Origin: Pirellulales bacterium
GTDB taxonomy: Bacteria; Planctomycetota; Planctomycetia; Pirellulales; JADZDJ01
DNA: 64,000 nt
Direction: 5' to 3'
Assembly: GCA_963820835.1 (NCBI GenBank)
Contig: CAWGBP010000036.1
Coordinates: 32,046-96,045 of the forward strand
A program made the translations under genes and the position numbers. Within the stretch, counting starts at the first letter, position 1; each line of letters begins with the position of its first letter. The notes beneath the pieces were generated by a model that worked only from the letters and a program-made list of their open reading frames with translations, was not told where the DNA came from and made no database searches. Below are positions 1-64,000 of this stretch, in pieces.

Positions 1-2
1 AG

Positions 3-539
3 CCGATCGGCAAAGCGCTCGCCGCGGCAAAAATTAAAAAACCTAACCCCCTCAATCCGGCGCACGCATGGGCGCTCCGAGGTGTAATGGGGCCATACAT
101 CGGTTGGATCATCGGCGAAAAGATCGGCGGCAAATCTCGCCCAGAAGTACCGACCGATATGCCTTCCAGCCTGCGGACGCACGTCGAATTTGCGACCGCT
201 TGGCTCCAGCGCTCGCCGCTGGTAATTGATGGCGTCATGCGGAAACATCAATTGGCTCTGGCCGATCGCCAGTGCCGCATGGCATACCTTTCACAGCAAT
301 TGCAAGATGCCGTCACGATGCTGTGCGTCAGCCTCTATGGCAGCCGCTCGGATGATGATGTTGTACGCGCCGCTGCCGACATACTCTGCCAAGATCTCAC
401 GCGCAAGCTAACTGGCAGCGCACCGGCCGACCGCTATTTTCGCGCGGTTGCCAAATTGGGTGAATCAATCGCCGGCGGCGGTTTCAAATCGATCGCTGGA
501 GTGCATCCCGATGAAATTCTGATGGCCTACCACCAGTGA
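3..539 (+). CDS. 3' part of a CDS entering from upstream of the window; acyl-CoA dehydrogenase-family C-terminal region (tentative)
   Basis: The frame is open from nt 3 with no stop upstream of the listed ATG at 87. Stop codon is at 537-539. The helical sequence ...KHQLALADRQCRMAYLSQQLQDAV... resembles C-terminal extensions of long acyl-CoA dehydrogenase-like proteins, from memory only. Confidence 0.45.
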   Translation, partial: PIGKALAAAKIKKPNPLNPAHAWALRGVMGPYIGWIIGEKIGGKSRPEVPTDMPSSLRTHVEFATAWLQRSPLVIDGVMRKHQLALADRQCRMAYLSQQLQDAVTMLCVSLYGSRSDDDVVRAAADILCQDLTRKLTGSAPADRYFRAVAKLGESIAGGGFKSIAGVHPDEILMAYHQ

Positions 540-616
540 AACCGCGTCCGCACTTTTAGTTCTTGCAGTGCACGACACGGACTCTGAATTCGTGCGCGTA
601 AATCGCTGTCGCTGGC

Positions 617-844
617 CTAGTCAAATTCGCGCGAGCGGCTCACCGTCGCCAACAGCTCGTCGGCGCGCTGCAACAATTCCAAACCGGAATCGTGCGGCGG
701 GTACTGTCGGCTCGCAGGATCGCAAGCATCGAATTCCGCCAAGCAATGCTGGCAGAGCATTCGCTTTCCCAAGTGCGCAACGCGAATTTGCAAACTTCGG
801 CCGCAGGTTGGGCATTCTTGTATGAAATACACGGGCTTCGACAT
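617..844 (-). CDS. small zinc-ribbon protein (75 aa)
   Basis: Internal ATG at 844 of ORF 617..1048 is preceded by AAGGAG 8 nt upstream (rc of ctccttct at 853-860). CPTC...CQHC forms a four-Cys ribbon. Confidence 0.7.
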   Translation of the reverse strand: MSKPVYFIQECPTCGRSLQIRVAHLGKRMLCQHCLAEFDACDPASRQYPPHDSGLELLQRADELLATVSRSREFD

Positions 845-1445
845 AGCGGTATCTCCTTCTACCGAATTGCCCGATGGCCACAACGGGACATTCATTTTAG
901 AATTGTGCGGTCGGCGATGCCAACTGGATTTCGATGCAATTCTCGAAAAATGTAATTCCGGCATAACTCTGCAATATTGCTTGCAATTATTGCTGCGGCG
1001 GCGTTTAAGCCGGCCCGGATACCTGCACGACAGCCCCCATTCCCCCAAGGTTCAGCCGTATTCGCAGAGGAGCCGACAGGCGGTGCATAAACCGTGCCGA
1101 AGGCCATGCGTGCCAAGCTGCAGATTGAGGCAGGCTTCGTCGGAGTTCCCCAACCCGTCCGCGACCGGCCGACGATGGCGAATTCAGATGCTACGCGTGT
1201 GACAGGCAAAAACCGTGCAGTTTTACACCTGCGACGAATTGGAAATGCACAATTCTCCGGAAGAGAATTGTCGGCGCGATGGCCATTCAGAGTCAGATTT
1301 GACGCACCCACAGCAGGCGGGCTCTTGGCTGCGATGCTGGCATGCCGCTCGATTTTTGACCAACCGTAGCGTTTAGCTGTCGAATTCTGCGCGACTTACA
1401 GATTGCTTTTTAAAAACAGATAGCGGCTGCTTTTGACAACACTAT

Positions 1446-2132
1446 TCAATTGATGCGGCGTATCGATTCGATCACGACCGGCTTCACCGGCAGGTTCTCA
1501 AATGGCGGCTGAGTTTTCACTTCCCCCTTCGCGATCGCGTCGACGACATCCAGGCCAGAAGCCACTTCGCCAAACACGCAGTAGCCGTATGTGCTGGCGT
1601 CCGACCCGGTGTGGTTCAAGGACGGATTGTCGGCAATGTTGATGAAAAATTGGCTCGTTGCGCTATCGATCACGTCGGATTGCCGCGCCATCGCAATCGT
1701 GCCACGCGCGTTCTTCAGGCCGTTATGGGCTTCGTTGCGAACCGGAAACTGCGTCGGCTTCAAATGCATTTGAGCATCGTAACCGCCGCCCAGCACAATG
1801 TAACCCGGGTAAACCTGATGAAATATTGTGCCGTTGTAATGGCCGTCGTCAACATATGCCAAAAAGTTATCGACCGTGAGCGGCGCTGCTTCGGCATCGA
1901 GCTTCAGCGTAAAATTGCCGGCCGAAGTGCGCACCTCAAGCTCTGGGTGCGCATTGAATTTAGGCTTTTCGAACTGGGCGCCCTCAGGCGTAATCGGGTA
2001 GCGTGCCCCGATTGCCGCGGTAGGCGTACTGGAATCGCGAGCGCCGCAGCCAACGGCAACGGTCAGGAAAAATATCGAAATAAGTCTCGCACTTCCGGAA
2101 AATTCGCTGCCATGCGCAAAGTGCATTGCCAA
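1446..2132 (-). CDS. cyclophilin-type peptidyl-prolyl cis-trans isomerase, exported (possible lipoprotein)
   Basis: Cyclophilin motifs are present: FHQVYPGYIVLGGGYD, GTIAMARQSD, SQFFINIADNPSLNH, YCVFGEV. N-terminal hydrophobic segment ends in AVGC. The start is either TTG at 2132 (GGAGG 7 nt upstream) or ATG at 2126. Confidence 0.9.
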   Translation of the reverse strand: MAMHFAHGSEFSGSARLISIFFLTVAVGCGARDSSTPTAAIGARYPITPEGAQFEKPKFNAHPELEVRTSAGNFTLKLDAEAAPLTVDNFLAYVDDGHYNGTIFHQVYPGYIVLGGGYDAQMHLKPTQFPVRNEAHNGLKNARGTIAMARQSDVIDSATSQFFINIADNPSLNHTGSDASTYGYCVFGEVASGLDVVDAIAKGEVKTQPPFENLPVKPVVIESIRRIN

Positions 2133-2422
2133 ACGGTGCCTCCATGCTTCAACCGCAGCGCCCTTGGCTAGCTCGTGCAGAGTCGCCAGCGCGCTGCCTG
2201 CGCAACCGTGCTCAGCGGTTGCTCGTGATCGACCTCATGTCGAGATATGCGGGGGCGATATGATCGTCAGAATCGATTTTTCGTGCAACGGCGATTTCGA
2301 AAAGCCCCCATACCATTCAATCGACTCGTTGCCTCGCACTTCTCCCGGTATTCTTGCGGCCGCGGCTACAGGCGGCATCACTTACCGCAGGTTGCTTGTG
2401 AAAACCCGCGCCCCAATAAAAA

Positions 2423-2486
2423 ACGGCTCTCCTCGCAAGGACTGGGGCAGGAAGTCCAATAGCACGAAGGAGAGCCGTCGTTTTCG
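2423..2486. terminator. long hairpin flanked by an A-run and a T-run (possible bidirectional intrinsic terminator or small structured RNA)
   Basis: An 11-bp perfect stem joins ACGGCTCTCCT (2423-2433) and AGGAGAGCCGT (2468-2478). The loop holds a nested GGACT/AGTCC hairpin. It is preceded by AATAAAAAA and followed by CGTTTTCG. On the minus strand it lies ~245 nt downstream of the flp stop. Confidence 0.4.
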
Positions 2487-2723
2487 ATCGATAGCAGAAG
2501 CTGTCGGCCGTCTCCCCCATAGGGGGCGAATGACGGTTATGTACTAACATCGGCCAAGCGACGGCGCTGGATGAATTTAATCTACCACCTACAAACTGCA
2601 GTATTTTGCTGCAATGCTTGCGCAGTAGCGAAATTATACGAGTGAATAAGCACAAGCCTAAGTGGAACTTAGCGGTCGTGATCTGATCTCTGATTATTTG
2701 AATTCGAGCTTTTTGGTCGCTGG

Positions 2724-2900
2724 CTAGCTGCCGGTAATGCTATTTATTTGAGCGGCCGAACTGGCAAAGCTTGCCCCAGTTTGCTGCCCAACCAACGCCA
2801 CACCCGAAATGCAGGCCACACAAATCAGCGCCAAAATGACAGCATATTCCACGGCGGTGGCTGCGTCTTCGCTGCGCAAAAATTGCATCAGCCGCTTCAT
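2724..2900 (-). CDS. flp: Flp/Fap family type IVb pilin (58 aa)
   Basis: MKRLMQFLRSEDAATAVEYAVILALICVA... matches the Flp prepilin signature (G/A-x-T-A-x-E-Y followed by a hydrophobic helix). I take the start as the ATG at 2900 inside ORF 2724..2987. Confidence 0.85.
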   Translation of the reverse strand: MKRLMQFLRSEDAATAVEYAVILALICVACISGVALVGQQTGASFASSAAQINSITGS

Positions 2901-3124
2901 AGATGCTTGCTCGATAAAAGCCAGAAAAGTCAGAAAGAACTGGGCCCTGAGAAAAGACACCGCACAGGCCGCAACCTTTCTAATCAAACCCTACTTCATA
3001 TCTGTGCAAAAGCAACGGCGATCGCATGTCCAGGACGAACTGTCGGAATAATCGGCAATTTCATTAGCAATGCGCGCTGGACGACTCCATTTTGAAAGCT
3101 GAATGGCTGCGGTGCGCATCGAAG

Positions 3125-3198
3125 TAGCGGCGACTGGACTCGAACCAGTGACACACGGCTTATGAAGCCGTTGCTCTAACCAACTGAGCTACGCCGCC
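3125..3198 (-). tRNA. tRNA with CAU anticodon (Met; an Ile2/lysidine tRNA cannot be excluded)
   Basis: The reverse complement reads GGCGGCG-TA-GCTCAGTTGGTTAGAGC-A-ACGGC-TTCATAA-GCCGT-GTGTC-ACTGG-TTCGAGT-CCAGT-CGCCGCT-A. This folds as a full cloverleaf with a G1:U72 wobble. No CCA is encoded. Confidence 0.9.
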
Positions 3199-3258
3199 AG
3201 AACGGTTTAGTAGTATACCGCCGCGCTTACGGCCTGGAAATGCACAAGAGCGACTCCG

Positions 3259-4149
3259 CTACTTCGTTTCAGGTTTTGCCTCGTCGTAAATCTTGATTCG
3301 CGGGTTTTTGAATTCCACCAGCATCGGCTGGCCGGCGTGAATTTGGAAACCGATCAGGCCGCTTTTGAGCGCCCCCTTGGGATCGTTATCCACTGCGTCG
3401 ATCGTTTGGATGCCATTGATAAAGTGCTGTAAGTGATTGCCGCGGGCAATGATCACGTAATCGTTCCAATCCGATTTGTGCAGCGTATCTCCAATGGCTG
3501 TGCGGTCGCCGACTGAGCCGACCACGTGCGACAAACCGTCAGGATCGATTTCCACTTTGTCGCCGACGATCGCCAAATAGAGCGGCGTTCCCTTGTCCTC
3601 GCGATGCCGCTCGCTGGGGCCCTTTTCGTGGTAGAGGAACCCGTCCTTCCCAGGAACGTTCGCAATTTCGGCCTGGTAGCCGCTCATTACCCAGTTGTTC
3701 GTGGCACGCTTGTCACTGGATGGCAGCACTTTGCTACGGTACTGCACGCCGCTATTTCCCAGGCCGGTTTTGTCAGGATCGAGCCGGAATGAGAGCCGCA
3801 AATCGAAATCGCCTGGCTCAGCGCCCTTCCAAACCAGAAATGTGTTGCCTTTCGTGGAGTTCTCTTTCGTTGTTTCGCCGCGAATGAGACCATCTTTCGC
3901 TGACCAGAGGCGCGGGTCGCCGTCCCAGCCTTCCAGCGTCTTGCCATCGAACGTGGGCTTCATATCTTTCGGTTCGGGCGGGGCGGTGGGCTTAGGCGTC
4001 TCGGGCGGCGCGGCCTTGGTTGCATCGCCCGCATTGGTGGCGGCTTTATCTTTGCTCCCTGTATCGGCGGCAGTGCCAACTCGGCAAACAAGCGTACCGA
4101 GAAGGGATATTGAAAGTGAAATTCCGAGCATTAAACGCCAGTTACGCAT
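3259..4149 (-). CDS. DUF1080 (3-keto-disaccharide hydrolase-like) domain protein, secreted
   Basis: Signal peptide MRNWRLMLGISLSISLLGTLV. DUF1080 hallmarks are present: FDGKTLEGWDG, LWSAKDGLIRG, NTFLVWKG, DFDLRLSFRL, NSGVQYRS, IGFQIHAGQPMLVEFKNPRIK. Confidence 0.85.
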   Translation of the reverse strand: MRNWRLMLGISLSISLLGTLVCRVGTAADTGSKDKAATNAGDATKAAPPETPKPTAPPEPKDMKPTFDGKTLEGWDGDPRLWSAKDGLIRGETTKENSTKGNTFLVWKGAEPGDFDLRLSFRLDPDKTGLGNSGVQYRSKVLPSSDKRATNNWVMSGYQAEIANVPGKDGFLYHEKGPSERHREDKGTPLYLAIVGDKVEIDPDGLSHVVGSVGDRTAIGDTLHKSDWNDYVIIARGNHLQHFINGIQTIDAVDNDPKGALKSGLIGFQIHAGQPMLVEFKNPRIKIYDEAKPETK

Positions 4150-4416
4150 TGCAGCCGCTCCTTTAGAACTTGATCCGAGTCGTTGAATTGATCGTTTCGG
4201 TCCCCTAAAGGGTCAATTGTAAGAGCCGGTAATCGAGACGCAAGCAGCGTGCAGCAACTCGCCGTCGTCGTCTCGTGCAATCCTTGGAATCTGCTGCGAA
4301 ATAAGCCCAACCGAACCAAAATTCGTATGGCGTTGTCTTGGCCGCCAGCACGGCGTCGATTAAGTGCCGATGTTGCACTGGTCGCATTTTCCCTCGTGCT
4401 GCGAGGAGCCATTGCC

Positions 4417-5142
4417 ATGGAAACGCTAGTGAACGATTTAGGCCAGCCGGTTGGCTTTTTGGTGCAAGACTGGCAGGCCCTTGCGAGTCCGCCGCAGGAA
4501 CCAATCGACGGCCGGTATTGCCGGCTAGAGCCGCTCGAACCCAAGCGGCATGCGGCCGACTTGTTCGCCGCCGACTCGGCCGATCGAGATGGCCGAAGTT
4601 GGACATATCTTTCGTACGGTCCATTTGGCACGCTGGCGGAATATCTTGGATGGATACAGGCGACTTGCCTGGGTGTCGACCCGATGTTCTTCGCCATTGT
4701 TGATGCAACCGACGGGCTAGCAGCAGGCGTGGCGAGCTATCTGAATATCAAACCGGCCCAAGGTTCGATTGAGGTCGGACACTTGCATTTTTCTCCTCGC
4801 TTGATGCGTCGGCCAGCAGCCACAGAGGCAATGTATCTAATGATGGAGCGGGCATTCGAGCTTGGTTTTCGCCGATACGAATGGAAATGCCACGCTTTGA
4901 ATGCGGCATCGCGCGCGGCGGCTCAACGATCGGGGCTTTCGTTCGAGGGAATTTTTCGCCAGGCAGGTGTAGCCAAAGGCCGCAACCGCGACACTGCCTG
5001 GTATGCCGCAATTGATTCCGAATGGCCGCGCCTGCGCGAAGCATTTCAAGCATGGTTGAACCCGAGCAACTTTGATTCGTACCGCCGACAACGGACGCGA
5101 TTGTCAGATCTGACGCAACCCATTTTAAAATGCGTGGGATGA
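4417..5142 (+). CDS. GNAT family N-acetyltransferase (RimJ/RimL-like)
   Basis: ATG at 4417 with GAGGAG 8 nt upstream. The C-terminal half carries GNAT motifs: HFSPRLMRRPAATEAMYLMMERAFELGFRRYEWKCHALNAASRAAAQRSGLSFEG. Confidence 0.8.
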   Translation: METLVNDLGQPVGFLVQDWQALASPPQEPIDGRYCRLEPLEPKRHAADLFAADSADRDGRSWTYLSYGPFGTLAEYLGWIQATCLGVDPMFFAIVDATDGLAAGVASYLNIKPAQGSIEVGHLHFSPRLMRRPAATEAMYLMMERAFELGFRRYEWKCHALNAASRAAAQRSGLSFEGIFRQAGVAKGRNRDTAWYAAIDSEWPRLREAFQAWLNPSNFDSYRRQRTRLSDLTQPILKCVG

Positions 5143-5147
5143 TGAAA

Positions 5148-5737
5148 TCAGGTTTGGGAAACCATCGCTGTCGCCGTGTGGCAGTGCGAGTCGATGATCA
5201 ATCGGGCGACGCGCCGGCCGACGTCGATTGTATCTTTGCATCCGCTGACATGCCGTGTGACGTAGACTCCTTCCATCAACAGGCAAAGTTCGCGCGCAGC
5301 GCCCTGGGGTCGCTTGCGCCGGCATCGACGGCCAGCTCGTAAACGAATTGCTCAATTGCTTGCTTGCTCTCGACTGCCAGGATGTGCGCGGGCTCGTGCG
5401 GCAACGGAAATTCCATCGCGACATTTACAAAGAAGCAGCCTTTGAAGCCTTCACTCTCCATCAGAAATTCGACAACGTCGAAAGCGGCTTGCAGTCTTTC
5501 GACCGGCGTTGCGCCGCGCTCGTTGACCATGCTGCGAAACGTCTCTTGCAGCCAGTCGTTTTGCATTTCCATGGCGGCCAGCATCAGATCTTCCTTGCTG
5601 GCGAAGTGCTTGTAGAACGCGGTTTTGCTAATGCCGACGTCGGCGATGATCTGATCGAGACCGACGTTGCGGAATCCATCGTGGTAGAAGCGCTTGAACG
5701 CTGCTTCCACAAGGCGCGTGCGAGTTGCTGCTGGCAT
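5148..5737 (-). CDS. TetR/AcrR family transcriptional regulator, reading frame broken by a 1-nt indel near 5302-5304
   Basis: N-terminal HTH is RLVEAAFKRFYHDGFRNVGLDQIIADVGISKTAFYKHFASKEDL. The listed ORF stops at 5276 after ...DPRALRANFAC. A shifted frame continues with a typical TetR C-terminus (AARELCLLMEGVYVTRHVSG...) to the stop at 5148. The junction lies at a CCC/GGG run. Confidence 0.8.
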
Positions 5738-5907
5738 GGTGATTTCTCGGGCAATTTGGCGGGTTGACTACAAGTCAACCGGTCAGTGTACCACAAGTCA
5801 ACTGGCGGCAGATGCCAACCACACAATAATACCCGCGAGACAAGACGAACTCTGGGCTCGGCGGCTTTGTCCTTTAACAACAAATTTATATTGCGAGGAG
5901 TTTTGAC

Positions 5908-6690
5908 ATGAAACGCTGGATCTTTTTTGTCTATGGCGTCGGGGCTCATCTGCTGTTCTTGGCGATCTACGCCTACATGGCCGCGTTCGTGGGCGACTTT
6001 TTGGTGCTTAAGACGATCGATTCCACGCCGACTGGCCCGGTCGGTATCGCGGTGGCGATTGATCTGGTGCTGCTTGCGCTGTTTGCCGTGCAACATTCGG
6101 TCATGGCGCGGCCGGCGTTCAAGCGCATCTGGACCAGAATTGTGCCCACGCCGATTGAACGCAGCACGTACGTCGTGTTCTCGTGCGCCGTGCTGGCGTT
6201 GTTCATGTGGCAGTGGTGCGCTATTGATGTGACTGTGTGGGATGTTCAAAACCCGGCTGCCCGCGCTGCGGTGTGGGGGCTGTTTGTCGTCGGTTGGTTG
6301 TTGGTACCGGCGGTGAGCTTCATGATCGATCATTTCGATTTGTTTGGCACGCGGCAGGTATGGCTGCATTTGCGGAAGCGCGAATACGAATCGCTGCCGT
6401 TTCGAGTGCCGTCGTTTTACAAGCGCGTGCGGCATCCGCTGTACATCGGCTGGACGATCGCCTTCTGGGCGATTCCCACTATGACATTTGGACATTTGCT
6501 GTTTGCTGGCGTGCTGACAATTTATATGTTGTTGGCGGCGACGGTCGAGGAGCGGGATTTGGTGGCACATTTTGGCGGCCAGTATGAAGACTACCGGCGG
6601 CAAGTGCCAATGTTCGTGCCTCGGCTGCGGCCGGGCTTCGTCGACGGAACGCCGGTTGAACGGGAGAAAGTGCTGGCCGACGAGTGGTGA
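5908..6690 (+). CDS. polytopic membrane SAM-dependent methyltransferase of the ICMT/PEMT superfamily (MddA-like)
   Basis: Multiple TM helices. Motifs VQHSVMARPAFK, FYKRVRHPLYIGW and EERDLVAHFGGQYEDYRRQVPMFVP are typical of this membrane methyltransferase family. It is divergent from the TetR gene. Confidence 0.65.
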   Translation: MKRWIFFVYGVGAHLLFLAIYAYMAAFVGDFLVLKTIDSTPTGPVGIAVAIDLVLLALFAVQHSVMARPAFKRIWTRIVPTPIERSTYVVFSCAVLALFMWQWCAIDVTVWDVQNPAARAAVWGLFVVGWLLVPAVSFMIDHFDLFGTRQVWLHLRKREYESLPFRVPSFYKRVRHPLYIGWTIAFWAIPTMTFGHLLFAGVLTIYMLLAATVEERDLVAHFGGQYEDYRRQVPMFVPRLRPGFVDGTPVEREKVLADEW

Positions 6691-7229
6691 GCGGGGCGAG
6701 ACGACGATAAACGATGAATGATGAATGTTGAACGGATGCCAAAAGCAGAGAGCGGAAGGCAGGCGTTGGGCACGCGCGTTTTTTTCTTGCACGTGAAGAG
6801 GGCGAAAGCGCCGGGGAAGTGTGCGTGTAAAACTCTCGGGAAAAGCGCTGGTTTTGGGCCAAACATTTTCCCATCATTTACCCACGTGTTGTTTGAAATG
6901 AACCTTTGCGGTTCAAATTTCGGCAAGATGTGCGGTAGGATTTGCATGATTTGTGGTTGCCAATTGGTATTGGTTGATGGGGTAAGTCGAGTCTGACGCT
7001 GGGATGTCAAGTGTTCTGGTTGGCAGATTAAAAATTATTTTCGGGTACGGCCGCGCAGGTTAGTGGCCGTATATTCCTGCCACGCATGGCCGCTACTAAC
7101 TAATGAACATCAGTATAGTATACTCGCGGCCGAAAAATCAAGAGGGAAATTGGCCGCTATCTGTAAGTATCGGCCAAGTGGTACGGAGTGCGCGGGGTAC
7201 TCGGCTTTATTCGGCACATGCAGCAAGGA

Positions 7230-7832
7230 TTACTTTATGATCGTAATCTTCACCACATTCGAACGAAACAGTTCAGCATGGTCGAAATGCTTGCTGAATT
7301 CGTTCTCACGGTCTTGTAATTCTTTTTCATCATGGGTTGTGGTGACTGTTGGTTCTTGAGCGAGGAAGGCTTTGCAGTAGACCAATTGCAGATAATAGTC
7401 GCCCGGCGGATGCCCCTGGAGGATCACTTTGAGCGATGAGCCGACATTGCACAAAGATGGAATGTAAGTCCAGTCGAAAGCGGAAACCCGCCTGTGAGAG
7501 CCGTTCTGACGATCGATGAGGAGGTCGCCGAGGCACTTCTTGTCGGTATCGTACAGGACCAACTGAGCTGGCAACGGCACAAGGCTATTGAAAAATGGGT
7601 TATAAAAATTTTGGCCGCCGCTGGTGTTGAAGAACCGGACTTCTAGAGTCAATGGTTTGGCGCTTTCAACCGTTGTCTCGGCTACTTCTAAGATGCAATG
7701 GCCGCGAGACGACCCGGAGTCCAAGTCGTGCTTTTCCGCAAAAGACACCGAATCGTCGGCAAACGCGGCAATCGTAGTAAAGATGGATATGGCAACCAAA
7801 GCGATTAACGAGGGAAATTGAAAGCGAATCAT
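7230..7832 (-). CDS. hypothetical secreted protein
   Basis: ATG at 7832 with AAGGAG upstream. Signal peptide MIRFQFPSLIALVAISIFTTIAAFA. I recognise no family. Confidence 0.6.
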   Translation of the reverse strand: MIRFQFPSLIALVAISIFTTIAAFADDSVSFAEKHDLDSGSSRGHCILEVAETTVESAKPLTLEVRFFNTSGGQNFYNPFFNSLVPLPAQLVLYDTDKKCLGDLLIDRQNGSHRRVSAFDWTYIPSLCNVGSSLKVILQGHPPGDYYLQLVYCKAFLAQEPTVTTTHDEKELQDRENEFSKHFDHAELFRSNVVKITIIK

Positions 7833-8131
7833 CGATTGATCTCCTTTGCCGAACCGGATTGCAGGTATTCCTTGGTTCATATTATGGACGCGATGGCGTC
7901 GAAAGGTGTCGCTGAATTGCAACTAATTGTTGACGACGAAACCGCCAATTAGGCGTAGATGCCGCTTCATGCGCTCCGAATGTGCCAACCGGCCGCTGCC
8001 GCAATCGCCAGATTGGCTTTGCGCAGGATGTTAGAGGCGAGCTGGATTAACTTGGTGATCAAGCGGCGGCTTTGGCTGTATGCCCTTCTAAATGTCGCAT
8101 TGATTTTAATTCTGCTCTTAATGCCTGCAAC

Positions 8132-8335
8132 CTAATTCGTAAGCGCTTGTTGAATCGCGGGATCGTTTTTTGCGTGTTCGTGAAACGAGTTGCTTTGCGC
8201 ATTATGCAGTTCAACGTCTGTCTTCAATTGTGTCCATTTCGTTTCCAAGTTTCGATGGTCAATCCACCAACCGATAACGAGTGCAACGATTGCCGTCACG
8301 AACACCAATTCACGAATAGTGAATCTGAACTTCAT
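8132..8335 (-). CDS. small single-pass membrane protein with a pilin-like N-terminus (67 aa)
   Basis: MKFR-FTIRELVFVTAIVALVIGWW has Phe(+1) and Glu(+5) spaced as in type IV prepilins, but Arg replaces Gly at -1. ATG is at 8335. Confidence 0.5.
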   Translation of the reverse strand: MKFRFTIRELVFVTAIVALVIGWWIDHRNLETKWTQLKTDVELHNAQSNSFHEHAKNDPAIQQALTN

Positions 8336-8412
8336 GGCTCGTTCCTTTCTGCTGTCGCCGGCGAATTGATTGTAACATAGGCATCGGATTTCTGGCGGCC
8401 GATTACGGAAGA

Positions 8413-9387
8413 TCAATCTTTTTTGCGATCCGTCTTTTCCTGACCAATGATTCTTTCCATTTTCGGCAACATGCCACGAACGTCGATGACGTGCATTCCA
8501 GCCGGCGCGTTAAATCCTTCAACGTCAAAATTGGATTTCGGGATCACGGTATTAACTGATTCCCATTCAAACTTTACCGTAATCGTCGTAACCTCTCTGC
8601 CCTTTTGTTGTATCCGGTCATTTGAAGTCCAAACAGTCGGTACCCACACATTGTTCTTTTGTGTCCATTCGCACGTCGAATCATCAAGCGACACCCACTC
8701 CATCTCATTACCACGCGGTCTTTGATCCTCGAATCTGTGCTTAACGGGAACAAAATCCCGCTTCGAATCGAGCGTCGCAAAGTAGCGGACATCGGCAACT
8801 GAGTTTCGGGGACGAAATTGCCACGAGATTACATAGTCGTCGCCCTCACGACCCGATAACACGAAATCCTTTTTGCGGGCCTGCGTCAACCATTGCTCCC
8901 AAGTAAAATACGTTTCCAAAACCCCTTGATTGGCGATGCCGGCTAGACGCGGATCGATCACGTCTGCGTTTAGCGACACTTCAGTTAAAGTCGGCATTCG
9001 GGTGATCGACTTTGCGTACTCGCCGTATAACAAGACGTAGTCCGGCGTGCGTATGAAACGAAGCGGCTGGTTGTTGCCGTCTGTCTGTGCCGGACGAAGT
9101 CTATCAAATCGAAATGAATCCGCCTTATGGTCGAACATATAGTAGCCCGACTCCACGCTAGGCTCGGTCTCTTTTCCGTCCGTACTAACGACGGTGATTT
9201 CCGCGAAGCGAAACACGCCCGTTTGCAACGCCTTGCGTCCAGCCAGAAAGCCGTCGAACGCGATTTGAGCAGGGTTGTGCTGAGTTGAATCGCTCGTTGT
9301 GTCTTCAGCCCCGCTTGAACGCTGCACCGCAGCAAGCAGAATTGCGGTCACACTCAGCGCGATCCAGCGACGATGTGAGCATGACAT
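8413..9387 (-). CDS. hypothetical secreted protein
   Basis: ATG at 9387 preceded by GAGGAGG. Signal peptide MSCSHRRWIALSVTAILLAAVQRSSGA. Its stop lies 78 nt upstream of the 8335 start on the same strand. Confidence 0.6.
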   Translation of the reverse strand: MSCSHRRWIALSVTAILLAAVQRSSGAEDTTSDSTQHNPAQIAFDGFLAGRKALQTGVFRFAEITVVSTDGKETEPSVESGYYMFDHKADSFRFDRLRPAQTDGNNQPLRFIRTPDYVLLYGEYAKSITRMPTLTEVSLNADVIDPRLAGIANQGVLETYFTWEQWLTQARKKDFVLSGREGDDYVISWQFRPRNSVADVRYFATLDSKRDFVPVKHRFEDQRPRGNEMEWVSLDDSTCEWTQKNNVWVPTVWTSNDRIQQKGREVTTITVKFEWESVNTVIPKSNFDVEGFNAPAGMHVIDVRGMLPKMERIIGQEKTDRKKD

Positions 9388-9538
9388 TGGCCTCCTCAGG
9401 AAATGTGCGCGATAGAAAAGACGCGGGCCGGGGGGGCGGTTCCAGGGGCCCTCCAAGCTCCCCGGTAGCCTACCCCATCTGAGCTACCACAACAATTGCC
9501 GCTGGCCAACACTGTCCCACTCTGGGCGTGCCGAAGTA

Positions 9539-11056
9539 TTAGATCGGGCTATGTGCTGGTTCGGGGAGCAGATATGAACTGAGGTGGTGGTCCAGCGCGG
9601 AGAGTGCATCGACGGTGGCGGCGGGGAAGCGGAAGCCGATGTGGCCGTCTGGTCGGACCATGGCGATGCCGCCGGCCGGTAAGCCTGCACGGTCGCGATC
9701 GACGCGCGGATTGTGATGGATTTGAATTAGCTTCGACCAGCGCTGCGCCGTGTGCGCGAGCAATTGCGAATCGTTGACATCGCCAAAGACAAGGACGTAG
9801 TGGGACGTGCCGCCGAAGCGGCGATGATCAGGATACCAGCGCCCGGGGCGCGGTCCCTTAGCATCGGCGCGGCCGGAGCCGTGGTCAACCACCAGCGGAC
9901 TGCCTGCATAGTCGACGTCGATCATGGCGCGGGAATTGCGCACGATGGCGGCGGTAATCGGATCGACGACTGCGGCATGGACCGGACGGCGTTGGCGCGC
10001 GGTGTCGGCCGCCTCAACGATGGACAGGTGCACCTGGTCGGAAACGTCAAGCACGTGGTGATCGGCGATGCGGCGTTCGATGGTGTAGCCTTCGACGAGC
10101 GGGTCGGCGGCGTGGCCGCGGAGCACCAGGGCGAGCTTCCAGGCGAGGTTGTAGGCATCGTGCAAACCGGCATTGAGCCCCTCGCCGCCAAAGGGGCTCG
10201 AAAGATGGGCGGCATCGCCGATTAAATAGCGCCGGCCGTGGGCCAGCCGCGAGACGATGCGCCGATGCATTCGGAACCGCGCGAACCAAGCAACATCGGT
10301 CGGTCGAAATTTTCCATCGAGGCGCGCGGCGGCGCGCGCGATGACTTCAGCGGCAGTGACCGATTCGACTTCTTCCTCCAAATCTTGAAAACTGATCCAG
10401 CGGCCGCCGGGGAGCGGGGCCAGGAGAAGCAAGCCGTGCTCGCTGCAGATGACGCCGGCTTCGTCGCGCGGCAGGGGCGAGGGCATGGCGATATCGGCCA
10501 CGAGGAATTGCCCACGGTAGGTGGTTCCTTCGAGAGGCTCGTCGGTGGAATGGCGCGTGACGCTGTGGGCCCCGCCTGCGCCGATGAGAATGCCGGGCCG
10601 CACGGTTTCGACGCGGCCGTCCGCATGGCGCATTTCGACGACGACATCGTCTCCGTTGAGTTCGACTTTGGCGGCGGTGACTCCGCGCTCGACGCGGCCG
10701 CCGAGGGAGACGAGGTGCTCTTCGAGAATGCGCTGCGTTTCGTATTGCGGCAGGCTCGACTGGAATTCGCAGGAGCAATCGATGCCGTCGTGACTCATGG
10801 CGGCTAATTCCTGCATGCCGGGACCATATAAGCGGGAGCAGCGAATGTGTTCGGAGGCGGCGAGGAAAGCGGGCAGGAGGCCGACCGATTCCAGGATTTC
10901 GAGAGTGCCGGGCTGGATAGCGGTGGCGCGGGCCTCGCGATGGGGCTCTGTTTCCTGCTCGATGAGCCGGGCTTGAATGCCGTGGTGCGCGAGTTCGGCG
11001 GCGGCGAACAGGCCGGAGGGACCGGCGCCGATGATTAAGATGTCGTTTGAGGGCAA
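9539..11056 (-). CDS. FAD-dependent aromatic-ring monooxygenase (PheA/TfdB-like)
   Basis: N-terminal Rossmann motif DILIIGAGPSGLFAAAELA. It also has GRVETVRPGILIGAGGAHSVTR and RRYLIGDAAHLSSPFGGEGLNAGLHDAYNLAWKL (the DG/GD FAD motifs). Confidence 0.9.
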   Translation of the reverse strand: MPSNDILIIGAGPSGLFAAAELAHHGIQARLIEQETEPHREARATAIQPGTLEILESVGLLPAFLAASEHIRCSRLYGPGMQELAAMSHDGIDCSCEFQSSLPQYETQRILEEHLVSLGGRVERGVTAAKVELNGDDVVVEMRHADGRVETVRPGILIGAGGAHSVTRHSTDEPLEGTTYRGQFLVADIAMPSPLPRDEAGVICSEHGLLLLAPLPGGRWISFQDLEEEVESVTAAEVIARAAARLDGKFRPTDVAWFARFRMHRRIVSRLAHGRRYLIGDAAHLSSPFGGEGLNAGLHDAYNLAWKLALVLRGHAADPLVEGYTIERRIADHHVLDVSDQVHLSIVEAADTARQRRPVHAAVVDPITAAIVRNSRAMIDVDYAGSPLVVDHGSGRADAKGPRPGRWYPDHRRFGGTSHYVLVFGDVNDSQLLAHTAQRWSKLIQIHHNPRVDRDRAGLPAGGIAMVRPDGHIGFRFPAATVDALSALDHHLSSYLLPEPAHSPI

Positions 11057-11235
11057 GTGAAGCCTGTGATGGAAGATTGGATTCGTGATGGCGGTACTTG
11101 GGTATTAGAATAACGGCTCCACGGGTAGTGTGACATCCTCGTCTGTTTTTCGCCAACAAATTCTGATTGCGCACGGTATCCCTCGAGGGCTTTTTAACAG
11201 ATTCCAAATTGAGGAAATCGACCATCGTGCAGATT

Positions 11236-12499
11236 ATGCGGCGCTCGTCGGACAATTTACGAAGGTTTTGGCGCCTTGTTGCGGCCTTGATTTTGGCTGT
11301 CGGATTGTTTTGGTGCGGCCGAATAGTATTGCTGCACGCATATGCCGGCAGCGAGCCGATTGCAATTAGCAGCGAAGTTGCGCCGGCGACGTATGAGCGA
11401 GCGTTTCAGCGCGTGGAGATCGACCGGCCGGTATTTCTGACCTATCCGCCGGATGGCAGCAATCGGATTGCCGTGATATCGCAGTACGGGAGCATGTACT
11501 TGTTTCCCAATGACGCGCGCGTGGAAGAACCGAACGAGGCGCTGAACATTCGACAAAAAGTGGCCTACAAAGACAGTTCGAACGAAGAAGGGTTGTTGGG
11601 TTTGGCATTTCATCCGCGATTTCGTGAGAATCGGCAATTCTTTTTGTATTACACGAACGTGGATCACGTGAATGTGCTCTCACGATTTACGATGTCGGTT
11701 GCGGATGCGAATCGGGCGGATGCGGACTCGGAAGAAGAAATCCTGAGCGGGCCGAAACGCGATTCTTGGAACCATAATGGCGGGACAATTGTGTTTGGTC
11801 CCGACGGATATTTGTACGTAGCGGTTGGAGATGGCGGACCGATTAACGATCCGCATGGAAACGGACAGAGCGTCGGGACAATTCTTGGAAAGATTTTGCG
11901 GATCGACGTCGACCATCAAGATCCCGGGCTCAAGTACGCGATTCCGAAAGACAATCCGTTCTTAGGAGTTCCTGGGGCGCGTAGTGAGATTTGGGCGTTG
12001 GGCCTGCGGAATGTGTGGCGGATGTCGTTCGATCGAGAAACGGGTCGGTTATGGGCGGGGGACGTGGGGGCAAGACACGTGGGAGGAAGTCGATATCATT
12101 CAGCGCGGCGGCAACTATGGCTGGAGCATTTACGAGGGTTTTTCGAAATTTAAATCGAAGGGAGAACCGCCTGGTGCGGCGCCGCCGGCGAAGATCTACG
12201 GCACACTTGTGGATCCGATCTTTGCGTACAACCACACGGTTGGGAATTGCATTATTGGCGGGTGCGTTTATCGAGGAAAAGCGGCGCCCGAATTGGCAGG
12301 TGCGTACTTGTTTGCTGACTATGTGACCGGGCAACTCTATGCTCTGTCGTTTGACGAAGCGCGCGGCAGGGCTTTAGCGGTGACGCCGATTAACCCACCA
12401 AGCATGCCCGTGTTCTCATTCGGCGAAGACGAACATGGTGAGGTTTATTTCACCACCATGCAGGGGATAATCAATCGGATCGTGGGAAGGGGCAAGTAG
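11236..12499 (+). CDS. PQQ-dependent sugar (glucose/sorbosone) dehydrogenase-like beta-propeller, frameshifted in a G5 run at 12066-12070
   Basis: ORFs 11167..12153 and 11984..12499 join as ...GRLWAGDVG|QDTWEEVDIIQRGGNYGWSIYEG if one G is removed from GTGGGGGCAA. Family motifs are GLLGLAFHP, HNGGTIVFGPDGYLYVAVGDGG and NPFLGVPGARSEIWALGLRN. Confidence 0.8.
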
Positions 12500-12573
12500 C
12501 AGTCATTTTGTCACGGTCGATTGAGGCGCTTGGCGGACGACTGGCCCGAAAGAATGTCGCTTGCGCGACTTCG

Positions 12574-13899
12574 CTATTTGTTTGCGTAAAGCTTGGCGAT
12601 GGCGCGGGCGTAGGCAGGGAGATCGGTCCAAGGGGTGGTCGAGAACCAGGCAATGACCAGATCTTTTGAAGGCGAAACGTACAAGCCTTGGCCATTTAAG
12701 CCCGATTTGAAGAAGTCGCCGTCGTCGAAGACAACGTCCCACTGTCGGCTGTTGCCCCGCGGGGAATCGCCGCCGAAAATTTTGGACATTTGAGTCCGCT
12801 TGTCGGCTGGGTAAATTTCTGGCCGCACGCCTTTTTGGATTTTTTTCACGACTTCGTCCGGAATGACTTGCTCGCGGGCGGCCCGATTCCAACTGGGTGT
12901 GTAGAGCAGGCCGTAGCGCGCCAGATCGCGCAGGCGAATGGAAATGAACCCGACGGGCAAGGCCATGCCGTCGGGGGCGATGGTCACGGTCAGATCGCCT
13001 TCGGCGCCAACCTTTGACCAGACGCGCGACTCGAAAATATCGCTCCAGGGGCGATGCTCAACTGCTTCGGCGAGCAGAACGAGCACTTGCGAGTTGAGCG
13101 ACGAATATTGAAACTGCTCGCCAGGGGGGCAGAGCTTTGTCGCGGAGCGGATGACGTCGAGTGGGAGTTCGATTTTGCCGGCATCGTTGGGAAGGCCGAA
13201 AATGGCACGCACGAAGCGGGAGAAGGCGGCGGCGGGATCATCGAGATTTTTGCGGTTCTCGACCACGTCGAGGCCGCTAGCCATGTCGAGAACATTGATG
13301 ACTTTGATCTCGCTCCAGGCGGTATCTTTCAACTCGGGCACGTAGGCGCCAATGGTTTTGTTGACGTCGATTTTTCCTTCGGCTTCCAAGAGGGCGATCA
13401 CCAGGCCAATGGTCGTTTTGCCGACCGACATGGTGATGTGGCAATCGGTTTCGAGCATGCCGGGATAGGATTCGAACGCAATCTTGCCGCCATGAACAAT
13501 AATCATGCCTTGCGCGCGCGATTTGGGATTAGCAAGATACTCGGCAAGCGTCATTTCGCCGGCGACCGTCGGGATGCGTAATGAATCGAGCTGCGGATCG
13601 AGTGCATATTCCAGCGGCAGGACCTCGCCCGTGCGCGGGATTCGAGCTGTAGGATGAAATTCGGAAAAGTGAAGATAGCTATAGAGCGAGACATCGCCCG
13701 ATTCGAAGATCGGATCGCGCTTCCACTGAGCGCGAATAGCGGAAATTTGCTCGGGCGTGAAGCCGTTTCGAGCGGCGGAGACGGGTTGCAGGTCGGCGGC
13801 AGGGGCCGATGAATTGCTATTGGGAGTAGACGACGCCGGCGACGTGCCGCAGCCTGCTAGGGCGCAGAGAAGAGGCGCAGAAGATTGGGGCGAAGGCAA
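12574..13899 (-). CDS. serine hydrolase, beta-lactamase/transpeptidase-like family
   Basis: S-x-x-K motif in MSVGKTTIGLVIALLEAEGKIDVN. The listed start is TTG followed by a lipobox-like LAGC. An alternative ATG at 13918 lies in another frame, so the start is uncertain. Confidence 0.75.
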   Translation of the reverse strand: MPSPQSSAPLLCALAGCGTSPASSTPNSNSSAPAADLQPVSAARNGFTPEQISAIRAQWKRDPIFESGDVSLYSYLHFSEFHPTARIPRTGEVLPLEYALDPQLDSLRIPTVAGEMTLAEYLANPKSRAQGMIIVHGGKIAFESYPGMLETDCHITMSVGKTTIGLVIALLEAEGKIDVNKTIGAYVPELKDTAWSEIKVINVLDMASGLDVVENRKNLDDPAAAFSRFVRAIFGLPNDAGKIELPLDVIRSATKLCPPGEQFQYSSLNSQVLVLLAEAVEHRPWSDIFESRVWSKVGAEGDLTVTIAPDGMALPVGFISIRLRDLARYGLLYTPSWNRAAREQVIPDEVVKKIQKGVRPEIYPADKRTQMSKIFGGDSPRGNSRQWDVVFDDGDFFKSGLNGQGLYVSPSKDLVIAWFSTTPWTDLPAYARAIAKLYANK

Positions 13900-14017
13900 A
13901 ACGCGATGAGGGCAGCATGCAATTATTCGATTAAACCGATTGTTTTTAGGCGGCCAGTTTTTTCTGCCGGAATCGTTTCAGTATAGCAGCCGCAGTATTC
14001 GAGATTTATTTTGAGCG

Positions 14018-14539
14018 CTAGCCATCGGTCGGATTTACAGGCGTCGGCAGAATCAGTTGATAGAACACGAGGTCGAGCCAGCGGCCGAATTTGAAACCGG
14101 CCTGTTTGACCGTGCCGCAATATGTGAAGCCGAGCTTTTCGTGGAGGCGGATGCTGGCCCCGTTGGTCGCGTCGATGCCGCCGACTAAGACGTGGTAATT
14201 CTGCTCGCGAGCGCGGGCGATAAGTTGCTTGAGAAGTTCGCGGCCGATTCCGCGGCCGCGGTGCTCGTGGTGAACATAGACGGAGTGTTCCACCGTGTAT
14301 TTGTAGCCGGGACGCTCGCGAAATATTCCATAGGTGGCGAAGCCGAGAAGCTGGCCGTCAGAATCCACGGCGCCAATGACAGGGTAATTGGCGTTTCGCT
14401 TGGTTTCGAACCAGGCGCGCATGCTTTCGGGCGGGCGCGGGTTGTAATCGTACAGCGCGGTGGAGTGGACGATGGCGTGGTTCAAGATTTCAAGAATGGC
14501 CGTGGCGTGTTCGGTTTCGGTGCAATCGATGTGTTTCAT
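14018..14539 (-). CDS. GNAT acetyltransferase of the phosphinothricin/methionine-sulfoximine N-acetyltransferase (PAT) type
   Basis: The 173-aa protein carries ILNHAIVHSTALYDYNPRPPESMRAWF, SVYVHHEHRGRGIGRELLKQLIARAREQNYHVLVGGIDATNGASIRLHEKLGF and RWLDLVFYQL, as in PAT-family enzymes. Confidence 0.8.
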   Translation of the reverse strand: MKHIDCTETEHATAILEILNHAIVHSTALYDYNPRPPESMRAWFETKRNANYPVIGAVDSDGQLLGFATYGIFRERPGYKYTVEHSVYVHHEHRGRGIGRELLKQLIARAREQNYHVLVGGIDATNGASIRLHEKLGFTYCGTVKQAGFKFGRWLDLVFYQLILPTPVNPTDG

Positions 14540-14959
14540 AACTGCTTGCTGTTAGCTCGTTGTGTGGCAATTCGCTTTAGTTGTCTACCAGCACGTCAAT
14601 GCTAGCAGACTTGATGTAAATCACGGATAGTTGGGCAGTTTGGATTGATGAAGGTGAGTCTAACGATTCCGTCGATTTTTCCGTTTCGTCAAAGTTTGCG
14701 GGCCATGCAGTCGATACCAAGGGTGCCAATCTCTCTCTAGGCACGCGCGCCCATAAAGTGTGCTGTCACCGGAGGGCTTGGTTCGGGGGGAACTGAACTG
14801 TGAAAGAACTGTCCGACGGGTAAATCGGTTCGCAAACCAACTTAGCTGGCAGCGATGCAATCAGTCGCACGGCAAGCAAGAGCGCCTCAAAGTAGATCGA
14901 AGAGGCGGCAGGTAAGCGAATGCGGTGGCCTGGCATGTTCCAACGGGGATGTGAACCCA

Positions 14960-17542
14960 ATGACTCAATGCATCAAATGTTTCTTGCCGAGTTGCGCACT
15001 GGCGGCACTGGTCGTGCTGTTGGGAAGTGTTCTTTTGGCCACCGGCTGTTCGCCGCAGCAACCGTTCTATTTCTTCGAGGACGGTGATCTTTCCCACTAT
15101 GTGGGTATGGCGACGAACATTGAATACCCCGATGTGAATACGTGCAGCCTGGAGGAAGTCGATAATCCGCCTGCGCCGTTTACGATCAGCAATCCGAATC
15201 CGGATCAGACGCTTGATCTCAAGCTGGAAGACGCGGTGCGCATTGCGCTGGAAAACGGCAAGGTAATGCGGTCGCTGGGGGCGCGTTTGTTCATTACGCC
15301 GAACCTCGTGCGCACGCAAGTTGCCAACACACCCGATGTGCTCACAACCCAATCGCCAGCGGCAATGACGGTGTACGAACCGGCCATTGCCGACACGGAT
15401 CCGATTTTCGGCGTGGAAGGTGCGCTCTCGGCGTTCGACGCGCAGTTCAACGCCAGCATGATTTGGGATAAGCACGACACGCCGGAAAACGTTAATCCGC
15501 TTGCCACCGGAATTCAAGCATCAGTCTTCCAGCAAGATTTGGGCACCTTCCAAGAAGGTATCAGCAAGACTACAGCCACCGGCGGCGAATTCAGCTTCGT
15601 CAATAACACGATTTACAATGATAACAACAATCCTCTAAATCAGACGCCGAACGACTGGACCACGAATTTCGAACTCAGCTTCAAGCAGCCTTTGTTGCAG
15701 GGCGCCGGCAGTTTGTATAACCGCATTGCGGGACCGTTCGATCCGCTACGCGGCATTGGAACCTATTTGCAATACGACGGCGTAGTGATTGCGCGCATCA
15801 GAACCGACATTCGATTGGCCGATTTTGAAGCCGGTGTGCGGAATTTCGTGTCGGATGTGGAAAACGCGTATTGGGAACTGTATTTCGCCTATCGCAATGT
15901 GGGCGCGGCCAAGATCGGCCGTGATTCCGCCTTGCAAACATGGCGAAAAGTTCACGCGCTGTTCATCGGCGAGGCGCGCGGCGGCGAAGCCGACAAGGAA
16001 GCCCAAGCCCGCGAACAATACTTCTTCTTCCGCGGGTCGCTGGAAACCGCGCTGGCAGATTTGTACCGGGCTGAAAACCGGCTGCGTTACATGATGGGCC
16101 TGGCCGCGACCGATGGCCGGCTGATTCGCCCCGTCGACGAACCGACCGATGCCCGAGTGACATTCGATTGGTGCGAAGTGCACGCCGAAGCGTTGTGCCG
16201 CTCGGTTGAGCTGCGGCAGGAAAAGTGGCGCGTGAAGCAAATGGAAATGCAGCTTATCGCGTCGAAGAACTTGCTGTTGCCGCGGTTGGATGTGTTGGGC
16301 ACATACCGCTTTTTGGGCGTGGGCGAAGATCTAATCAACCAACCAGGCACACCATATAACCCATCGACGGGCCAGCTTATCAACGGGACCGATGCGTTCT
16401 CGACATTGGCGCACGGCGATTTCCAAGAATGGGAAACGGGCCTGCAATTCAGTATGCCGATCGGTTTCCGTCAACAACTAGCGGCCGTGCGCAACGCGCA
16501 GCTGCAATTGGCCCGCGAGCGGTCGATTTTGCAAGACATGGAATTGGAAGTTTCGCATCAAATCGCCGATGCGGTGCGCGACGTGGATACCAACTACACG
16601 TTGGCGCAAACGTTCTTCAACCGCCGCGTGGCTGCTGAACGCGAAGTGGAAGCCGTGATGGCCGCGTACGATGCCGGCACGGTGACCCTCGATTTACTGT
16701 TGGAAGCGCAGCGCAATCGGTCGGATGCTGAAGCGGGGTACTACCGCGCTTTGACCGACTATAACAAGGCAATCATGCTCGTGCATTACCGCAAGGGTTC
16801 GCTGTTGGAATACAACGGCGTATATCTGGCGGAAGGCCCCTGGCCTGCGAAGGCTTACTTCGATGCGAAGCGCCGGGCTCGGGCACGCGACGCGGCCACG
16901 TATATCGACTACGGATTCACGCGACCGGCGGTGTTTAGCACAGGACCGTTCCCACAGTTCCAAAATACCGACGGCACGAGCGGACACGTCGATGGGGTGC
17001 CGACGGAGGCCATGCCGCAAAACATTCCGGAAAATGTAATGCCGCCACAGCCAGGGCAGCGCATGATGCCTGGCGGAAATGGCGGCGAGTTGCCGGCTCC
17101 GATGCCCGGGCCGGGGCCGATGACCAATCGCGGCACCGATCCGATTGGCGGGCCACGGTTTGGAGCCAATCGTAGCCCATCGAACGGAAACGCAACAAAT
17201 AGCATTCCCGCATACGATCCGGGTCATACCGCAGCTAACGGCGTCGCGCGTGGAAATAGCGCGGCAATCCAACCGGGCGCACTGCCAAACCAAGCCAATA
17301 CCGAAGGCAGCGCGAGCAAGGGTCAAGTCCAGCAGGCCGGTTATCAAGAAGAAACACCCGACTGGGGCGATATTCCGCTCGGGATTCCTGGCACGAAGGG
17401 CGCTTCGACCAGCGACTCGGGCGCTTCGCAAACCTCCAGCGGCGGTCAGTGGAAATCGAGCTACATCTATGGGTCCGATGCTGCGGCCCCGACTGCTGGC
17501 ACCAATGGCGCAGCAACGCCTTGGAAGCGGGCGGGATACTGA
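14960..17542 (+). CDS. TolC-family outer membrane efflux protein (lipoprotein) with a ~200-aa Pro/Gly/Asn/Ala-rich C-terminal tail
   Basis: ATG at 14960. Signal plus lipobox LLATGC. Two OEP-type repeats begin LKLEDAVRIALENG... and CEVHAEALCRSVELRQEKWRVKQMEMQL.... From about nt 16950 onward the sequence is low complexity. Confidence 0.8.
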   Translation: MTQCIKCFLPSCALAALVVLLGSVLLATGCSPQQPFYFFEDGDLSHYVGMATNIEYPDVNTCSLEEVDNPPAPFTISNPNPDQTLDLKLEDAVRIALENGKVMRSLGARLFITPNLVRTQVANTPDVLTTQSPAAMTVYEPAIADTDPIFGVEGALSAFDAQFNASMIWDKHDTPENVNPLATGIQASVFQQDLGTFQEGISKTTATGGEFSFVNNTIYNDNNNPLNQTPNDWTTNFELSFKQPLLQGAGSLYNRIAGPFDPLRGIGTYLQYDGVVIARIRTDIRLADFEAGVRNFVSDVENAYWELYFAYRNVGAAKIGRDSALQTWRKVHALFIGEARGGEADKEAQAREQYFFFRGSLETALADLYRAENRLRYMMGLAATDGRLIRPVDEPTDARVTFDWCEVHAEALCRSVELRQEKWRVKQMEMQLIASKNLLLPRLDVLGTYRFLGVGEDLINQPGTPYNPSTGQLINGTDAFSTLAHGDFQEWETGLQFSMPIGFRQQLAAVRNAQLQLARERSILQDMELEVSHQIADAVRDVDTNYTLAQTFFNRRVAAEREVEAVMAAYDAGTVTLDLLLEAQRNRSDAEAGYYRALTDYNKAIMLVHYRKGSLLEYNGVYLAEGPWPAKAYFDAKRRARARDAATYIDYGFTRPAVFSTGPFPQFQNTDGTSGHVDGVPTEAMPQNIPENVMPPQPGQRMMPGGNGGELPAPMPGPGPMTNRGTDPIGGPRFGANRSPSNGNATNSIPAYDPGHTAANGVARGNSAAIQPGALPNQANTEGSASKGQVQQAGYQEETPDWGDIPLGIPGTKGASTSDSGASQTSSGGQWKSSYIYGSDAAAPTAGTNGAATPWKRAGY

Positions 17543-17685
17543 ATTGCGCTTTATCGACTGCGCTGATCGAGCGATTTGTTCGCGATCGATATGCACTTTG
17601 CCACGAAGGATGTGCCAAACGCGGGAAAGTTCTCCCGTTTCACGTAAGTCAATCAAAACAGTGATTGCGTGCGCCGCTGAATAAA

Positions 17686-19689
17686 TCAGTATTCGTCCCC
17701 GCCGCTTTCACCTTCGTCGAAGCGGGGTGGCGGCTTCAGGCCGCGGACTTGTTTGGTGCGCACTTCTTCTTTGAGCTTGGCGATGGCGTCGGCAAGGGGA
17801 ATCGCACCTTTATCGCCTTCGATGCGGTCGCGCACTGAAACGGTGCCCGCTTCGGCATCTTTGGGGCCGACCACGAACATATAGGGGATCAACTGTAACT
17901 GACCATCGCGCACTTTGGCTCCCAATTTTTCGGCGCGATAATCGCCGGTCACGCGCAGGCCGGCTGCCTTCAGTTCGTTCTCAACGCGCCGGCCGTACTC
18001 TTCGCTCTTTTCGCTTACCGTTAGCACGCGCACTTGTTCCGGGGCCAGCCATAAAGGAAACGCCCCGGCAAAATGCTCGATGAGCACGCCGACGAAGCGC
18101 TCGAGCGAACCTAAGGGTGCGCGGTGGATCATCACTGGCTTGTGGGGCTGGTTGTCGGGACCAATATATTCCAGATCAAAGCGTTCCTTGCTGGGCAAGT
18201 TGTAATCGACTTGCACGGTGCCCAATTGCCAATCGCGCCCCAAGCAATCGCGGACGACGAAATCGATCTTCGGGCCGTAAAACGCGGCCTCGCCACGCTC
18301 GACGGTCAGATGCGGCAAGTTCAAACTCTTGGCGACATTCAAAATGGCCTCCTCGGCTTTGTTCCACGCCGCATCGCTGCCGACATATTTGTCGCTGGTC
18401 GGATCGCGAAAGCCCAGCCGGACGCGATAATCGCTTAAGCCCAGTGCGCCTAGCACGGTTTGCGTGAAATCGATGCAGCCGCGAATTTCATCGGCCACCT
18501 GATCTTCGGTGCAGAAAATGTGGGCGTCGTCTTGCGTGAAGCCGCGCACGCGCGTCATGCCGCCAAGTTCGCCCGATTGCTCGTAGCGATATACGGTGCC
18601 GAACTCGGCCAATCGGCACGGAAGCTCGCGATAGCTGCGCGGCTTGCTTTTGTAGATCATGATGTGGTGCGGACAATTCATCGGCTTGAGCAAGTACTGC
18701 TCGTCGTCCGACATCACGATTGGCTTGAACTGGCTGTCGGCATAGTACGGATAGTGGCCGGAGATTTTGTACAAATCGATCTTGCCAATGTTGGGAGTGT
18801 ACACTGGTTCGTAGCCGCGCTTGATCAACTCGTCTTTGACAAATTGCTCAAGCAGTCCGCGCACAATTGCCCCCTTGGGCAGCCACAAAATCAGGCCGGA
18901 GCCGACTAGCGGGCTGGTCGCGAATAATTCCAGGTGCTTGCCGAGTGTGCGATGATCGCGGCGCTTGGCCTCTTCCAGTGCGGCAAGATAGTTGTCGAGG
19001 TCTTCCTTGCTGAACCAGGCGGTGCCATACAGCCGCTGAAGCTGTTCGCGCGATTGGTCGCCTTTCCAATATGCGCCGGCGACGCTCGTGAGTTTGAATG
19101 CGCCAATGTAGCCGGCGCTAGGCACGTGCGGGCCGCGGCACAGGTCAATAAATTCCCCCTGCCGGTAAAATGACATCGACTTGTGATCTTTGAGGCCGGT
19201 GTTGATATGTTCCACTTTGAACTGTTGGCCCAGCTCCTGGCAGAGTTGCAAGGCTTTATCGCGCGGTTCTTCCAGGCGTTCAAAGGCTTCGTCGGCTTTG
19301 ACGATTTTGGCCATTTCCGCTTCGATCTTCGGAAAATCTTCCTCGGTCAGCGAGCGCGGCAACATCATGTCGTAATAAAAGCCGCCGCTTACCGTTGGGC
19401 CAAACGCCAGTTGCACGCCGTCAAAAATGCGCATGACAGCCCGGGCCATGACGTGAGCGCACGAATGCCGCATAACGCCCAAGGCGGCCGCGTCTTTTTT
19501 GGTAAGAATTCGAAGAGCAATTTCGCCGTCGCTGGGCAGCGGTGTATCGAGACCGACTATTTTGCCGTCGATGACCGCGGCGACGGCGGCTTTGGCCAAG
19601 CCGGGGCCAATATCGGCTGCGACATCTTTGGCCCGCATGTGTTGCGAATAGGTTTTAACAGTACCGTCGGGGAGCTTGACCTTGAGCAT
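17686..19689 (-). CDS. thrS: threonine--tRNA ligase
   Basis: 667 aa. It has a TGS start ([14 protein letters not shown]), the editing-domain HSCAHVMA motif, class II core motifs (FRRDHRTLG-like [35 protein letters not shown]) and a C-terminal anticodon-binding domain. Confidence 0.97.
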
Positions 19690-20096
19690 GGTGTGTTAAG
19701 GTTTCTATGCCGCCCGGCCGCGGGGTCGGACGAAGTTTGGGCATCGATACAAAGGACGCCTGAAATTGCGTATTCCGCTGGGGCGGATCGAACACTCGCA
19801 AGGTAGCAAACGCGGCGAGTTTAGAGCAAGCGGGGCTTTTTACTCTGGCCATGGTTGGTACCAGCCGGGGAAATCACTGCCACTGGGCCTTGAACGCAGT
19901 GGCAAATGCTGGCGGCGTCTTTTTTCAAGACAGAGAAACGTTCCATGAGGCTCGCTAGGTTTCAAGTTTTATGCCGTGCTAACACGCCCGGTTGTATTTT
20001 CGCCATTTTTTGCTTGATGATTTGGCGGCCGCGAGTTAATGTTTTTAGATACGCTAAAGGGAGTAGTTACCAAGTATTTGCAACAGGATTGTCCGC

Positions 20097-20753
20097 ATGG
20101 ACGAACAAGAACGCCCCGGTCCGGTCGAAATTGCCTTGGTTGGCGATTTGACCGAAAGCGAAGCTGAAATGACCGACAAGCTGCTGGCGGTTGAGCCAGG
20201 CGGCGAGTGCACTTTGTATTTCGATTCGCCCGGTGGCAGCCCGTATTGCGCCATGTCGCTCACTGCGCTCATTATGTTGCGCGGGTTGCGGGCGACCGGC
20301 ATTGTAACCGGCGAGTGCTCATCGGCCGCGCTGTGGCCGTTTGCCGCGTGCGTGCGGCGGATGGTTACTCCCTATAGCGTGATGCTCTTCCACCCCATGA
20401 AGTGGCAAAGCGAGGAGCATGTGGGCTTGCATGAAGCCGCAGAATGGGCCCGGCATTTTGCACAACTTGAAACCGACATGGACCGCTTCCTGGCCGATCT
20501 CTTCGGTCGCGCGAAATCCGATATTCAAGATTGGATTAAAACTTGTCGCTACGTGACGGGGCCAGAGTTGGGCAAAGCTGGACTGGCGGAGATGATCGAT
20601 TTCAAAATGCTTGAGATGTTCCGTTCGAACATCGTACCGCGTCATCCGACGCTAGTGGCCGTGAAGCACCAGAGCAGCCGCGCAACGCGCAGCGCAATAA
20701 ACGCGTTGCGAAACGGAAGTAGGCGTGAGCCGCCAAGATGCGTGGGCGGCTAG
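20097..20753 (+). CDS. ClpP/S14-like serine peptidase family protein (stand-alone)
   Basis: FDSPGGS, GECSSAALWPF (Ser position) and VMLFHPMKW (His position) resemble the ClpP fold motifs. There is no clpX next to it. Confidence 0.6.
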   Translation: MDEQERPGPVEIALVGDLTESEAEMTDKLLAVEPGGECTLYFDSPGGSPYCAMSLTALIMLRGLRATGIVTGECSSAALWPFAACVRRMVTPYSVMLFHPMKWQSEEHVGLHEAAEWARHFAQLETDMDRFLADLFGRAKSDIQDWIKTCRYVTGPELGKAGLAEMIDFKMLEMFRSNIVPRHPTLVAVKHQSSRATRSAINALRNGSRREPPRCVGG

Positions 20754-22606
20754 AATTCGAGCTTGCGGAAGGCGCGGAGGCCGACTCGCAGGGGCCAAAT
20801 GGTGGCAACGATGCCAATTAGGAGCGTTACCATTGTGCCGGCGGCCACGCCCGCTTTGCTGCCGAGAAACGCATACACGCTTTCAGAGATCGGCAGCGTG
20901 AGCTCTTGCTGGGACGCGATCATCAAATGCACGGGCAGTGCGGTGAGCAGCACGACCACTACGATAAATGCGGCGCTGATCACTAGGTTGAGCGTGCCGC
21001 CGAAGCCGGCGGCAATTTTCGACGGCGAGTGTTCACTCAGGTCGGGCAATTTCGCCCCAAGACCCACGGCGATCGCCGAAAGGCCGATACAAAGTACGGC
21101 GCACGAGAGCTGATGCATGAGAATGATCGGCCAGGGAATTTGCAGCATCAGATCGCTGAGCAATATGAGCAGCGTACACGGCAGCAGCGAGCCGATCGCG
21201 GCAAAGAGGAACTTAGACCAGATAATCAAATCGCGGTTAATTGGTAGCAGGCCAAGAATCCAAAGTTGGCGGCCTTCCAAACTGATCATGGGAAAGATGA
21301 AGCGCGTGGTGAAGGTGGAAAGAATCAGGCCGACCACCGCCAAATTGAGGAAGCCGATGGTTGTGGAATAGGTGGCGTTATAACTGAACCGGCGAATATT
21401 GAGGAAATAGAGGGCAAGCAGTCCGAAGAAGATGAGAAATTGCGACCACTGCACAGGATCGCGCCGGAAGAGGCGAAAATCTTTGACCAACAGCAATCGC
21501 ACAGTGCGCGGCACCAATGGCAAATGGCCGCTGATGATGGCGTCGATCCACCATGTGGTGGTGCGGCGATAGACGGTTTGTTCGTGAAAAAGCTGGCAAT
21601 AGCTGACGCGGTAGATTTTGCTTGCCAGCCACATGGCAACTTGGGAGAGGAACAAAGCGTTCGAAATCAAGAGCGCCAAAAACAGAAGGCTTTGGGCCCA
21701 GGGCTGATCGCCGGGTTGCGCCGTCAGCGAATTGTGCGAGGCTTCGAGTAGCCCAGCGCACAGCCACCAACTAGGTAATAGCCGCTGCTGGGTAAACCGC
21801 AGTCGGGAAAACATCTCTTGGAACCATTGTTTTTCCATGAGATTGTTTTCGGTTTTGGAAAATGTGGACCAGCAAATCCAAACAATCGCCAGTACCATGA
21901 GCACAATAGCGCCTACGAACAAATAGGCGCGGATCTTCGGCAGTCGATTTACGACGAGCAGGCAGAGGATGCCACCAAGGGCCGCAGGAATGTGAACGAA
22001 TGCAATCACAAACGGCAGCAGCAGAGCGAAATAGTACCAAGGTGCGCCTGACGATACGCCATAGGCCACCAGCGTGGGGCTACCCAAAAGTAAAAAGCCC
22101 CAACTACTGAACCATACGGCTTCTTGAAACTTGTAAGCAAATATTCGTTCGGGGCGGGCGGGAGTGGTGAGTAAAAATACGGCTTCGGGGGATGAAAACA
22201 GCGAATTGTGAATGATGATGCCGGCCGAAAAGATGAGCATGACCATCAAGGCCAAGAAAAACGTGTTGAACAGCGGCGGGACGATATCGGTGCTCATTCC
22301 GGGGCCGGAGAGAAAAGCAAAACCGTTGTAAAACAGAAAGTAGAGACCGACCCAGAAAAAAATACAAAGGCATACGACCAAGGAAATGCGCAAGCGGGCA
22401 GTCGTGAGCGAACGGCGCACGGTGGCCTTGGCAGTTTGCACGCGCAGATGCCAGAACACCTGCGATTCGCGCTGATTGGAAAGCAGGCCGCCGACAGGCG
22501 CGATGAAATCGTTGGCGGGAGTTGTCATGTGAACGAGAGTGAGATTCTTCGATATTCGGTTGGCGGCGGCGTGACAGCTTGATACGGCTATGGCCGAGTT
22601 TTTCAA
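20750..22606 (-). CDS. large polytopic ABC exporter permease
   Basis: About 12 or more hydrophobic helices, immediately downstream of the ABC ATPase. The listed start is TTG overlapping the ATPase stop (TTGA). An alternative ATG is at 22528. Confidence 0.75.
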   Translation of the reverse strand: MKNSAIAVSSCHAAANRISKNLTLVHMTTPANDFIAPVGGLLSNQRESQVFWHLRVQTAKATVRRSLTTARLRISLVVCLCIFFWVGLYFLFYNGFAFLSGPGMSTDIVPPLFNTFFLALMVMLIFSAGIIIHNSLFSSPEAVFLLTTPARPERIFAYKFQEAVWFSSWGFLLLGSPTLVAYGVSSGAPWYYFALLLPFVIAFVHIPAALGGILCLLVVNRLPKIRAYLFVGAIVLMVLAIVWICWSTFSKTENNLMEKQWFQEMFSRLRFTQQRLLPSWWLCAGLLEASHNSLTAQPGDQPWAQSLLFLALLISNALFLSQVAMWLASKIYRVSYCQLFHEQTVYRRTTTWWIDAIISGHLPLVPRTVRLLLVKDFRLFRRDPVQWSQFLIFFGLLALYFLNIRRFSYNATYSTTIGFLNLAVVGLILSTFTTRFIFPMISLEGRQLWILGLLPINRDLIIWSKFLFAAIGSLLPCTLLILLSDLMLQIPWPIILMHQLSCAVLCIGLSAIAVGLGAKLPDLSEHSPSKIAAGFGGTLNLVISAAFIVVVVLLTALPVHLMIASQQELTLPISESVYAFLGSKAGVAAGTMVTLLIGIVATIWPLRVGLRAFRKLEF

Positions 22607-23355
22607 AACGATTCGCGTACCGCTTCTTCTTCGGCCGATGCGGTCAGGTCAAGATACATTCGTTCGAGGCTTGTGTTGGTTTGGGCGAGCTGGCTGCGCA
22701 GTTCGGCAAGGGTGCCGAGGAATCGGAGTTGACCGCGGTGGACGATTCCGATGCGGTCGGCAATTTCTTCGGCGAGCCCCAATGTATGTGTGGACATGAA
22801 GATTACCATACCAGCGTCGGCGCGCTGGCGAAGAATATCTTTCACCAGCCGCATGCTGCGCGGGTCGAGCCCGACCATCGGCTCGTCGAGCACCAGCACC
22901 GCCGGATCGTGCAACAATGCCGCCGCCAGCACGATGCGTTGCTTCATGCCATGCGAGTACGTTTCGGTCAATTGATCGATGAATTCGGCCAAGCCGAAAT
23001 TAGAGATTTCTCTAGCGATGCGCGTAGCCGATTCTTCGCGGTTTAAGCCGTAGAGATCAGCGATAAACTGTAGAAATTCGCGTCCGGAAAGCTTCTCGTA
23101 TAGATACGGCTGGTCAGGCACATAGCCCAGGCAGCCATTGGCTTGCCGCGTTTCCTTCACCACATCGTACCCGCAGATGCGCAGCGTGCCGACCGTGGGG
23201 CGCAGCAAGCCGACCAGCATTTTGATGCTGGTGGTTTTGCCGGCGCCGTTAGGTCCTAAGAGGGCGAATAATTCTCCCGGCCGAATGGTAAGTGTGAGCC
23301 GATCGACCGCGACTTTTTGGCCGTAGTTCTTTGAAACCTGGTTGAATTCGATCAT
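22603..23355 (-). CDS. ABC transporter ATP-binding protein
   Basis: Walker A GPNGAGKTT, signature LSGREF.../YSHGMKQRIVLAAAL, Walker B VLVLDEP, H-loop MSTH. Confidence 0.93.
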   Translation of the reverse strand: MIEFNQVSKNYGQKVAVDRLTLTIRPGELFALLGPNGAGKTTSIKMLVGLLRPTVGTLRICGYDVVKETRQANGCLGYVPDQPYLYEKLSGREFLQFIADLYGLNREESATRIAREISNFGLAEFIDQLTETYSHGMKQRIVLAAALLHDPAVLVLDEPMVGLDPRSMRLVKDILRQRADAGMVIFMSTHTLGLAEEIADRIGIVHRGQLRFLGTLAELRSQLAQTNTSLERMYLDLTASAEEEAVRESF

Positions 23356-23454
23356 GGGCGGGGGAGGACGTTTGGGGTCTCGTGGTCTTGGTGTCTAGGT
23401 GCGCGGTTTGTGATATGCAGATTCCTAGACACTCAGACACATAGACGCCAATGC

Positions 23455-24459
23455 TCACTTCTTGTCTTTTGACGGAGGTGCGAGAATTTCGTTGGGAATT
23501 CGATTGCTCCAGCGATTCCACCAACGATGCTCGCGGCTTTGGCGTTCGATTTCCTCGGCATTTTGTGCAGCCAACTCGGCCGATCGCTCGTTCGACATGC
23601 GATTGAATACCAGCTTAGAACCTAGCACGTTAATTTCTTGCCGCAGCACGGCGCCATCGTCGGCAACCCACAGCTTCGCCCGTGGGTCCTGAGTGGACGA
23701 GCCTGCCGATCCGGAATCGGTACGATAGACGATTTTTTTAACCGATGTCATGTGGTCGCCCCAGACGAGCGGATCGCTTTCCTCGACCCGAGCCTGCAAA
23801 ATTTCAACTGGATTGTTCGGCGGGCGAAGCGGGCTAAAGACGGGAACCGTCCACTCTTGGCCAATGTGCAAGCCGGTCATCTGCGATTGCGGAGAAAGCT
23901 CGCTTGTCACCAGCGCATCGGACGGCAAGAAAGGATCGAACTCTTCATGAAATTGTCCGGCCTCGACCACAATGTGCAATCGGGAAGCTTGTACATCACC
24001 GTGAATACGAATTGCCTCGCGCAGCCCTCCCAGCCGCAGCGATGAGTTAAACGAATTCAAGCGGCCCAGCGAATTGATGGTGAGCTTGCTGTCGGCATCC
24101 ATCGGTACGTCGCCATTGGCGTCGCCAAAGCCCCACAGATCTTTCATCCATGCGGGCGATAATTCGGCCAGTGGAATGCGGTCGAAGTGAATGTGCCCTT
24201 CAAGATTCGTAATATGGTCGCTGCTGTTTACGCCACCTAACGAGCGGGTGAGCCGATTAATAGCCCAGCCCAGCGGTTTGCCCCCCAGCGACATTTCCCA
24301 ACCAACGGGAGCGTCATCCTTGGGGTTGTCAGTATAAAGGGAGCGATAGTCGGGAGGGTCGCCACGGCGAAGTGGCGGCAGCACCTTCGACTCGATCAGC
24401 CAAGTCATGGTCGAAAGCCAAAACAGCGTAATGACAGGGGTGATCCAGCGGCTATCCAT
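23455..24459 (-). CDS. hypothetical membrane-anchored protein (334 aa)
   Basis: N-terminal TM segment WITPVITLFWLSTMTWLI, then a soluble region with no recognisable motif. It lies between the A2M and ABC genes on the same strand. Confidence 0.6.
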   Translation of the reverse strand: MDSRWITPVITLFWLSTMTWLIESKVLPPLRRGDPPDYRSLYTDNPKDDAPVGWEMSLGGKPLGWAINRLTRSLGGVNSSDHITNLEGHIHFDRIPLAELSPAWMKDLWGFGDANGDVPMDADSKLTINSLGRLNSFNSSLRLGGLREAIRIHGDVQASRLHIVVEAGQFHEEFDPFLPSDALVTSELSPQSQMTGLHIGQEWTVPVFSPLRPPNNPVEILQARVEESDPLVWGDHMTSVKKIVYRTDSGSAGSSTQDPRAKLWVADDGAVLRQEINVLGSKLVFNRMSNERSAELAAQNAEEIERQSREHRWWNRWSNRIPNEILAPPSKDKK

Positions 24460-24659
24460 AATGAAGTCCGATGAGATCGGTGGGGATACGGTATGCTCTG
24501 CCAGCCACTCGGCGATTGCCAGAGCTGTATCTTATCCCAGATTGAACCTCACGGCGAGGAAATTGTTCCTTGGGCAAGATGGGGCGGCGGGAGAAGAGGC
24601 CGAATTGGCGCGCGATGCGTATAGATCGGGCCGGATTTAGCCTGCCGACACCTCGAAGC

Positions 24660-27600
24660 TCAGTCCCTGACCTTTAGCTTCATTTCGTCGCTGTTGCCTT
24701 TGAGTTCCGGGGCGTACATGCCGCTGGCGACCGTCGGCAGGGCGCTAAACTGGCCGGGAACTTCTGCTCGCAGGCGGTAGCTGACAGAATGCTTGCCGCG
24801 CGCGAGCGAGCGCACGAAGAAGGTGACTTTGTTATCGCGAAGCTCCATATACGCCCCGAGCGAATTGCCGTTATAGCCGCTTTGCAACTCGACGGGTTCG
24901 AAGCCGGCGGCCTTCATGTCTTCGAACATGATGTATTCGTAATCGTTTTTACTGTCGATTTCGAGTTCTACCTCCACCAGGTCGCCGCTTTTGAGAGTTG
25001 CCAAATTAGAAAGCGCTTTGCGCTGGTATTTCTCGACCTTTTGATCGACCGCTTGCCCGTGGCTGCCGGACGCCTTGATCGTTTGATCGACCGGCATGAG
25101 CTTATAGAACTTTCGCTGTACCTTGATTTCCAAACCTGCGGCGGTGATCGGGTCTTCGAGCGTAAAGTTCGTCAGGTAGGCGTTGTAATAAAGCGGCCCC
25201 GTGCCCGACTTGCGAAGTTCAAGCTGGTGCGCCCCGACCGCGACCGCACTGCCTTCGAGCACGAATTTGTTGTCGAACGTGAATAGATCGGCAGCGGTAA
25301 TTTTCACTTCCTTTTGTTTTTTGCCGTCGAGCCACACTTCGACGGTGAGATCGGGCTTATCTTCGCCACTGGCGCGCAAGTAATCCGCCAAGCTTTCGAT
25401 GGCCAAAGCCGTGTCGCGCGTGCTGTTCCAATAAGTGGCGTGCCGGCGGTTGTTGAGCAAGTATTTCACCAGTCGCGAAGCGAGCCGTCCCTTGGGGTCG
25501 GTTTTAGAGAGCAGCTTCAAATAATAAGCATTAGCTTCGGTTTCGCTGCCGTACCAGCACCACCAGTAGTTATCGGCCGGCAGTTTTAAGTACGCGGTTT
25601 GATTCTCTTCATCTTCGACCACGAATTGCCGCAGATTCTGCAAAATCATGTCGAGCTGTTCTTTTTGATTCTGCTTCGCTAGCGTCAGGCCTAGCATGGC
25701 TTTGCTATAGACAGCTAGTTTCGTGCGATCGCGGAAAAGAAAGTCGCGCATGTCGTCGTTGGCAACTCCGGCGTCGACCAGCACCATGTAAACGAGTGCA
25801 TCGAGATTATCGGTTTCGGTCTTGTACGGCTCGGTCGGCTTTGGCTTGGCGGTGGCGTTTTTGAGCATTTGTACTTGGCGCGCCTGATAATCTTTGAGCC
25901 ACTGCGTGCCGCGATCGAGCACGCCGGGCACGAGCGCTACGTCGTTGGCCTGCGCGATTTGCAAGCCGTGAACTACCGTGGCCGTTGTGTGCGCGTAGCT
26001 CTGTTCGTCCGATCCGCTGAACCAGCCCCATCCGCCATCGGCAAGTTGCATATCGGTCAGGCGCTGGACGCCATCTTTGACCATGCGTGTGACTTCGTCT
26101 TGATCGAACACAGGATTGCGATCGAACTGCTTCCAGCCGGCGGCTCGTTTTTGGTCGTCGCCAAGCTCCTGAGCGTTCAGATTGGTCCGCTTCTCTTGGA
26201 TTTTCTTGAGGTCCAAACCCATATTGATGAGCACTTTTTGCGTAATGACGGTGGGCAAGAAGCGATTCAGCGTCTGCTCGGTGCAGCCGTAGGGATAATC
26301 GGCCAAATATGGCAGCGCATCGACCATCGCTCCGGCCAGCGTGGGGCTATAGCGCACTTCGAGCCGCGATTGATCGGCACGGCGCTCGACGGGAACTTTG
26401 AACGAGATTTTGCTAATGGATTCGTCGGATCGCAGCGCACCGGCGAAACTCTCCGTTTTGAGCATGCCATGGACATAGACGGGGAATTTTTGCTCCATGG
26501 CGTCGGATTCTTCATCGGTGAGGGCCTTCATTCGAACTGTGGCGGTGCCTTCGCGGGCCACTTTTACGCGCCAATCGACGCGCGCTTCGCCGCCGCTAGG
26601 CACTTCGATTTGGCGGCGCATTTCGTCGGTGGGGGTGAGACAGTTGCCATCGAGTTCGAGTGCTACAGTCACCGTCTTGGCTGTCTTCAAATAATTGTGC
26701 ACGTTGGCCGAGATAACCACTTCGTCTTTCTCGACGAAGAATCGCGGGCCTTCGAGGCGCACGATAAGATTCTTACGAGTGACGACTTCGGCTGCGCCTT
26801 CGCCAACTTTCGTGCCGTGCCCCATGCCCCAGATGCGCACTTTCCAGGTAGTTAGATTTTCAGGCATGGTGAGCGATACCTGCGCGGTGCCATCGTCGTT
26901 GGTGGTGAGCGAGCCGACCCAGAGCGCGGTATCGGCGAAATTGGTACGGACGGTGGGTTCGACGGCCGCGCCGGCTCCGCCATTCATATTGAGCGCCGCG
27001 TTAGAGGGTAGTTCCGGAGGTGCACTGGGCATTGCCATTGCGGATCCGGCAGGCGCGGCAGTCATTGGAGCGGGGCCGAATTTAGCGCCCTCCATTGCGC
27101 TGTTCCGCGTGCGCACAAGTGTCTCCTCGGTAAGATCGTCCGGCTCAACATGGCCGAATACGCCAATATCTTCCATCAGCGGCTTACCCGCCGCGACGAG
27201 GTTTCCAAACATCTGCATCAAGTTGGTCTCGCCGCTGGTGTAGTGTGATCGCTGCCATTTCCAAAAGAATTGTTTAATGTCTTCCACATTGCTGCCGCCG
27301 GAAATGTAGTCGAGCGATTTATCATAAATGGCCACGACTGTCGAACCGCTGAATGGCTTGCCGTCGCTGTCGGTCAGCTTTAGGTTCACGGTGGCCTTCT
27401 GGCCCGGCTTATAGGTTTCGCTCGAGGGATCGACCGCCACATTGAGCACGCGCTTTTCTGGCGGCACAACGATTTGCTTGACCTCGCTGTACAATTTGCC
27501 CCCGGCCACTGTGACGGCCTCGACGAAGAAGTTGGGCATATCTTTCTTGACCACCGCAATTTCCTCGACCGCCGATTTGCCTTTGAGGCGCAATATCTTG

Positions 27601-30600
27601 GGCTTGAGGTAAATTCCATTGGCCGGGCGCACAAAGAGCAGCACCGTGCTATTGGTCCGATTGGTGTTGACCATCAAGTTGACCGACTGATCGGAATGGT
27701 ATTCAGGCTGGTCGGCAATCAGTTCCAAATCGTTGAAGCGAAACTGGCTACCATCGAAGCCTGCACCCACAATCGAGAATAAGTAGCCACCCTCGATTTT
27801 GTGTTGTTTTTCATCGGTCAGTTCGTAGGACAGACGATACTGTCCTGGCTCGGAAGCCTTGAGTTGCAATTCGGCGTGACCATTGGCGTCGGGGTTGAGC
27901 GGCCAAGTGCGCACTTCCGTTTCAATCGGTTTGGCGTCAGTGCCCGGTTTGTCTGAATTCTTGTAAGTAATTTTGTAAAGATGCGCTATACCGTCGCCGC
28001 GCACCGGCTTTTGGTCAATCGTTTGCGCTTGAAATTGAGCGCGAATCGAATCGCCTACGTGGAAATATCCGCGATCGACCCATGCATACACCTTGAACGG
28101 CTTACGGGCAACAAGCACCTTTCCCTGGCCGACGATAGTGCGTCGCGACTGGTCGGTCACTTCGGCCGTAATCGAGTATTGGTGATCGTGATCGGGATGA
28201 ATGAGCTTGGCCACCGATGTGTCGATTTCGACCGTGATCGTGCCGTCGGCGCCGATGGGCGCTTCGGCCTCGGCCACAACTTCCGGCGGCTGCTGCGGGC
28301 CCAAGCCCCACCACGGCGCAGCGGGCCGGCGGCAACCCCATTCGAGCCAACGGGGGTACCAGGAGTAATCGCACGCAAACCACCAATAGCCCGGACCGTA
28401 GAGCCAATCCCAGGGGCCCAGCGGGTACCAATCGCCGCTGTAGTTGGTGCGCAGAATTTTGTATTTCACCTTGGCGTTGGTGACGGGGGAACCGAAATAG
28501 TATTTCGCCTTAATCGTCGCTTGTATTTTGTCACCAAGCATGACCGGTTCGCTTGGTGCTTCGACAGTCACCTCGAATTCTGGCTTCTTGTATTCCTCGA
28601 CGCGGAAGCTGCCGCCCCCTTGATTCACCACGAACAGCTGATAAACGCCAAGCGTGGCGTCGGCCGGCAATTCGAACTGGCCATTGATGCCGCCATAGGC
28701 ATCGGTCGTGAACGACTTACCGAGAACTTTGTCGCCTTTAGGATTTTGAATTTCGACCGTAAATGCCTGATTTGCGAAATCGGATTTTTCGTCTTGATCG
28801 TACTGCGCGTGACGGACCCAAAATTTGAAATCGACCTTTTGGCCAGGTCGATAGACTGGCCGGTCGGTGATGGTATAGACCTTCGTTTCGTCGTATTGCG
28901 AGTCGTAGTATTCGCCGCTCCAGACATTCGTGAAGCCGAGATAGGCCAGCCGGCCCTGCGGCGTGGTGGCCGTGATAATCCATTGAAATTCGTTATCGTG
29001 TTCTTTTGAGCCGGCGACGAGTTGACCGTCTGCCTCCGTCGCTTCGGCAAAATCTTGCACATCGACGGTAAAGCGATTCGTGCCGACTGAACGCGAGCGA
29101 TAGCCAAAGAATTCGACGTTGGCTTTGGCCACCGGCGCCCCAGTGTCCGCATCGGCCACATAGTAGTACACGCCCTTGGAGAGCGGCTTTTTCACAATCG
29201 CTGTATCATTAAGCCAAAGGATGATGCGGCTGGTATTGCCATCGGCCATTTTCGCGGAGAGCAGGTATGCGCCGGCTTTTTGCAACGGAGTCGTGACCGC
29301 GATGCGCTTATCGAAGTGCTTTTCGCGAGGCTCAAGATCCAAGCTCCATTGGGCGACACGATCGCCGAGATATTGTGTCTCATTCTCCTGCACCAGCCGG
29401 TAGCCGATGTCGGCGATGTTGATTTTTTGCCAATCGATCTTCTGCGGGTTCGACTTCAAATAAGCTTTCACATCGTCGAGCAATTTGGCGGTTTTGATTT
29501 CGTGCGCTTCGAAGCTCACCTTGTGGCCATTGCGAAAGCGAAAATCGACAGTCGCCCCTTGTCCAGCGGCTTGCGCTATAACCGGCTCGAAGCGGCCCCA
29601 GTTGCCGACGATCTCGTCGATGCGATGCTTCTTATTGTCGTGGTCCCCCGGGCCGTATTCTTTAATGCTCTGGCGCCAATAGTCGGCCGCCTGATCGTAT
29701 TGGCGGCGGTTTTCGTAAATTTGCGCAAGTTGCTGCAGGGCGTCTTCGCCGTGGCCTGTTTTTGGCTCGTCGGCAATTTTGCGATAGATGGCGATAAAGT
29801 CGAACTCTTCGGGCAATTTGAACCGCTTGATGCCACCGGCCAGCCGCGCGATTGTTTCGTCGTCCCCCAGCGAATCGAGCGCCCAGATCCCCGATTCGTC
29901 TTTTTTGGCGTCGTCAGCGTCGGAGTTGCTAAAAAAACTACCGAAGTAAGCCATCGTTTGCACGCCGAATTGGTTTTGCAGAAAATCGGCGAATTGAAAG
30001 CGCACTTCGTTTAAGCGCGATGGGTCGTTTTCCGGCACTTGCGCCAATGCCCAGCGCCACCGCTCGCCGTCAGTCTGTGCAGTAGCCCAGCTTTTGGGCA
30101 AGTGATGGAACACGGGGTTACCATCGGCGTCCACCGGCGCTCCGCCAGCCCCGTTGTCTTGGTACCAGCCTTTTTCATAGTCGGGCAGTTGGCCAAGATC
30201 GGTCAGATATTGCAGCCGCCAGGCTTCGCCATAGCCACGGTCCGCCATGAGCATTTTTGATAGGTTCATCCAGAAGTTCGCGACGTCGCTTTTTTGCGGT
30301 TCGTTCGCCACGAGCGGGATTGCCTGCGTCATGAGTTGCAACGCACGCACGCGATCGCGCTCCATCGAGTTCACAGCATCTCCTTCGCCACGATGGGGAC
30401 CGCGAGAAAACTTGCCAGCGATAATGAATCCGTAGTGATCGTAGTGCAGGTAGCTTTCCGCCGCGGCCATTAACAGCCGCCAATTCCTAGCGTCGATTTG
30501 CGCCACATTTTCGCGCAGTTGGTCGATTTCATCCAAGCGGCCGAGTTGTTGGAGCGCCTGGAGCGCCATGTCGAGATCGCTGCCCACCCGTAGCGGGTCG

Positions 30601-30794
30601 TCTTTGGGATCGAGCGCCAACTGGCGAAAGCCGTCGTAGGCGTCTTTGTAGTTGCCATCGCTGGCGAGCTTATGGAGCTTTTCGCGCTGAGTTTCTTGTG
30701 AATTGTCGGCGTGGGCGGCAGGAATCACGATCGCAGCGATAGCTATCGCGATGATTACGGAAAGAGCCGCCGAAATGCGATTCGTCAATTTCAT
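24660..30794 (-). CDS. alpha-2-macroglobulin family protein with an intact thioester motif (~2044 aa)
   Basis: Signal peptide MKLTNRISAALSVIIAIAIAAIVIPAAHA (ATG at 30794). The thioester motif YPYGCTEQTLNRF has CTEQ encoded at 26274-26285. It also has MG-domain repeats, a TED region (LADGGWGWF) and a C-terminal receptor-binding-like domain. Confidence 0.92.
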   Translation of the reverse strand: MKLTNRISAALSVIIAIAIAAIVIPAAHADNSQETQREKLHKLASDGNYKDAYDGFRQLALDPKDDPLRVGSDLDMALQALQQLGRLDEIDQLRENVAQIDARNWRLLMAAAESYLHYDHYGFIIAGKFSRGPHRGEGDAVNSMERDRVRALQLMTQAIPLVANEPQKSDVANFWMNLSKMLMADRGYGEAWRLQYLTDLGQLPDYEKGWYQDNGAGGAPVDADGNPVFHHLPKSWATAQTDGERWRWALAQVPENDPSRLNEVRFQFADFLQNQFGVQTMAYFGSFFSNSDADDAKKDESGIWALDSLGDDETIARLAGGIKRFKLPEEFDFIAIYRKIADEPKTGHGEDALQQLAQIYENRRQYDQAADYWRQSIKEYGPGDHDNKKHRIDEIVGNWGRFEPVIAQAAGQGATVDFRFRNGHKVSFEAHEIKTAKLLDDVKAYLKSNPQKIDWQKINIADIGYRLVQENETQYLGDRVAQWSLDLEPREKHFDKRIAVTTPLQKAGAYLLSAKMADGNTSRIILWLNDTAIVKKPLSKGVYYYVADADTGAPVAKANVEFFGYRSRSVGTNRFTVDVQDFAEATEADGQLVAGSKEHDNEFQWIITATTPQGRLAYLGFTNVWSGEYYDSQYDETKVYTITDRPVYRPGQKVDFKFWVRHAQYDQDEKSDFANQAFTVEIQNPKGDKVLGKSFTTDAYGGINGQFELPADATLGVYQLFVVNQGGGSFRVEEYKKPEFEVTVEAPSEPVMLGDKIQATIKAKYYFGSPVTNAKVKYKILRTNYSGDWYPLGPWDWLYGPGYWWFACDYSWYPRWLEWGCRRPAAPWWGLGPQQPPEVVAEAEAPIGADGTITVEIDTSVAKLIHPDHDHQYSITAEVTDQSRRTIVGQGKVLVARKPFKVYAWVDRGYFHVGDSIRAQFQAQTIDQKPVRGDGIAHLYKITYKNSDKPGTDAKPIETEVRTWPLNPDANGHAELQLKASEPGQYRLSYELTDEKQHKIEGGYLFSIVGAGFDGSQFRFNDLELIADQPEYHSDQSVNLMVNTNRTNSTVLLFVRPANGIYLKPKILRLKGKSAVEEIAVVKKDMPNFFVEAVTVAGGKLYSEVKQIVVPPEKRVLNVAVDPSSETYKPGQKATVNLKLTDSDGKPFSGSTVVAIYDKSLDYISGGSNVEDIKQFFWKWQRSHYTSGETNLMQMFGNLVAAGKPLMEDIGVFGHVEPDDLTEETLVRTRNSAMEGAKFGPAPMTAAPAGSAMAMPSAPPELPSNAALNMNGGAGAAVEPTVRTNFADTALWVGSLTTNDDGTAQVSLTMPENLTTWKVRIWGMGHGTKVGEGAAEVVTRKNLIVRLEGPRFFVEKDEVVISANVHNYLKTAKTVTVALELDGNCLTPTDEMRRQIEVPSGGEARVDWRVKVAREGTATVRMKALTDEESDAMEQKFPVYVHGMLKTESFAGALRSDESISKISFKVPVERRADQSRLEVRYSPTLAGAMVDALPYLADYPYGCTEQTLNRFLPTVITQKVLINMGLDLKKIQEKRTNLNAQELGDDQKRAAGWKQFDRNPVFDQDEVTRMVKDGVQRLTDMQLADGGWGWFSGSDEQSYAHTTATVVHGLQIAQANDVALVPGVLDRGTQWLKDYQARQVQMLKNATAKPKPTEPYKTETDNLDALVYMVLVDAGVANDDMRDFLFRDRTKLAVYSKAMLGLTLAKQNQKEQLDMILQNLRQFVVEDEENQTAYLKLPADNYWWCWYGSETEANAYYLKLLSKTDPKGRLASRLVKYLLNNRRHATYWNSTRDTALAIESLADYLRASGEDKPDLTVEVWLDGKKQKEVKITAADLFTFDNKFVLEGSAVAVGAHQLELRKSGTGPLYYNAYLTNFTLEDPITAAGLEIKVQRKFYKLMPVDQTIKASGSHGQAVDQKVEKYQRKALSNLATLKSGDLVEVELEIDSKNDYEYIMFEDMKAAGFEPVELQSGYNGNSLGAYMELRDNKVTFFVRSLARGKHSVSYRLRAEVPGQFSALPTVASGMYAPELKGNSDEMKLKVRD

Positions 30795-31028
30795 GATGCT
30801 GAGCAAGGTTTGGAAAGCGGCGGGTGGCAGCTTGCGGGGTTGTCGAGGACGACGGGTGATGGCCCCAGCTTCTTGGGATGGTATGCCTAATATCTAAGAC
30901 GTAGCCGGGTGTGCGATTGTTCCCCCCGAGCGCACAGGAGCCGCTAACTTTCGGTCCAATCCAGTTACAGAAGGTTAAAAACCGCTGACCATCACAGAAT
31001 TTAGGCGGTTAGCCAAAGCAGAGCAACC

Positions 31029-32306
31029 TCAGTCGCCGATTAGCGTCTTGAGATCGCGGAAAAAACCGGGATACGTTTTTTCAGTGCATCTGGGATCTTG
31101 GATGACAACGCCTGGCACTCGCAGACCAACCAGTGACAAGCTCATTGCCATGCGATGATCGTTATAGGTTGCAATTTGGGCGCCGACGAACTTCCCGGGA
31201 GTAATTCGGAAACCATCGGATCGTTCCTCCACCGTCGCGCCGAGCTTTCGCAGCTCAATCGCCAGATTGCCAATGCGATCGGTTTCCTTGTGACGAATGT
31301 GGGCGACGCCTGTGATGGTGGTTGGCCCGTCGGCAAAAAGGGCGACTGCGGCGAGCGTCTGCACCGTATCGCTGATCGCGCTCATGTCGACTGCAATCCC
31401 CCGCAGCGGCTTGCCGACAACGGTGATCGAATCCGTCTCGTACTGAACCTGGCAGCCCATCTTAGCCAGGCATTCGCAGAAACCGACATCGCCTTGCAAA
31501 CTGTTGCGCGATAGTCCCTCGACGGTTACTTCACCGCCGGTTATCGCCGCAGCGGCGAAGAAATAACTCGCGGCGCTCGCGTCGGGCTCGATCGCGTATT
31601 GACGGGCGCGATAACGACCTTGCGGCACGGCAATTCGCGATAAAGTGTTCACGGACACGTCGACGCCGAACGCCTGCATGACTTCGAGCGTGAGTCGCAC
31701 GTAGGGTTGCGAAACAAGTTCCCCCTCGACGACCAACTCGACCGGCCGCCGCGAATAGGGGGCCGCCAACAAGAGGCCGCTGAGGAATTGGCTTGAAATG
31801 TCGCCCCGAATATGGGCGATGCCGCCGGGTAATCCGTCGGCATGGATCACGACCGGCGGGCACCCATTGCCCGACTCGCTTTCGGCACGCACTTCGAGAT
31901 GAGCCAGCCCATCAAGCAGATCTTGTATGGGGCGCTCGTGCATCCGCGGCGAACCGCTGATGCGGAACCACCCGTGCCCGAGTGCGGCAAGCGCGGTTAG
32001 AAACCGCGCGCTCGTGCCGCTGTTGGCGATGTACAATTCCGCTCGACTCGCGGGAATATCGCCACCACAGCCGTAAACGTGCAATTGCTCAGCAGAAGCA
32101 CCTTCGGTGACAGCGATTTCCAGCCGCCGAAGCGCGTGAACCATTGCGCGCGTATCTTCGCTGTCCAGAGCACCGATAAGCGTCGATTCTCCCTCGGCCA
32201 ACGCGGCGCAAATTAGCGCCCGGTTCGTGATACTTTTGGAACCCGGCGGGCGAATTCGACCGACGATGGGCTTTTTGACGGGAATGATCTCGAGGCTTTC
32301 CATCAA
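31029..32306 (-). CDS. aroA: 3-phosphoshikimate 1-carboxyvinyltransferase (EPSP synthase)
   Basis: 425 aa with PGSKSITNRALICAAL, ANSGTSARFL, DHRMAMSLSLVGL and the C-terminal KTYPGFF motif. Confidence 0.95.
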   Translation of the reverse strand: MMESLEIIPVKKPIVGRIRPPGSKSITNRALICAALAEGESTLIGALDSEDTRAMVHALRRLEIAVTEGASAEQLHVYGCGGDIPASRAELYIANSGTSARFLTALAALGHGWFRISGSPRMHERPIQDLLDGLAHLEVRAESESGNGCPPVVIHADGLPGGIAHIRGDISSQFLSGLLLAAPYSRRPVELVVEGELVSQPYVRLTLEVMQAFGVDVSVNTLSRIAVPQGRYRARQYAIEPDASAASYFFAAAAITGGEVTVEGLSRNSLQGDVGFCECLAKMGCQVQYETDSITVVGKPLRGIAVDMSAISDTVQTLAAVALFADGPTTITGVAHIRHKETDRIGNLAIELRKLGATVEERSDGFRITPGKFVGAQIATYNDHRMAMSLSLVGLRVPGVVIQDPRCTEKTYPGFFRDLKTLIGD

Positions 32307-32456
32307 CGGCAGCTCGGAAGGTGGTCGGTATTTGGCGCGCGCCTGCGATCACAGTTGAACACTGGCGACATTATTGTAGTCTATCTCTCAAGACTGGAAA
32401 CCGCGGATTGAAAGTTGCGCAATCTGAATCGTTTAGGCGCAGTGCGCCGAGTTGCT

Positions 32457-33638
32457 ATGGATTATGAGTTTTTCGCACCACCGCAAATTCTCTTTGGCTG
32501 GGGCCGCCGGCGCGAAGTGGGCGCGCTCGCCGCATCGCTCGGCCGGCGCACATTCGTCGTTAATGGTTCCAAGACGCTTGAGCAAAACGGCGCGCTAGCT
32601 GAACTACTAAAGAACGTGCGCTCGTCAGGCGTAGAAGCAGTTCACATTGTTTCCATTTCGCGCGAACCCGAAGTGGGCGATGTTGATGAACTTTCGGCCA
32701 AGTTGGTTTCGGAGAATGTTAGAGATGGCGATTCGATCATCGGCATCGGCGGCGGGTCGGCCGTCGATTTGGCCAAAGCCGGCGCTGCTATGGCCACCAA
32801 TCGCAAAAGCAATACGGTGGCCGACTATCTGGAAGGCGTGGGCCATGGTCTGAAAATTCAAAACGCCCCGCTGCCCGTGCTGGCCATACCCACCACGGCC
32901 GGCACCGGCAGTGAGGCCACAAAAAACGCGGTCATCAGCAGCTCCGATCCGCCGTTTAAGAAAAGCTTGCGTTCTAACCAAATGGTGCCGCGAATCGTTT
33001 TGATCGACCCCGAATTGACGACGAGTGCCTCGCCTGAAGTTACGGTCCACTCCGGAATGGATGCCATCACGCAACTGATCGAAAGCTTCATTTCGCGGCG
33101 CGCCAAGCCGATTCCGCGGGCGCTGTGCATCCAAGGATTGCAACTTGCAATTCCAGCATTGCCCGTGGCCGTGCGAAAAGGAGATGATCGCGCGGCGCGC
33201 GAAGCGATGGCACATGCCGCGTTGCTTTCCGGCATGGCGCTCGCCAACTCTGGCCTTGGACTGGCCCACGGCGTTGCGGCGGCACTTGGCTCTGTTTGCC
33301 AGATTCGCCACGGGCTGGCCTGCGCAGTCATGTTGCCAGCGGCGATTGAAATCAATCGTGCGGTTAGTGAAGAAGATTTAGCGATCCTAGGCCGCACGGT
33401 CTGCGCCGCTAAGAAACGCGCCGATCTAACTTCCGACTCCGCCGCCACCGAGGCCTTCATCAATTGCATCCGTCAGCTTGGCCGCGAAATCGGCGTTCCG
33501 ATACGACTTGGCGAACTAGGCGTACGGCCCGATCAAATTCCCGCGCTGACCGCAGGTTCACGCGGCAACAGCATGGCCGGAAACCCGCGCGAGGTCTCCG
33601 ATCTAGAACTCGCACAAGTGCTTCGGTCGATGCTATGA
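32457..33638 (+). CDS. iron-containing (group III) alcohol dehydrogenase
   Basis: ATG at 32457. Motifs GIGGGSAVDLAKA, PTTAGTGSEAT and the metal-binding region HAALLSGMALANSGLGLAHGVAAALG. Confidence 0.88.
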   Translation: MDYEFFAPPQILFGWGRRREVGALAASLGRRTFVVNGSKTLEQNGALAELLKNVRSSGVEAVHIVSISREPEVGDVDELSAKLVSENVRDGDSIIGIGGGSAVDLAKAGAAMATNRKSNTVADYLEGVGHGLKIQNAPLPVLAIPTTAGTGSEATKNAVISSSDPPFKKSLRSNQMVPRIVLIDPELTTSASPEVTVHSGMDAITQLIESFISRRAKPIPRALCIQGLQLAIPALPVAVRKGDDRAAREAMAHAALLSGMALANSGLGLAHGVAAALGSVCQIRHGLACAVMLPAAIEINRAVSEEDLAILGRTVCAAKKRADLTSDSAATEAFINCIRQLGREIGVPIRLGELGVRPDQIPALTAGSRGNSMAGNPREVSDLELAQVLRSML

Positions 33639-33695
33639 AAAGGCCCAACTCGCCTGCCAATTGCACTGTCATTGTTCGCGTTCTAAACTTAATAC

Positions 33696-34034
33696 ATGGA
33701 TCAACTCGTCGAAAAACAGCATATCGTTTGCACGCCCGGCACGTGCGGCGGAAAACCGCGCATCGATGGCACGCGGATTCGCGTGCAAGATGTGTATATT
33801 TGGCACGAAGTCAGAGGTCAGAGCGTCGAAGAAATTGTGACAAACTTCCCGCATTTGACACTGGCCGATGTTCACGCGGCCTTGGCCTACTATTTCGACC
33901 ATCGAGACGAAATCAAGCGGCAGATCCAGGAAGATCGAGAATATGTCACGGCCTTAAGAGCCAAACTCGGGGCCGGACCATTGGAAAAAATGCTCCAAGG
34001 CATGGACGATTCCAATGCTCCGAATCCATCTTGA
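33696..34034 (+). CDS. DUF433 domain protein (antitoxin-like partner)
   Basis: CGGKPRIDGTRIRVQDVYIWHEVRGQSVEEIVTNFPHLTLADVHAALAYY is the DUF433 signature. Its 3' end overlaps the next ORF by 20 nt. Confidence 0.85.
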   Translation: MDQLVEKQHIVCTPGTCGGKPRIDGTRIRVQDVYIWHEVRGQSVEEIVTNFPHLTLADVHAALAYYFDHRDEIKRQIQEDREYVTALRAKLGAGPLEKMLQGMDDSNAPNPS

Positions 34035-34236
34035 TGAGAGCGTGCCTAAGGCTGTTGCGCTGGCTTTGCGTAAACGCGGCATCGACGTAACCATGCCCGC
34101 CGACGTTGGACTATTGGCGGCCGCCGACGAAGAACAGCTCCAATACGCCTTTATCTCGGGCCGCTTTCTGTTCACGCACGACCGCGACTTTCTCGCGCTC
34201 GCGGAGGGTGGCGCAAAACACATGGGCATCGCTTAG
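34015..34236 (+). pseudogene. DUF5615 (PIN-like) protein, 5' fragment truncated by an IS insertion
   Basis: MLRIHLDESVPKAVALALRKRGIDVTMPADVGLL...FLFTHDRDF is DUF5615-like. The frame ends at a TAG created by the TTA|G junction with the IS left end. Confidence 0.8.
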
Positions 34237-35142
34237 AGCGTGTTTGTAAATTGAGAACTTGCATGAGATTGATGAAAAAGGTACGGCTCCATCCCCTTGT
34301 TGTGTTTCTAGAACACGGATGGAGCCGCACCCATGGACGGGCGAAAGTATCCCAGCGATTTGACCGACGAGCAATGGCAATTGATCCGACCTTTGTTGCC
34401 CCCGACGAGCCGCGTGGGACGGCCTCGCCAAGTCTGCCGTCGGCAGGTGATCAATGCCATTTTGTATGTGAATCGCACGGGCTGTCAGTGGCGTCAGTTG
34501 CCGCGCGACTTTCCCAACTGGCGAACGGTTTACCATTTGTTCTGGCAATGGCAACTGTGGAACCTGTGGCAGGAGATTCACGACACGCTCCGCGGGCGAG
34601 TCCGTCGCGCCGAGGGAAGAAAGGCAAAACCCAGTGCTGCGATTGTCGACAGCCAGAGTGTAAAAACCACGGAAGTCGGCGGAATTCGCGGGTACGATGC
34701 CGGCAAAAAAGTCACCGGCCGCAAACGACATGTGGCGGTCGATACGCTGGGGCTGATCTTGGCGCTGGTCGTGCATCGCGCCGATGTGCAAGACCAAGAT
34801 GGCGCGCGAATGCTGCTGGACCAAATGCGGCAGGGCTTTGGCCGACTGAAGGTCATTTTCGCCGATGCAGCCTACGCCCGCAGTGGATTGCCCGAATGGG
34901 TGAAAGCCACCTTTGGCTGGGTCTTGCAAACCGTGCTGCGGCCGGTTGGGATTCGAGGATTCGTGGTGTTGCCCAAACGCTGGATCGTCGAACGGACGTT
35001 TGCCTGGCTTTCACGCTGCCGCCGCAACAGCAAGGATTACGAACGAACCGTACGCTCCAGCGAAGCCATGCTCCACATCACTATGATTAACCTCATGTCA
35101 CGCCGTCTGGCACGGCTCAAAACCTAATTTACAAACACGCTC
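34236..35142 (+). mobile_element. IS5-family insertion sequence (907 bp, single transposase ORF)
   Basis: Perfect 17-bp terminal inverted repeats GAGCGTGTTTGTAAATT sit at 34236-34252 and 35126-35142 (reverse complement). They are flanked by a TTA direct duplication at 34233-34235 and 35143-35145. Confidence 0.9.
34333..35127 (+). CDS. IS5-family DDE transposase (264 aa)
   Basis: N-terminal YPSDLTDEQWQLIRPLLP...INAILYVNRTGCQWRQLP and a DDE region (AIVDSQSVKT, KRHVAVDTLG, FADAAY, VERTFAWL) typical of IS4/IS5 transposases. Confidence 0.92.
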   Translation: MDGRKYPSDLTDEQWQLIRPLLPPTSRVGRPRQVCRRQVINAILYVNRTGCQWRQLPRDFPNWRTVYHLFWQWQLWNLWQEIHDTLRGRVRRAEGRKAKPSAAIVDSQSVKTTEVGGIRGYDAGKKVTGRKRHVAVDTLGLILALVVHRADVQDQDGARMLLDQMRQGFGRLKVIFADAAYARSGLPEWVKATFGWVLQTVLRPVGIRGFVVLPKRWIVERTFAWLSRCRRNSKDYERTVRSSEAMLHITMINLMSRRLARLKT

Positions 35143-35143
35143 T

Positions 35144-35251
35144 TACTGTCATCAAGATGCTCGCACCATCGGCCAAATTGTGCGCCACCTGACACTTTTA
35201 GCCGACCGCTTTGAACCGGCCGACATGAACGGGAAGATCGAATTTTTGTGA
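35144..35251 (+). pseudogene. DUF5615 protein, displaced 3' fragment
   Basis: Removing the IS and one TTA copy restores ...GAKHMGIA-Y-CHQDARTIGQIVRHLTLLADRFEPADMNGKIEFL* in the frame of 34015..34233. Stop codon is at 35249-35251. Confidence 0.8.
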
Positions 35252-35394
35252 AAGTTCACAAGAGACGACGCAAGAACGTAGTGCGTGATCTCCCACGACG
35301 TCCATTCAACACGGTGACCGGCTTGAAAGTCGTTAAGAAGCTCACCGATCTGAAGGGCAGCTAGCGGATTAGTCTGGCAATTGAAGCCCGACCG

Positions 35395-35560
35395 TAGAAG
35401 GCCGGCCGCCGTGGAGTCACCCTGTCGCTCGCTTTCGCGCTCGCCGAGCAGTCGCTCCCTCCCTGCGATATTCCCGCCGCCGGCTCGCGCGGAGACAGCA
35501 TGGCCGGAAATCCTTGGGAGGTATCCGACGACGAACTGGCGCAAAATCTCCGATTAATGC
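35395..35560 (+). pseudogene. remnant of the 3' end of a second Fe-alcohol-dehydrogenase-like gene
   Basis: It translates to ...LAEQSLPPCDIPAAGSRGDSMAGNPWEVSDDELAQNLRLM. The intact ADH C-terminus reads LGELGVRPDQIPALTAGSRGNSMAGNPREVSDLELAQVLRSM, which is 22 of 27 identical over the core. There is no start codon and an in-frame stop lies upstream. Confidence 0.7.
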
Positions 35561-35693
35561 CATGCACAGCGGGAAATACGAATGAAAACGTAGGGACTGG
35601 CGAGAGTGCTAATTGCGCCCTAGACTGCAATGAGGTTCGAATCGGATCCGCAATACCCACACAAACCAAATAAAGAAGAACAAGGAGTTTCGC

Positions 35694-36062
35694 GTGTCGA
35701 AAGCACCAGAAGATAAGGAAGGGAATCGCTCGGGCCTGGAAGCGGCGGTACCTGCCCCTGCGGCCCCCGAAGTGCAGCAGCCGCAGCGTCAACGCATTGA
35801 AGTGAAGGACGCCGGTGCGGTTACCTCGTACGCCAATTTCTGCCGCGTCACCGGCACGCCGGAAGAACTCATTATCGATTTTGGGCTCAACCCGCAGCCG
35901 GTTGGCATTCCCAACGAGCCGGTGGTCATCACGCAGCGAATCGTGACGAACTACTTCACAGCGAAGCGAATGTTGCACGCGCTACAGCTTACCGTCGCTC
36001 GGCACGAAGAGGCATTCGGCGTGCTGGAAACCGATATCCAGAAGCGGCTCAGACAACGATAA
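35694..36062 (+). CDS. DUF3467 domain protein
   Basis: GTG start with AAGGAG about 8 nt upstream. SYANFCRVTGTPEELIIDFGLNPQP...VVITQRIVTNYFTAKRMLHALQLTVARHEEAFG matches the DUF3467 pattern. Confidence 0.8.
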   Translation: MSKAPEDKEGNRSGLEAAVPAPAAPEVQQPQRQRIEVKDAGAVTSYANFCRVTGTPEELIIDFGLNPQPVGIPNEPVVITQRIVTNYFTAKRMLHALQLTVARHEEAFGVLETDIQKRLRQR

Positions 36063-36154
36063 ATGATGAATGATAATCGCGGCGGAACAGTGGCGGATTT
36101 TGCCAGTTCTCCTCGAATATCGTTTATCAACAAGCATCTAACGTTCTAAATTAC

Positions 36155-36472
36155 TCAGTGCATCCCGCCCATCATGCGCGCCCGGGCCATGGCATCTTCA
36201 GCTTCGGGAATTTTTCCTGCGCGCTGATAGGTGACGCTTAGCGCGGTGAAGCTAAAGGCGTCGTTCGGTTCCAATTCACAAACGCGGATGGCATGTTTGA
36301 TTGCCTCGTCATGCCTCTTTTGCCGCGTGAGAATGACCGCCAGTGCCGAGTGGGCCAATGCATAATTCGGATCGGCGGCTAATAGCTCATTGAGCTTTGC
36401 TACAGCCTCGTCCAGCTTGCCGGCGTCTTTAAGCTTGTCGGCTTCATCGTATAGTTCGTGGCTTGTGGCCAT
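36155..36472 (-). CDS. small TPR-repeat protein (105 aa)
   Basis: Three TPR-like helix pairs: AVAKLNELLAADPNYALAHSALAVIL..., EAIKHAIRVCELEPNDAFSFTALSVTYQRAGKIPEAEDAM. Confidence 0.75.
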   Translation of the reverse strand: MATSHELYDEADKLKDAGKLDEAVAKLNELLAADPNYALAHSALAVILTRQKRHDEAIKHAIRVCELEPNDAFSFTALSVTYQRAGKIPEAEDAMARARMMGGMH

Positions 36473-36824
36473 TGCTCTTGCTCCTTACTTTTCGCGTTCA
36501 GCCTTTCCAGGTTGACGACCCGATCAGACTTCGACATGAAAGTCCAATCTACGTCCACAGGCTGCTCACGCCCAAGCACCTAAAAAACACAACTTAATCG
36601 GAACAATTTAACACCCGGCGCGCTGCTAGCCAACGCCCGCGGCGGTGGAATCGCTTGCCTGGTTGCAATTCGAGCTACATGCGGCTGAACCCCTGCGGCG
36701 GGCAAAGCCGATAAACCCGTCAGGCGCGTAACTGTACGCATGGCTTGCCATTCTCGTTGAGCACGATCAATCGGACGCGCCCCCCCACCTTTTCAGCCCA
36801 CCAAAACACACAGGAACTTCGCCG

Positions 36825-37784
36825 GTGAATATTCATCCCTTGGCAGTCGTCAGTCCGCAGGCCCAAATTGCTAGCGACGTTCGGATTGGCCCCTTTGCTG
36901 TGGTGGAAGACGATGTTTTGATTGGGCCGGAGTGCCAAATTGCCGGGCATGTCGTCATTAAAAACGGCGTTCGGTTGGGACCGAAAAATAAAATTTGCGA
37001 AAGCGCGATCATCGGAGGTTTGCCGCAGCATGTGCGGTGCCCCGACGAAATTGGGCAGGTCATCATCGGCGAAGAAAACACGATTCGCGAGTTCTCCACG
37101 GTGCATCGGGCGATCAAACCTGAGGCCGCTACGACGATCGGTGATGGCTGTTATCTTATGGCCGGCGCGCATGTTGCGCACGATTGCCGCTTGGGCAGCA
37201 ACATTATTCTCGCTAACAATGCGCTGTTGGCCGGGCACGTGACGGTCGACGATCGGGCGTTTATTTCGGGCGCCGTCGCTGTGCATCAGTTTTGCCGGAT
37301 TGGGCGAATGGCCATGATCGGCGGCCATGCCCGCGTGGTGCGCGATGTGCCACCATTTGTCACGATCGACGGCACGTCCGGCGATGTGGTGGGCTTAAAC
37401 CTGATCGGATTGAAGCGAAATGGCTTCACGCAGCAACAAATTAGCGAGCTTAAGGCGGCCTATCGTGTGATCTATCGAAGTGGGCTGCCGTGGCGTGAAA
37501 TGTTGGAAAAACTGACAACCGATTTTGCCGACGGGCCCGCAGGGCCGATGGTTCAATTCTTCCATGGTGGATCGCGTGGGTTTACGCAAGAGCGCCGTCC
37601 GCCGCGCAGCGTGACCTTGAAGCTGCGTAAAGATATGGACGAACTCGAATCGCCGGCCGCGCCACTTAGGTCCGGCGAGGGTCACTCATCTGAGTCGGTG
37701 CCGCGCACCTCGACGGCGATCTCGGTACTTCCGGTTCTCACCGCCATGCAACCGGCCATGCAGCGCATTGCGAAAGCGGGCTGA
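36825..37784 (+). CDS. lpxA: acyl-ACP--UDP-N-acetylglucosamine O-acyltransferase with a ~55-aa C-terminal extension
   Basis: GTG start. Left-handed beta-helix hexapeptide repeats (IHPLAVVSPQAQIASDVRIGPFAVVEDDVLIGPECQI...) are followed by the LpxA C-terminal helical domain (GLNLIGLKRNGFTQQQISELKAAYRVIYRSG). No lpxD, fabZ or lpxB is adjacent. Confidence 0.88.
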   Translation: MNIHPLAVVSPQAQIASDVRIGPFAVVEDDVLIGPECQIAGHVVIKNGVRLGPKNKICESAIIGGLPQHVRCPDEIGQVIIGEENTIREFSTVHRAIKPEAATTIGDGCYLMAGAHVAHDCRLGSNIILANNALLAGHVTVDDRAFISGAVAVHQFCRIGRMAMIGGHARVVRDVPPFVTIDGTSGDVVGLNLIGLKRNGFTQQQISELKAAYRVIYRSGLPWREMLEKLTTDFADGPAGPMVQFFHGGSRGFTQERRPPRSVTLKLRKDMDELESPAAPLRSGEGHSSESVPRTSTAISVLPVLTAMQPAMQRIAKAG

Positions 37785-37821
37785 TTTGCGTTTTCGCCGA
37801 TTCGGCGGCGTGCCACTCATC

Positions 37822-38592
37822 TCAAGCGTCTTCGCGGTGGATTGCGGTAGGACCCACTCCGACCTGATTGGTCGGCATGATGATCATCTCTTGAATATTC
37901 ATATGCGCTGGGCGATCGAGGCACCAGACAATTGACTCCGCGATGTCTTTGGCTTTGAGCGGCTCGAAGCCCTTGTAGAACGCTTTGGCTTTGGCTTCGT
38001 CTTGAAGCCGAACGTGGAAGAATTCCGATTCGACTGCGCCCGGCTCAATGTTAGTAACTCGAATTCGCTTGCCATGCAGATCTTGCCGGATGCCTTCGGA
38101 AATGGCCCGCACGGCAAATTTGCTGGCGCGATATACAACGTTGCCGGTGGCGACCCAGCGGCTGACGACGGAGCCTAAATTCACAATATGGCCGCTATTG
38201 CGCGCAAGCATGTGCGGCAGCACAAGGCGCGTCATGTACAGCAGGCCTTTGATGTTCGTGTCGATCATTTGATCCCAATCTTCAATTTTGCCAGCATTGA
38301 TCGGATCGGCGCCGCGTGCCAATCCGGCGTTGTTGACAAGAATTGAGACTTGCGAGACGAAATCCTGCTTAGTTCTGACGGCGGCTTCGCATTGGCCGTA
38401 ATCGCGCACGTCGAACACGAGCGGTTCGACTTTCACTCCGTGCTCAGAAACTAGCTGTTTTTGAAGCTGCTCTAAGCGATTACGCCGCCGGGCGGTGATG
38501 AGCAAGTTCACGCCGCGCGCGGCAAGTTGCTCGGCCACAGCGTGGCCGATGCCCGAGGAAGCGCCTGTAACGATGGCCCATGAGTTCTTCAT
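37822..38592 (-). CDS. short-chain dehydrogenase/reductase (YdfG-like NADP-dependent)
   Basis: ATG at 38592 with AAGGAA upstream. Motifs TGASSGIG, NNAG and the YRASK catalytic motif. Confidence 0.88.
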   Translation of the reverse strand: MKNSWAIVTGASSGIGHAVAEQLAARGVNLLITARRRNRLEQLQKQLVSEHGVKVEPLVFDVRDYGQCEAAVRTKQDFVSQVSILVNNAGLARGADPINAGKIEDWDQMIDTNIKGLLYMTRLVLPHMLARNSGHIVNLGSVVSRWVATGNVVYRASKFAVRAISEGIRQDLHGKRIRVTNIEPGAVESEFFHVRLQDEAKAKAFYKGFEPLKAKDIAESIVWCLDRPAHMNIQEMIIMPTNQVGVGPTAIHREDA

Positions 38593-38924
38593 TGGTGATT
38601 TCCTTTTATGCGAACGAGATCGGTTTTCAAATGTGTTCAACGTTCTAGCCTGCACGCCTGAAAGCCACTTGGCTCCACAAGCTGAAAGTATCCGCCGTGT
38701 GGGAACGCTTCAATGACCCCATTGTTTGCCGTAGTTTAGCGTTTAATCCTGGCGCAACGATTGTATCGAGGACCCAGTGGCTCTGGTGTAAAAATGCAAC
38801 GCACATCTCGCGGAAGACTTTGCCGACAGGGTAGAATTTCGGAGCGAGGCCGGCGCTGGACTGACCGGCTATCGCACTACGCCCATCATCACGCGCAGAG
38901 TGAACGACATCGTCGCAAAGCCCA

Positions 38925-41722
38925 ATGGCAAACCAACACTTAAAATCTGCCGGGAAAAAGCCAAAGCCATCGAGCGATGGCGACACACACGCCGCCACCG
39001 TTGAAGCACGCCGGTTGGAAGAGGCTAATCGCGGGTTGAACCCTTGGCGGCAATGGGGTGCCTATCTAAGCCAGCGGCAGTGGGGCACTGTGCGCGAAGA
39101 TTACAGCCCCTACGGGACGGCCTGGGATTACTTCCCGCACGATCATGCACGCAGCCGCGCCTACCGTTGGGGTGAAGATGGGCTGGCCGGCTTTTGCGAC
39201 GACCATTGCGAAATGTGCCTGGGTGTGGCCCTGTGGAACGAGCGCGATCCGATTCTGAAGGAGCGCGTGTTCGGCTTAAACAACGAAGAAGGCAATCACG
39301 GGGAAGATGTCAAGGAATGCTACTGGTATCTCGACGCGCTGCCGACGCATTCGTATCTGAAGATGCTGTACAAGTATCCGCAGCGAGAATTTCCCTATGC
39401 GCAATTGGTCGAAGAAAATCGCCGCCGCGGAAAATTGGATCCGGAATTCGAGCTCGTCGATACCGGCGTGTTTGACGACAATCGCTATTTCGATGTGTTC
39501 GTCGAATATGCGAAGGCCGCGCCGACCGACGTGCTCATGCAGATAACCATTCATAACCGCGGGCCGGAAGCAGCTCGGTTGCACGTGCTGCCGCAGTTGT
39601 GGTTTCGCAATATATGGTCGTGGCGGGCGGGTTTTGTGAAACCCGATCTATCGGAGATCGACCCGAACACAATTGCCGCGATGCACGAAAGTTTGGGACG
39701 ATATCACTGGTATCTCGATGGGCAGGCGGAGTTGCTGTTCACCGAGAATGATACAAATGAACGGCGATTGTTTGGCATGACCGACGCGCGGGGATATTTC
39801 AAAGATGCCTTTCATGAGTATTTGATTGAGAATAATAAGGCCGCGGTCAACCCTGAGCATCGCGGCACGAAGGCGGCAGCTCATTATGCTGTGTCGATTC
39901 CCGCTGGTAGTTCGACGATTATTCGAACGCGCCTTTCCGAGCAGCCCCATAGCCCAGCGTTTGCTGATTTCGACGAGCAGCTTGAGCGTGTGCGGAACGA
40001 GGCGGACGAGTTTTACCATCATTTGCAGCATGGCATTGCCAATGAAGATGCCCGTCGAGTGCAGCGGCAGGCCATTGCAGGGCTCATTTGGAATCAACAG
40101 TTCTATCACTACGATGTCGCCCGTTGGCTGCGCGGCGATGAACTTCAGCCGCCGCCGCCGGAACAGCGCCGCCTGGGCGCAATCACAACTGGCGTCATTT
40201 GAAATGCCGCGAAATCATGTCGATGCCCGACAATTGGGAATTTCCCTGGTTTGCAGCATGGGATTCGGCTTTTCATTGCGTGGCACTGGCGCGAGTCGAT
40301 GCGCAGTTCGCGAAGCAACAGTTGATTCTGCTGGGGCGCGAGTGGTTCATGCACCCCAATGGCGAATTGCCGGCCTATGAGTGGGCGTTCGGCGACGTGA
40401 ATCCGCCGGTGCAGGCGTGGGCGGCGTGGCGTGTGTATCAGATCGACCGGCGAAACCAGTGTCACCATGGCGATCGGCGGTTTCTCGAAGAGGTATTTCA
40501 CAAGCTGCTGTTGAATTTCACCTGGTGGGTTAATCGCAAAGATTCGGAAAGCCGCAATGTATTCGAGGGGGGTTTTCTGGGACTTGATAATATCGGCATT
40601 TTCGACCGCAGCGCGCCATTGCCGATGGGAGCGCATGTCGCCCAAGCCGACAGCACCGGCTGGATGGCTATGTTCTGCTTGAACATGATGCGCATTGCGC
40701 TCGAGCTGGCACTGCACGATCCGGCCTACCAAAGCATCGCCACGAAGTTCTTTGAGCACTTCTTGTCGATTGTCGAGGCCATGAACCATCTCGGCAGCCG
40801 CGCCATCGAGGAAGGGGGCATCGGCATGTGGGACGACCAAGAGGAGTGGTTTTGCTCGATTGCTGAAATGACCGGCGGCCAGCCGATCCGCATGAAATCG
40901 TTCTCAATGGTTGGGCTGATTCCCTTGTTTGCCGTCGAAACGTTGGAACCTGAAGAATTGGAGCGGCTGCCAGAATTTCGCGAGCGGCTGCTGTGGCTGC
41001 GTGAACATCGCAAAGATTTGGCCGATTTGGTGGCCGAGTGGAAGCTGCCCGGCGTCGGTGAAAGGCGGCTGTTGGGGCTAATGCGAGGGCACCGAATGAA
41101 GCGCGTGTTGGCGCGCATGCTCGACGAAACGCAGTTTCTCTCCGATTATGGCGTGCGCTCCCTCTCGAAATGGCACAAAGACCATCCTACGATCGCGCAT
41201 TTCGACGGGCACGAATACCGTCTTGGCTACGAGCCGGGGGAATCTGAAGGCGGGCTTTTCGGTGGAAACTCCAATTGGCGCGGACCGATCTGGTTCCCGG
41301 TGAACTATTTGATTATCGAATCGCTCCAGAAATTTCACCATTATTATGGCGACGATTTCAAGATCGAGTGCCCGACGGGATCGGGACAATACATTACGCT
41401 ACTGGAAGTGGCCAACGAATTGTCGCGAAGGCTAGCTAAATTGTTCTTGCGCAGTGAGAACGGCCGCCGGGCGGCTTTTGGCCCCTATGAAAAGCTCCAA
41501 ACCGATCCTCATTTTCGCGACTACATTTGGTTCAACGAATATTTCAACGGTGATAATGGCCGCGGCTTAGGCGCGAGCCATCAAACGGGCTGGACGGCCT
41601 TGGTCGCTAAATTGTTGCAACCGAAGCGGCCGCCGCGCAGTTGCCCGCGCGACCAGGTTGTTGAAGATGGTGCGGTCAAAACTCCGTCTTCGGAATCGAG
41701 CACCGCGCCCGCTCCTGCATAG
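38925..41722 (+). CDS. GH63-like (MGH1/mannosylglycerate-hydrolase-like) glucosidase, frameshifted near 40175-40180
   Basis: ORFs 38925..40202 and 40199..41722 join as ...PPPPEQRRLG|RNHNWRHLKCREIMSMPDNWEFPWFAAWDSAFH if one base is added at CTGGGCGC. Conserved WGAYLSQRQWGTVREDYS, HDHARSRAYRWGEDG and the (alpha/alpha)6 C-terminal half are present. Confidence 0.75.
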
Positions 41723-41766
41723 TAGGGCAGCGGCCGCAACACATTCTCTCTCGATCGGCGGAAACG

Positions 41767-43783
41767 ATGAATTACCCGCTCGATCATTGGACTGAATGGC
41801 TCGAAGCCGATGGGTTAGGAGGATTCGCATCGGGTACAACCAGCGGCGAGCGCACGCGCCGCTATCACGCGCTATTGCTTACCGCGACGCAGCCGCCCAC
41901 AGGAAGAATGGCGCTGGTCAGCGGATTCGACGCCTGGGTCGAAACCGACGCCGGGCGAATTGCTATATCGACCCAGCGCTATATGCCCGATGTGGTTTAC
42001 CCCGACGGAGCTTTTCGGCTGGTTGAGTTTGATTTGGAGCCCTGGCCTACTTGGAAATATCGATTGCCCAGCAGCGCCATCATCGTGCAGGAACTCTTTG
42101 TGCCTCGCGGCGTTTCAGCCTGCTGCCTGCGATGGCGGTTGGAGGAGCCGCTAAGCCCATTGGAGATTCGGCAGATCAAAAATGCGGCAGAGCGCGTAAA
42201 GTTGTACATTCGACCGCTATTTTGCGGCCGCGATTATCATTCGCTGCAGCACGAAAATTCGGCGTTTCGGTTTGAAGCGCGCGAACTTAATGGCTGGATT
42301 GACTGGCAGCCGTACGACGGCGTCCCGCCGGTTTGGGCGATCTCGAGCGGTAATTATTCACAAGAACCCGAGTGGTATCGAAATTTTCTGTATCTAATGG
42401 AGCAAGAGCGGGGGCTCGATTGCACGGAAGATTTGGCATCGCCCGGTCTGTTTCAATTTGAGCTTTCGCCGGTAGGTGATCCAAAACTTCGAAACAGCGC
42501 AGCGTTAATCTTTGCTGCTGACGGCTATCAAGCGGCAATTCAAGCGGCTGGGCCGACGGCTTTGTTGATCTGGAAAACTTTGGCCGAGCGAGAAGCCGCG
42601 CGCCGGCAAGGGTTTCCCACTTTGGTGCATCGTTCGGCCGACGCGTATATTGTCGAGCGCCGCTCGGCCACCAAGCCTGACGGGCGCACAATCATCGCCG
42701 GCTATCCTTGGTTTACCGATTGGGGGCGCGACACGTTCATTTCGCTGCGCGGCCTGTGCCTTGCGATCGGTCGTTTGGATGACGCGCGTGAGATTCTCCT
42801 GGCCTGGTCTGGCACAGTGTCGGAGGGAATGTTGCCCAATCGATTTTCCGATAGCGGAATTGAGCCGGAATTTAACTCGGTCGATGCATCCCTGTGGTTT
42901 GTTATTGCAGTTAATGATCTCATTTCGCGGTCAGCCAATTTGAATCGGCTGGTGGCGGGCGACCATCGCCGAGCTTTGGAAGGGGCCATTCTTTCAATCG
43001 TGGAGGGCTACGCCGCCGGCACGCGGTATGGAATTAAAATGGATTCCGATGGTTTGTTGGCAGCCGGCGAACGAGGTTCGCAGCTAACCTGGATGGATGT
43101 AAAAATTGGTGATTGGGCTGTGACGCCGCGCGTCGGCAAGCCAATCGAGGTTCAGGCCCTCTGGCTTAATGCGCTCTGGATCGCCAGCCGCATCGACTTG
43201 AAATGGAAAGGAGCTTTTGAGCGCGGCCGCGATGCATTTGAGCGTCGGTTTTGGAACCCACGCTTGCCGGGTTTGTTCGATGTCGTGGATGTCGATCATC
43301 AGTCAGGGACAGTCGATCCATCGCTGCGGCCAAATCAGATTTTTGCCGTGGGCGGTTTGCCCCTGGCGCTGATTGGATGGCGATAAGGCGCGGCAATTGG
43401 TCGACACGGTGGAGAGGCACTTGCTTGCGCCGCTTGGGCTGCGTTCTTTGGCCCCCGGCTCGCCTGGCTACACGCCGCAATATGTGGGGCCGCCGGCGCA
43501 TCGCGATCCAGCGTATCACCAAGGCACCGTTTGGCCATGGCTCATCGGGCCCTTCGTCGAAGCCTGGGTGCGCGTGAGAGGAGCATCGACCGCAATCAAA
43601 CGCGAAGCCCGCGAGCGTTTTCTGCCGCCGCTGGAAGAACATCTTTCCACCGCTGGGCTAGGGCATATTTCAGAAATTTGCGACGCCGATCCGCCGTTCA
43701 TGCCGCGCGGATGCCCGTTTCAAGCCTGGTCACTGGGGGAATATTTGCGACTAAAATACGACGTGTTGGCGGAACAAGTATGA
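41767..43783 (+). CDS. amylo-alpha-1,6-glucosidase / glycogen-debranching-enzyme family protein, frameshifted near 43373-43376
   Basis: ORFs 41767..43386 and 43373..43783 join as ...NQIFAVGGLPLAL(I)|DGDKARQLVDTVERHLLAPLGLRSL.... N-terminal EWLEADGLGGFASGTTSGERTRRYHALL and C-terminal YHQGTVWPWLIGPFVEAW are typical of GDE_N/GDE_C. Confidence 0.78.
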
Positions 43784-43786
43784 CGC

Positions 43787-44062
43787 TCATTGCGCGTTTT
43801 GCTCGCGGAGTTTGCGAATTTCGTAGAGGTGCAATAATGCCAGCTTGTCCTTTGCGCGCCGCTCTAGTAATTGAATGCGGTCCGTCGGCGAAAGACTCAG
43901 TAAATATTTGATCAGACTAATATCCACACCACTTTCCGAGTACTCACCGTAATACTGGAAACTTCGGGCGTCCGGCAAGTTGTCAGAAGTTTTTCCTTCG
44001 CTCTGCATGACCGATTTGCCAGAAGTGCGCAGTGGATTATTGCGGCCCTTACCCCAAGTCAT
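43787..44062 (-). CDS. hypothetical small protein (start uncertain: 44062 or 44008)
   Basis: Open frame with a helical C-terminus (LIKYLLSLSPTDRIQLLERRAKDKLALLHLYEIRKL). No SD-like sequence and no family assignment. Confidence 0.4.
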   Translation of the reverse strand: MTWGKGRNNPLRTSGKSVMQSEGKTSDNLPDARSFQYYGEYSESGVDISLIKYLLSLSPTDRIQLLERRAKDKLALLHLYEIRKLREQNAQ

Positions 44063-44135
44063 TATACATTATTCAAGCGCTGTCCGCAGACCATCCTAAA
44101 CCGCACCCGCACTCTTACCGCTCGAAATCAATCTC

Positions 44136-45425
44136 ATGTCTCAAGAACTCCGCCAGCGACTATTCGACCAACTCGAATCAATCGTGCTCATCGATCCGCA
44201 CACGCACATCAATGCCCATCAACCGGCATCGGTAAGTCTCGCCGATATTTTGGGTTACCACTATTACACCGAGCTAGCGCACTCGGCCGGCTTGCCGCGC
44301 GAACGGATCGAGGAGCCAGGGCTGTCGGCCAAAGAAAAAGTGGGCCGGCTGGTGGCGGGCATGGCGCCCTTAGAGAACACGATTCAATACAGTTGGTTTA
44401 TTGAAATGGCGCAGGAGCTCTTGGGTTTCAAAGACGACCGGTTGACGCCACAAAACTGGGAAGGCTTGTTCAACACAGCGCATGAGAGGATGAGCAAGCC
44501 CGATTGGTTCGGGCAGGTGATGAAGAAATCGAAACTCGAAGCGGTGTTTCTCACCAACGATTTTGACGATGCGCTCACGGGTTTTGACACGAAGGTATTC
44601 ATTCCCTGCTTGCGCACTGACGATTTGGTGTTTCACTTCGCCAACCCCACGGTCCAACAGCGGCTGGCGCGGGCAAGCGGGATCGAGGCGAAAAATGCAA
44701 CGAGCATGCGGCAAGCCATCGGCAAATTGTTCCAGCACTTCACCAGCAAAGGATGCCGGGCCTGCGCGGTATCGCTGCCGCCGAACTTTTCGCCGACGAA
44801 GGTCGATGCCACGGCGGCCGACCACGCCGTCAAGGCAGCCCTTGAGCCGGCGGACAACATCAGCGAATTGCACCGGCGCGATCTATCAAACTTTGTGTTC
44901 TGGACGCTGGCCGAATTCTGCGTGGAATACTGGCTTCCGTTCGACCTGATGATTGGCGTGAACCGCGCGGTCTATACTGGGGGCGTATTCCAAGGGCAGG
45001 ATTTATACGATTCTCGCGTTTCGCTTATTCAATACCGCGAATTGTTCAACGCTTTCCCGCAAGTCACGTTTCCGATTTCGGTCCTAGCCAGCGTGACCAA
45101 CCAGGAGCTAACCAGCTATGCCTGGATCTTCCCGAACGTGGTGACCAACGGGCATTGGTGGTACTCGAACACGCCGACATTCATCGAGCACGATGCCGCC
45201 GCGCGGCTGGATGCAGTGCCGCGCACGAAGCAAGTCGGCTACTACAGCGACATGTACAAGTTGGAATTCGCCTTGCCGAAATTCCGCATGTATAAGCGTA
45301 TTTTGGCGAAGATTCTGGCCGAGCGATTTTGCATCGACCGCGGCTGGAGCGAAGAGCGCGCCGTGGCTTTTGGCCACGATGTGCTGCGCGGAAATGTGGA
45401 GCGGATTTTTTATGGGAAGAAATAG
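44136..45425 (+). CDS. amidohydrolase-fold protein, glucuronate-isomerase-like (tentative)
   Basis: 429 aa. N-terminal metal-binding-like LIDPHTHIN. Length and motif spacing are reminiscent of divergent UxaC-family proteins. The assignment is from memory only. Confidence 0.5.
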   Translation: MSQELRQRLFDQLESIVLIDPHTHINAHQPASVSLADILGYHYYTELAHSAGLPRERIEEPGLSAKEKVGRLVAGMAPLENTIQYSWFIEMAQELLGFKDDRLTPQNWEGLFNTAHERMSKPDWFGQVMKKSKLEAVFLTNDFDDALTGFDTKVFIPCLRTDDLVFHFANPTVQQRLARASGIEAKNATSMRQAIGKLFQHFTSKGCRACAVSLPPNFSPTKVDATAADHAVKAALEPADNISELHRRDLSNFVFWTLAEFCVEYWLPFDLMIGVNRAVYTGGVFQGQDLYDSRVSLIQYRELFNAFPQVTFPISVLASVTNQELTSYAWIFPNVVTNGHWWYSNTPTFIEHDAAARLDAVPRTKQVGYYSDMYKLEFALPKFRMYKRILAKILAERFCIDRGWSEERAVAFGHDVLRGNVERIFYGKK

Positions 45426-45466
45426 GGGCAGCTGCGAGCGATTAAAGCGTCATTTGTCGCAGCTCT

Positions 45467-46135
45467 TCACTTAATTGTATCGTCGGGCATGCCTTCGGCT
45501 TGACGCAAGTTGATCATCGTATTGAGATCTTTGGCCAGCGAGTCGACGTCTTTGTACTCACCTTTTTCAACTTTCTCAGCAAATGGGGCCGCATCGCGCG
45601 CGATGGCTTCGTACGTTTTGATGTCTTGCTTAATCGCGCTTTCCGGCAGGTCTTTCGTAAAAAAATGGGCATCTAGCTTCCAGACTCCTTTGACACGAAC
45701 TAGTTGAGACGTCGGTTCCGTATCGCCGGCAAACTGAACTGCTGCCTTGTCGCCATCGACCTTGAACGTGGCTTGCTTCACATCCTCATCGGTTCGATCT
45801 TGGATTGCATGGACGAACTGGTCGGCTTGTTTTCGGCCGAATTGCTTGCGGGCGGCCAATTCGACCCGGGTGATGGCCAGTCCATATTTGCACGAGGCAC
45901 GGGCCCATTGTTTTTCTAGGTCGGTGGAGTAATCGTACAGCCCGAGCGCCTGATCGAGATCGAGTTTTTCCATGTCGTCGGTTATGCGAAGCATGGCGGC
46001 TTCGGGAGATTCGTTGGCGGGAATGGCAGCCTTTTCCGTCTTTTGATCGGCCGGGGGTTGAGGCTCTTCGGCCCGCACATGAAAGCTGCCTACGAGCAAA
46101 CCAGTAGCGATCAGAACTGCGATGCGAAGTTTCAT
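45467..46135 (-). CDS. hypothetical secreted protein
   Basis: Signal peptide MKLRIAVLIATGLLVGSFHVRA. The mature part is acidic and helical. No recognised family. Confidence 0.6.
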   Translation of the reverse strand: MKLRIAVLIATGLLVGSFHVRAEEPQPPADQKTEKAAIPANESPEAAMLRITDDMEKLDLDQALGLYDYSTDLEKQWARASCKYGLAITRVELAARKQFGRKQADQFVHAIQDRTDEDVKQATFKVDGDKAAVQFAGDTEPTSQLVRVKGVWKLDAHFFTKDLPESAIKQDIKTYEAIARDAAPFAEKVEKGEYKDVDSLAKDLNTMINLRQAEGMPDDTIK

Positions 46136-46310
46136 GGCACATCATCCGAATGAGGTCGCTTTATATCGCAGACGCGGAAACCATTTTAACCTTCCGAGCC
46201 ACAGTTTGCAGAGTCGCCGGAGCTGCATTTCGAAGTGTCCGATGGGATTTCGCAGCGAGAAATAGGCAGATTCGCGCAGCGGCTTGTCCGCGTGTTTCCC
46301 TGCCGCCTTA

Positions 46311-47206
46311 GAAGCTGTTTCAAAACCTATTTTCGCTGATGCGTTAGCCGATTGAAGCAAATGAGGGAAGCCGCCAATTCGTGAAAGGCTTGGAAATGTT
46401 CCGCGGTACGTTCGTAACACAATTTAAGACGACGGAAGTTCCCGAACCAACTGAGGGTTTGTTCGACGACGTAGCGGGTTCGCCCCAGGCCGCTGCCGTG
46501 TTCGCGTTTCGAGTTGCCGTAGGGAGCCAACAGCGGTCGGATGCCCCGCTTCACGACTTGCCGCTGGATTGCCGCGCTGCCGTAGGCCGCGTCTCCTTGA
46601 AAGATTTTCGGCTTGCGGCGTGGCCGTCCCCGCCGGCCTGCGACGGCGGGAATTTTGTCCAACATCGCAATCGCACGCTTGCCATCGGGTTCGTTGGCCG
46701 GGCCGGTTTCGACCACCAACGGCAATCCCCTGGCGTCATCAATCACATGCCGTTTACAGCCGTTTTTCGAGCGATCCGTGGGATTGGGTCCGGTATGTTC
46801 CCCCCAAAAACAGCCCGCACCGAGGCGCTGTCGATGATGGCGCGGGAAAGCCGAATCGCACCCCGTTTTCCCAGGCGACGCAAGAGTTTCCGATGGAGTT
46901 GGGGCCAGATGTTCAAGCGGGTCCACTCTCGCAGCCGTCGCCAACACGTCACGCCACTGCCGCAACCCATTTCCAAGGGAAGCATGTTCCAAGTCACACC
47001 GCTCCTGAGCACAAAAATAATTCCCGCCAGACAAGCCCGGTCGGAAACCGACGGTCGTCCCCCTTGGGGCGATGGGATGCGTTTGGGCAATAGCGGTTCG
47101 ATTTCGTTCCATAGCTTATTCGGCACTAATGTAGCCATTTGTTCGCCTCCTTGCGGAACAAGAAGGCGAAATACTAGCAACCCAATTCAGGTTTTGAAAT
47201 AGCTTC
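46311..47206 (-). mobile_element. IS5-family insertion sequence (IS427/IS1031-like, 896 bp, two-frame transposase)
   Basis: 17-bp terminal inverted repeats GAAGCTGTTTCAAAACC (46311-46327) and GAAGCTATTTCAAAACC (rc of 47190-47206) differ at one position. TTA direct duplication is at 46308-46310 and 47207-47209. Confidence 0.88.
46327..47138 (-). CDS. IS5-family transposase, orfA/orfB joined by a -1 shift at a T5G6 run (46800-46810)
   Basis: orfA starts at the ATG at 47138 with AAGGAGG upstream (MATLVPNKLWNEIEPLLP...). orfB continues ...AVFGG|EHTGPNPTDRSKNGCKRHVIDDARGLPL...DAAY...VVEQTLSWF. The shift may be programmed or an indel. Confidence 0.85.
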
Positions 47207-47249
47207 TTAGAATTTTGCGTTCAAAACGAAGCATTCACGGGAGACACAT

Positions 47250-47950
47250 ATGATCACCGTTCGCAAGTCGGCCGAGCGCGGTACGACGCAGATCGATTGG
47301 CTCGACAGCCGCCACACGTTCTCTTTCGGCGATTACTACGATTCGCGCTGGATGGGTTTTGGCCCCTTGCGCGTGATTAACGAAGATTTTGTTGAGCCAG
47401 GCATGGGCTTCGGCATGCACCCGCACCGCGACATGGAAATCATTACCTATATCGTCAAAGGTGCCCTGGAACACAAGGATAGCCTGGGCACCGGTTCTGT
47501 GATCCGACCTGGCGACGTGCAACGCATGACCGCCGGCCGCGGCATCCGCCACAGCGAGTTCAATCCCTCGGCAACCGAGAGAGTGCATCTGCTACAAATT
47601 TGGATTGAGCCCAGCGAGCGTGGCTTGCAGCCAAGCTACGAGCAAAAAACGATTCCCGACGGCGAAAGGCACAACCGGTTGCGGCTGATCGCTTCGCCTG
47701 ATGGCCGCGATGGCTCGGTCACCATTCATCAAGATGCCGACGTGTATGCGGCGTTGTTAGACTCGGGAACAGAGCAGTTTCATACGCTGCGCCCGGCCGA
47801 TCGGCATGGCTGCAATTGATCAAAGGAGCAGTCACCCTGAACGGCCAGGAACTGGCGACTGGCGACGGAATTGCTATCAATGAGGAGGGCGCGCTGGCCA
47901 TTTCCGTCCAAAAACCCGCGGAATTGCTGCTCTTCGACATAGCCGGCTGA
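47250..47950 (+). CDS. pirin family protein (YhhW/quercetinase-like bicupin), frameshifted near 47792-47798
   Basis: The N-terminal cupin carries [46 protein letters not shown] and RHSEFN. The listed ORF ends at 47819. A shifted frame continues ...[37 protein letters not shown]...LLFDIAG* to 47950. Confidence 0.82.
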
Positions 47951-47998
47951 ACCGAAAAGGCTCAACGGGAGCCACGCCCTCATCCAACGGCGCGGCCG

Positions 47999-49256
47999 TT
48001 AATTCACATCAATCGCGCCGGCAATCGATTCCGCGACGTGAAGCAAAAACAAATCTTCGCCGAAGCTGCCAATCAGCGATAGGCCGACTGGTGCCGCACC
48101 TGTGTCTGATTCGATAGTCGATAGCGGCATGGAGACTTGCGGCAAGCGGCCAATTCCGGCGATCGATGTGAGCGACAACGCCCGTTTGTAGTAATCGCCG
48201 GTGCGCTGGTCCATGCCCAGGCTCCCTTTAATGGGGGCCGACGCCGGCGTCGTGGGAATGCAAAGCAGATCGCGCGGCCCCAGGAATTTTCGCAAGCTAT
48301 GGTAATACTGTTCACGGCGCGCGATAGCCGGCGGCACGCGGCGGCGATCTAAGCTGCTCACAAGTTCAAAATTCTTGGTCGTCACTGGGCCGAACATCGG
48401 CTCTGCGTCGGCAATCCAAGAGCCAAGCGAGCCTTCGATTTCGCTCCACTGGATGACGCAATAGGTATCGAACCAGGAGTCGAATGTCATGGCGACGGAA
48501 CCGCCGACAATTCTACTCAACGATATATCACGCACCGCGGCGCCGAACAGTTTTCGCAGCCAGTCGATCGCCGGCTCATGTGCCTTTTGCACTTCCGGCA
48601 TGGCCAATTCAAAACCATCGCGGAGCAAATAGATGGCGGTTGGACGCGAGTCTCCGCTGCTTTTCGATTGCGGTGGAGCACCCAATCAGAACGCGCAATG
48701 CGCGATTGAGAATTTCCGCCGTGCGCGCATGCACGCCGACAGTATCGAATGTCGGCGCAAAGGGCATGACTCCCGCCACGGAAATAAACCCATGCGAGGG
48801 GCGCAATCCCCAAATACCGCAATTGCTTGCCGGCACTCGCACTGAGCCGCCGGTATCGCTGCCCAGGGCGAAATCGGCCAATCCGCACGCGACTGCGGCG
48901 GCCGATCCGCTCGATGAGCCCCCCGGCACTCGATCTGGCGCTTTGGGATTCAGCGGCGTGCCATAAAAATGGTTTTCGCCGATCAGGCTGAAAGCGACTT
49001 CGTCGGATACCGTTTTGCCAATGCATCGCGCTCCGTTGTAGAGCAGCTGCTCGACGCAATTGGCGTGGCTTCGCGCCGGTGGATGGGTATCGCGCCATGT
49101 CGGATTACCGCAGCCGGTCTTTCGGCCGGCAATATCGATGATGTCCTTCACGGCAAACCGCAAGCCGTCCAGCGGGCCGTCGCCGGTCGGCGCCAATTCG
49201 AATGTTTCGACAAAGGCGCCGCTTTGCTCGATAGTAATCGCTCCAGAACCAACCAT
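47999..49256 (-). CDS. amidase-signature enzyme, AMI1/indole-acetamide-hydrolase-like subfamily, frameshifted at the CCC run 48681-48683
   Basis: ORFs 48609..49256 and 47999..48685 join as ...RALRVLIG|APPQSKSS.... The Ser-cisSer-Lys signature is present: FAVKDIIDIAG, GGSSSGSAAAVA, GSDTGGSVRVPAS. End-to-end resemblance to plant AMI1 is as I recall that sequence. The ATG lies 5 nt after the kinase stop. Confidence 0.85.
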
Positions 49257-49261
49257 TGGCT

Positions 49262-50951
49262 TTATCCTTTCGCTGCGGTTTTGCCCGTGAGCATGGCCAC
49301 GACGGCCAGCAGTTCGCCTGCATCGACGGGTTTAGTGACATGTGATTGATAACCGGCCATCATGGCGCGGCGACGGTCTTCGGTTCGGGCAAAAGCGGTC
49401 AGAGCTATTGCTGGGACAGAGCGGGTCCGACCGTCGCGCAAATCTCTGACTTCACGAATGAATTGATAGCCATCCTTTCCCGGCATGCTGATGTCGCTAA
49501 TGAGCACATCGGGCTGAAACGATTCGAGCATGCCCAAAGCTTCGTCGGCTGTGGCAGCCGTTTGGACGAGCACCTTACTTTGCACCAACAGCCGGCGAAC
49601 CACGTCGCGGGCGTCGGGCTCGTCATCCACTACCAAAACCTTCACCCCTTCCAGATCTGGCGGCGTGAACGCTTCGTGATGCCCCGTGTCGGCGCGTGGA
49701 TGGAAGCGGTTGAGTTCTTGCGATGGGTGAATTTGCAGCGGCAATTTAATCGTGAACGTCGAGCCTTGATTTTCGCCAGGGCTTTTAACAAACGTCGATC
49801 CACCGTGAAGTTCGACAATTTGCTTGACGATGGCCAGGCCCAGACCCAGACCGCCATGGCGGCGGCTGGTGGCCGTTTCCGCCTGGCGAAAGCGGTCGAA
49901 GACATAGGGCAGAAATTCCGGCGCTATGCCTTGCCCAGAATCAGCGACATTGATTTCCAAATGCGAATTCACGCGCTCCAGCGAGATTTGAATTCGACCA
50001 CCGCGCGGCGTGAACTTCACAGCATTGGAGAGCAAATTCCAGAGCACTTGCTGCAGGCGCTGGAAATCGCCCAGCGCCGGCCCTGCGCGGGTCAAGCACT
50101 TTCTGCAAACGGATTTCTTTGGCATCGGCGGCAGGTCGAATGGTGTCGATGGCGGCCTCGATCACATCCGACAGGTTCACAGGATGGACATCGAGACGGA
50201 TCTTACCCGAGATGATGCGGCTCATATCGAGCAAATCCTCGATGATCTGCACTTGGGCGCGGCAATTGCGCTCGATGGCATTGAGTGTTTCAGTGACCTC
50301 TTGCGGCTGAATCGCGCCGGCTTTGAGAAGTTGCGAATACCCCATAATGGAACTGAGCGGGGTGCGCAATTCGTGCGAAACCACCGATAGGAATTCGTCT
50401 TTGAGGCGATTTGCCCGCTCGGCCTCGCCGCGCGCGGCCCGTTCGCTGGCCAACAACTGCTCGCGTTCGTTCTCCTGGGCGCGCAATTGTCGCTCACTTT
50501 CGCGCAGCGCTTCCTCGGTCTGCTTGCGCTCTTGCACCTCGCGCGTTAGCGACGAATTCAGAATTGCCAAACCAGGCAGCTTGAGCGCTTTCGGAGTGAT
50601 AACCGCCAGGGCAACCACAGTCGACCAAGAAGCGACCGCGGTTATCAATTTCACCAGACCGCCGATCCGGTAAATTGGATGCCAAAAAATAATGGCCTCA
50701 ATCAAATGTGTGGTTCCGCAGGCAAAGATGAAGATCACAAACAACCAAAAAATCCGCGGAAATGGTACATCGCGCCGCCGTAAAACGAAGTAGGCGATTA
50801 CCAGCGGAATGGCCGTATATGCGCCAAAGATCGCCAGGTCGGAGTAAATGTGCAGCCAGCCAAGCGCCGGATCGTCGGCCCAACCGCTGCCGCAATACCA
50901 GCGTGGCGGAAAGCCGGCCGTGTCGAAAGGATTGTCAAGAATAGTTGCCAT
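49262..50951 (-). CDS. hybrid sensor histidine kinase/response regulator with an ETR1-like (ethylene-binding-domain-like) N-terminal membrane sensor; frameshifted near 50080-50095
   Basis: ORFs 49941..51107 and 49262..50125 join around ...LQKVLD(P)R|AGPALGDFQRLQQVLWNLLSNAVKFT. It has three TM helices, a coiled coil, HisKA (FLSVVSHELRTPL), HATPase (DSGQGI, GGLGLGLAIV) and a receiver (VLVVDDEPDARD...SDISMPGKDG...TKP). The start is ATG at 50951 or 50972. Confidence 0.85.
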
Positions 50952-51085
50952 GGGGCAGGATCCTATGGGCATGCAATAGGTTGAGCGAAGGCGTGCAAAT
51001 CGCAGTCTAATTTCGACAGAATGGATTTCAGTGTCAAGCGAAAGCGTGTTCGAGTGCGCCCTGCCCGTCATGACAGCAGGTTCAA

Positions 51086-52453
51086 TCAACGGGCGGTATC
51101 CGACCACTCTGATTCCGAAACTTCCGCCGCCTCCACCGGCAGCGAAGCGGGCTTGGGAACCGCCGCATCGAGCCGGCCATATTTTCGAAGTTGAGGAAAT
51201 AGCACTGCCGCAAGCCCGACAACAACCAGCGTGCCGGCGCCGCCGCTCACAGCCGAGATCGTCGCGGCGCCGATAGTGCCATAACCGACTGATTTGAAAA
51301 GTTGTGCCACTCCGCCCGATTCGATGTCCCCCACTTCGTTCGAAATCGAAATGAACATGCCGTTGATGGCCGAGACGCGGCCGCGCATTTCGTCGGGCGT
51401 AAGCAATTGAATGAGCGATTGCCGCACCACCACGCTGATGTTGTCCATCGCGCCGGTCACGAACAGCATCCCAACGGAAAGGTAGATGTTCCGCGAAAGG
51501 CCAAACACGATGGTGGCCACGCCGAATCCGGTGACCGCGCCCAACAATGCCAGGCCAGCGTGCTTCATCGGCCTGCGGTGCGACAAAATAAAGGCCATCG
51601 TGAGTGCGCCGACTGCCGGCGCGGCTTGCATCACGCCGAAGCCGAACGAGCCCACTTTCAATACATCTTTAGCGTAAATAGGCAATAGCGCCACCGCCGC
51701 GCCGAACAGCACGGCAAACATATCTAAACTGCTCGCGCCCAGAATGACTTTGTTGCGCCACACGTATTGAATTCCGGCTGCTAGATTTTTAGCGGTGAAT
51801 GCTTGCTTCGCCGCCTTGTTTCGCCGATAGCGAATTTGCGACAAGATCGCGCAAAAACAGAGGGCAAAAGCCGCATCGCAAACGAATACGATGGCCGATG
51901 ATCCAAATAGCGCGATTATTCCTCCCGCCGCCGCCGGTCCCAGCACTGAGGCAAATTGAAATGCAGTGGCGTTCCAAGTAACGGCATTGGGAAACACGCG
52001 CCGCTTCACCAACTGCGGCATCATCGATGCTTTAGCCGGCTGTTGGAACGATCGGGCTATGCCGGCCACGAAGAGGCACGCATACATCAAAATAATCGGC
52101 GCTTTGAGCGCGGTAACGACCGCTAAGCCCGCCGAGCCGGCCGAAATGAACACCAGCGCCGTCATCACCACCTTGCGGCGATTAAATCGATCGGCCACAT
52201 GCCCTGTGAATATGGCTAACCCCAACACGGGCAACACTTGCACCAGCCCGACCAAGGCCAACGAAATGGGTGCGTTGGTCCGATCGTAAACTTCCCACCC
52301 CACCGCCACCGATTGCATCTGCAGCCCAAAGATCGACAAAAAATTGCCGATCATGTACAGCCGAAAGTTTTTTATTCGCAGCGCCGCGTATGGATCGTGC
52401 GTGCGCAGTGCGATTTCGGCAGAGTCGTGAGGCGTGCGATCCATCGGCTCCAC
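51086..52453 (-). CDS. MFS transporter
   Basis: Twelve to fourteen hydrophobic helices. Motif A-like GHVADRFNRRKV follows TM2. The start is GTG at 52453 or ATG at 52444. Confidence 0.88.
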   Translation of the reverse strand: MEPMDRTPHDSAEIALRTHDPYAALRIKNFRLYMIGNFLSIFGLQMQSVAVGWEVYDRTNAPISLALVGLVQVLPVLGLAIFTGHVADRFNRRKVVMTALVFISAGSAGLAVVTALKAPIILMYACLFVAGIARSFQQPAKASMMPQLVKRRVFPNAVTWNATAFQFASVLGPAAAGGIIALFGSSAIVFVCDAAFALCFCAILSQIRYRRNKAAKQAFTAKNLAAGIQYVWRNKVILGASSLDMFAVLFGAAVALLPIYAKDVLKVGSFGFGVMQAAPAVGALTMAFILSHRRPMKHAGLALLGAVTGFGVATIVFGLSRNIYLSVGMLFVTGAMDNISVVVRQSLIQLLTPDEMRGRVSAINGMFISISNEVGDIESGGVAQLFKSVGYGTIGAATISAVSGGAGTLVVVGLAAVLFPQLRKYGRLDAAVPKPASLPVEAAEVSESEWSDTAR

Positions 52454-52545
52454 AGTTTACTCGATGCGATTTCGCTTGAGAACCGGCGCGGCGATGCGCG
52501 AAAGGCGTCTAACTATCGATGGTACAGGGGGACCTGCGTCGCGGC

Positions 52546-53776
52546 TCAATTCTCCATCGCTTCGACCGCGAGGGATTGAAACTGCTTGCGAATGTCGCTG
52601 GCGTCTCCATTGCCCATTCCCACGCGACCAATGAGCAAAATGAGAAACTCGCCTTTGGCAGGATCGATCCAGCCTTGAGTACCATAGGCCCCGCCGTGAC
52701 CGTACGTGCCCGGCGAGAGCATTGCAGTTACGCCTTGCGGCTCGCGGACCACGCCGAAGCCTAGCCCGTAACCCATGCCCGGCGTGAAGCCAGCTTTCAA
52801 TTCGCCAGTTTGGTTTTGCGTCATCTCGTGTAGCGATTTTTCGGAGATGATGCGATGGCCGTCGAGCTCGCCGCCGCGCAATCAGCGCCTGATACAACCG
52901 CCCCAAATCGGCGGCCGTCGAATACAATCCGCCCGACGGACTAAAGTATTTCGGCTTTTTGGTAGGCACGGCCATGGCCGCCTTAGGAAGCGTGTCGGCT
53001 GGCACGAGTTTGCCATCTTTCTGTCCGCACACTTCCGCCAAACGTTCCGTTTGCTCAGGCGTTAGATAAAACGCCGTGTCGCGCATTTCGAGCGGTTGGA
53101 AAAACCGCTGGGCCAAAAACTCTTCGTACGGTTGGCCCGAAACCACTTCGATAATGCGCCCCAAGATGTCGATGCCTGAGGAGCTATATTTCCATTTGCT
53201 TCCCGGCTCGAAATCCAGCGGCCGCTGCGACAATATGCAAGCCAGTTCGTCGAGCGTGTAATCGCGGTTGCGCATCAAGTTGGCAAGGCCTATCGGATAA
53301 TCGAGCAACCCGGAGGTGTGTGTGAGCAAATCGCGCAGCGTAATGGGGCGTGGTGATTTTTTGACGGAAACGGTGCCGGCCAAAAGATCGATCGAATCGA
53401 TAAGTTTTTGTCCTTTAAACGCCGGCAGATACTTTTCCACGGGATCGTCGATCGATAGTTTTCCCTCTTCTGCAAGCAACATGATGCCCATGGCCGTGAT
53501 TGGTTTGGTCATCGACATGATCCGAAAGATGGCGTCTTTGGGCATTGGTTTGTCGGATTCGAGCGTTTGTTTGCCGACGGCCTCGGTGTAAACCCTTCCA
53601 TCGGCGGTACCAATGGCCATAACCGCGCCGCAGACGGTGCCATCGTCGACGAACTTCAGCATCGCCGGCTTTGTTGCAGCCAGCTTTTCAGGGTTAAACT
53701 TCGGCGGCGCGGCCGAGGTATGCTGCGAACTGCAAATTATGAAAACAAATAGCAGCCGAGATAAAATGCGTCGCAT
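52546..53776 (-). CDS. serine hydrolase, beta-lactamase family (secreted), frameshifted near 52878-52882
   Basis: Signal peptide MRRILSRLLFVFIICSSQHTSA. S-x-x-K in IMSMTKPITAMG. ORFs 52457..53776 and 52546..52881 join as ...GRLYQAL(I/M)|RGGELDGHRIISEKSLHEMTQ...GTYGHGGAYGTQGWIDP. Confidence 0.8.
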
Positions 53777-53876
53777 TTAGACCTTTCTATTGGTTCATCT
53801 GGTGTGGGTTATTATAAAATCTAACCGCGTTGTAGTCGCGGTTGCAAAATAGCGTTTGCCCATTATTCTTATCCCC

Positions 53877-54485
53877 ATGTTCTTCAGCTTTGATGGTCTT
53901 GATGGCGTGGGAAAATCGACGCAGAGCGAAATGTTCTGCCGCTGGTTATGCGCGCAGGGGCACAATGTGGTTACCTGCCGCGATCCGGGCACTACACCGC
54001 TGGGAGAGGCCGTTCGCGAATTGCTGCTTAAGCGGGACGATTTAGCGATTAGCCGCATGAGCGAAATGCTGTTATACATGGCCGCGCGGGCCCAACTTGT
54101 GGAGCAAATTATTCAGCCAGCTTTGGCGGCGGGGAAAACGGTGGTATCCGATCGATTTCTGCTGGCGAACGTCGTCTATCAAGGGCACGCGGGTGGATTG
54201 GATGTGGCTGAACTATGGAATATCGGCAAGTACATTACGCATGGAATTGAGCCCAATATGATCTTCTTGCTCGATATGCCGCCCGGAGCGGCACAAGGTC
54301 GAATTCAACGAGAGCTTGACCGAATGGAGCAACAAGATAACGATTTTCGGGAGCGACTGCGCGCCGGTTTTTTGACTGAAGCCGCTCGCCGGCCTGAGCA
54401 AATCGTTGTGATCGATGCCAGCCGGTCAATGGACGAAGTGCAAAATGAAATCCGCGCCGCGACCCAGCGCGTAATCAGCAAATGA
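53877..54485 (+). CDS. tmk: thymidylate kinase
   Basis: MFFSFDGLDGVGKSTQ P-loop, DRFLLANVVYQG, and a lid region. ATG is at 53877. Confidence 0.92.
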   Translation: MFFSFDGLDGVGKSTQSEMFCRWLCAQGHNVVTCRDPGTTPLGEAVRELLLKRDDLAISRMSEMLLYMAARAQLVEQIIQPALAAGKTVVSDRFLLANVVYQGHAGGLDVAELWNIGKYITHGIEPNMIFLLDMPPGAAQGRIQRELDRMEQQDNDFRERLRAGFLTEAARRPEQIVVIDASRSMDEVQNEIRAATQRVISK

Positions 54486-54545
54486 TGGATCGAGCGATAA
54501 TACATGTGAGTCTTCACGCTTGACCTCCTGGACGTCCGACTCCTG

Positions 54546-55227
54546 ATGATCATTACCCTCGATGGCCCCGCTGGCGCAGGCAAGAGTACGGCGGCGCGTG
54601 CGCTAGCCAAACGATTGGGCTTTCGTTTTCTCGATACGGGCGCCATGTATCGGGCGGTGGCGCTGGCGGCAGTTCGGACAGGCTTAGATTGGAACGATTC
54701 GGACGCACTGGCCAAACTGGCGCGGCAATATAAAAATTGAGCTGGACGATTCGCACATTCTTTTGAATGGCACCGACGTTACGCGGGAAATTCGCGCCTC
54801 GCAAATTACCGCGGTAACGCGCTACGCGGCAAACAATGCACAAGTGCGGGAACACTTAGTGAAATTACAACGTGCGCTCGTGGCCAACAGCGACGTAGTG
54901 GCAGAAGGCCGAGACCAAGGAACAGTGGTCTTTCCGCGTGCCGAATGCAAAATTTTCCTTACTGCCACACCGGAAGCGCGAGCCAAGCGCCGGCAGCTTG
55001 ATCTGCAAGCCCGTGGTGAAAATGCCGAATGGGAGGAAGTGCTGCGACAGCAAAACGAGCGAGACAAAAGCGACGCGACCCGGGTTGTAGGACCTTTAAT
55101 TCCAGCGGCAGACGCGATCGAGTTCTATACTGATGGTCTTTCGGCCGAGGACGTAGTAAATCGCCTGGAAAATATCGTGCGGCAGAAAATGGGGAGAGCA
55201 GAAGGCAAAAGGCAGAAGGTAGATTAA
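54546..55227 (+). CDS. cmk: cytidylate kinase, frameshifted in the A5 run 54731-54735
   Basis: [38 protein letters not shown]... stops at 54740. The next frame continues [20 protein letters not shown]...[12 protein letters not shown]...DRDKSDATR. Deleting one A restores a ~226-aa Cmk. Confidence 0.88.
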
Positions 55228-55322
55228 CGAGACCGCTACGTTTGGATGTTGTCAGGTCCACTGGTTATCATTTTATTTGCGCCTGGTCCCCTTTCTGCTT
55301 TCTGCCTTTTCGCACTTTTCCC

Positions 55323-56005
55323 ATGGCACAGCGATCGCTTCCCAAACTTCTGTGGTACGATTTTTTGCGCGTGGTCTGCTGGGTATTCGGCGTGGCGGTG
55401 TTTCGTGTTCGCGTGTTTGGGCGCAGCGCGCGCCGGTCGATGGAGGTGTGCTGGTGCTCTCGAATCATCAGAGCCACTTGGATCCGGTGTTGGTGGGTTT
55501 GGCGTGCGATCGGCGGATGAATTATTTAGCCCGCGATACGCTGTTTGGCTTCGCCCCTTTTCGCTGGCTGATCTATTCGCTCGATGCCATTCCGCTGGAT
55601 CGCGAAGGCATCGCCCTTGGCGGCCTCAAAGAAAGTTTGAAACGCCTGAAGGCGGGCGAAATGCTGCTGATTTTTCCCGAAGGAACGCGCACTCGCGACG
55701 GCGAAGTGGGAAAACTGAAGCCCGGATTTTTGGCGCTTGCCCGCCGCTCGAAAGCGAAGCTATTGCCGGTGGCCATCGAAGGGGCTTACAGCGCTTGGCC
55801 GCGGACAAACCTGCTACCGCAGCCGGCAGTGATTCATATCCAAGTTGGCGCGGCGCTGTGTCCAGCGGAGTTTAGCGGCTGGGATGATGAGCGGTTGTTG
55901 GCGGAAATCGACCGCCGAATACGCGAATGTCACCACATTGCCCGCCAGCGGCGAGACCGAGTCGTGCCGGCCTCGTCGAATTGCAAAAACGGTGCGGGTT
56001 GCTAG
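55323..56005 (+). CDS. plsC: 1-acyl-sn-glycerol-3-phosphate acyltransferase, frameshifted near 55431-55434
   Basis: The N-terminus MAQRSLPKLLWYDFLRVVCWVFGVAVFRVRVFGRSAR (frame of ORF 55242..55520) joins PVDGGVLVLSNHQSHLDP (HX4D motif) ...IFPEGTRT (frame of ORF 55277..56005) if one C is added to CGCCGG. Confidence 0.82.
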
Positions 56006-56839
56006 CCGGCGGCAGCCCATTTGTATTTGTCGTAAGTATATATTGCCCTCGTACTTACGCATCGCGTGCACGCGAGTGGCGAGGCTTTTTCACAAAAAAT
56101 TCGTAGCTTTTGTGAACCTTCTCTCCGATATGGCGTCTTAGGGGGTGCTAGGCGTGTTTTTAAGGCCCGCCTAGCCCCAATTGCCTCGTTTTCGAGTCTT
56201 TGGTGAGTTTACGGCCTAAAACAGGCGAACTTGACACCAAGGGTCCTGAACGGCAAAGTTGAATAGTTACTGATTTCGCCTGTGCAACAGAGAGCATCGC
56301 CAGGCGAATGATTACGATTAGCTCTCGAAACGTGATTCTCTCCAACCGCGCCATGTTACGCAGGAGCAGGCCATGAATCGTTCGTTCAAGATTGCCTCGA
56401 TTGATCGTTTCTTTGCGATTCGCGAAGACCGCATCATCGTCCGCAAATCGAAAACGAATCATAAGGCCAAGCTCCATGCGCGCGCCGCACACGCTTTCTA
56501 TTGGCTGTGTGCGAGTTTGCGCGGATTGCTAGCTGCCGCTGGGTCGGGTTGTACCGGCTCGACGGCGTGGCAAGCCGGCCCATTCACGCAGCCTGCGGGC
56601 GCGTGGGTGACGGGCATGCAAAACCGCATGACCGTACGGCGCCAAATGCCGGCAGTCGTAGTGGCGTAAGCATTACGCCGCGGCCCGAAGCAGGGCCAAA
56701 CATTACGACGCTTGCCGGTAATGGCTGGGTGGTGCCGACCTAAGTCGGCGCTTTCCGTCCCCTTGGCCCCTCGACCGCTGGTTTGTGCATTTTGTGTGCA
56801 TAAGCCGAAAGCAGGTCGAAATTTCAGGAGAGAACGATC

Positions 56840-57412
56840 ATGACCGCTTTGGCTTTAGAAGAGAACGCGACGGAAGAGCTGAGATCGCTGGTTCTGGCTG
56901 CGCAAGACGGCGACCGGGCCGCATTCGGCCGGTTGTGCATACGTTATGAGCGCATGGTCTACAGCATCGCGCTTGCGCGTTTGGGAAACGAAGCCGAATC
57001 GCAGGAATTGTGCCAAGAAGTGCTCATGCATGCGCTGGAGAAAATCGGTCAGCTGCGCGAACCGGAATGTTTTGGCGGCTGGCTGCGCTCGATGGCGCAG
57101 CGCATGGCCATTAACCGCGCCGTGCGCCGGCAGCCGGTGACCACGGCCGAGGCCGAAACACTTGAGGTGTCAGCGGTGGAACGGCATACGCCGCTTGATG
57201 GCGCTTTGGCTAGCGAGCGGCAGCGGCACGTGCGCGCGGGCCTGCGGCGGCTGAAGTCGATGGACCGCGATACGCTGGTGGCGTTTTACGTGAAAGGGCG
57301 GTCGCTCGTGGATATGAGCGATCAATTCGACGCCCCGGTGGGAACGATTAAGCGCCGATTGCACGTCGCCCGCAAGCGGCTGGCCAAGGAGCTAGCCGTG
57401 TTGGCACCTTAG
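56840..57412 (+). CDS. ECF-type RNA polymerase sigma-70 family factor
   Basis: AGGAGAG lies 7 nt upstream of the ATG. Region 2 is FGRLCIRYERMVYSIALARLGNEAESQELCQEVLMHAL and region 4 is DRDTLVAFYVKGRSLVDMSDQFDAPVGTIKRRLHVARKRL. No anti-sigma gene lies downstream. Confidence 0.9.
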   Translation: MTALALEENATEELRSLVLAAQDGDRAAFGRLCIRYERMVYSIALARLGNEAESQELCQEVLMHALEKIGQLREPECFGGWLRSMAQRMAINRAVRRQPVTTAEAETLEVSAVERHTPLDGALASERQRHVRAGLRRLKSMDRDTLVAFYVKGRSLVDMSDQFDAPVGTIKRRLHVARKRLAKELAVLAP

Positions 57413-57489
57413 CCAGTCGAGTCGCCAAGTGCGCCGCGTGTTGTTGTGCGAAGTTGAAATGATTGCGTAGGTAACCCTCTCCCCCCATG

Positions 57490-57539
57490 CCCCGCGTGGG
57501 TTGCACTTAGCAGTGCGACTCGCGCGGGGTTTCTCGTTT
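57490..57539 (+). terminator. intrinsic terminator after the ECF sigma gene
   Basis: CCCCGCG (57490-57496) pairs with CGCGGGG (57523-57529), with additional inner pairing (GCACT/AGTGC). It is followed by TTTCTCGTTT. Confidence 0.55.
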
Positions 57540-57566
57540 GAAGATTAGGACGTGGCAGCCCGATTT

Positions 57567-58004
57567 TTAGGGGCCGTAGTTTTTCGGAGACGACGCGTCC
57601 CTCGTTTTGCACAAAACGGCCGCCACCGCCAGCACGACCCAGCCGGCTATCAGCGCTGAGCCACCGATGGGAGCAACGTGCGTGAGCCTTTGCCCGGTCA
57701 ATACGAGCACATATAAGCTGCCAGAAAACAACACGGTTCCGAAGAACAGAATTGATCCAGCAACGGAGAACCATAGGCAATTGAATTGAATTGTCAGCAA
57801 ACCCACCAGGACTAATGCTACTGCGTGATACAACTGATATCGCACGCCGGCTTCAAAATCGGCCATCAAATGCTGGATTTCATCAGGCTGCAATCCGCGC
57901 CGGCTGAGCATCGGCTCTAGTCCATGAGCATGAAAGGCACTGAGTCCGATGCCAATCGCGGCCAGCAATCCACCCAGCGCAATCCAAATTCGGGGAGACA
58001 TCAT
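57567..58004 (-). CDS. DUF423 family membrane protein
   Basis: Start MMSPRIWIALGGLLAAIGIGLSAFHAHG (ATG at 58004, AAAGGA upstream). It has four TM helices and a GSILFFGTVLFSGSLY pattern typical of DUF423. Confidence 0.8.
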   Translation of the reverse strand: MMSPRIWIALGGLLAAIGIGLSAFHAHGLEPMLSRRGLQPDEIQHLMADFEAGVRYQLYHAVALVLVGLLTIQFNCLWFSVAGSILFFGTVLFSGSLYVLVLTGQRLTHVAPIGGSALIAGWVVLAVAAVLCKTRDASSPKNYGP

Positions 58005-58193
58005 TTTATCCTTTGCTCTTTGAAATCGAAGAGATCGGTGCGCACATTTTAGCAGAAGCAAGAGCACTCATCATTTAGTCAAAGCATGCCGACCTGGATG
58101 ATCTAAAAGCGCAAATAAAAACCGCCGGCAGTCGTTTTAGCGGTCTCGACTACCGGCGGCTCGGGGGGAATGCGAAATTCGATCGAGGAGACG

Positions 58194-61100
58194 TTACGGT
58201 GCTGGCGCGGTGCCTAGCAAGTTCTCTTCCTCTTCTTCTTGAATAATGATTCGCGGCGTGACCATCATCATCAAACTGTTGGTGGTGCGGCCGATGCCGA
58301 CATTGCGGAACAGGCGGTTGATGTATGGCAGTTTACTCAGAATCGGCACACCGGCTTCGTTGCGGCCTTCGCTTAGACGTTTGATGCCGCCCAAGAGCAC
58401 GGTGCCGCCATCGGGCACGCTAACGGTGGTCGACACCGACTCGACCGCGAGTTCGGGCAATTGCACCGTAGTGCCTTCGTTAATTTGCGTACTGCCGTTG
58501 CTGGCCGCAGTATCGTCGCCAGCCTTGGAATCGGACGAATTGCTGATGGTGGTCGTCGTGCCGGTGAATTGGAATGTTTGCACGTCGCCAATGGTGCTGA
58601 AATAGGGCACAACCGTCAGGCGTACAAACCGCCGGTCGCTCGAAACCACGGCCTGAACTGTGAGCGCGGTGCCTTCCGCGAGCACGACGATGACGGGTTG
58701 CTGCGCGGCGGCAAAATCGCCGACCACCGGAATAATTTCTGTCACGAACGGCCTGAACGTTTGATCCTGCACGGTTGCTGTTTGACCGTTGAAAAGCGTA
58801 ACCTTGGGCGCCTGCATCACATTGCTGCGGTTGTCGCCTTGCGCGGCTGTGATCAAGAAATATGCTTCGATATCGCTCAAAATCGCAAAGCCAAATGTTG
58901 CGGCTTGAGACGGATCGAATCCGAGCCCCGGGAATGTCGGGGGCGTCGAAGCGGAAAAACTACCTTGGCGAAATTGGACATCTTGTAGCGGCGTGACCAT
59001 ATTGGTGGGCGACAATCCGACAACGGCACTTGGATTGACCCCATTGAACGACGGAGCACCGGAGGGGAGGCCGGCACCGGGCTCCGGCGGCGGGTTGGGC
59101 GCAGTAGTGTGGCTGGCAATATTGAAATCGAAATTTACGCCAATGCGTTCGAAAAAGTCGTCGTTGAGCGTGATGAAACGCACCTCGATCGTCACTTGCA
59201 GGTCTTGCAAGCGGCGAAGCTGCTGCAGCAAGTCGGCGATTTCTTCATGCTTTTCCTGCGTCTGATAGATGACGAGGCTCAAATTCGTGTCGAACGGCTC
59301 GATGGTCCCGCCGTCTGGATTCACGTCGCGCCAAATGGTTGGCGGACCGACGGTATCTTGAATCAGGTTGATCAGCTGATCGAAGTCGGCTTGCGAACCA
59401 CCTTTGGCGCCACCCGGTCCGCTGGCTGCGAAGGGATTGCCTTGATTGACGCCCGTTTTCGGCGGGCCGCCGCTGCCGATGGGCAAACCAAGGGCCGGCT
59501 GCACCTGAGCGAGCGTTAGCGGGTTAACGGAGCTTTTATCATTGGACGCCATTGCGATCGGGCCCATGGAAGATACACTGCCGCCGGCCGCACCGCTCCA
59601 ACCCATGCGCGAGTAGGCCTCGCGCAAGGCGCCATTCAGCCCATCGCGACCGTCGGAAATGAAGTTTGGAATGGGAATGACGAGGTCAGCCACGTAGTAA
59701 GTGACTGGGTAGAGTTCGCCGTTGCGCATATCTTGGCTAGTTATCTTCAACACTTCGTCGCTGACGATGTATGTCAGCCGCAGCGGGTCGAGAATGAGCT
59801 TAAGTGCACTTTTGAGCGAAATGTCTTGGCTCAGGTCAATCGTCACCGGCGTATCGCTGCCCACGCCTTCGGCCGCTAAACCCTTCGGGTCGAGGTAGAC
59901 GGGCACCTGGGCAATTTTGCCGAGATATGAAATGACTTCGTTCAGCGGCCGCTGCTGAAATTTCAGCGAAACGGGAGTGGTCAAACGCTGCTCGATCTCA
60001 AGATCTTTCGGCGAGCGGCGGAAGTTTCCTTCCTTGCCGAATTTCCCGCGCTTATTCGTCAGATCGGTCCATTTTTTCAAATCGGGCATTTCATACGGTC
60101 CGACGAAAGGAACGGCCGATTTATCAACGTCGTACATGGCCTGATAGAAGCCGTCTTCTTTCGCGTCCTTCACATCTTGCTGCTGCGCCATGCGCTGCAG
60201 GAACTTGGCCATCAGATTGAGTTGCGTCACGACCGGATTTCGCGGGTCGAGCTCGGCACATTCCTTGGCCACGACGCGGGCTTCCGCATAGCGTTGTTCT
60301 TCGACAAGCTTATTGAACTGATCGACCTTGTAGGCGAGCTTTTCGTCGACCACGACTTTTTGCTTGCGCTGCTGATCGACTTCGGCCTCGATTTTTTGAT
60401 TTTTCTCGTCCAATTCAATTTGCGGCGCGTTTTGCGCGATGTGCTTTTGCATGTCGGCAATGCTCATATCCAACCGGCGCAGCAATTGTTCGCGGCTCAC
60501 AGGATCGAGATCGGAGTTGGCTGCGACCGTGGCCCGCATGCTTTGCAACAGTTCGAGCGCTTGCTTAGGCTTTTTCTCTTTCAGGTCGCGGGCAGCGCTT
60601 TGTTGCTTGGCGACTTCCGCCGCGACCTGGCGCGCCGAGGGTTGATTGGCGGCAGTGGGCGCGGCAGGCGCTGTGGCCGAGGCGGTGATCGCACCGGCGG
60701 AAAGGCCGCCATTAGCGGTCGACCCTGCAACGGGTTGATTCGAATTTCCGGCTCCGGCATCGATTTGGGCCACCGTTTCCGCTTGAACGCCCAGCATTTT
60801 CAAATGATCTTGCAGTTGGCGGCGTGTTTCGGGATCGAGCTCGGCTTGAAAGGCCCACGCGCGGCGGAAATCGTGCACTGCCTCTTGCGAATTCGATTGG
60901 CTCAGCGCCTGCAGCCCTTGTTGGAACCAATGGCGCCCTTCGCCCGTACCGGCATCAGGCGATGGAGAACCCATGCCTTGCGGCGCAAGCGCCGTATCGC
61001 CAATTCCCATGGGCAAACCAGCGGGAATGCCTGACGGGGCGCTATTTGCCACGGCACGCTGCACTACAGGTGGCGATTCTTGTGCCGCGGCTGTCATGTT

Positions 61101-62355
61101 TCGTGTGGCATCGGCCTGAGGATCGTAAACCGCGCAGCGCCGGGTAGCGACTGTCGTCGGACGCGTTTCCATTGGCGTGAATGACGCCAGATGACGTTTG
61201 CTTCTTGGCGCGTTGAATATCGAGCAGCACCAGACTGGGGCGATCCTCGCGCGGCGCATAGGCGGAGTCGGGCGCCAATGTTTCTGCCTGATGCGCAAGC
61301 CGTTCAGCCAGCGCGGCGTTGCCTTCGCTCAGCGCCTTGCGCGCTTCGGCCGTCAATTCCAACGCTTGCGCTTTTCCGCCATCACCAGCCATTTTCATTG
61401 CGCTTGCGCCGAGTGTGGCCGCGGGGGCCAACGTGCCTGGCACGCTTTGCAGGTTGCCGGTAGCGGCGGCTGGATTGTCGTTGGTGGCATAATAGTCGGG
61501 CGATACCAGCGGCGGCGCGTTCGCATAGCGGCTGCCAACCATGCCCGTTGGTGATTCAATCGGCGTCGAAATGGGCACGGCGCCCAGCGCTTCGTTTGCA
61601 GTTGGAATGCTGTCGCCCGGCGGCGGTGATGCGGCCGCGGCCATGTTCGTGCTAGGGCTCGTACTGCCAGGGAGCGTTGGCACGTTTGGAGGCTCGATGT
61701 CCCAAGGGTTCGGCCCCTCGTCTCTGATCGAACTCAAACGGTTCGCCGGCGAGGTTTGTGATTGTACGCCAGGCGACGAAGAATTCATGCTGCCCTGCGA
61801 ACCATAGCCACGAGCGGCAAGTTGCTGGGCCGTCATGCCCGGTTCCGTCGATCGGCCTTGCGCGGCAGGCGGATTATAGCGGTTCGAACCGCTGGTGGTT
61901 TCGGCCAGGCTGTTGGCGCTTGTGCCGGCGGCTTCCACCGACGGACGAGTCAAGAACGGATCGCTGGATGCGCCCGATTTGCCGCTGGCGGCGGTCTTAC
62001 CGGCGAACTTGCCTTTTTGGGCGGCGAGCTTTTCCAAATCGGCGTGGGCTCGTTTGGGAGTATCGCCGGAATAGAACAACGGATATTTCGGACGCAAGGC
62101 GTCGGCCTGTGCAATTTTGGAAGCGGCCGCATCGAGATTGCCGCCGTTCATTGCTTGGCGAGCTTCGCGGAGCAAATCGTCGGCTTGTTTCACGGCGGCG
62201 GAATTTCCGTCGTCGCCTAAACTGGCCGCGCCCATCAGCATGGCTAGCGCAACCGATTGCGAGCCGGCCCAACACAACGTCGGAGCGGCGGCCAAAGTGA
62301 ACGCACAAAACGCGGCAAAAATCTTGGTCGTGGTATTCAACGCACGATCCTCCAT
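58194..62355 (-). CDS. secretin (type II/III secretion system / GspD-PilQ family) with a very long N-terminal extension; probable frameshift near 61127-61131
   Basis: The C-terminal secretin domain runs ...TVSVPDGGTVLLGGIKRLSEGRNEAGVPILSKLPYINRLFRNVGIGRTTNSLMMMVTPRIIIQ. ORF 58194..61298 has no signal peptide. The overlapping upstream ORF 61042..62355 has one (KIFAAFCAFTLAAAPTLCWA) and the same repeat style. The frames can be joined by a 1-nt change in GCGGTTT. Confidence 0.7.
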
Positions 62356-62709
62356 GATCGAGTCCCACCCGAGGAGCGAACGATCTTTCTAAACTGAATT
62401 TGTTGGGAAGCTTCTTGCTTTCGGCGCAAAGCGCTCGCGAAACCGTTTCGTCGCCGGCCAAAGAAAAGACAACCACTGGCCGAATCGACATGTTTCGCAC
62501 AACGCCGGCGCGTGGTGCGCCGACGGAGCATCTTCGCGGCAAAGCGCTTCCGCTGTACCGGAAAAATGGCAGACGAGGGCGGGATAAATACAGGCGGCCA
62601 AAACAGCGGTCAAGGTCACTTGCGCGACAATGCGAAAAATTCTTCATGTGCACCAGTGCTAGCAACTGGCGCGGCGGAGAATTATGGCAAATTTAAGCCC
62701 AGAAGCGGC

Positions 62710-64000
62710 TCATCCGTCTCCGGCGTTTCCTCCGGCAGCCGGTGCCGGGTTCTTTGGCACATTCGTGCGCTGCTGATAATCGTTCAGCGTCGCGGCATCA
62801 ACGGCCGAATCAGAAACGTTCAATTTGCCATTTGCGTCGAAAAACAGCAGCTCGATGGGCCCTTTCGATTTGCCGGCGGCCAGCGGATCGTCGCCGCGAG
62901 CGTCGAGCAGCATGTCGAGATTTGCGTTGAGCGATGGCACTGTCACCTTTTGGAGAATTGCCGAGGCAGCCATATCGGGCACGTTATCGATCTTTACATC
63001 TTTGAACCAAGCAAACGCACCCAGCGGCAGCTCAAAATCCTTGGTCACCTCGACCCAATCAGAAGTTTTATCGTCCTTCACGAGTGTCAGAACGTTGATT
63101 TTCGCCACAGGCTCGCCGCCTGCGCCGCGCGGGGTGGAAACATCGTCGGCCAGCACCTGGACGTCCTGTGGAACGCTCACCAATCGCGTTTGTTCGCTCC
63201 AAGGCGATTCGACCAGCCGCTTTTTGGCACTGTCTGGATTCTCCAAGTACTCTGGCTTGACATCAAAATTTGGATTCGTCAACACCAATAGAATTCGATA
63301 GCGGTAGGTTTTGCCTTTTTCGACTGTCGTGTCGATAAAGCGAAACAGCTTGTACGGCGGCGTCGGGACAGCGACCGTGCTGTCGCCATTGTTAGCAACA
63401 AAATTATTCGGACGAATAGCCGGCGCGGAAGGCGCTGCGCCAAAACCGCCGCCGGCAGGTCGCGCTGCTGGCGCTATAGCGACAGGAGGCCTTGCCGCGG
63501 GTGCAGCCAGCCCAGGCAGACCACTGCCTTCCAACGGATTCACAGGAATCGGATTCGCGTCGCCACCGGGTCCGGTTGGCTGGTCGGCGCTGCCTTGCGG
63601 CCGTAAGAGGGCGACTTTGGGGTGCGACGCTTCAAGGCCCCACATTTTCAAAAACACCGGCGGCAGCGGCCAGGTGGTGTACAAATTCAATGCGCCACTA
63701 GGTGTTGTTTGCATCGGGAAAATGTAGGCCGAATCGACAATTTCCGGATACGGCCCGGGGTCCCACTTGTTGGCATCGGGGCGGCCGCCATCGGGCACAA
63801 GCGCATGCCAATCAAGATCGACCCATTGCAAATTCGGGTCGGCGCCGCTGGCTTCAGCGCGCTGGACTCTGAAGAAGTAGTAGTTTGGTGAATCGGGCGA
63901 GGCTAGCGCGGTAGCGGCCGTAGCGCCTCCCATTGTCGGTGCTGCGGCGGCAGTCGGACGATCTACTTTCACTGCATAGTCGAAGCGGCGCTTAAATTCA
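62710..64000 (-). CDS. hypothetical Pro/Ala/Gly-rich protein, 5' end outside the window
   Basis: The frame stays open past the listed GTG at 63972 to the window edge (...EFKRRFDYAVKVDRP...). Stop codon is at 62710. It lies 354 nt upstream of the secretin start on the same strand. No recognised family. Confidence 0.6.
   Translation of the reverse strand, partial: EFKRRFDYAVKVDRPTAAAAPTMGGATAATALASPDSPNYYFFRVQRAEASGADPNLQWVDLDWHALVPDGGRPDANKWDPGPYPEIVDSAYIFPMQTTPSGALNLYTTWPLPPVFLKMWGLEASHPKVALLRPQGSADQPTGPGGDANPIPVNPLEGSGLPGLAAPAARPPVAIAPAARPAGGGFGAAPSAPAIRPNNFVANNGDSTVAVPTPPYKLFRFIDTTVEKGKTYRYRILLVLTNPNFDVKPEYLENPDSAKKRLVESPWSEQTRLVSVPQDVQVLADDVSTPRGAGGEPVAKINVLTLVKDDKTSDWVEVTKDFELPLGAFAWFKDVKIDNVPDMAASAILQKVTVPSLNANLDMLLDARGDDPLAAGKSKGPIELLFFDANGKLNVSDSAVDAATLNDYQQRTNVPKNPAPAAGGNAGDG

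Follow-up and report, generated by a model that had tools for sequence, protein, structure and literature searches.

A planctomycete hybrid histidine kinase with a predicted ETR1-type ethylene-binding domain as its sole sensor module

Ethylene perception is a classic plant-hormone system whose bacterial side has barely been explored, and the plant ethylene receptors signal through CTR1 and EIN2. To our knowledge, SynEtr1 and AzoEtr1 are the only bacterial receptors shown to work. The seven residues of AtETR1 needed for ethylene binding are reportedly D25, Y32, I35, P36, I62, C65 and H69, as named by Wang et al. in 2006. That number of residues is also given for ETR1 in a recent study of AzoEtr1 (PMC11819568), and the role of Cys65 and His69 as proposed Cu(I) ligands, together with the coupling between Asp25 and Lys91, was described in a 2023 comparison that covered 1,221 such domains of eukaryotic and prokaryotic origin (PMC10266040). 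Plant receptors act independently of the histidine-kinase phosphorelay (PMC11819568), and the cyanobacterial receptors SynEtr1 and GeiEtr1/2 signal by real histidine-kinase phosphotransfer (PMC11819568, PMC6682694). The cyanobacterial receptors also sense light because GAF/cyanobacteriochrome or PAS domains are interposed in them (PMC6682694). AzoEtr1, from the alphaproteobacterium Azospirillum brasilense, was shown in 2025 to bind ethylene (PMC11819568), and the statement in the preliminary description of the present locus that functional receptors outside plants are characterised essentially only in cyanobacteria is therefore outdated. Direct evidence for a receptor that binds ethylene and affects physiology has also come from the fungus Rhizophagus irregularis (cited in PMC11819568).

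The window, by which we mean the whole 64,000-nucleotide stretch of DNA that was analysed, had been ascribed to a planctomycete-like host, and this agrees with its ThrRS, which is 91–93% identical to those of Pirellulales MAGs of the 'MFD' series ('contig_N' names). The gene of interest lies on the minus strand (Table 1), begins with an ATG at 50951–50949 and reads MATILDNPFDTAGFPPRWYCGSGW..., with orthologues beginning at the aligned Met. Residues 1–137 (window 50951–50541) contain a match to the Pfam family ETR1_N (PF25487) in which residues 30–125 cover profile positions 2–97 of 97 with an E-value of 3.6e-36 and a score of 123.8 bits, the cut-off being 27. The profile search that the preliminary description had proposed is thus clearly significant, and its identification of an ETR1-type, ethylene-binding-like membrane sensor on a histidine kinase extends over the full profile. 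Using BLASTP, the domain was found to be 45% identical (E 3e-32) to that of AzoEtr1 from A. brasilense Sp7 and 31% identical (E 2e-10) to P0124, a plant 'ethylene receptor' fragment from the database. Apart from the general risk that comes with any alignment of membrane helices, nothing speaks for the reading that the resemblance to ETR1 is a chance likeness of hydrophobic helices and the domain a generic membrane anchor. This reading is refuted by the Pfam match across the full profile, by the intramembrane polar and charged residues D, C, H and K that are kept in 142 of 142 relatives, by the residue mapping and by the identity to AzoEtr1, and we regard its probability as vanishingly small. 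Judged by its sequence, the N-terminal sensor is a genuine relative of the ETR1-type ethylene-binding domain, with a likeness far beyond chance.

Residues were mapped using a MAFFT alignment of the domain with 20 plant database sequences, several of them named 'ethylene receptor', and the AtETR1 N-terminal sequence; the plant ETR1 numbering can also be read off the BLASTP alignment to P0124. Residues D38, Y45, I48, P49, I75, C78 and H82 fall on D25, Y32, I35, P36, I62, C65 and H69 of ETR1 at a constant offset of +13. Six binding residues had been claimed at this offset beforehand and all six do fall there, though that list was short by I62, which is conserved as I75. The claim of a gapless alignment to ETR1 did not hold up, as both MAFFT and BLASTP place a 3-residue gap in the TM2–TM3 loop relative to the ETR1 or plant sequence, and ahead of TM1 there is no alignment to ETR1 at all. 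Because of this gap the offset in TM3 is +10, so that K101 corresponds to K91 of ETR1. As aligned, each known ligand or binding residue of ETR1 is intact in the window protein.

Three hydrophobic segments are seen in the hydropathy profile and an AlphaFold2 model (pLDDT 89.3, pTM 0.75) has helices at residues 28–58, 65–87 and 94–123, which we take as TM1, TM2 and TM3, so the three transmembrane helices suggested earlier and the topology check proposed for them are in agreement. The N-terminal segment is net acidic and the TM1–TM2 loop holds four Arg, which by the positive-inside rule is consistent with an N-out, C-in topology as in ETR1. Conservation was examined in 142 representatives of clusters at 50% identity. 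D38, I48, P49, I75, C78, G79, H82 and K101 are invariant (142/142) and Y45 is found in 141; the Cys/His pair, for which a survey of orthologues had been suggested, is therefore kept throughout, and both members of the Asp (TM1)/Lys (TM3) pair are likewise present in every relative. The same is true of R17, W18 and C20 in the segment before TM1 (142/142). A single N-terminal Cys is also found in the cyanobacterial receptors, where it has a proposed role in dimerisation (PMC6682694). No PDB entry matched the domain in a sequence search at E <= 10, and Foldseek with the AlphaFold2 model returned no PDB match at E <= 0.001. Since the PDB holds no solved structure of the domain by sequence or by fold, the geometry of the metal site can only be modelled.

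Table 1. Features of the kinase gene and broken genes in the window (window coordinates; residue numbers refer to the repaired protein)
Feature	Position	Strand	Basis or remark
Whole hybrid histidine-kinase gene	49262..50951	-	563 aa once repaired; colinear with single-frame orthologues
N-terminal segment, residues 1-29, predicted periplasmic; motif FDTxGFPxRWxCG	50865..50951	-	conservation, charge
Ethylene-binding domain (ETR1_N), residues 30-125	50577..50864	-	three membrane helices; Pfam, AlphaFold2, hydropathy
TM1 predicted binding residues D38, Y45, I48, P49	50805..50840	-	alignment; 141-142/142 relatives
TM2 I75, C78, H82 (Cys/His = proposed Cu(I) ligands)	50706..50729	-	alignment, conservation
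TM3 K101 (= ETR1 K91), polar partner of TM1 Asp	50649..50651	-	142/142 relatives
Linker/signalling helix (predicted coiled coil), ~residues 120-190, TM3 to DHp (HisKA)	50382..50594	-	heptad spacing
HisKA (DHp), residues 184-248	50208..50402	-	Pfam PF00512, E 8.8e-19
Frame break; R289/A290 codons overlap by 2 nt	50084..50087	-	comparison with orthologues
HATPase_c catalytic domain	49733..50071	-	Pfam PF02518, E 2.6e-31
C-terminal receiver	49298..49639	-	Pfam PF00072, E 5.4e-25
Glucose/sorbosone dehydrogenase, broken	~12.1 kb		
Glycogen-debranching enzyme, broken	~43.38 kb		
Pirin, broken	~47.79 kb		
Amidase, broken	~48.65 kb		
Ethylene-receptor-type kinase, broken	~50.09 kb		
Beta-lactamase, broken	~52.88 kb		
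Cytidylate kinase (cmk), broken	~54.73 kb		

Once its frame is repaired, the protein consists of the ethylene-binding domain, a heptad-phased linker helix, HisKA, HATPase and a receiver. The predicted phospho-acceptor is His193 in the motif SHELRTPL (codon 50373–50375). All motifs of HATPase_c are intact (N box NLLSNAVKF, G1 DSGQGI, F FDRFRQ and G2 GGLGLGLAI), and the receiver has D443/D444, the phospho-acceptor D487, T519 and K541. Pfam gave no match to a GAF domain in the window protein at E <= 1, and none to PAS either; the GAF domain that stands between sensor and kinase in the plant-type architecture is thus absent here, and the predicted ETR1-type ethylene-binding domain is the sole sensor module. 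Among 78 close relatives, HATPase_c was found in 62, HisKA in 53, PAS in about 48, a receiver in 22 and GAF in just 6, and its absence is therefore normal for the clade. We found no Hpt protein, separate response regulator or second ethylene-binding domain within the window. Fusion through a coiled coil to HisKA, HATPase and receiver with no GAF, as had been described from the sequence, is supported by homology and Pfam; what does not stand is an uninterrupted reading frame, which is broken ahead of the HATPase domain.

The linker was compared in 35 relatives in which the ethylene-binding domain is directly linked to HisKA. In the window protein 73 aa separate P120, a conserved Pro at the end of TM3, from the His of the H box, and the same distance leaves a remainder of 3 when divided by 7 in 31 of the 35 relatives (31, 38, 45, 52, 59, 66, 73 or 80 aa), where chance would give about 5 of 35. 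Insertions and deletions in the linker among orthologues are 7, 14 or 21 aa long. This spacing and these indels argue for a continuous coiled coil that holds TM3 in register with the DHp helices.

A hybrid histidine kinase is expected to occupy a single uninterrupted frame, and the window copy, with a 2-nt deficit, does not. As written it is two overlapping ORFs in different frames (49941–50951 and 49262–50125), the first of which continues past HisKA into nonsense and stops at 49941, leaving HATPase_c and the receiver on the second. The deficit lies in a CGCGCGC run that is 2 bases short, with the window reading GAC CCG CGC A GGG against GAT CCA CGC GCT GGT in the orthologue L025. At this junction the orthologues read LDP(R/K/T/Q)A(G/A), for example LDPRAGP, the exception being L036 with LDERAG. 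Six orthologues are colinear with the joined pieces in a single frame, namely L025, from a Pirellulales MAG, with 71% identity over residues 7–560, and L038, L034, L033, L002 and L036 with 58–61%. Programmed frameshifting was ruled out, as all orthologues are single-frame.

Frame breaks affect at least seven genes of the window, among them the housekeeping gene cmk (Table 1), and six of the seven breaks lie inside 11.4 kb (43.4–54.8 kb). Elsewhere in the window, long genes of 2,048, 1,034, 895 and 667 aa, among others, are unbroken. From about 44 to 53.8 kb the window holds a variable block with an IS5-family transposase, a block that the nearest relatives lack upstream of tmk. It is possible that the kinase is a real pseudogene, in which a 2-nt slippage deletion would cut HATPase and the receiver off from the ethylene-binding domain and HisKA, leaving no working receptor. 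The break is, after all, present in the sequence and sits in a dinucleotide repeat as opposed to a homopolymer, the neighbouring non-essential genes for pirin, amidase, beta-lactamase and glycogen-debranching enzyme are broken too, and the block is non-syntenic with the nearest relatives and carries the transposase. However, cmk is a housekeeping gene in the conserved tmk-cmk-plsC block, so at least part of the breaks should be consensus errors, and the kinase shows no damage other than its single break, with all catalytic motifs and binding residues intact and 71% identity to a colinear, intact orthologue. Close homologues from assemblies of the same kind are also broken, at other positions (e.g., P0001, P0018 and P0061), and the names of the closest genomes, the 'MFD' contig_N MAGs, suggest that these are long-read assemblies. 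We consider a pseudogene unlikely and a consensus error in the assembly the most likely cause of the frame break, ahead of a real mutation; with the break most likely such an error, the full-length protein of 563 aa is probably produced in this organism.

The start of the amidase gene lies 5 nt past the kinase stop and an MFS transporter gene is located upstream of the kinase. Amidase, MFS transporter and beta-lactamase were beside an ethylene-binding gene in none of 103 other loci, and no neighbour was conserved across them; a functional operon with the neighbours was rejected on these grounds, and the adjacent amidase is no conserved partner. Promoter and terminator scans gave results at chance level only. 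GC content does not vary along the window, and base composition therefore offers no sign of recent transfer.

To see how common such proteins are, the 137-aa domain was compared by phmmer with 1.84 billion cluster representatives (50% identity), giving 7,537 matches at E <= 1e-3, 5,248 at E <= 1e-10 and 653 at E <= 1e-30, with match lengths from 129 to 1,364 aa. In GTDB, with one genome per species, at least 553 stretches encode a relative, and Planctomycetota (Pirellulales, Planctomycetales, Gemmatales, Isosphaerales and Phycisphaerae) account for 59 of the best 80 of these. The other 21 of the best 80 come from Verrucomicrobiota, Polyangia, Hydrogenedentota, Acidobacteriota, Proteobacteria and others. 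Cultured organisms among the best 80 include Blastopirellula marina DSM 3645, Lacipirellula limnantheis I41 and Neorhodopirellula pilleata Pla100, and Stieleria mannarensis, Planctomicrobium sp. SH661 and Tautonia sp. are found there as well. In UniRef the protein from Neorhodopirellula already bears the name 'Ethylene receptor 1-like N-terminal domain-containing protein', and Pfam labels such proteins alike. With 7,537 matching clusters and this share of Planctomycetota among the best GTDB matches, the expectation that a planctomycete homologue with all ligands intact would be unusual has to be given up, and the window gene is an ordinary member of a known, already annotated family that is abundant in the phylum. 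Architectures in the clade include the direct, heptad-phased link between domain and kinase, as well as split arrangements, with the ethylene-binding protein standing alone and its translation coupled to that of a separate kinase. It is important to note that the homologue list for a 150-aa query holds proteins of up to about 265 aa, meaning fragments, frame-broken pieces and short free-standing proteins, and that the full-length relatives were taken from other searches. No literature linking ethylene receptors with planctomycetes was found in the searchable library.

Taken on its sequence features, the gene would quite probably encode a membrane hybrid histidine kinase of an uncultured, soil-type Pirellulales planctomycete, acting as a Cu(I)-dependent sensor for ethylene or a similar ligand that feeds a phosphorelay. 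In such a receptor, by analogy with ETR1, SynEtr1 and AzoEtr1, the N-terminus would be periplasmic and the invariant Cys20 may link two subunits, each of which would bind one Cu(I), held by Cys78 and His82 of TM2 and oriented by Asp38. Ethylene or a similar small unsaturated ligand would bind to the copper, and the resulting change could be relayed by the D38–K101 bridge to TM3 and travel down the rigid coiled coil into the DHp, altering autophosphorylation at His193. From His193 the phosphoryl group would be handed to Asp487 in the fused receiver, and from there to an Hpt protein and a response regulator encoded elsewhere. By analogy with ETR1, ethylene would probably lower the kinase output.

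Whether ethylene is the signal deserves some caution. The domain could be a true ETR1_N fold that carries a Cu(I) site, and its physiological signal in planctomycetes could still be something other than ethylene, such as the state of copper or redox, a different small molecule that binds Cu(I) (carbon monoxide, an isocyanide, or another alkene or alkyne) or, as recently claimed for plant receptors, the permeation of ions. Few non-plant receptors have been assayed for ethylene binding (PMC11819568), the clade has invariant features of its own relative to plant ETR1 in the RWxCG motif and the shorter TM2–TM3 loop, and recent papers reportedly attribute Ca2+ permeability to plant receptors. That said, the residues needed for ethylene binding by ETR1 are kept across the clade (141–142 of 142), and both bacterial domains that have been assayed, SynEtr1 and AzoEtr1, bind ethylene (PMC11819568, PMC6682694), the latter at 45% identity to the domain examined here. 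We therefore think a signal other than ethylene rather improbable, and ethylene binding by the window domain is likely.

The window gene alone offers nothing new in kind, and the planctomycete clade is of somewhat higher interest. Planctomycetota, Verrucomicrobiota and other soil and water phyla appear to share a very large clade of ligand-conserved domains, and the odds seem about even that ethylene, if bound, is a mainstream signal in the PVC (Planctomycetota-Verrucomicrobiota-Chlamydiota) group. If this is true, ethylene sensing would take place far from the plant-hormone setting, with algae, plants, other microbes and photochemistry as possible sources of the gas. Planctomycetes would then be a reservoir of candidate receptors with conserved ligand residues, and cultured strains exist, such as those of Blastopirellula marina and Lacipirellula limnantheis. 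With the kinase joined directly and in heptad phase to the domain, these proteins could also provide simple models for how a ligand signal passes from a three-helix membrane domain to a kinase.

Compared with Arabidopsis ETR1 and plant subfamily-1 receptors, the window protein shares PF25487, the seven binding residues, the Asp–Lys pair and a histidine-kinase-like module with a receiver. Identity is about 31%, however, and the plant proteins have a GAF domain, two N-terminal Cys and a TM2–TM3 loop that is 3 residues longer. [quoted passage not shown] Its planctomycete orthologues share its architecture in a single frame: L025 (Pirellulales MAG SMAG_U5412), L002 (Lacipirellula sp.) and L040 (Blastopirellula marina DSM 3645) are 71%, 59% and 40% identical to it over their full length, and differ from it in being uninterrupted and in linker lengths that vary by multiples of 7 residues. 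Of the receptors assayed for ethylene binding, we located AzoEtr1 on the Sp7 plasmid ABSP7_p1 (L104 2477–4054) as a 525-aa protein with a response-regulator gene overlapping the 3′ end of its own gene, as reported (PMC11819568). Like the window protein, it has an N-terminal three-helix domain, 45% identical and aligned with no gap in the TM2–TM3 loop, the Lys alongside the seven binding residues, one N-terminal Cys and a helical linker after the domain. AzoEtr1 is the receptor of a two-component system with no fused receiver and a separate, overlapping response-regulator gene (PMC11819568), whereas the window protein carries the domain directly on HisKA and a receiver of its own, with no partner gene nearby.

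In the closest relatives compared (loci L185, L186 and L187), the region upstream of tmk contains no homologues of the gene block that surrounds the ethylene receptor-like kinase, and the tmk-cmk-plsC genes downstream of that block are syntenic with those relatives. GC content is uniform across the window, this variable block included. The window itself is chromosomal DNA, with ThrRS and an EPSP-synthase-family enzyme encoded in it. Two transposase genes of the IS4/IS5 family (DUF4096 and DDE_Tnp_1) were also observed in the window, and no nucleotide similarity was found between the two.

The kinase is one of at least seven frame-broken genes in the window. Six of the seven breaks are packed into 11.4 kb, and elsewhere in the window there are intact ORFs of up to 2,048 aa. 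Four of the break sites were read closely (pirin, amidase, kinase and beta-lactamase), and these are GC-rich runs rather than long homopolymers.

Features of the window and their positions
Feature	Position	Strand	Remark
Glucose/sorbosone dehydrogenase	~12.1 kb		frame-broken
Bacterial alpha-2-macroglobulin	24660-30806	-	2,048 aa, intact
Transposase 1	34333-35127	+	single ORF, 264 aa
Glycogen-debranching enzyme	~43.38 kb		frame-broken
Variable block	~44,000-53,800		uxaC-like, 222-aa secreted protein, IS5-family transposase, pirin, amidase, kinase, MFS transporter, beta-lactamase
Transposase 2, IS5-family	46327-47180	-	split across two frames
Pirin	~47.79 kb		frame-broken
Amidase	~48.65 kb		frame-broken
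Kinase	~50.09 kb		frame-broken
Linker in kinase	50373-50594		residues 120-193
Beta-lactamase-family protein	~52.88 kb		frame-broken
Cytidylate kinase	~54.73 kb		frame-broken
Secretin-domain protein	58194-61298	-	1,034 aa, intact

Homologous proteins were searched for with queries of 141-153 aa in a collection that lacks the window's own proteins; the matches listed reach only up to ~265 aa, with full-length receptors missing from this listing and frame-broken fragments over-represented in it. Many proteins of 190-231 aa that consist of the ethylene-binding domain only are found among the search matches. In Neorhodopirellula pilleata Pla100 the receptor takes a split form (locus L057, 5782-8369), where a free-standing protein of 193 aa (P0042) carries the ethylene-binding domain and a coiled coil, and its gene ends 4 nt inside the next gene, overlapping the start codon (ATG) of that gene, which encodes a membrane histidine kinase of 601 aa. 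Judged by eye, this kinase looks like a PAS-type sensor kinase. Proteins P0005, P0014, P0026 and P0199 are grouped with this locus as split or free-standing forms.

Some genomes hold more than one copy of the domain. One Pirellulaceae MAG has at least two ethylene-binding-domain genes ~40 kb apart on contig CAVTIV010000008.1 (L009/L081 and L020), and in a second MAG, JTS-AC163, copies are found on two separate contigs; therefore, within-genome paralogues of the ethylene-binding domain are common. Where the domain is joined directly to HisKA, as in the 35 proteins sampled, the linker from TM3 to the H-box His follows a seven-residue periodicity, with lengths of 31, 38, 45 and so on up to 80 aa (3 mod 7) in 31 of these relatives.
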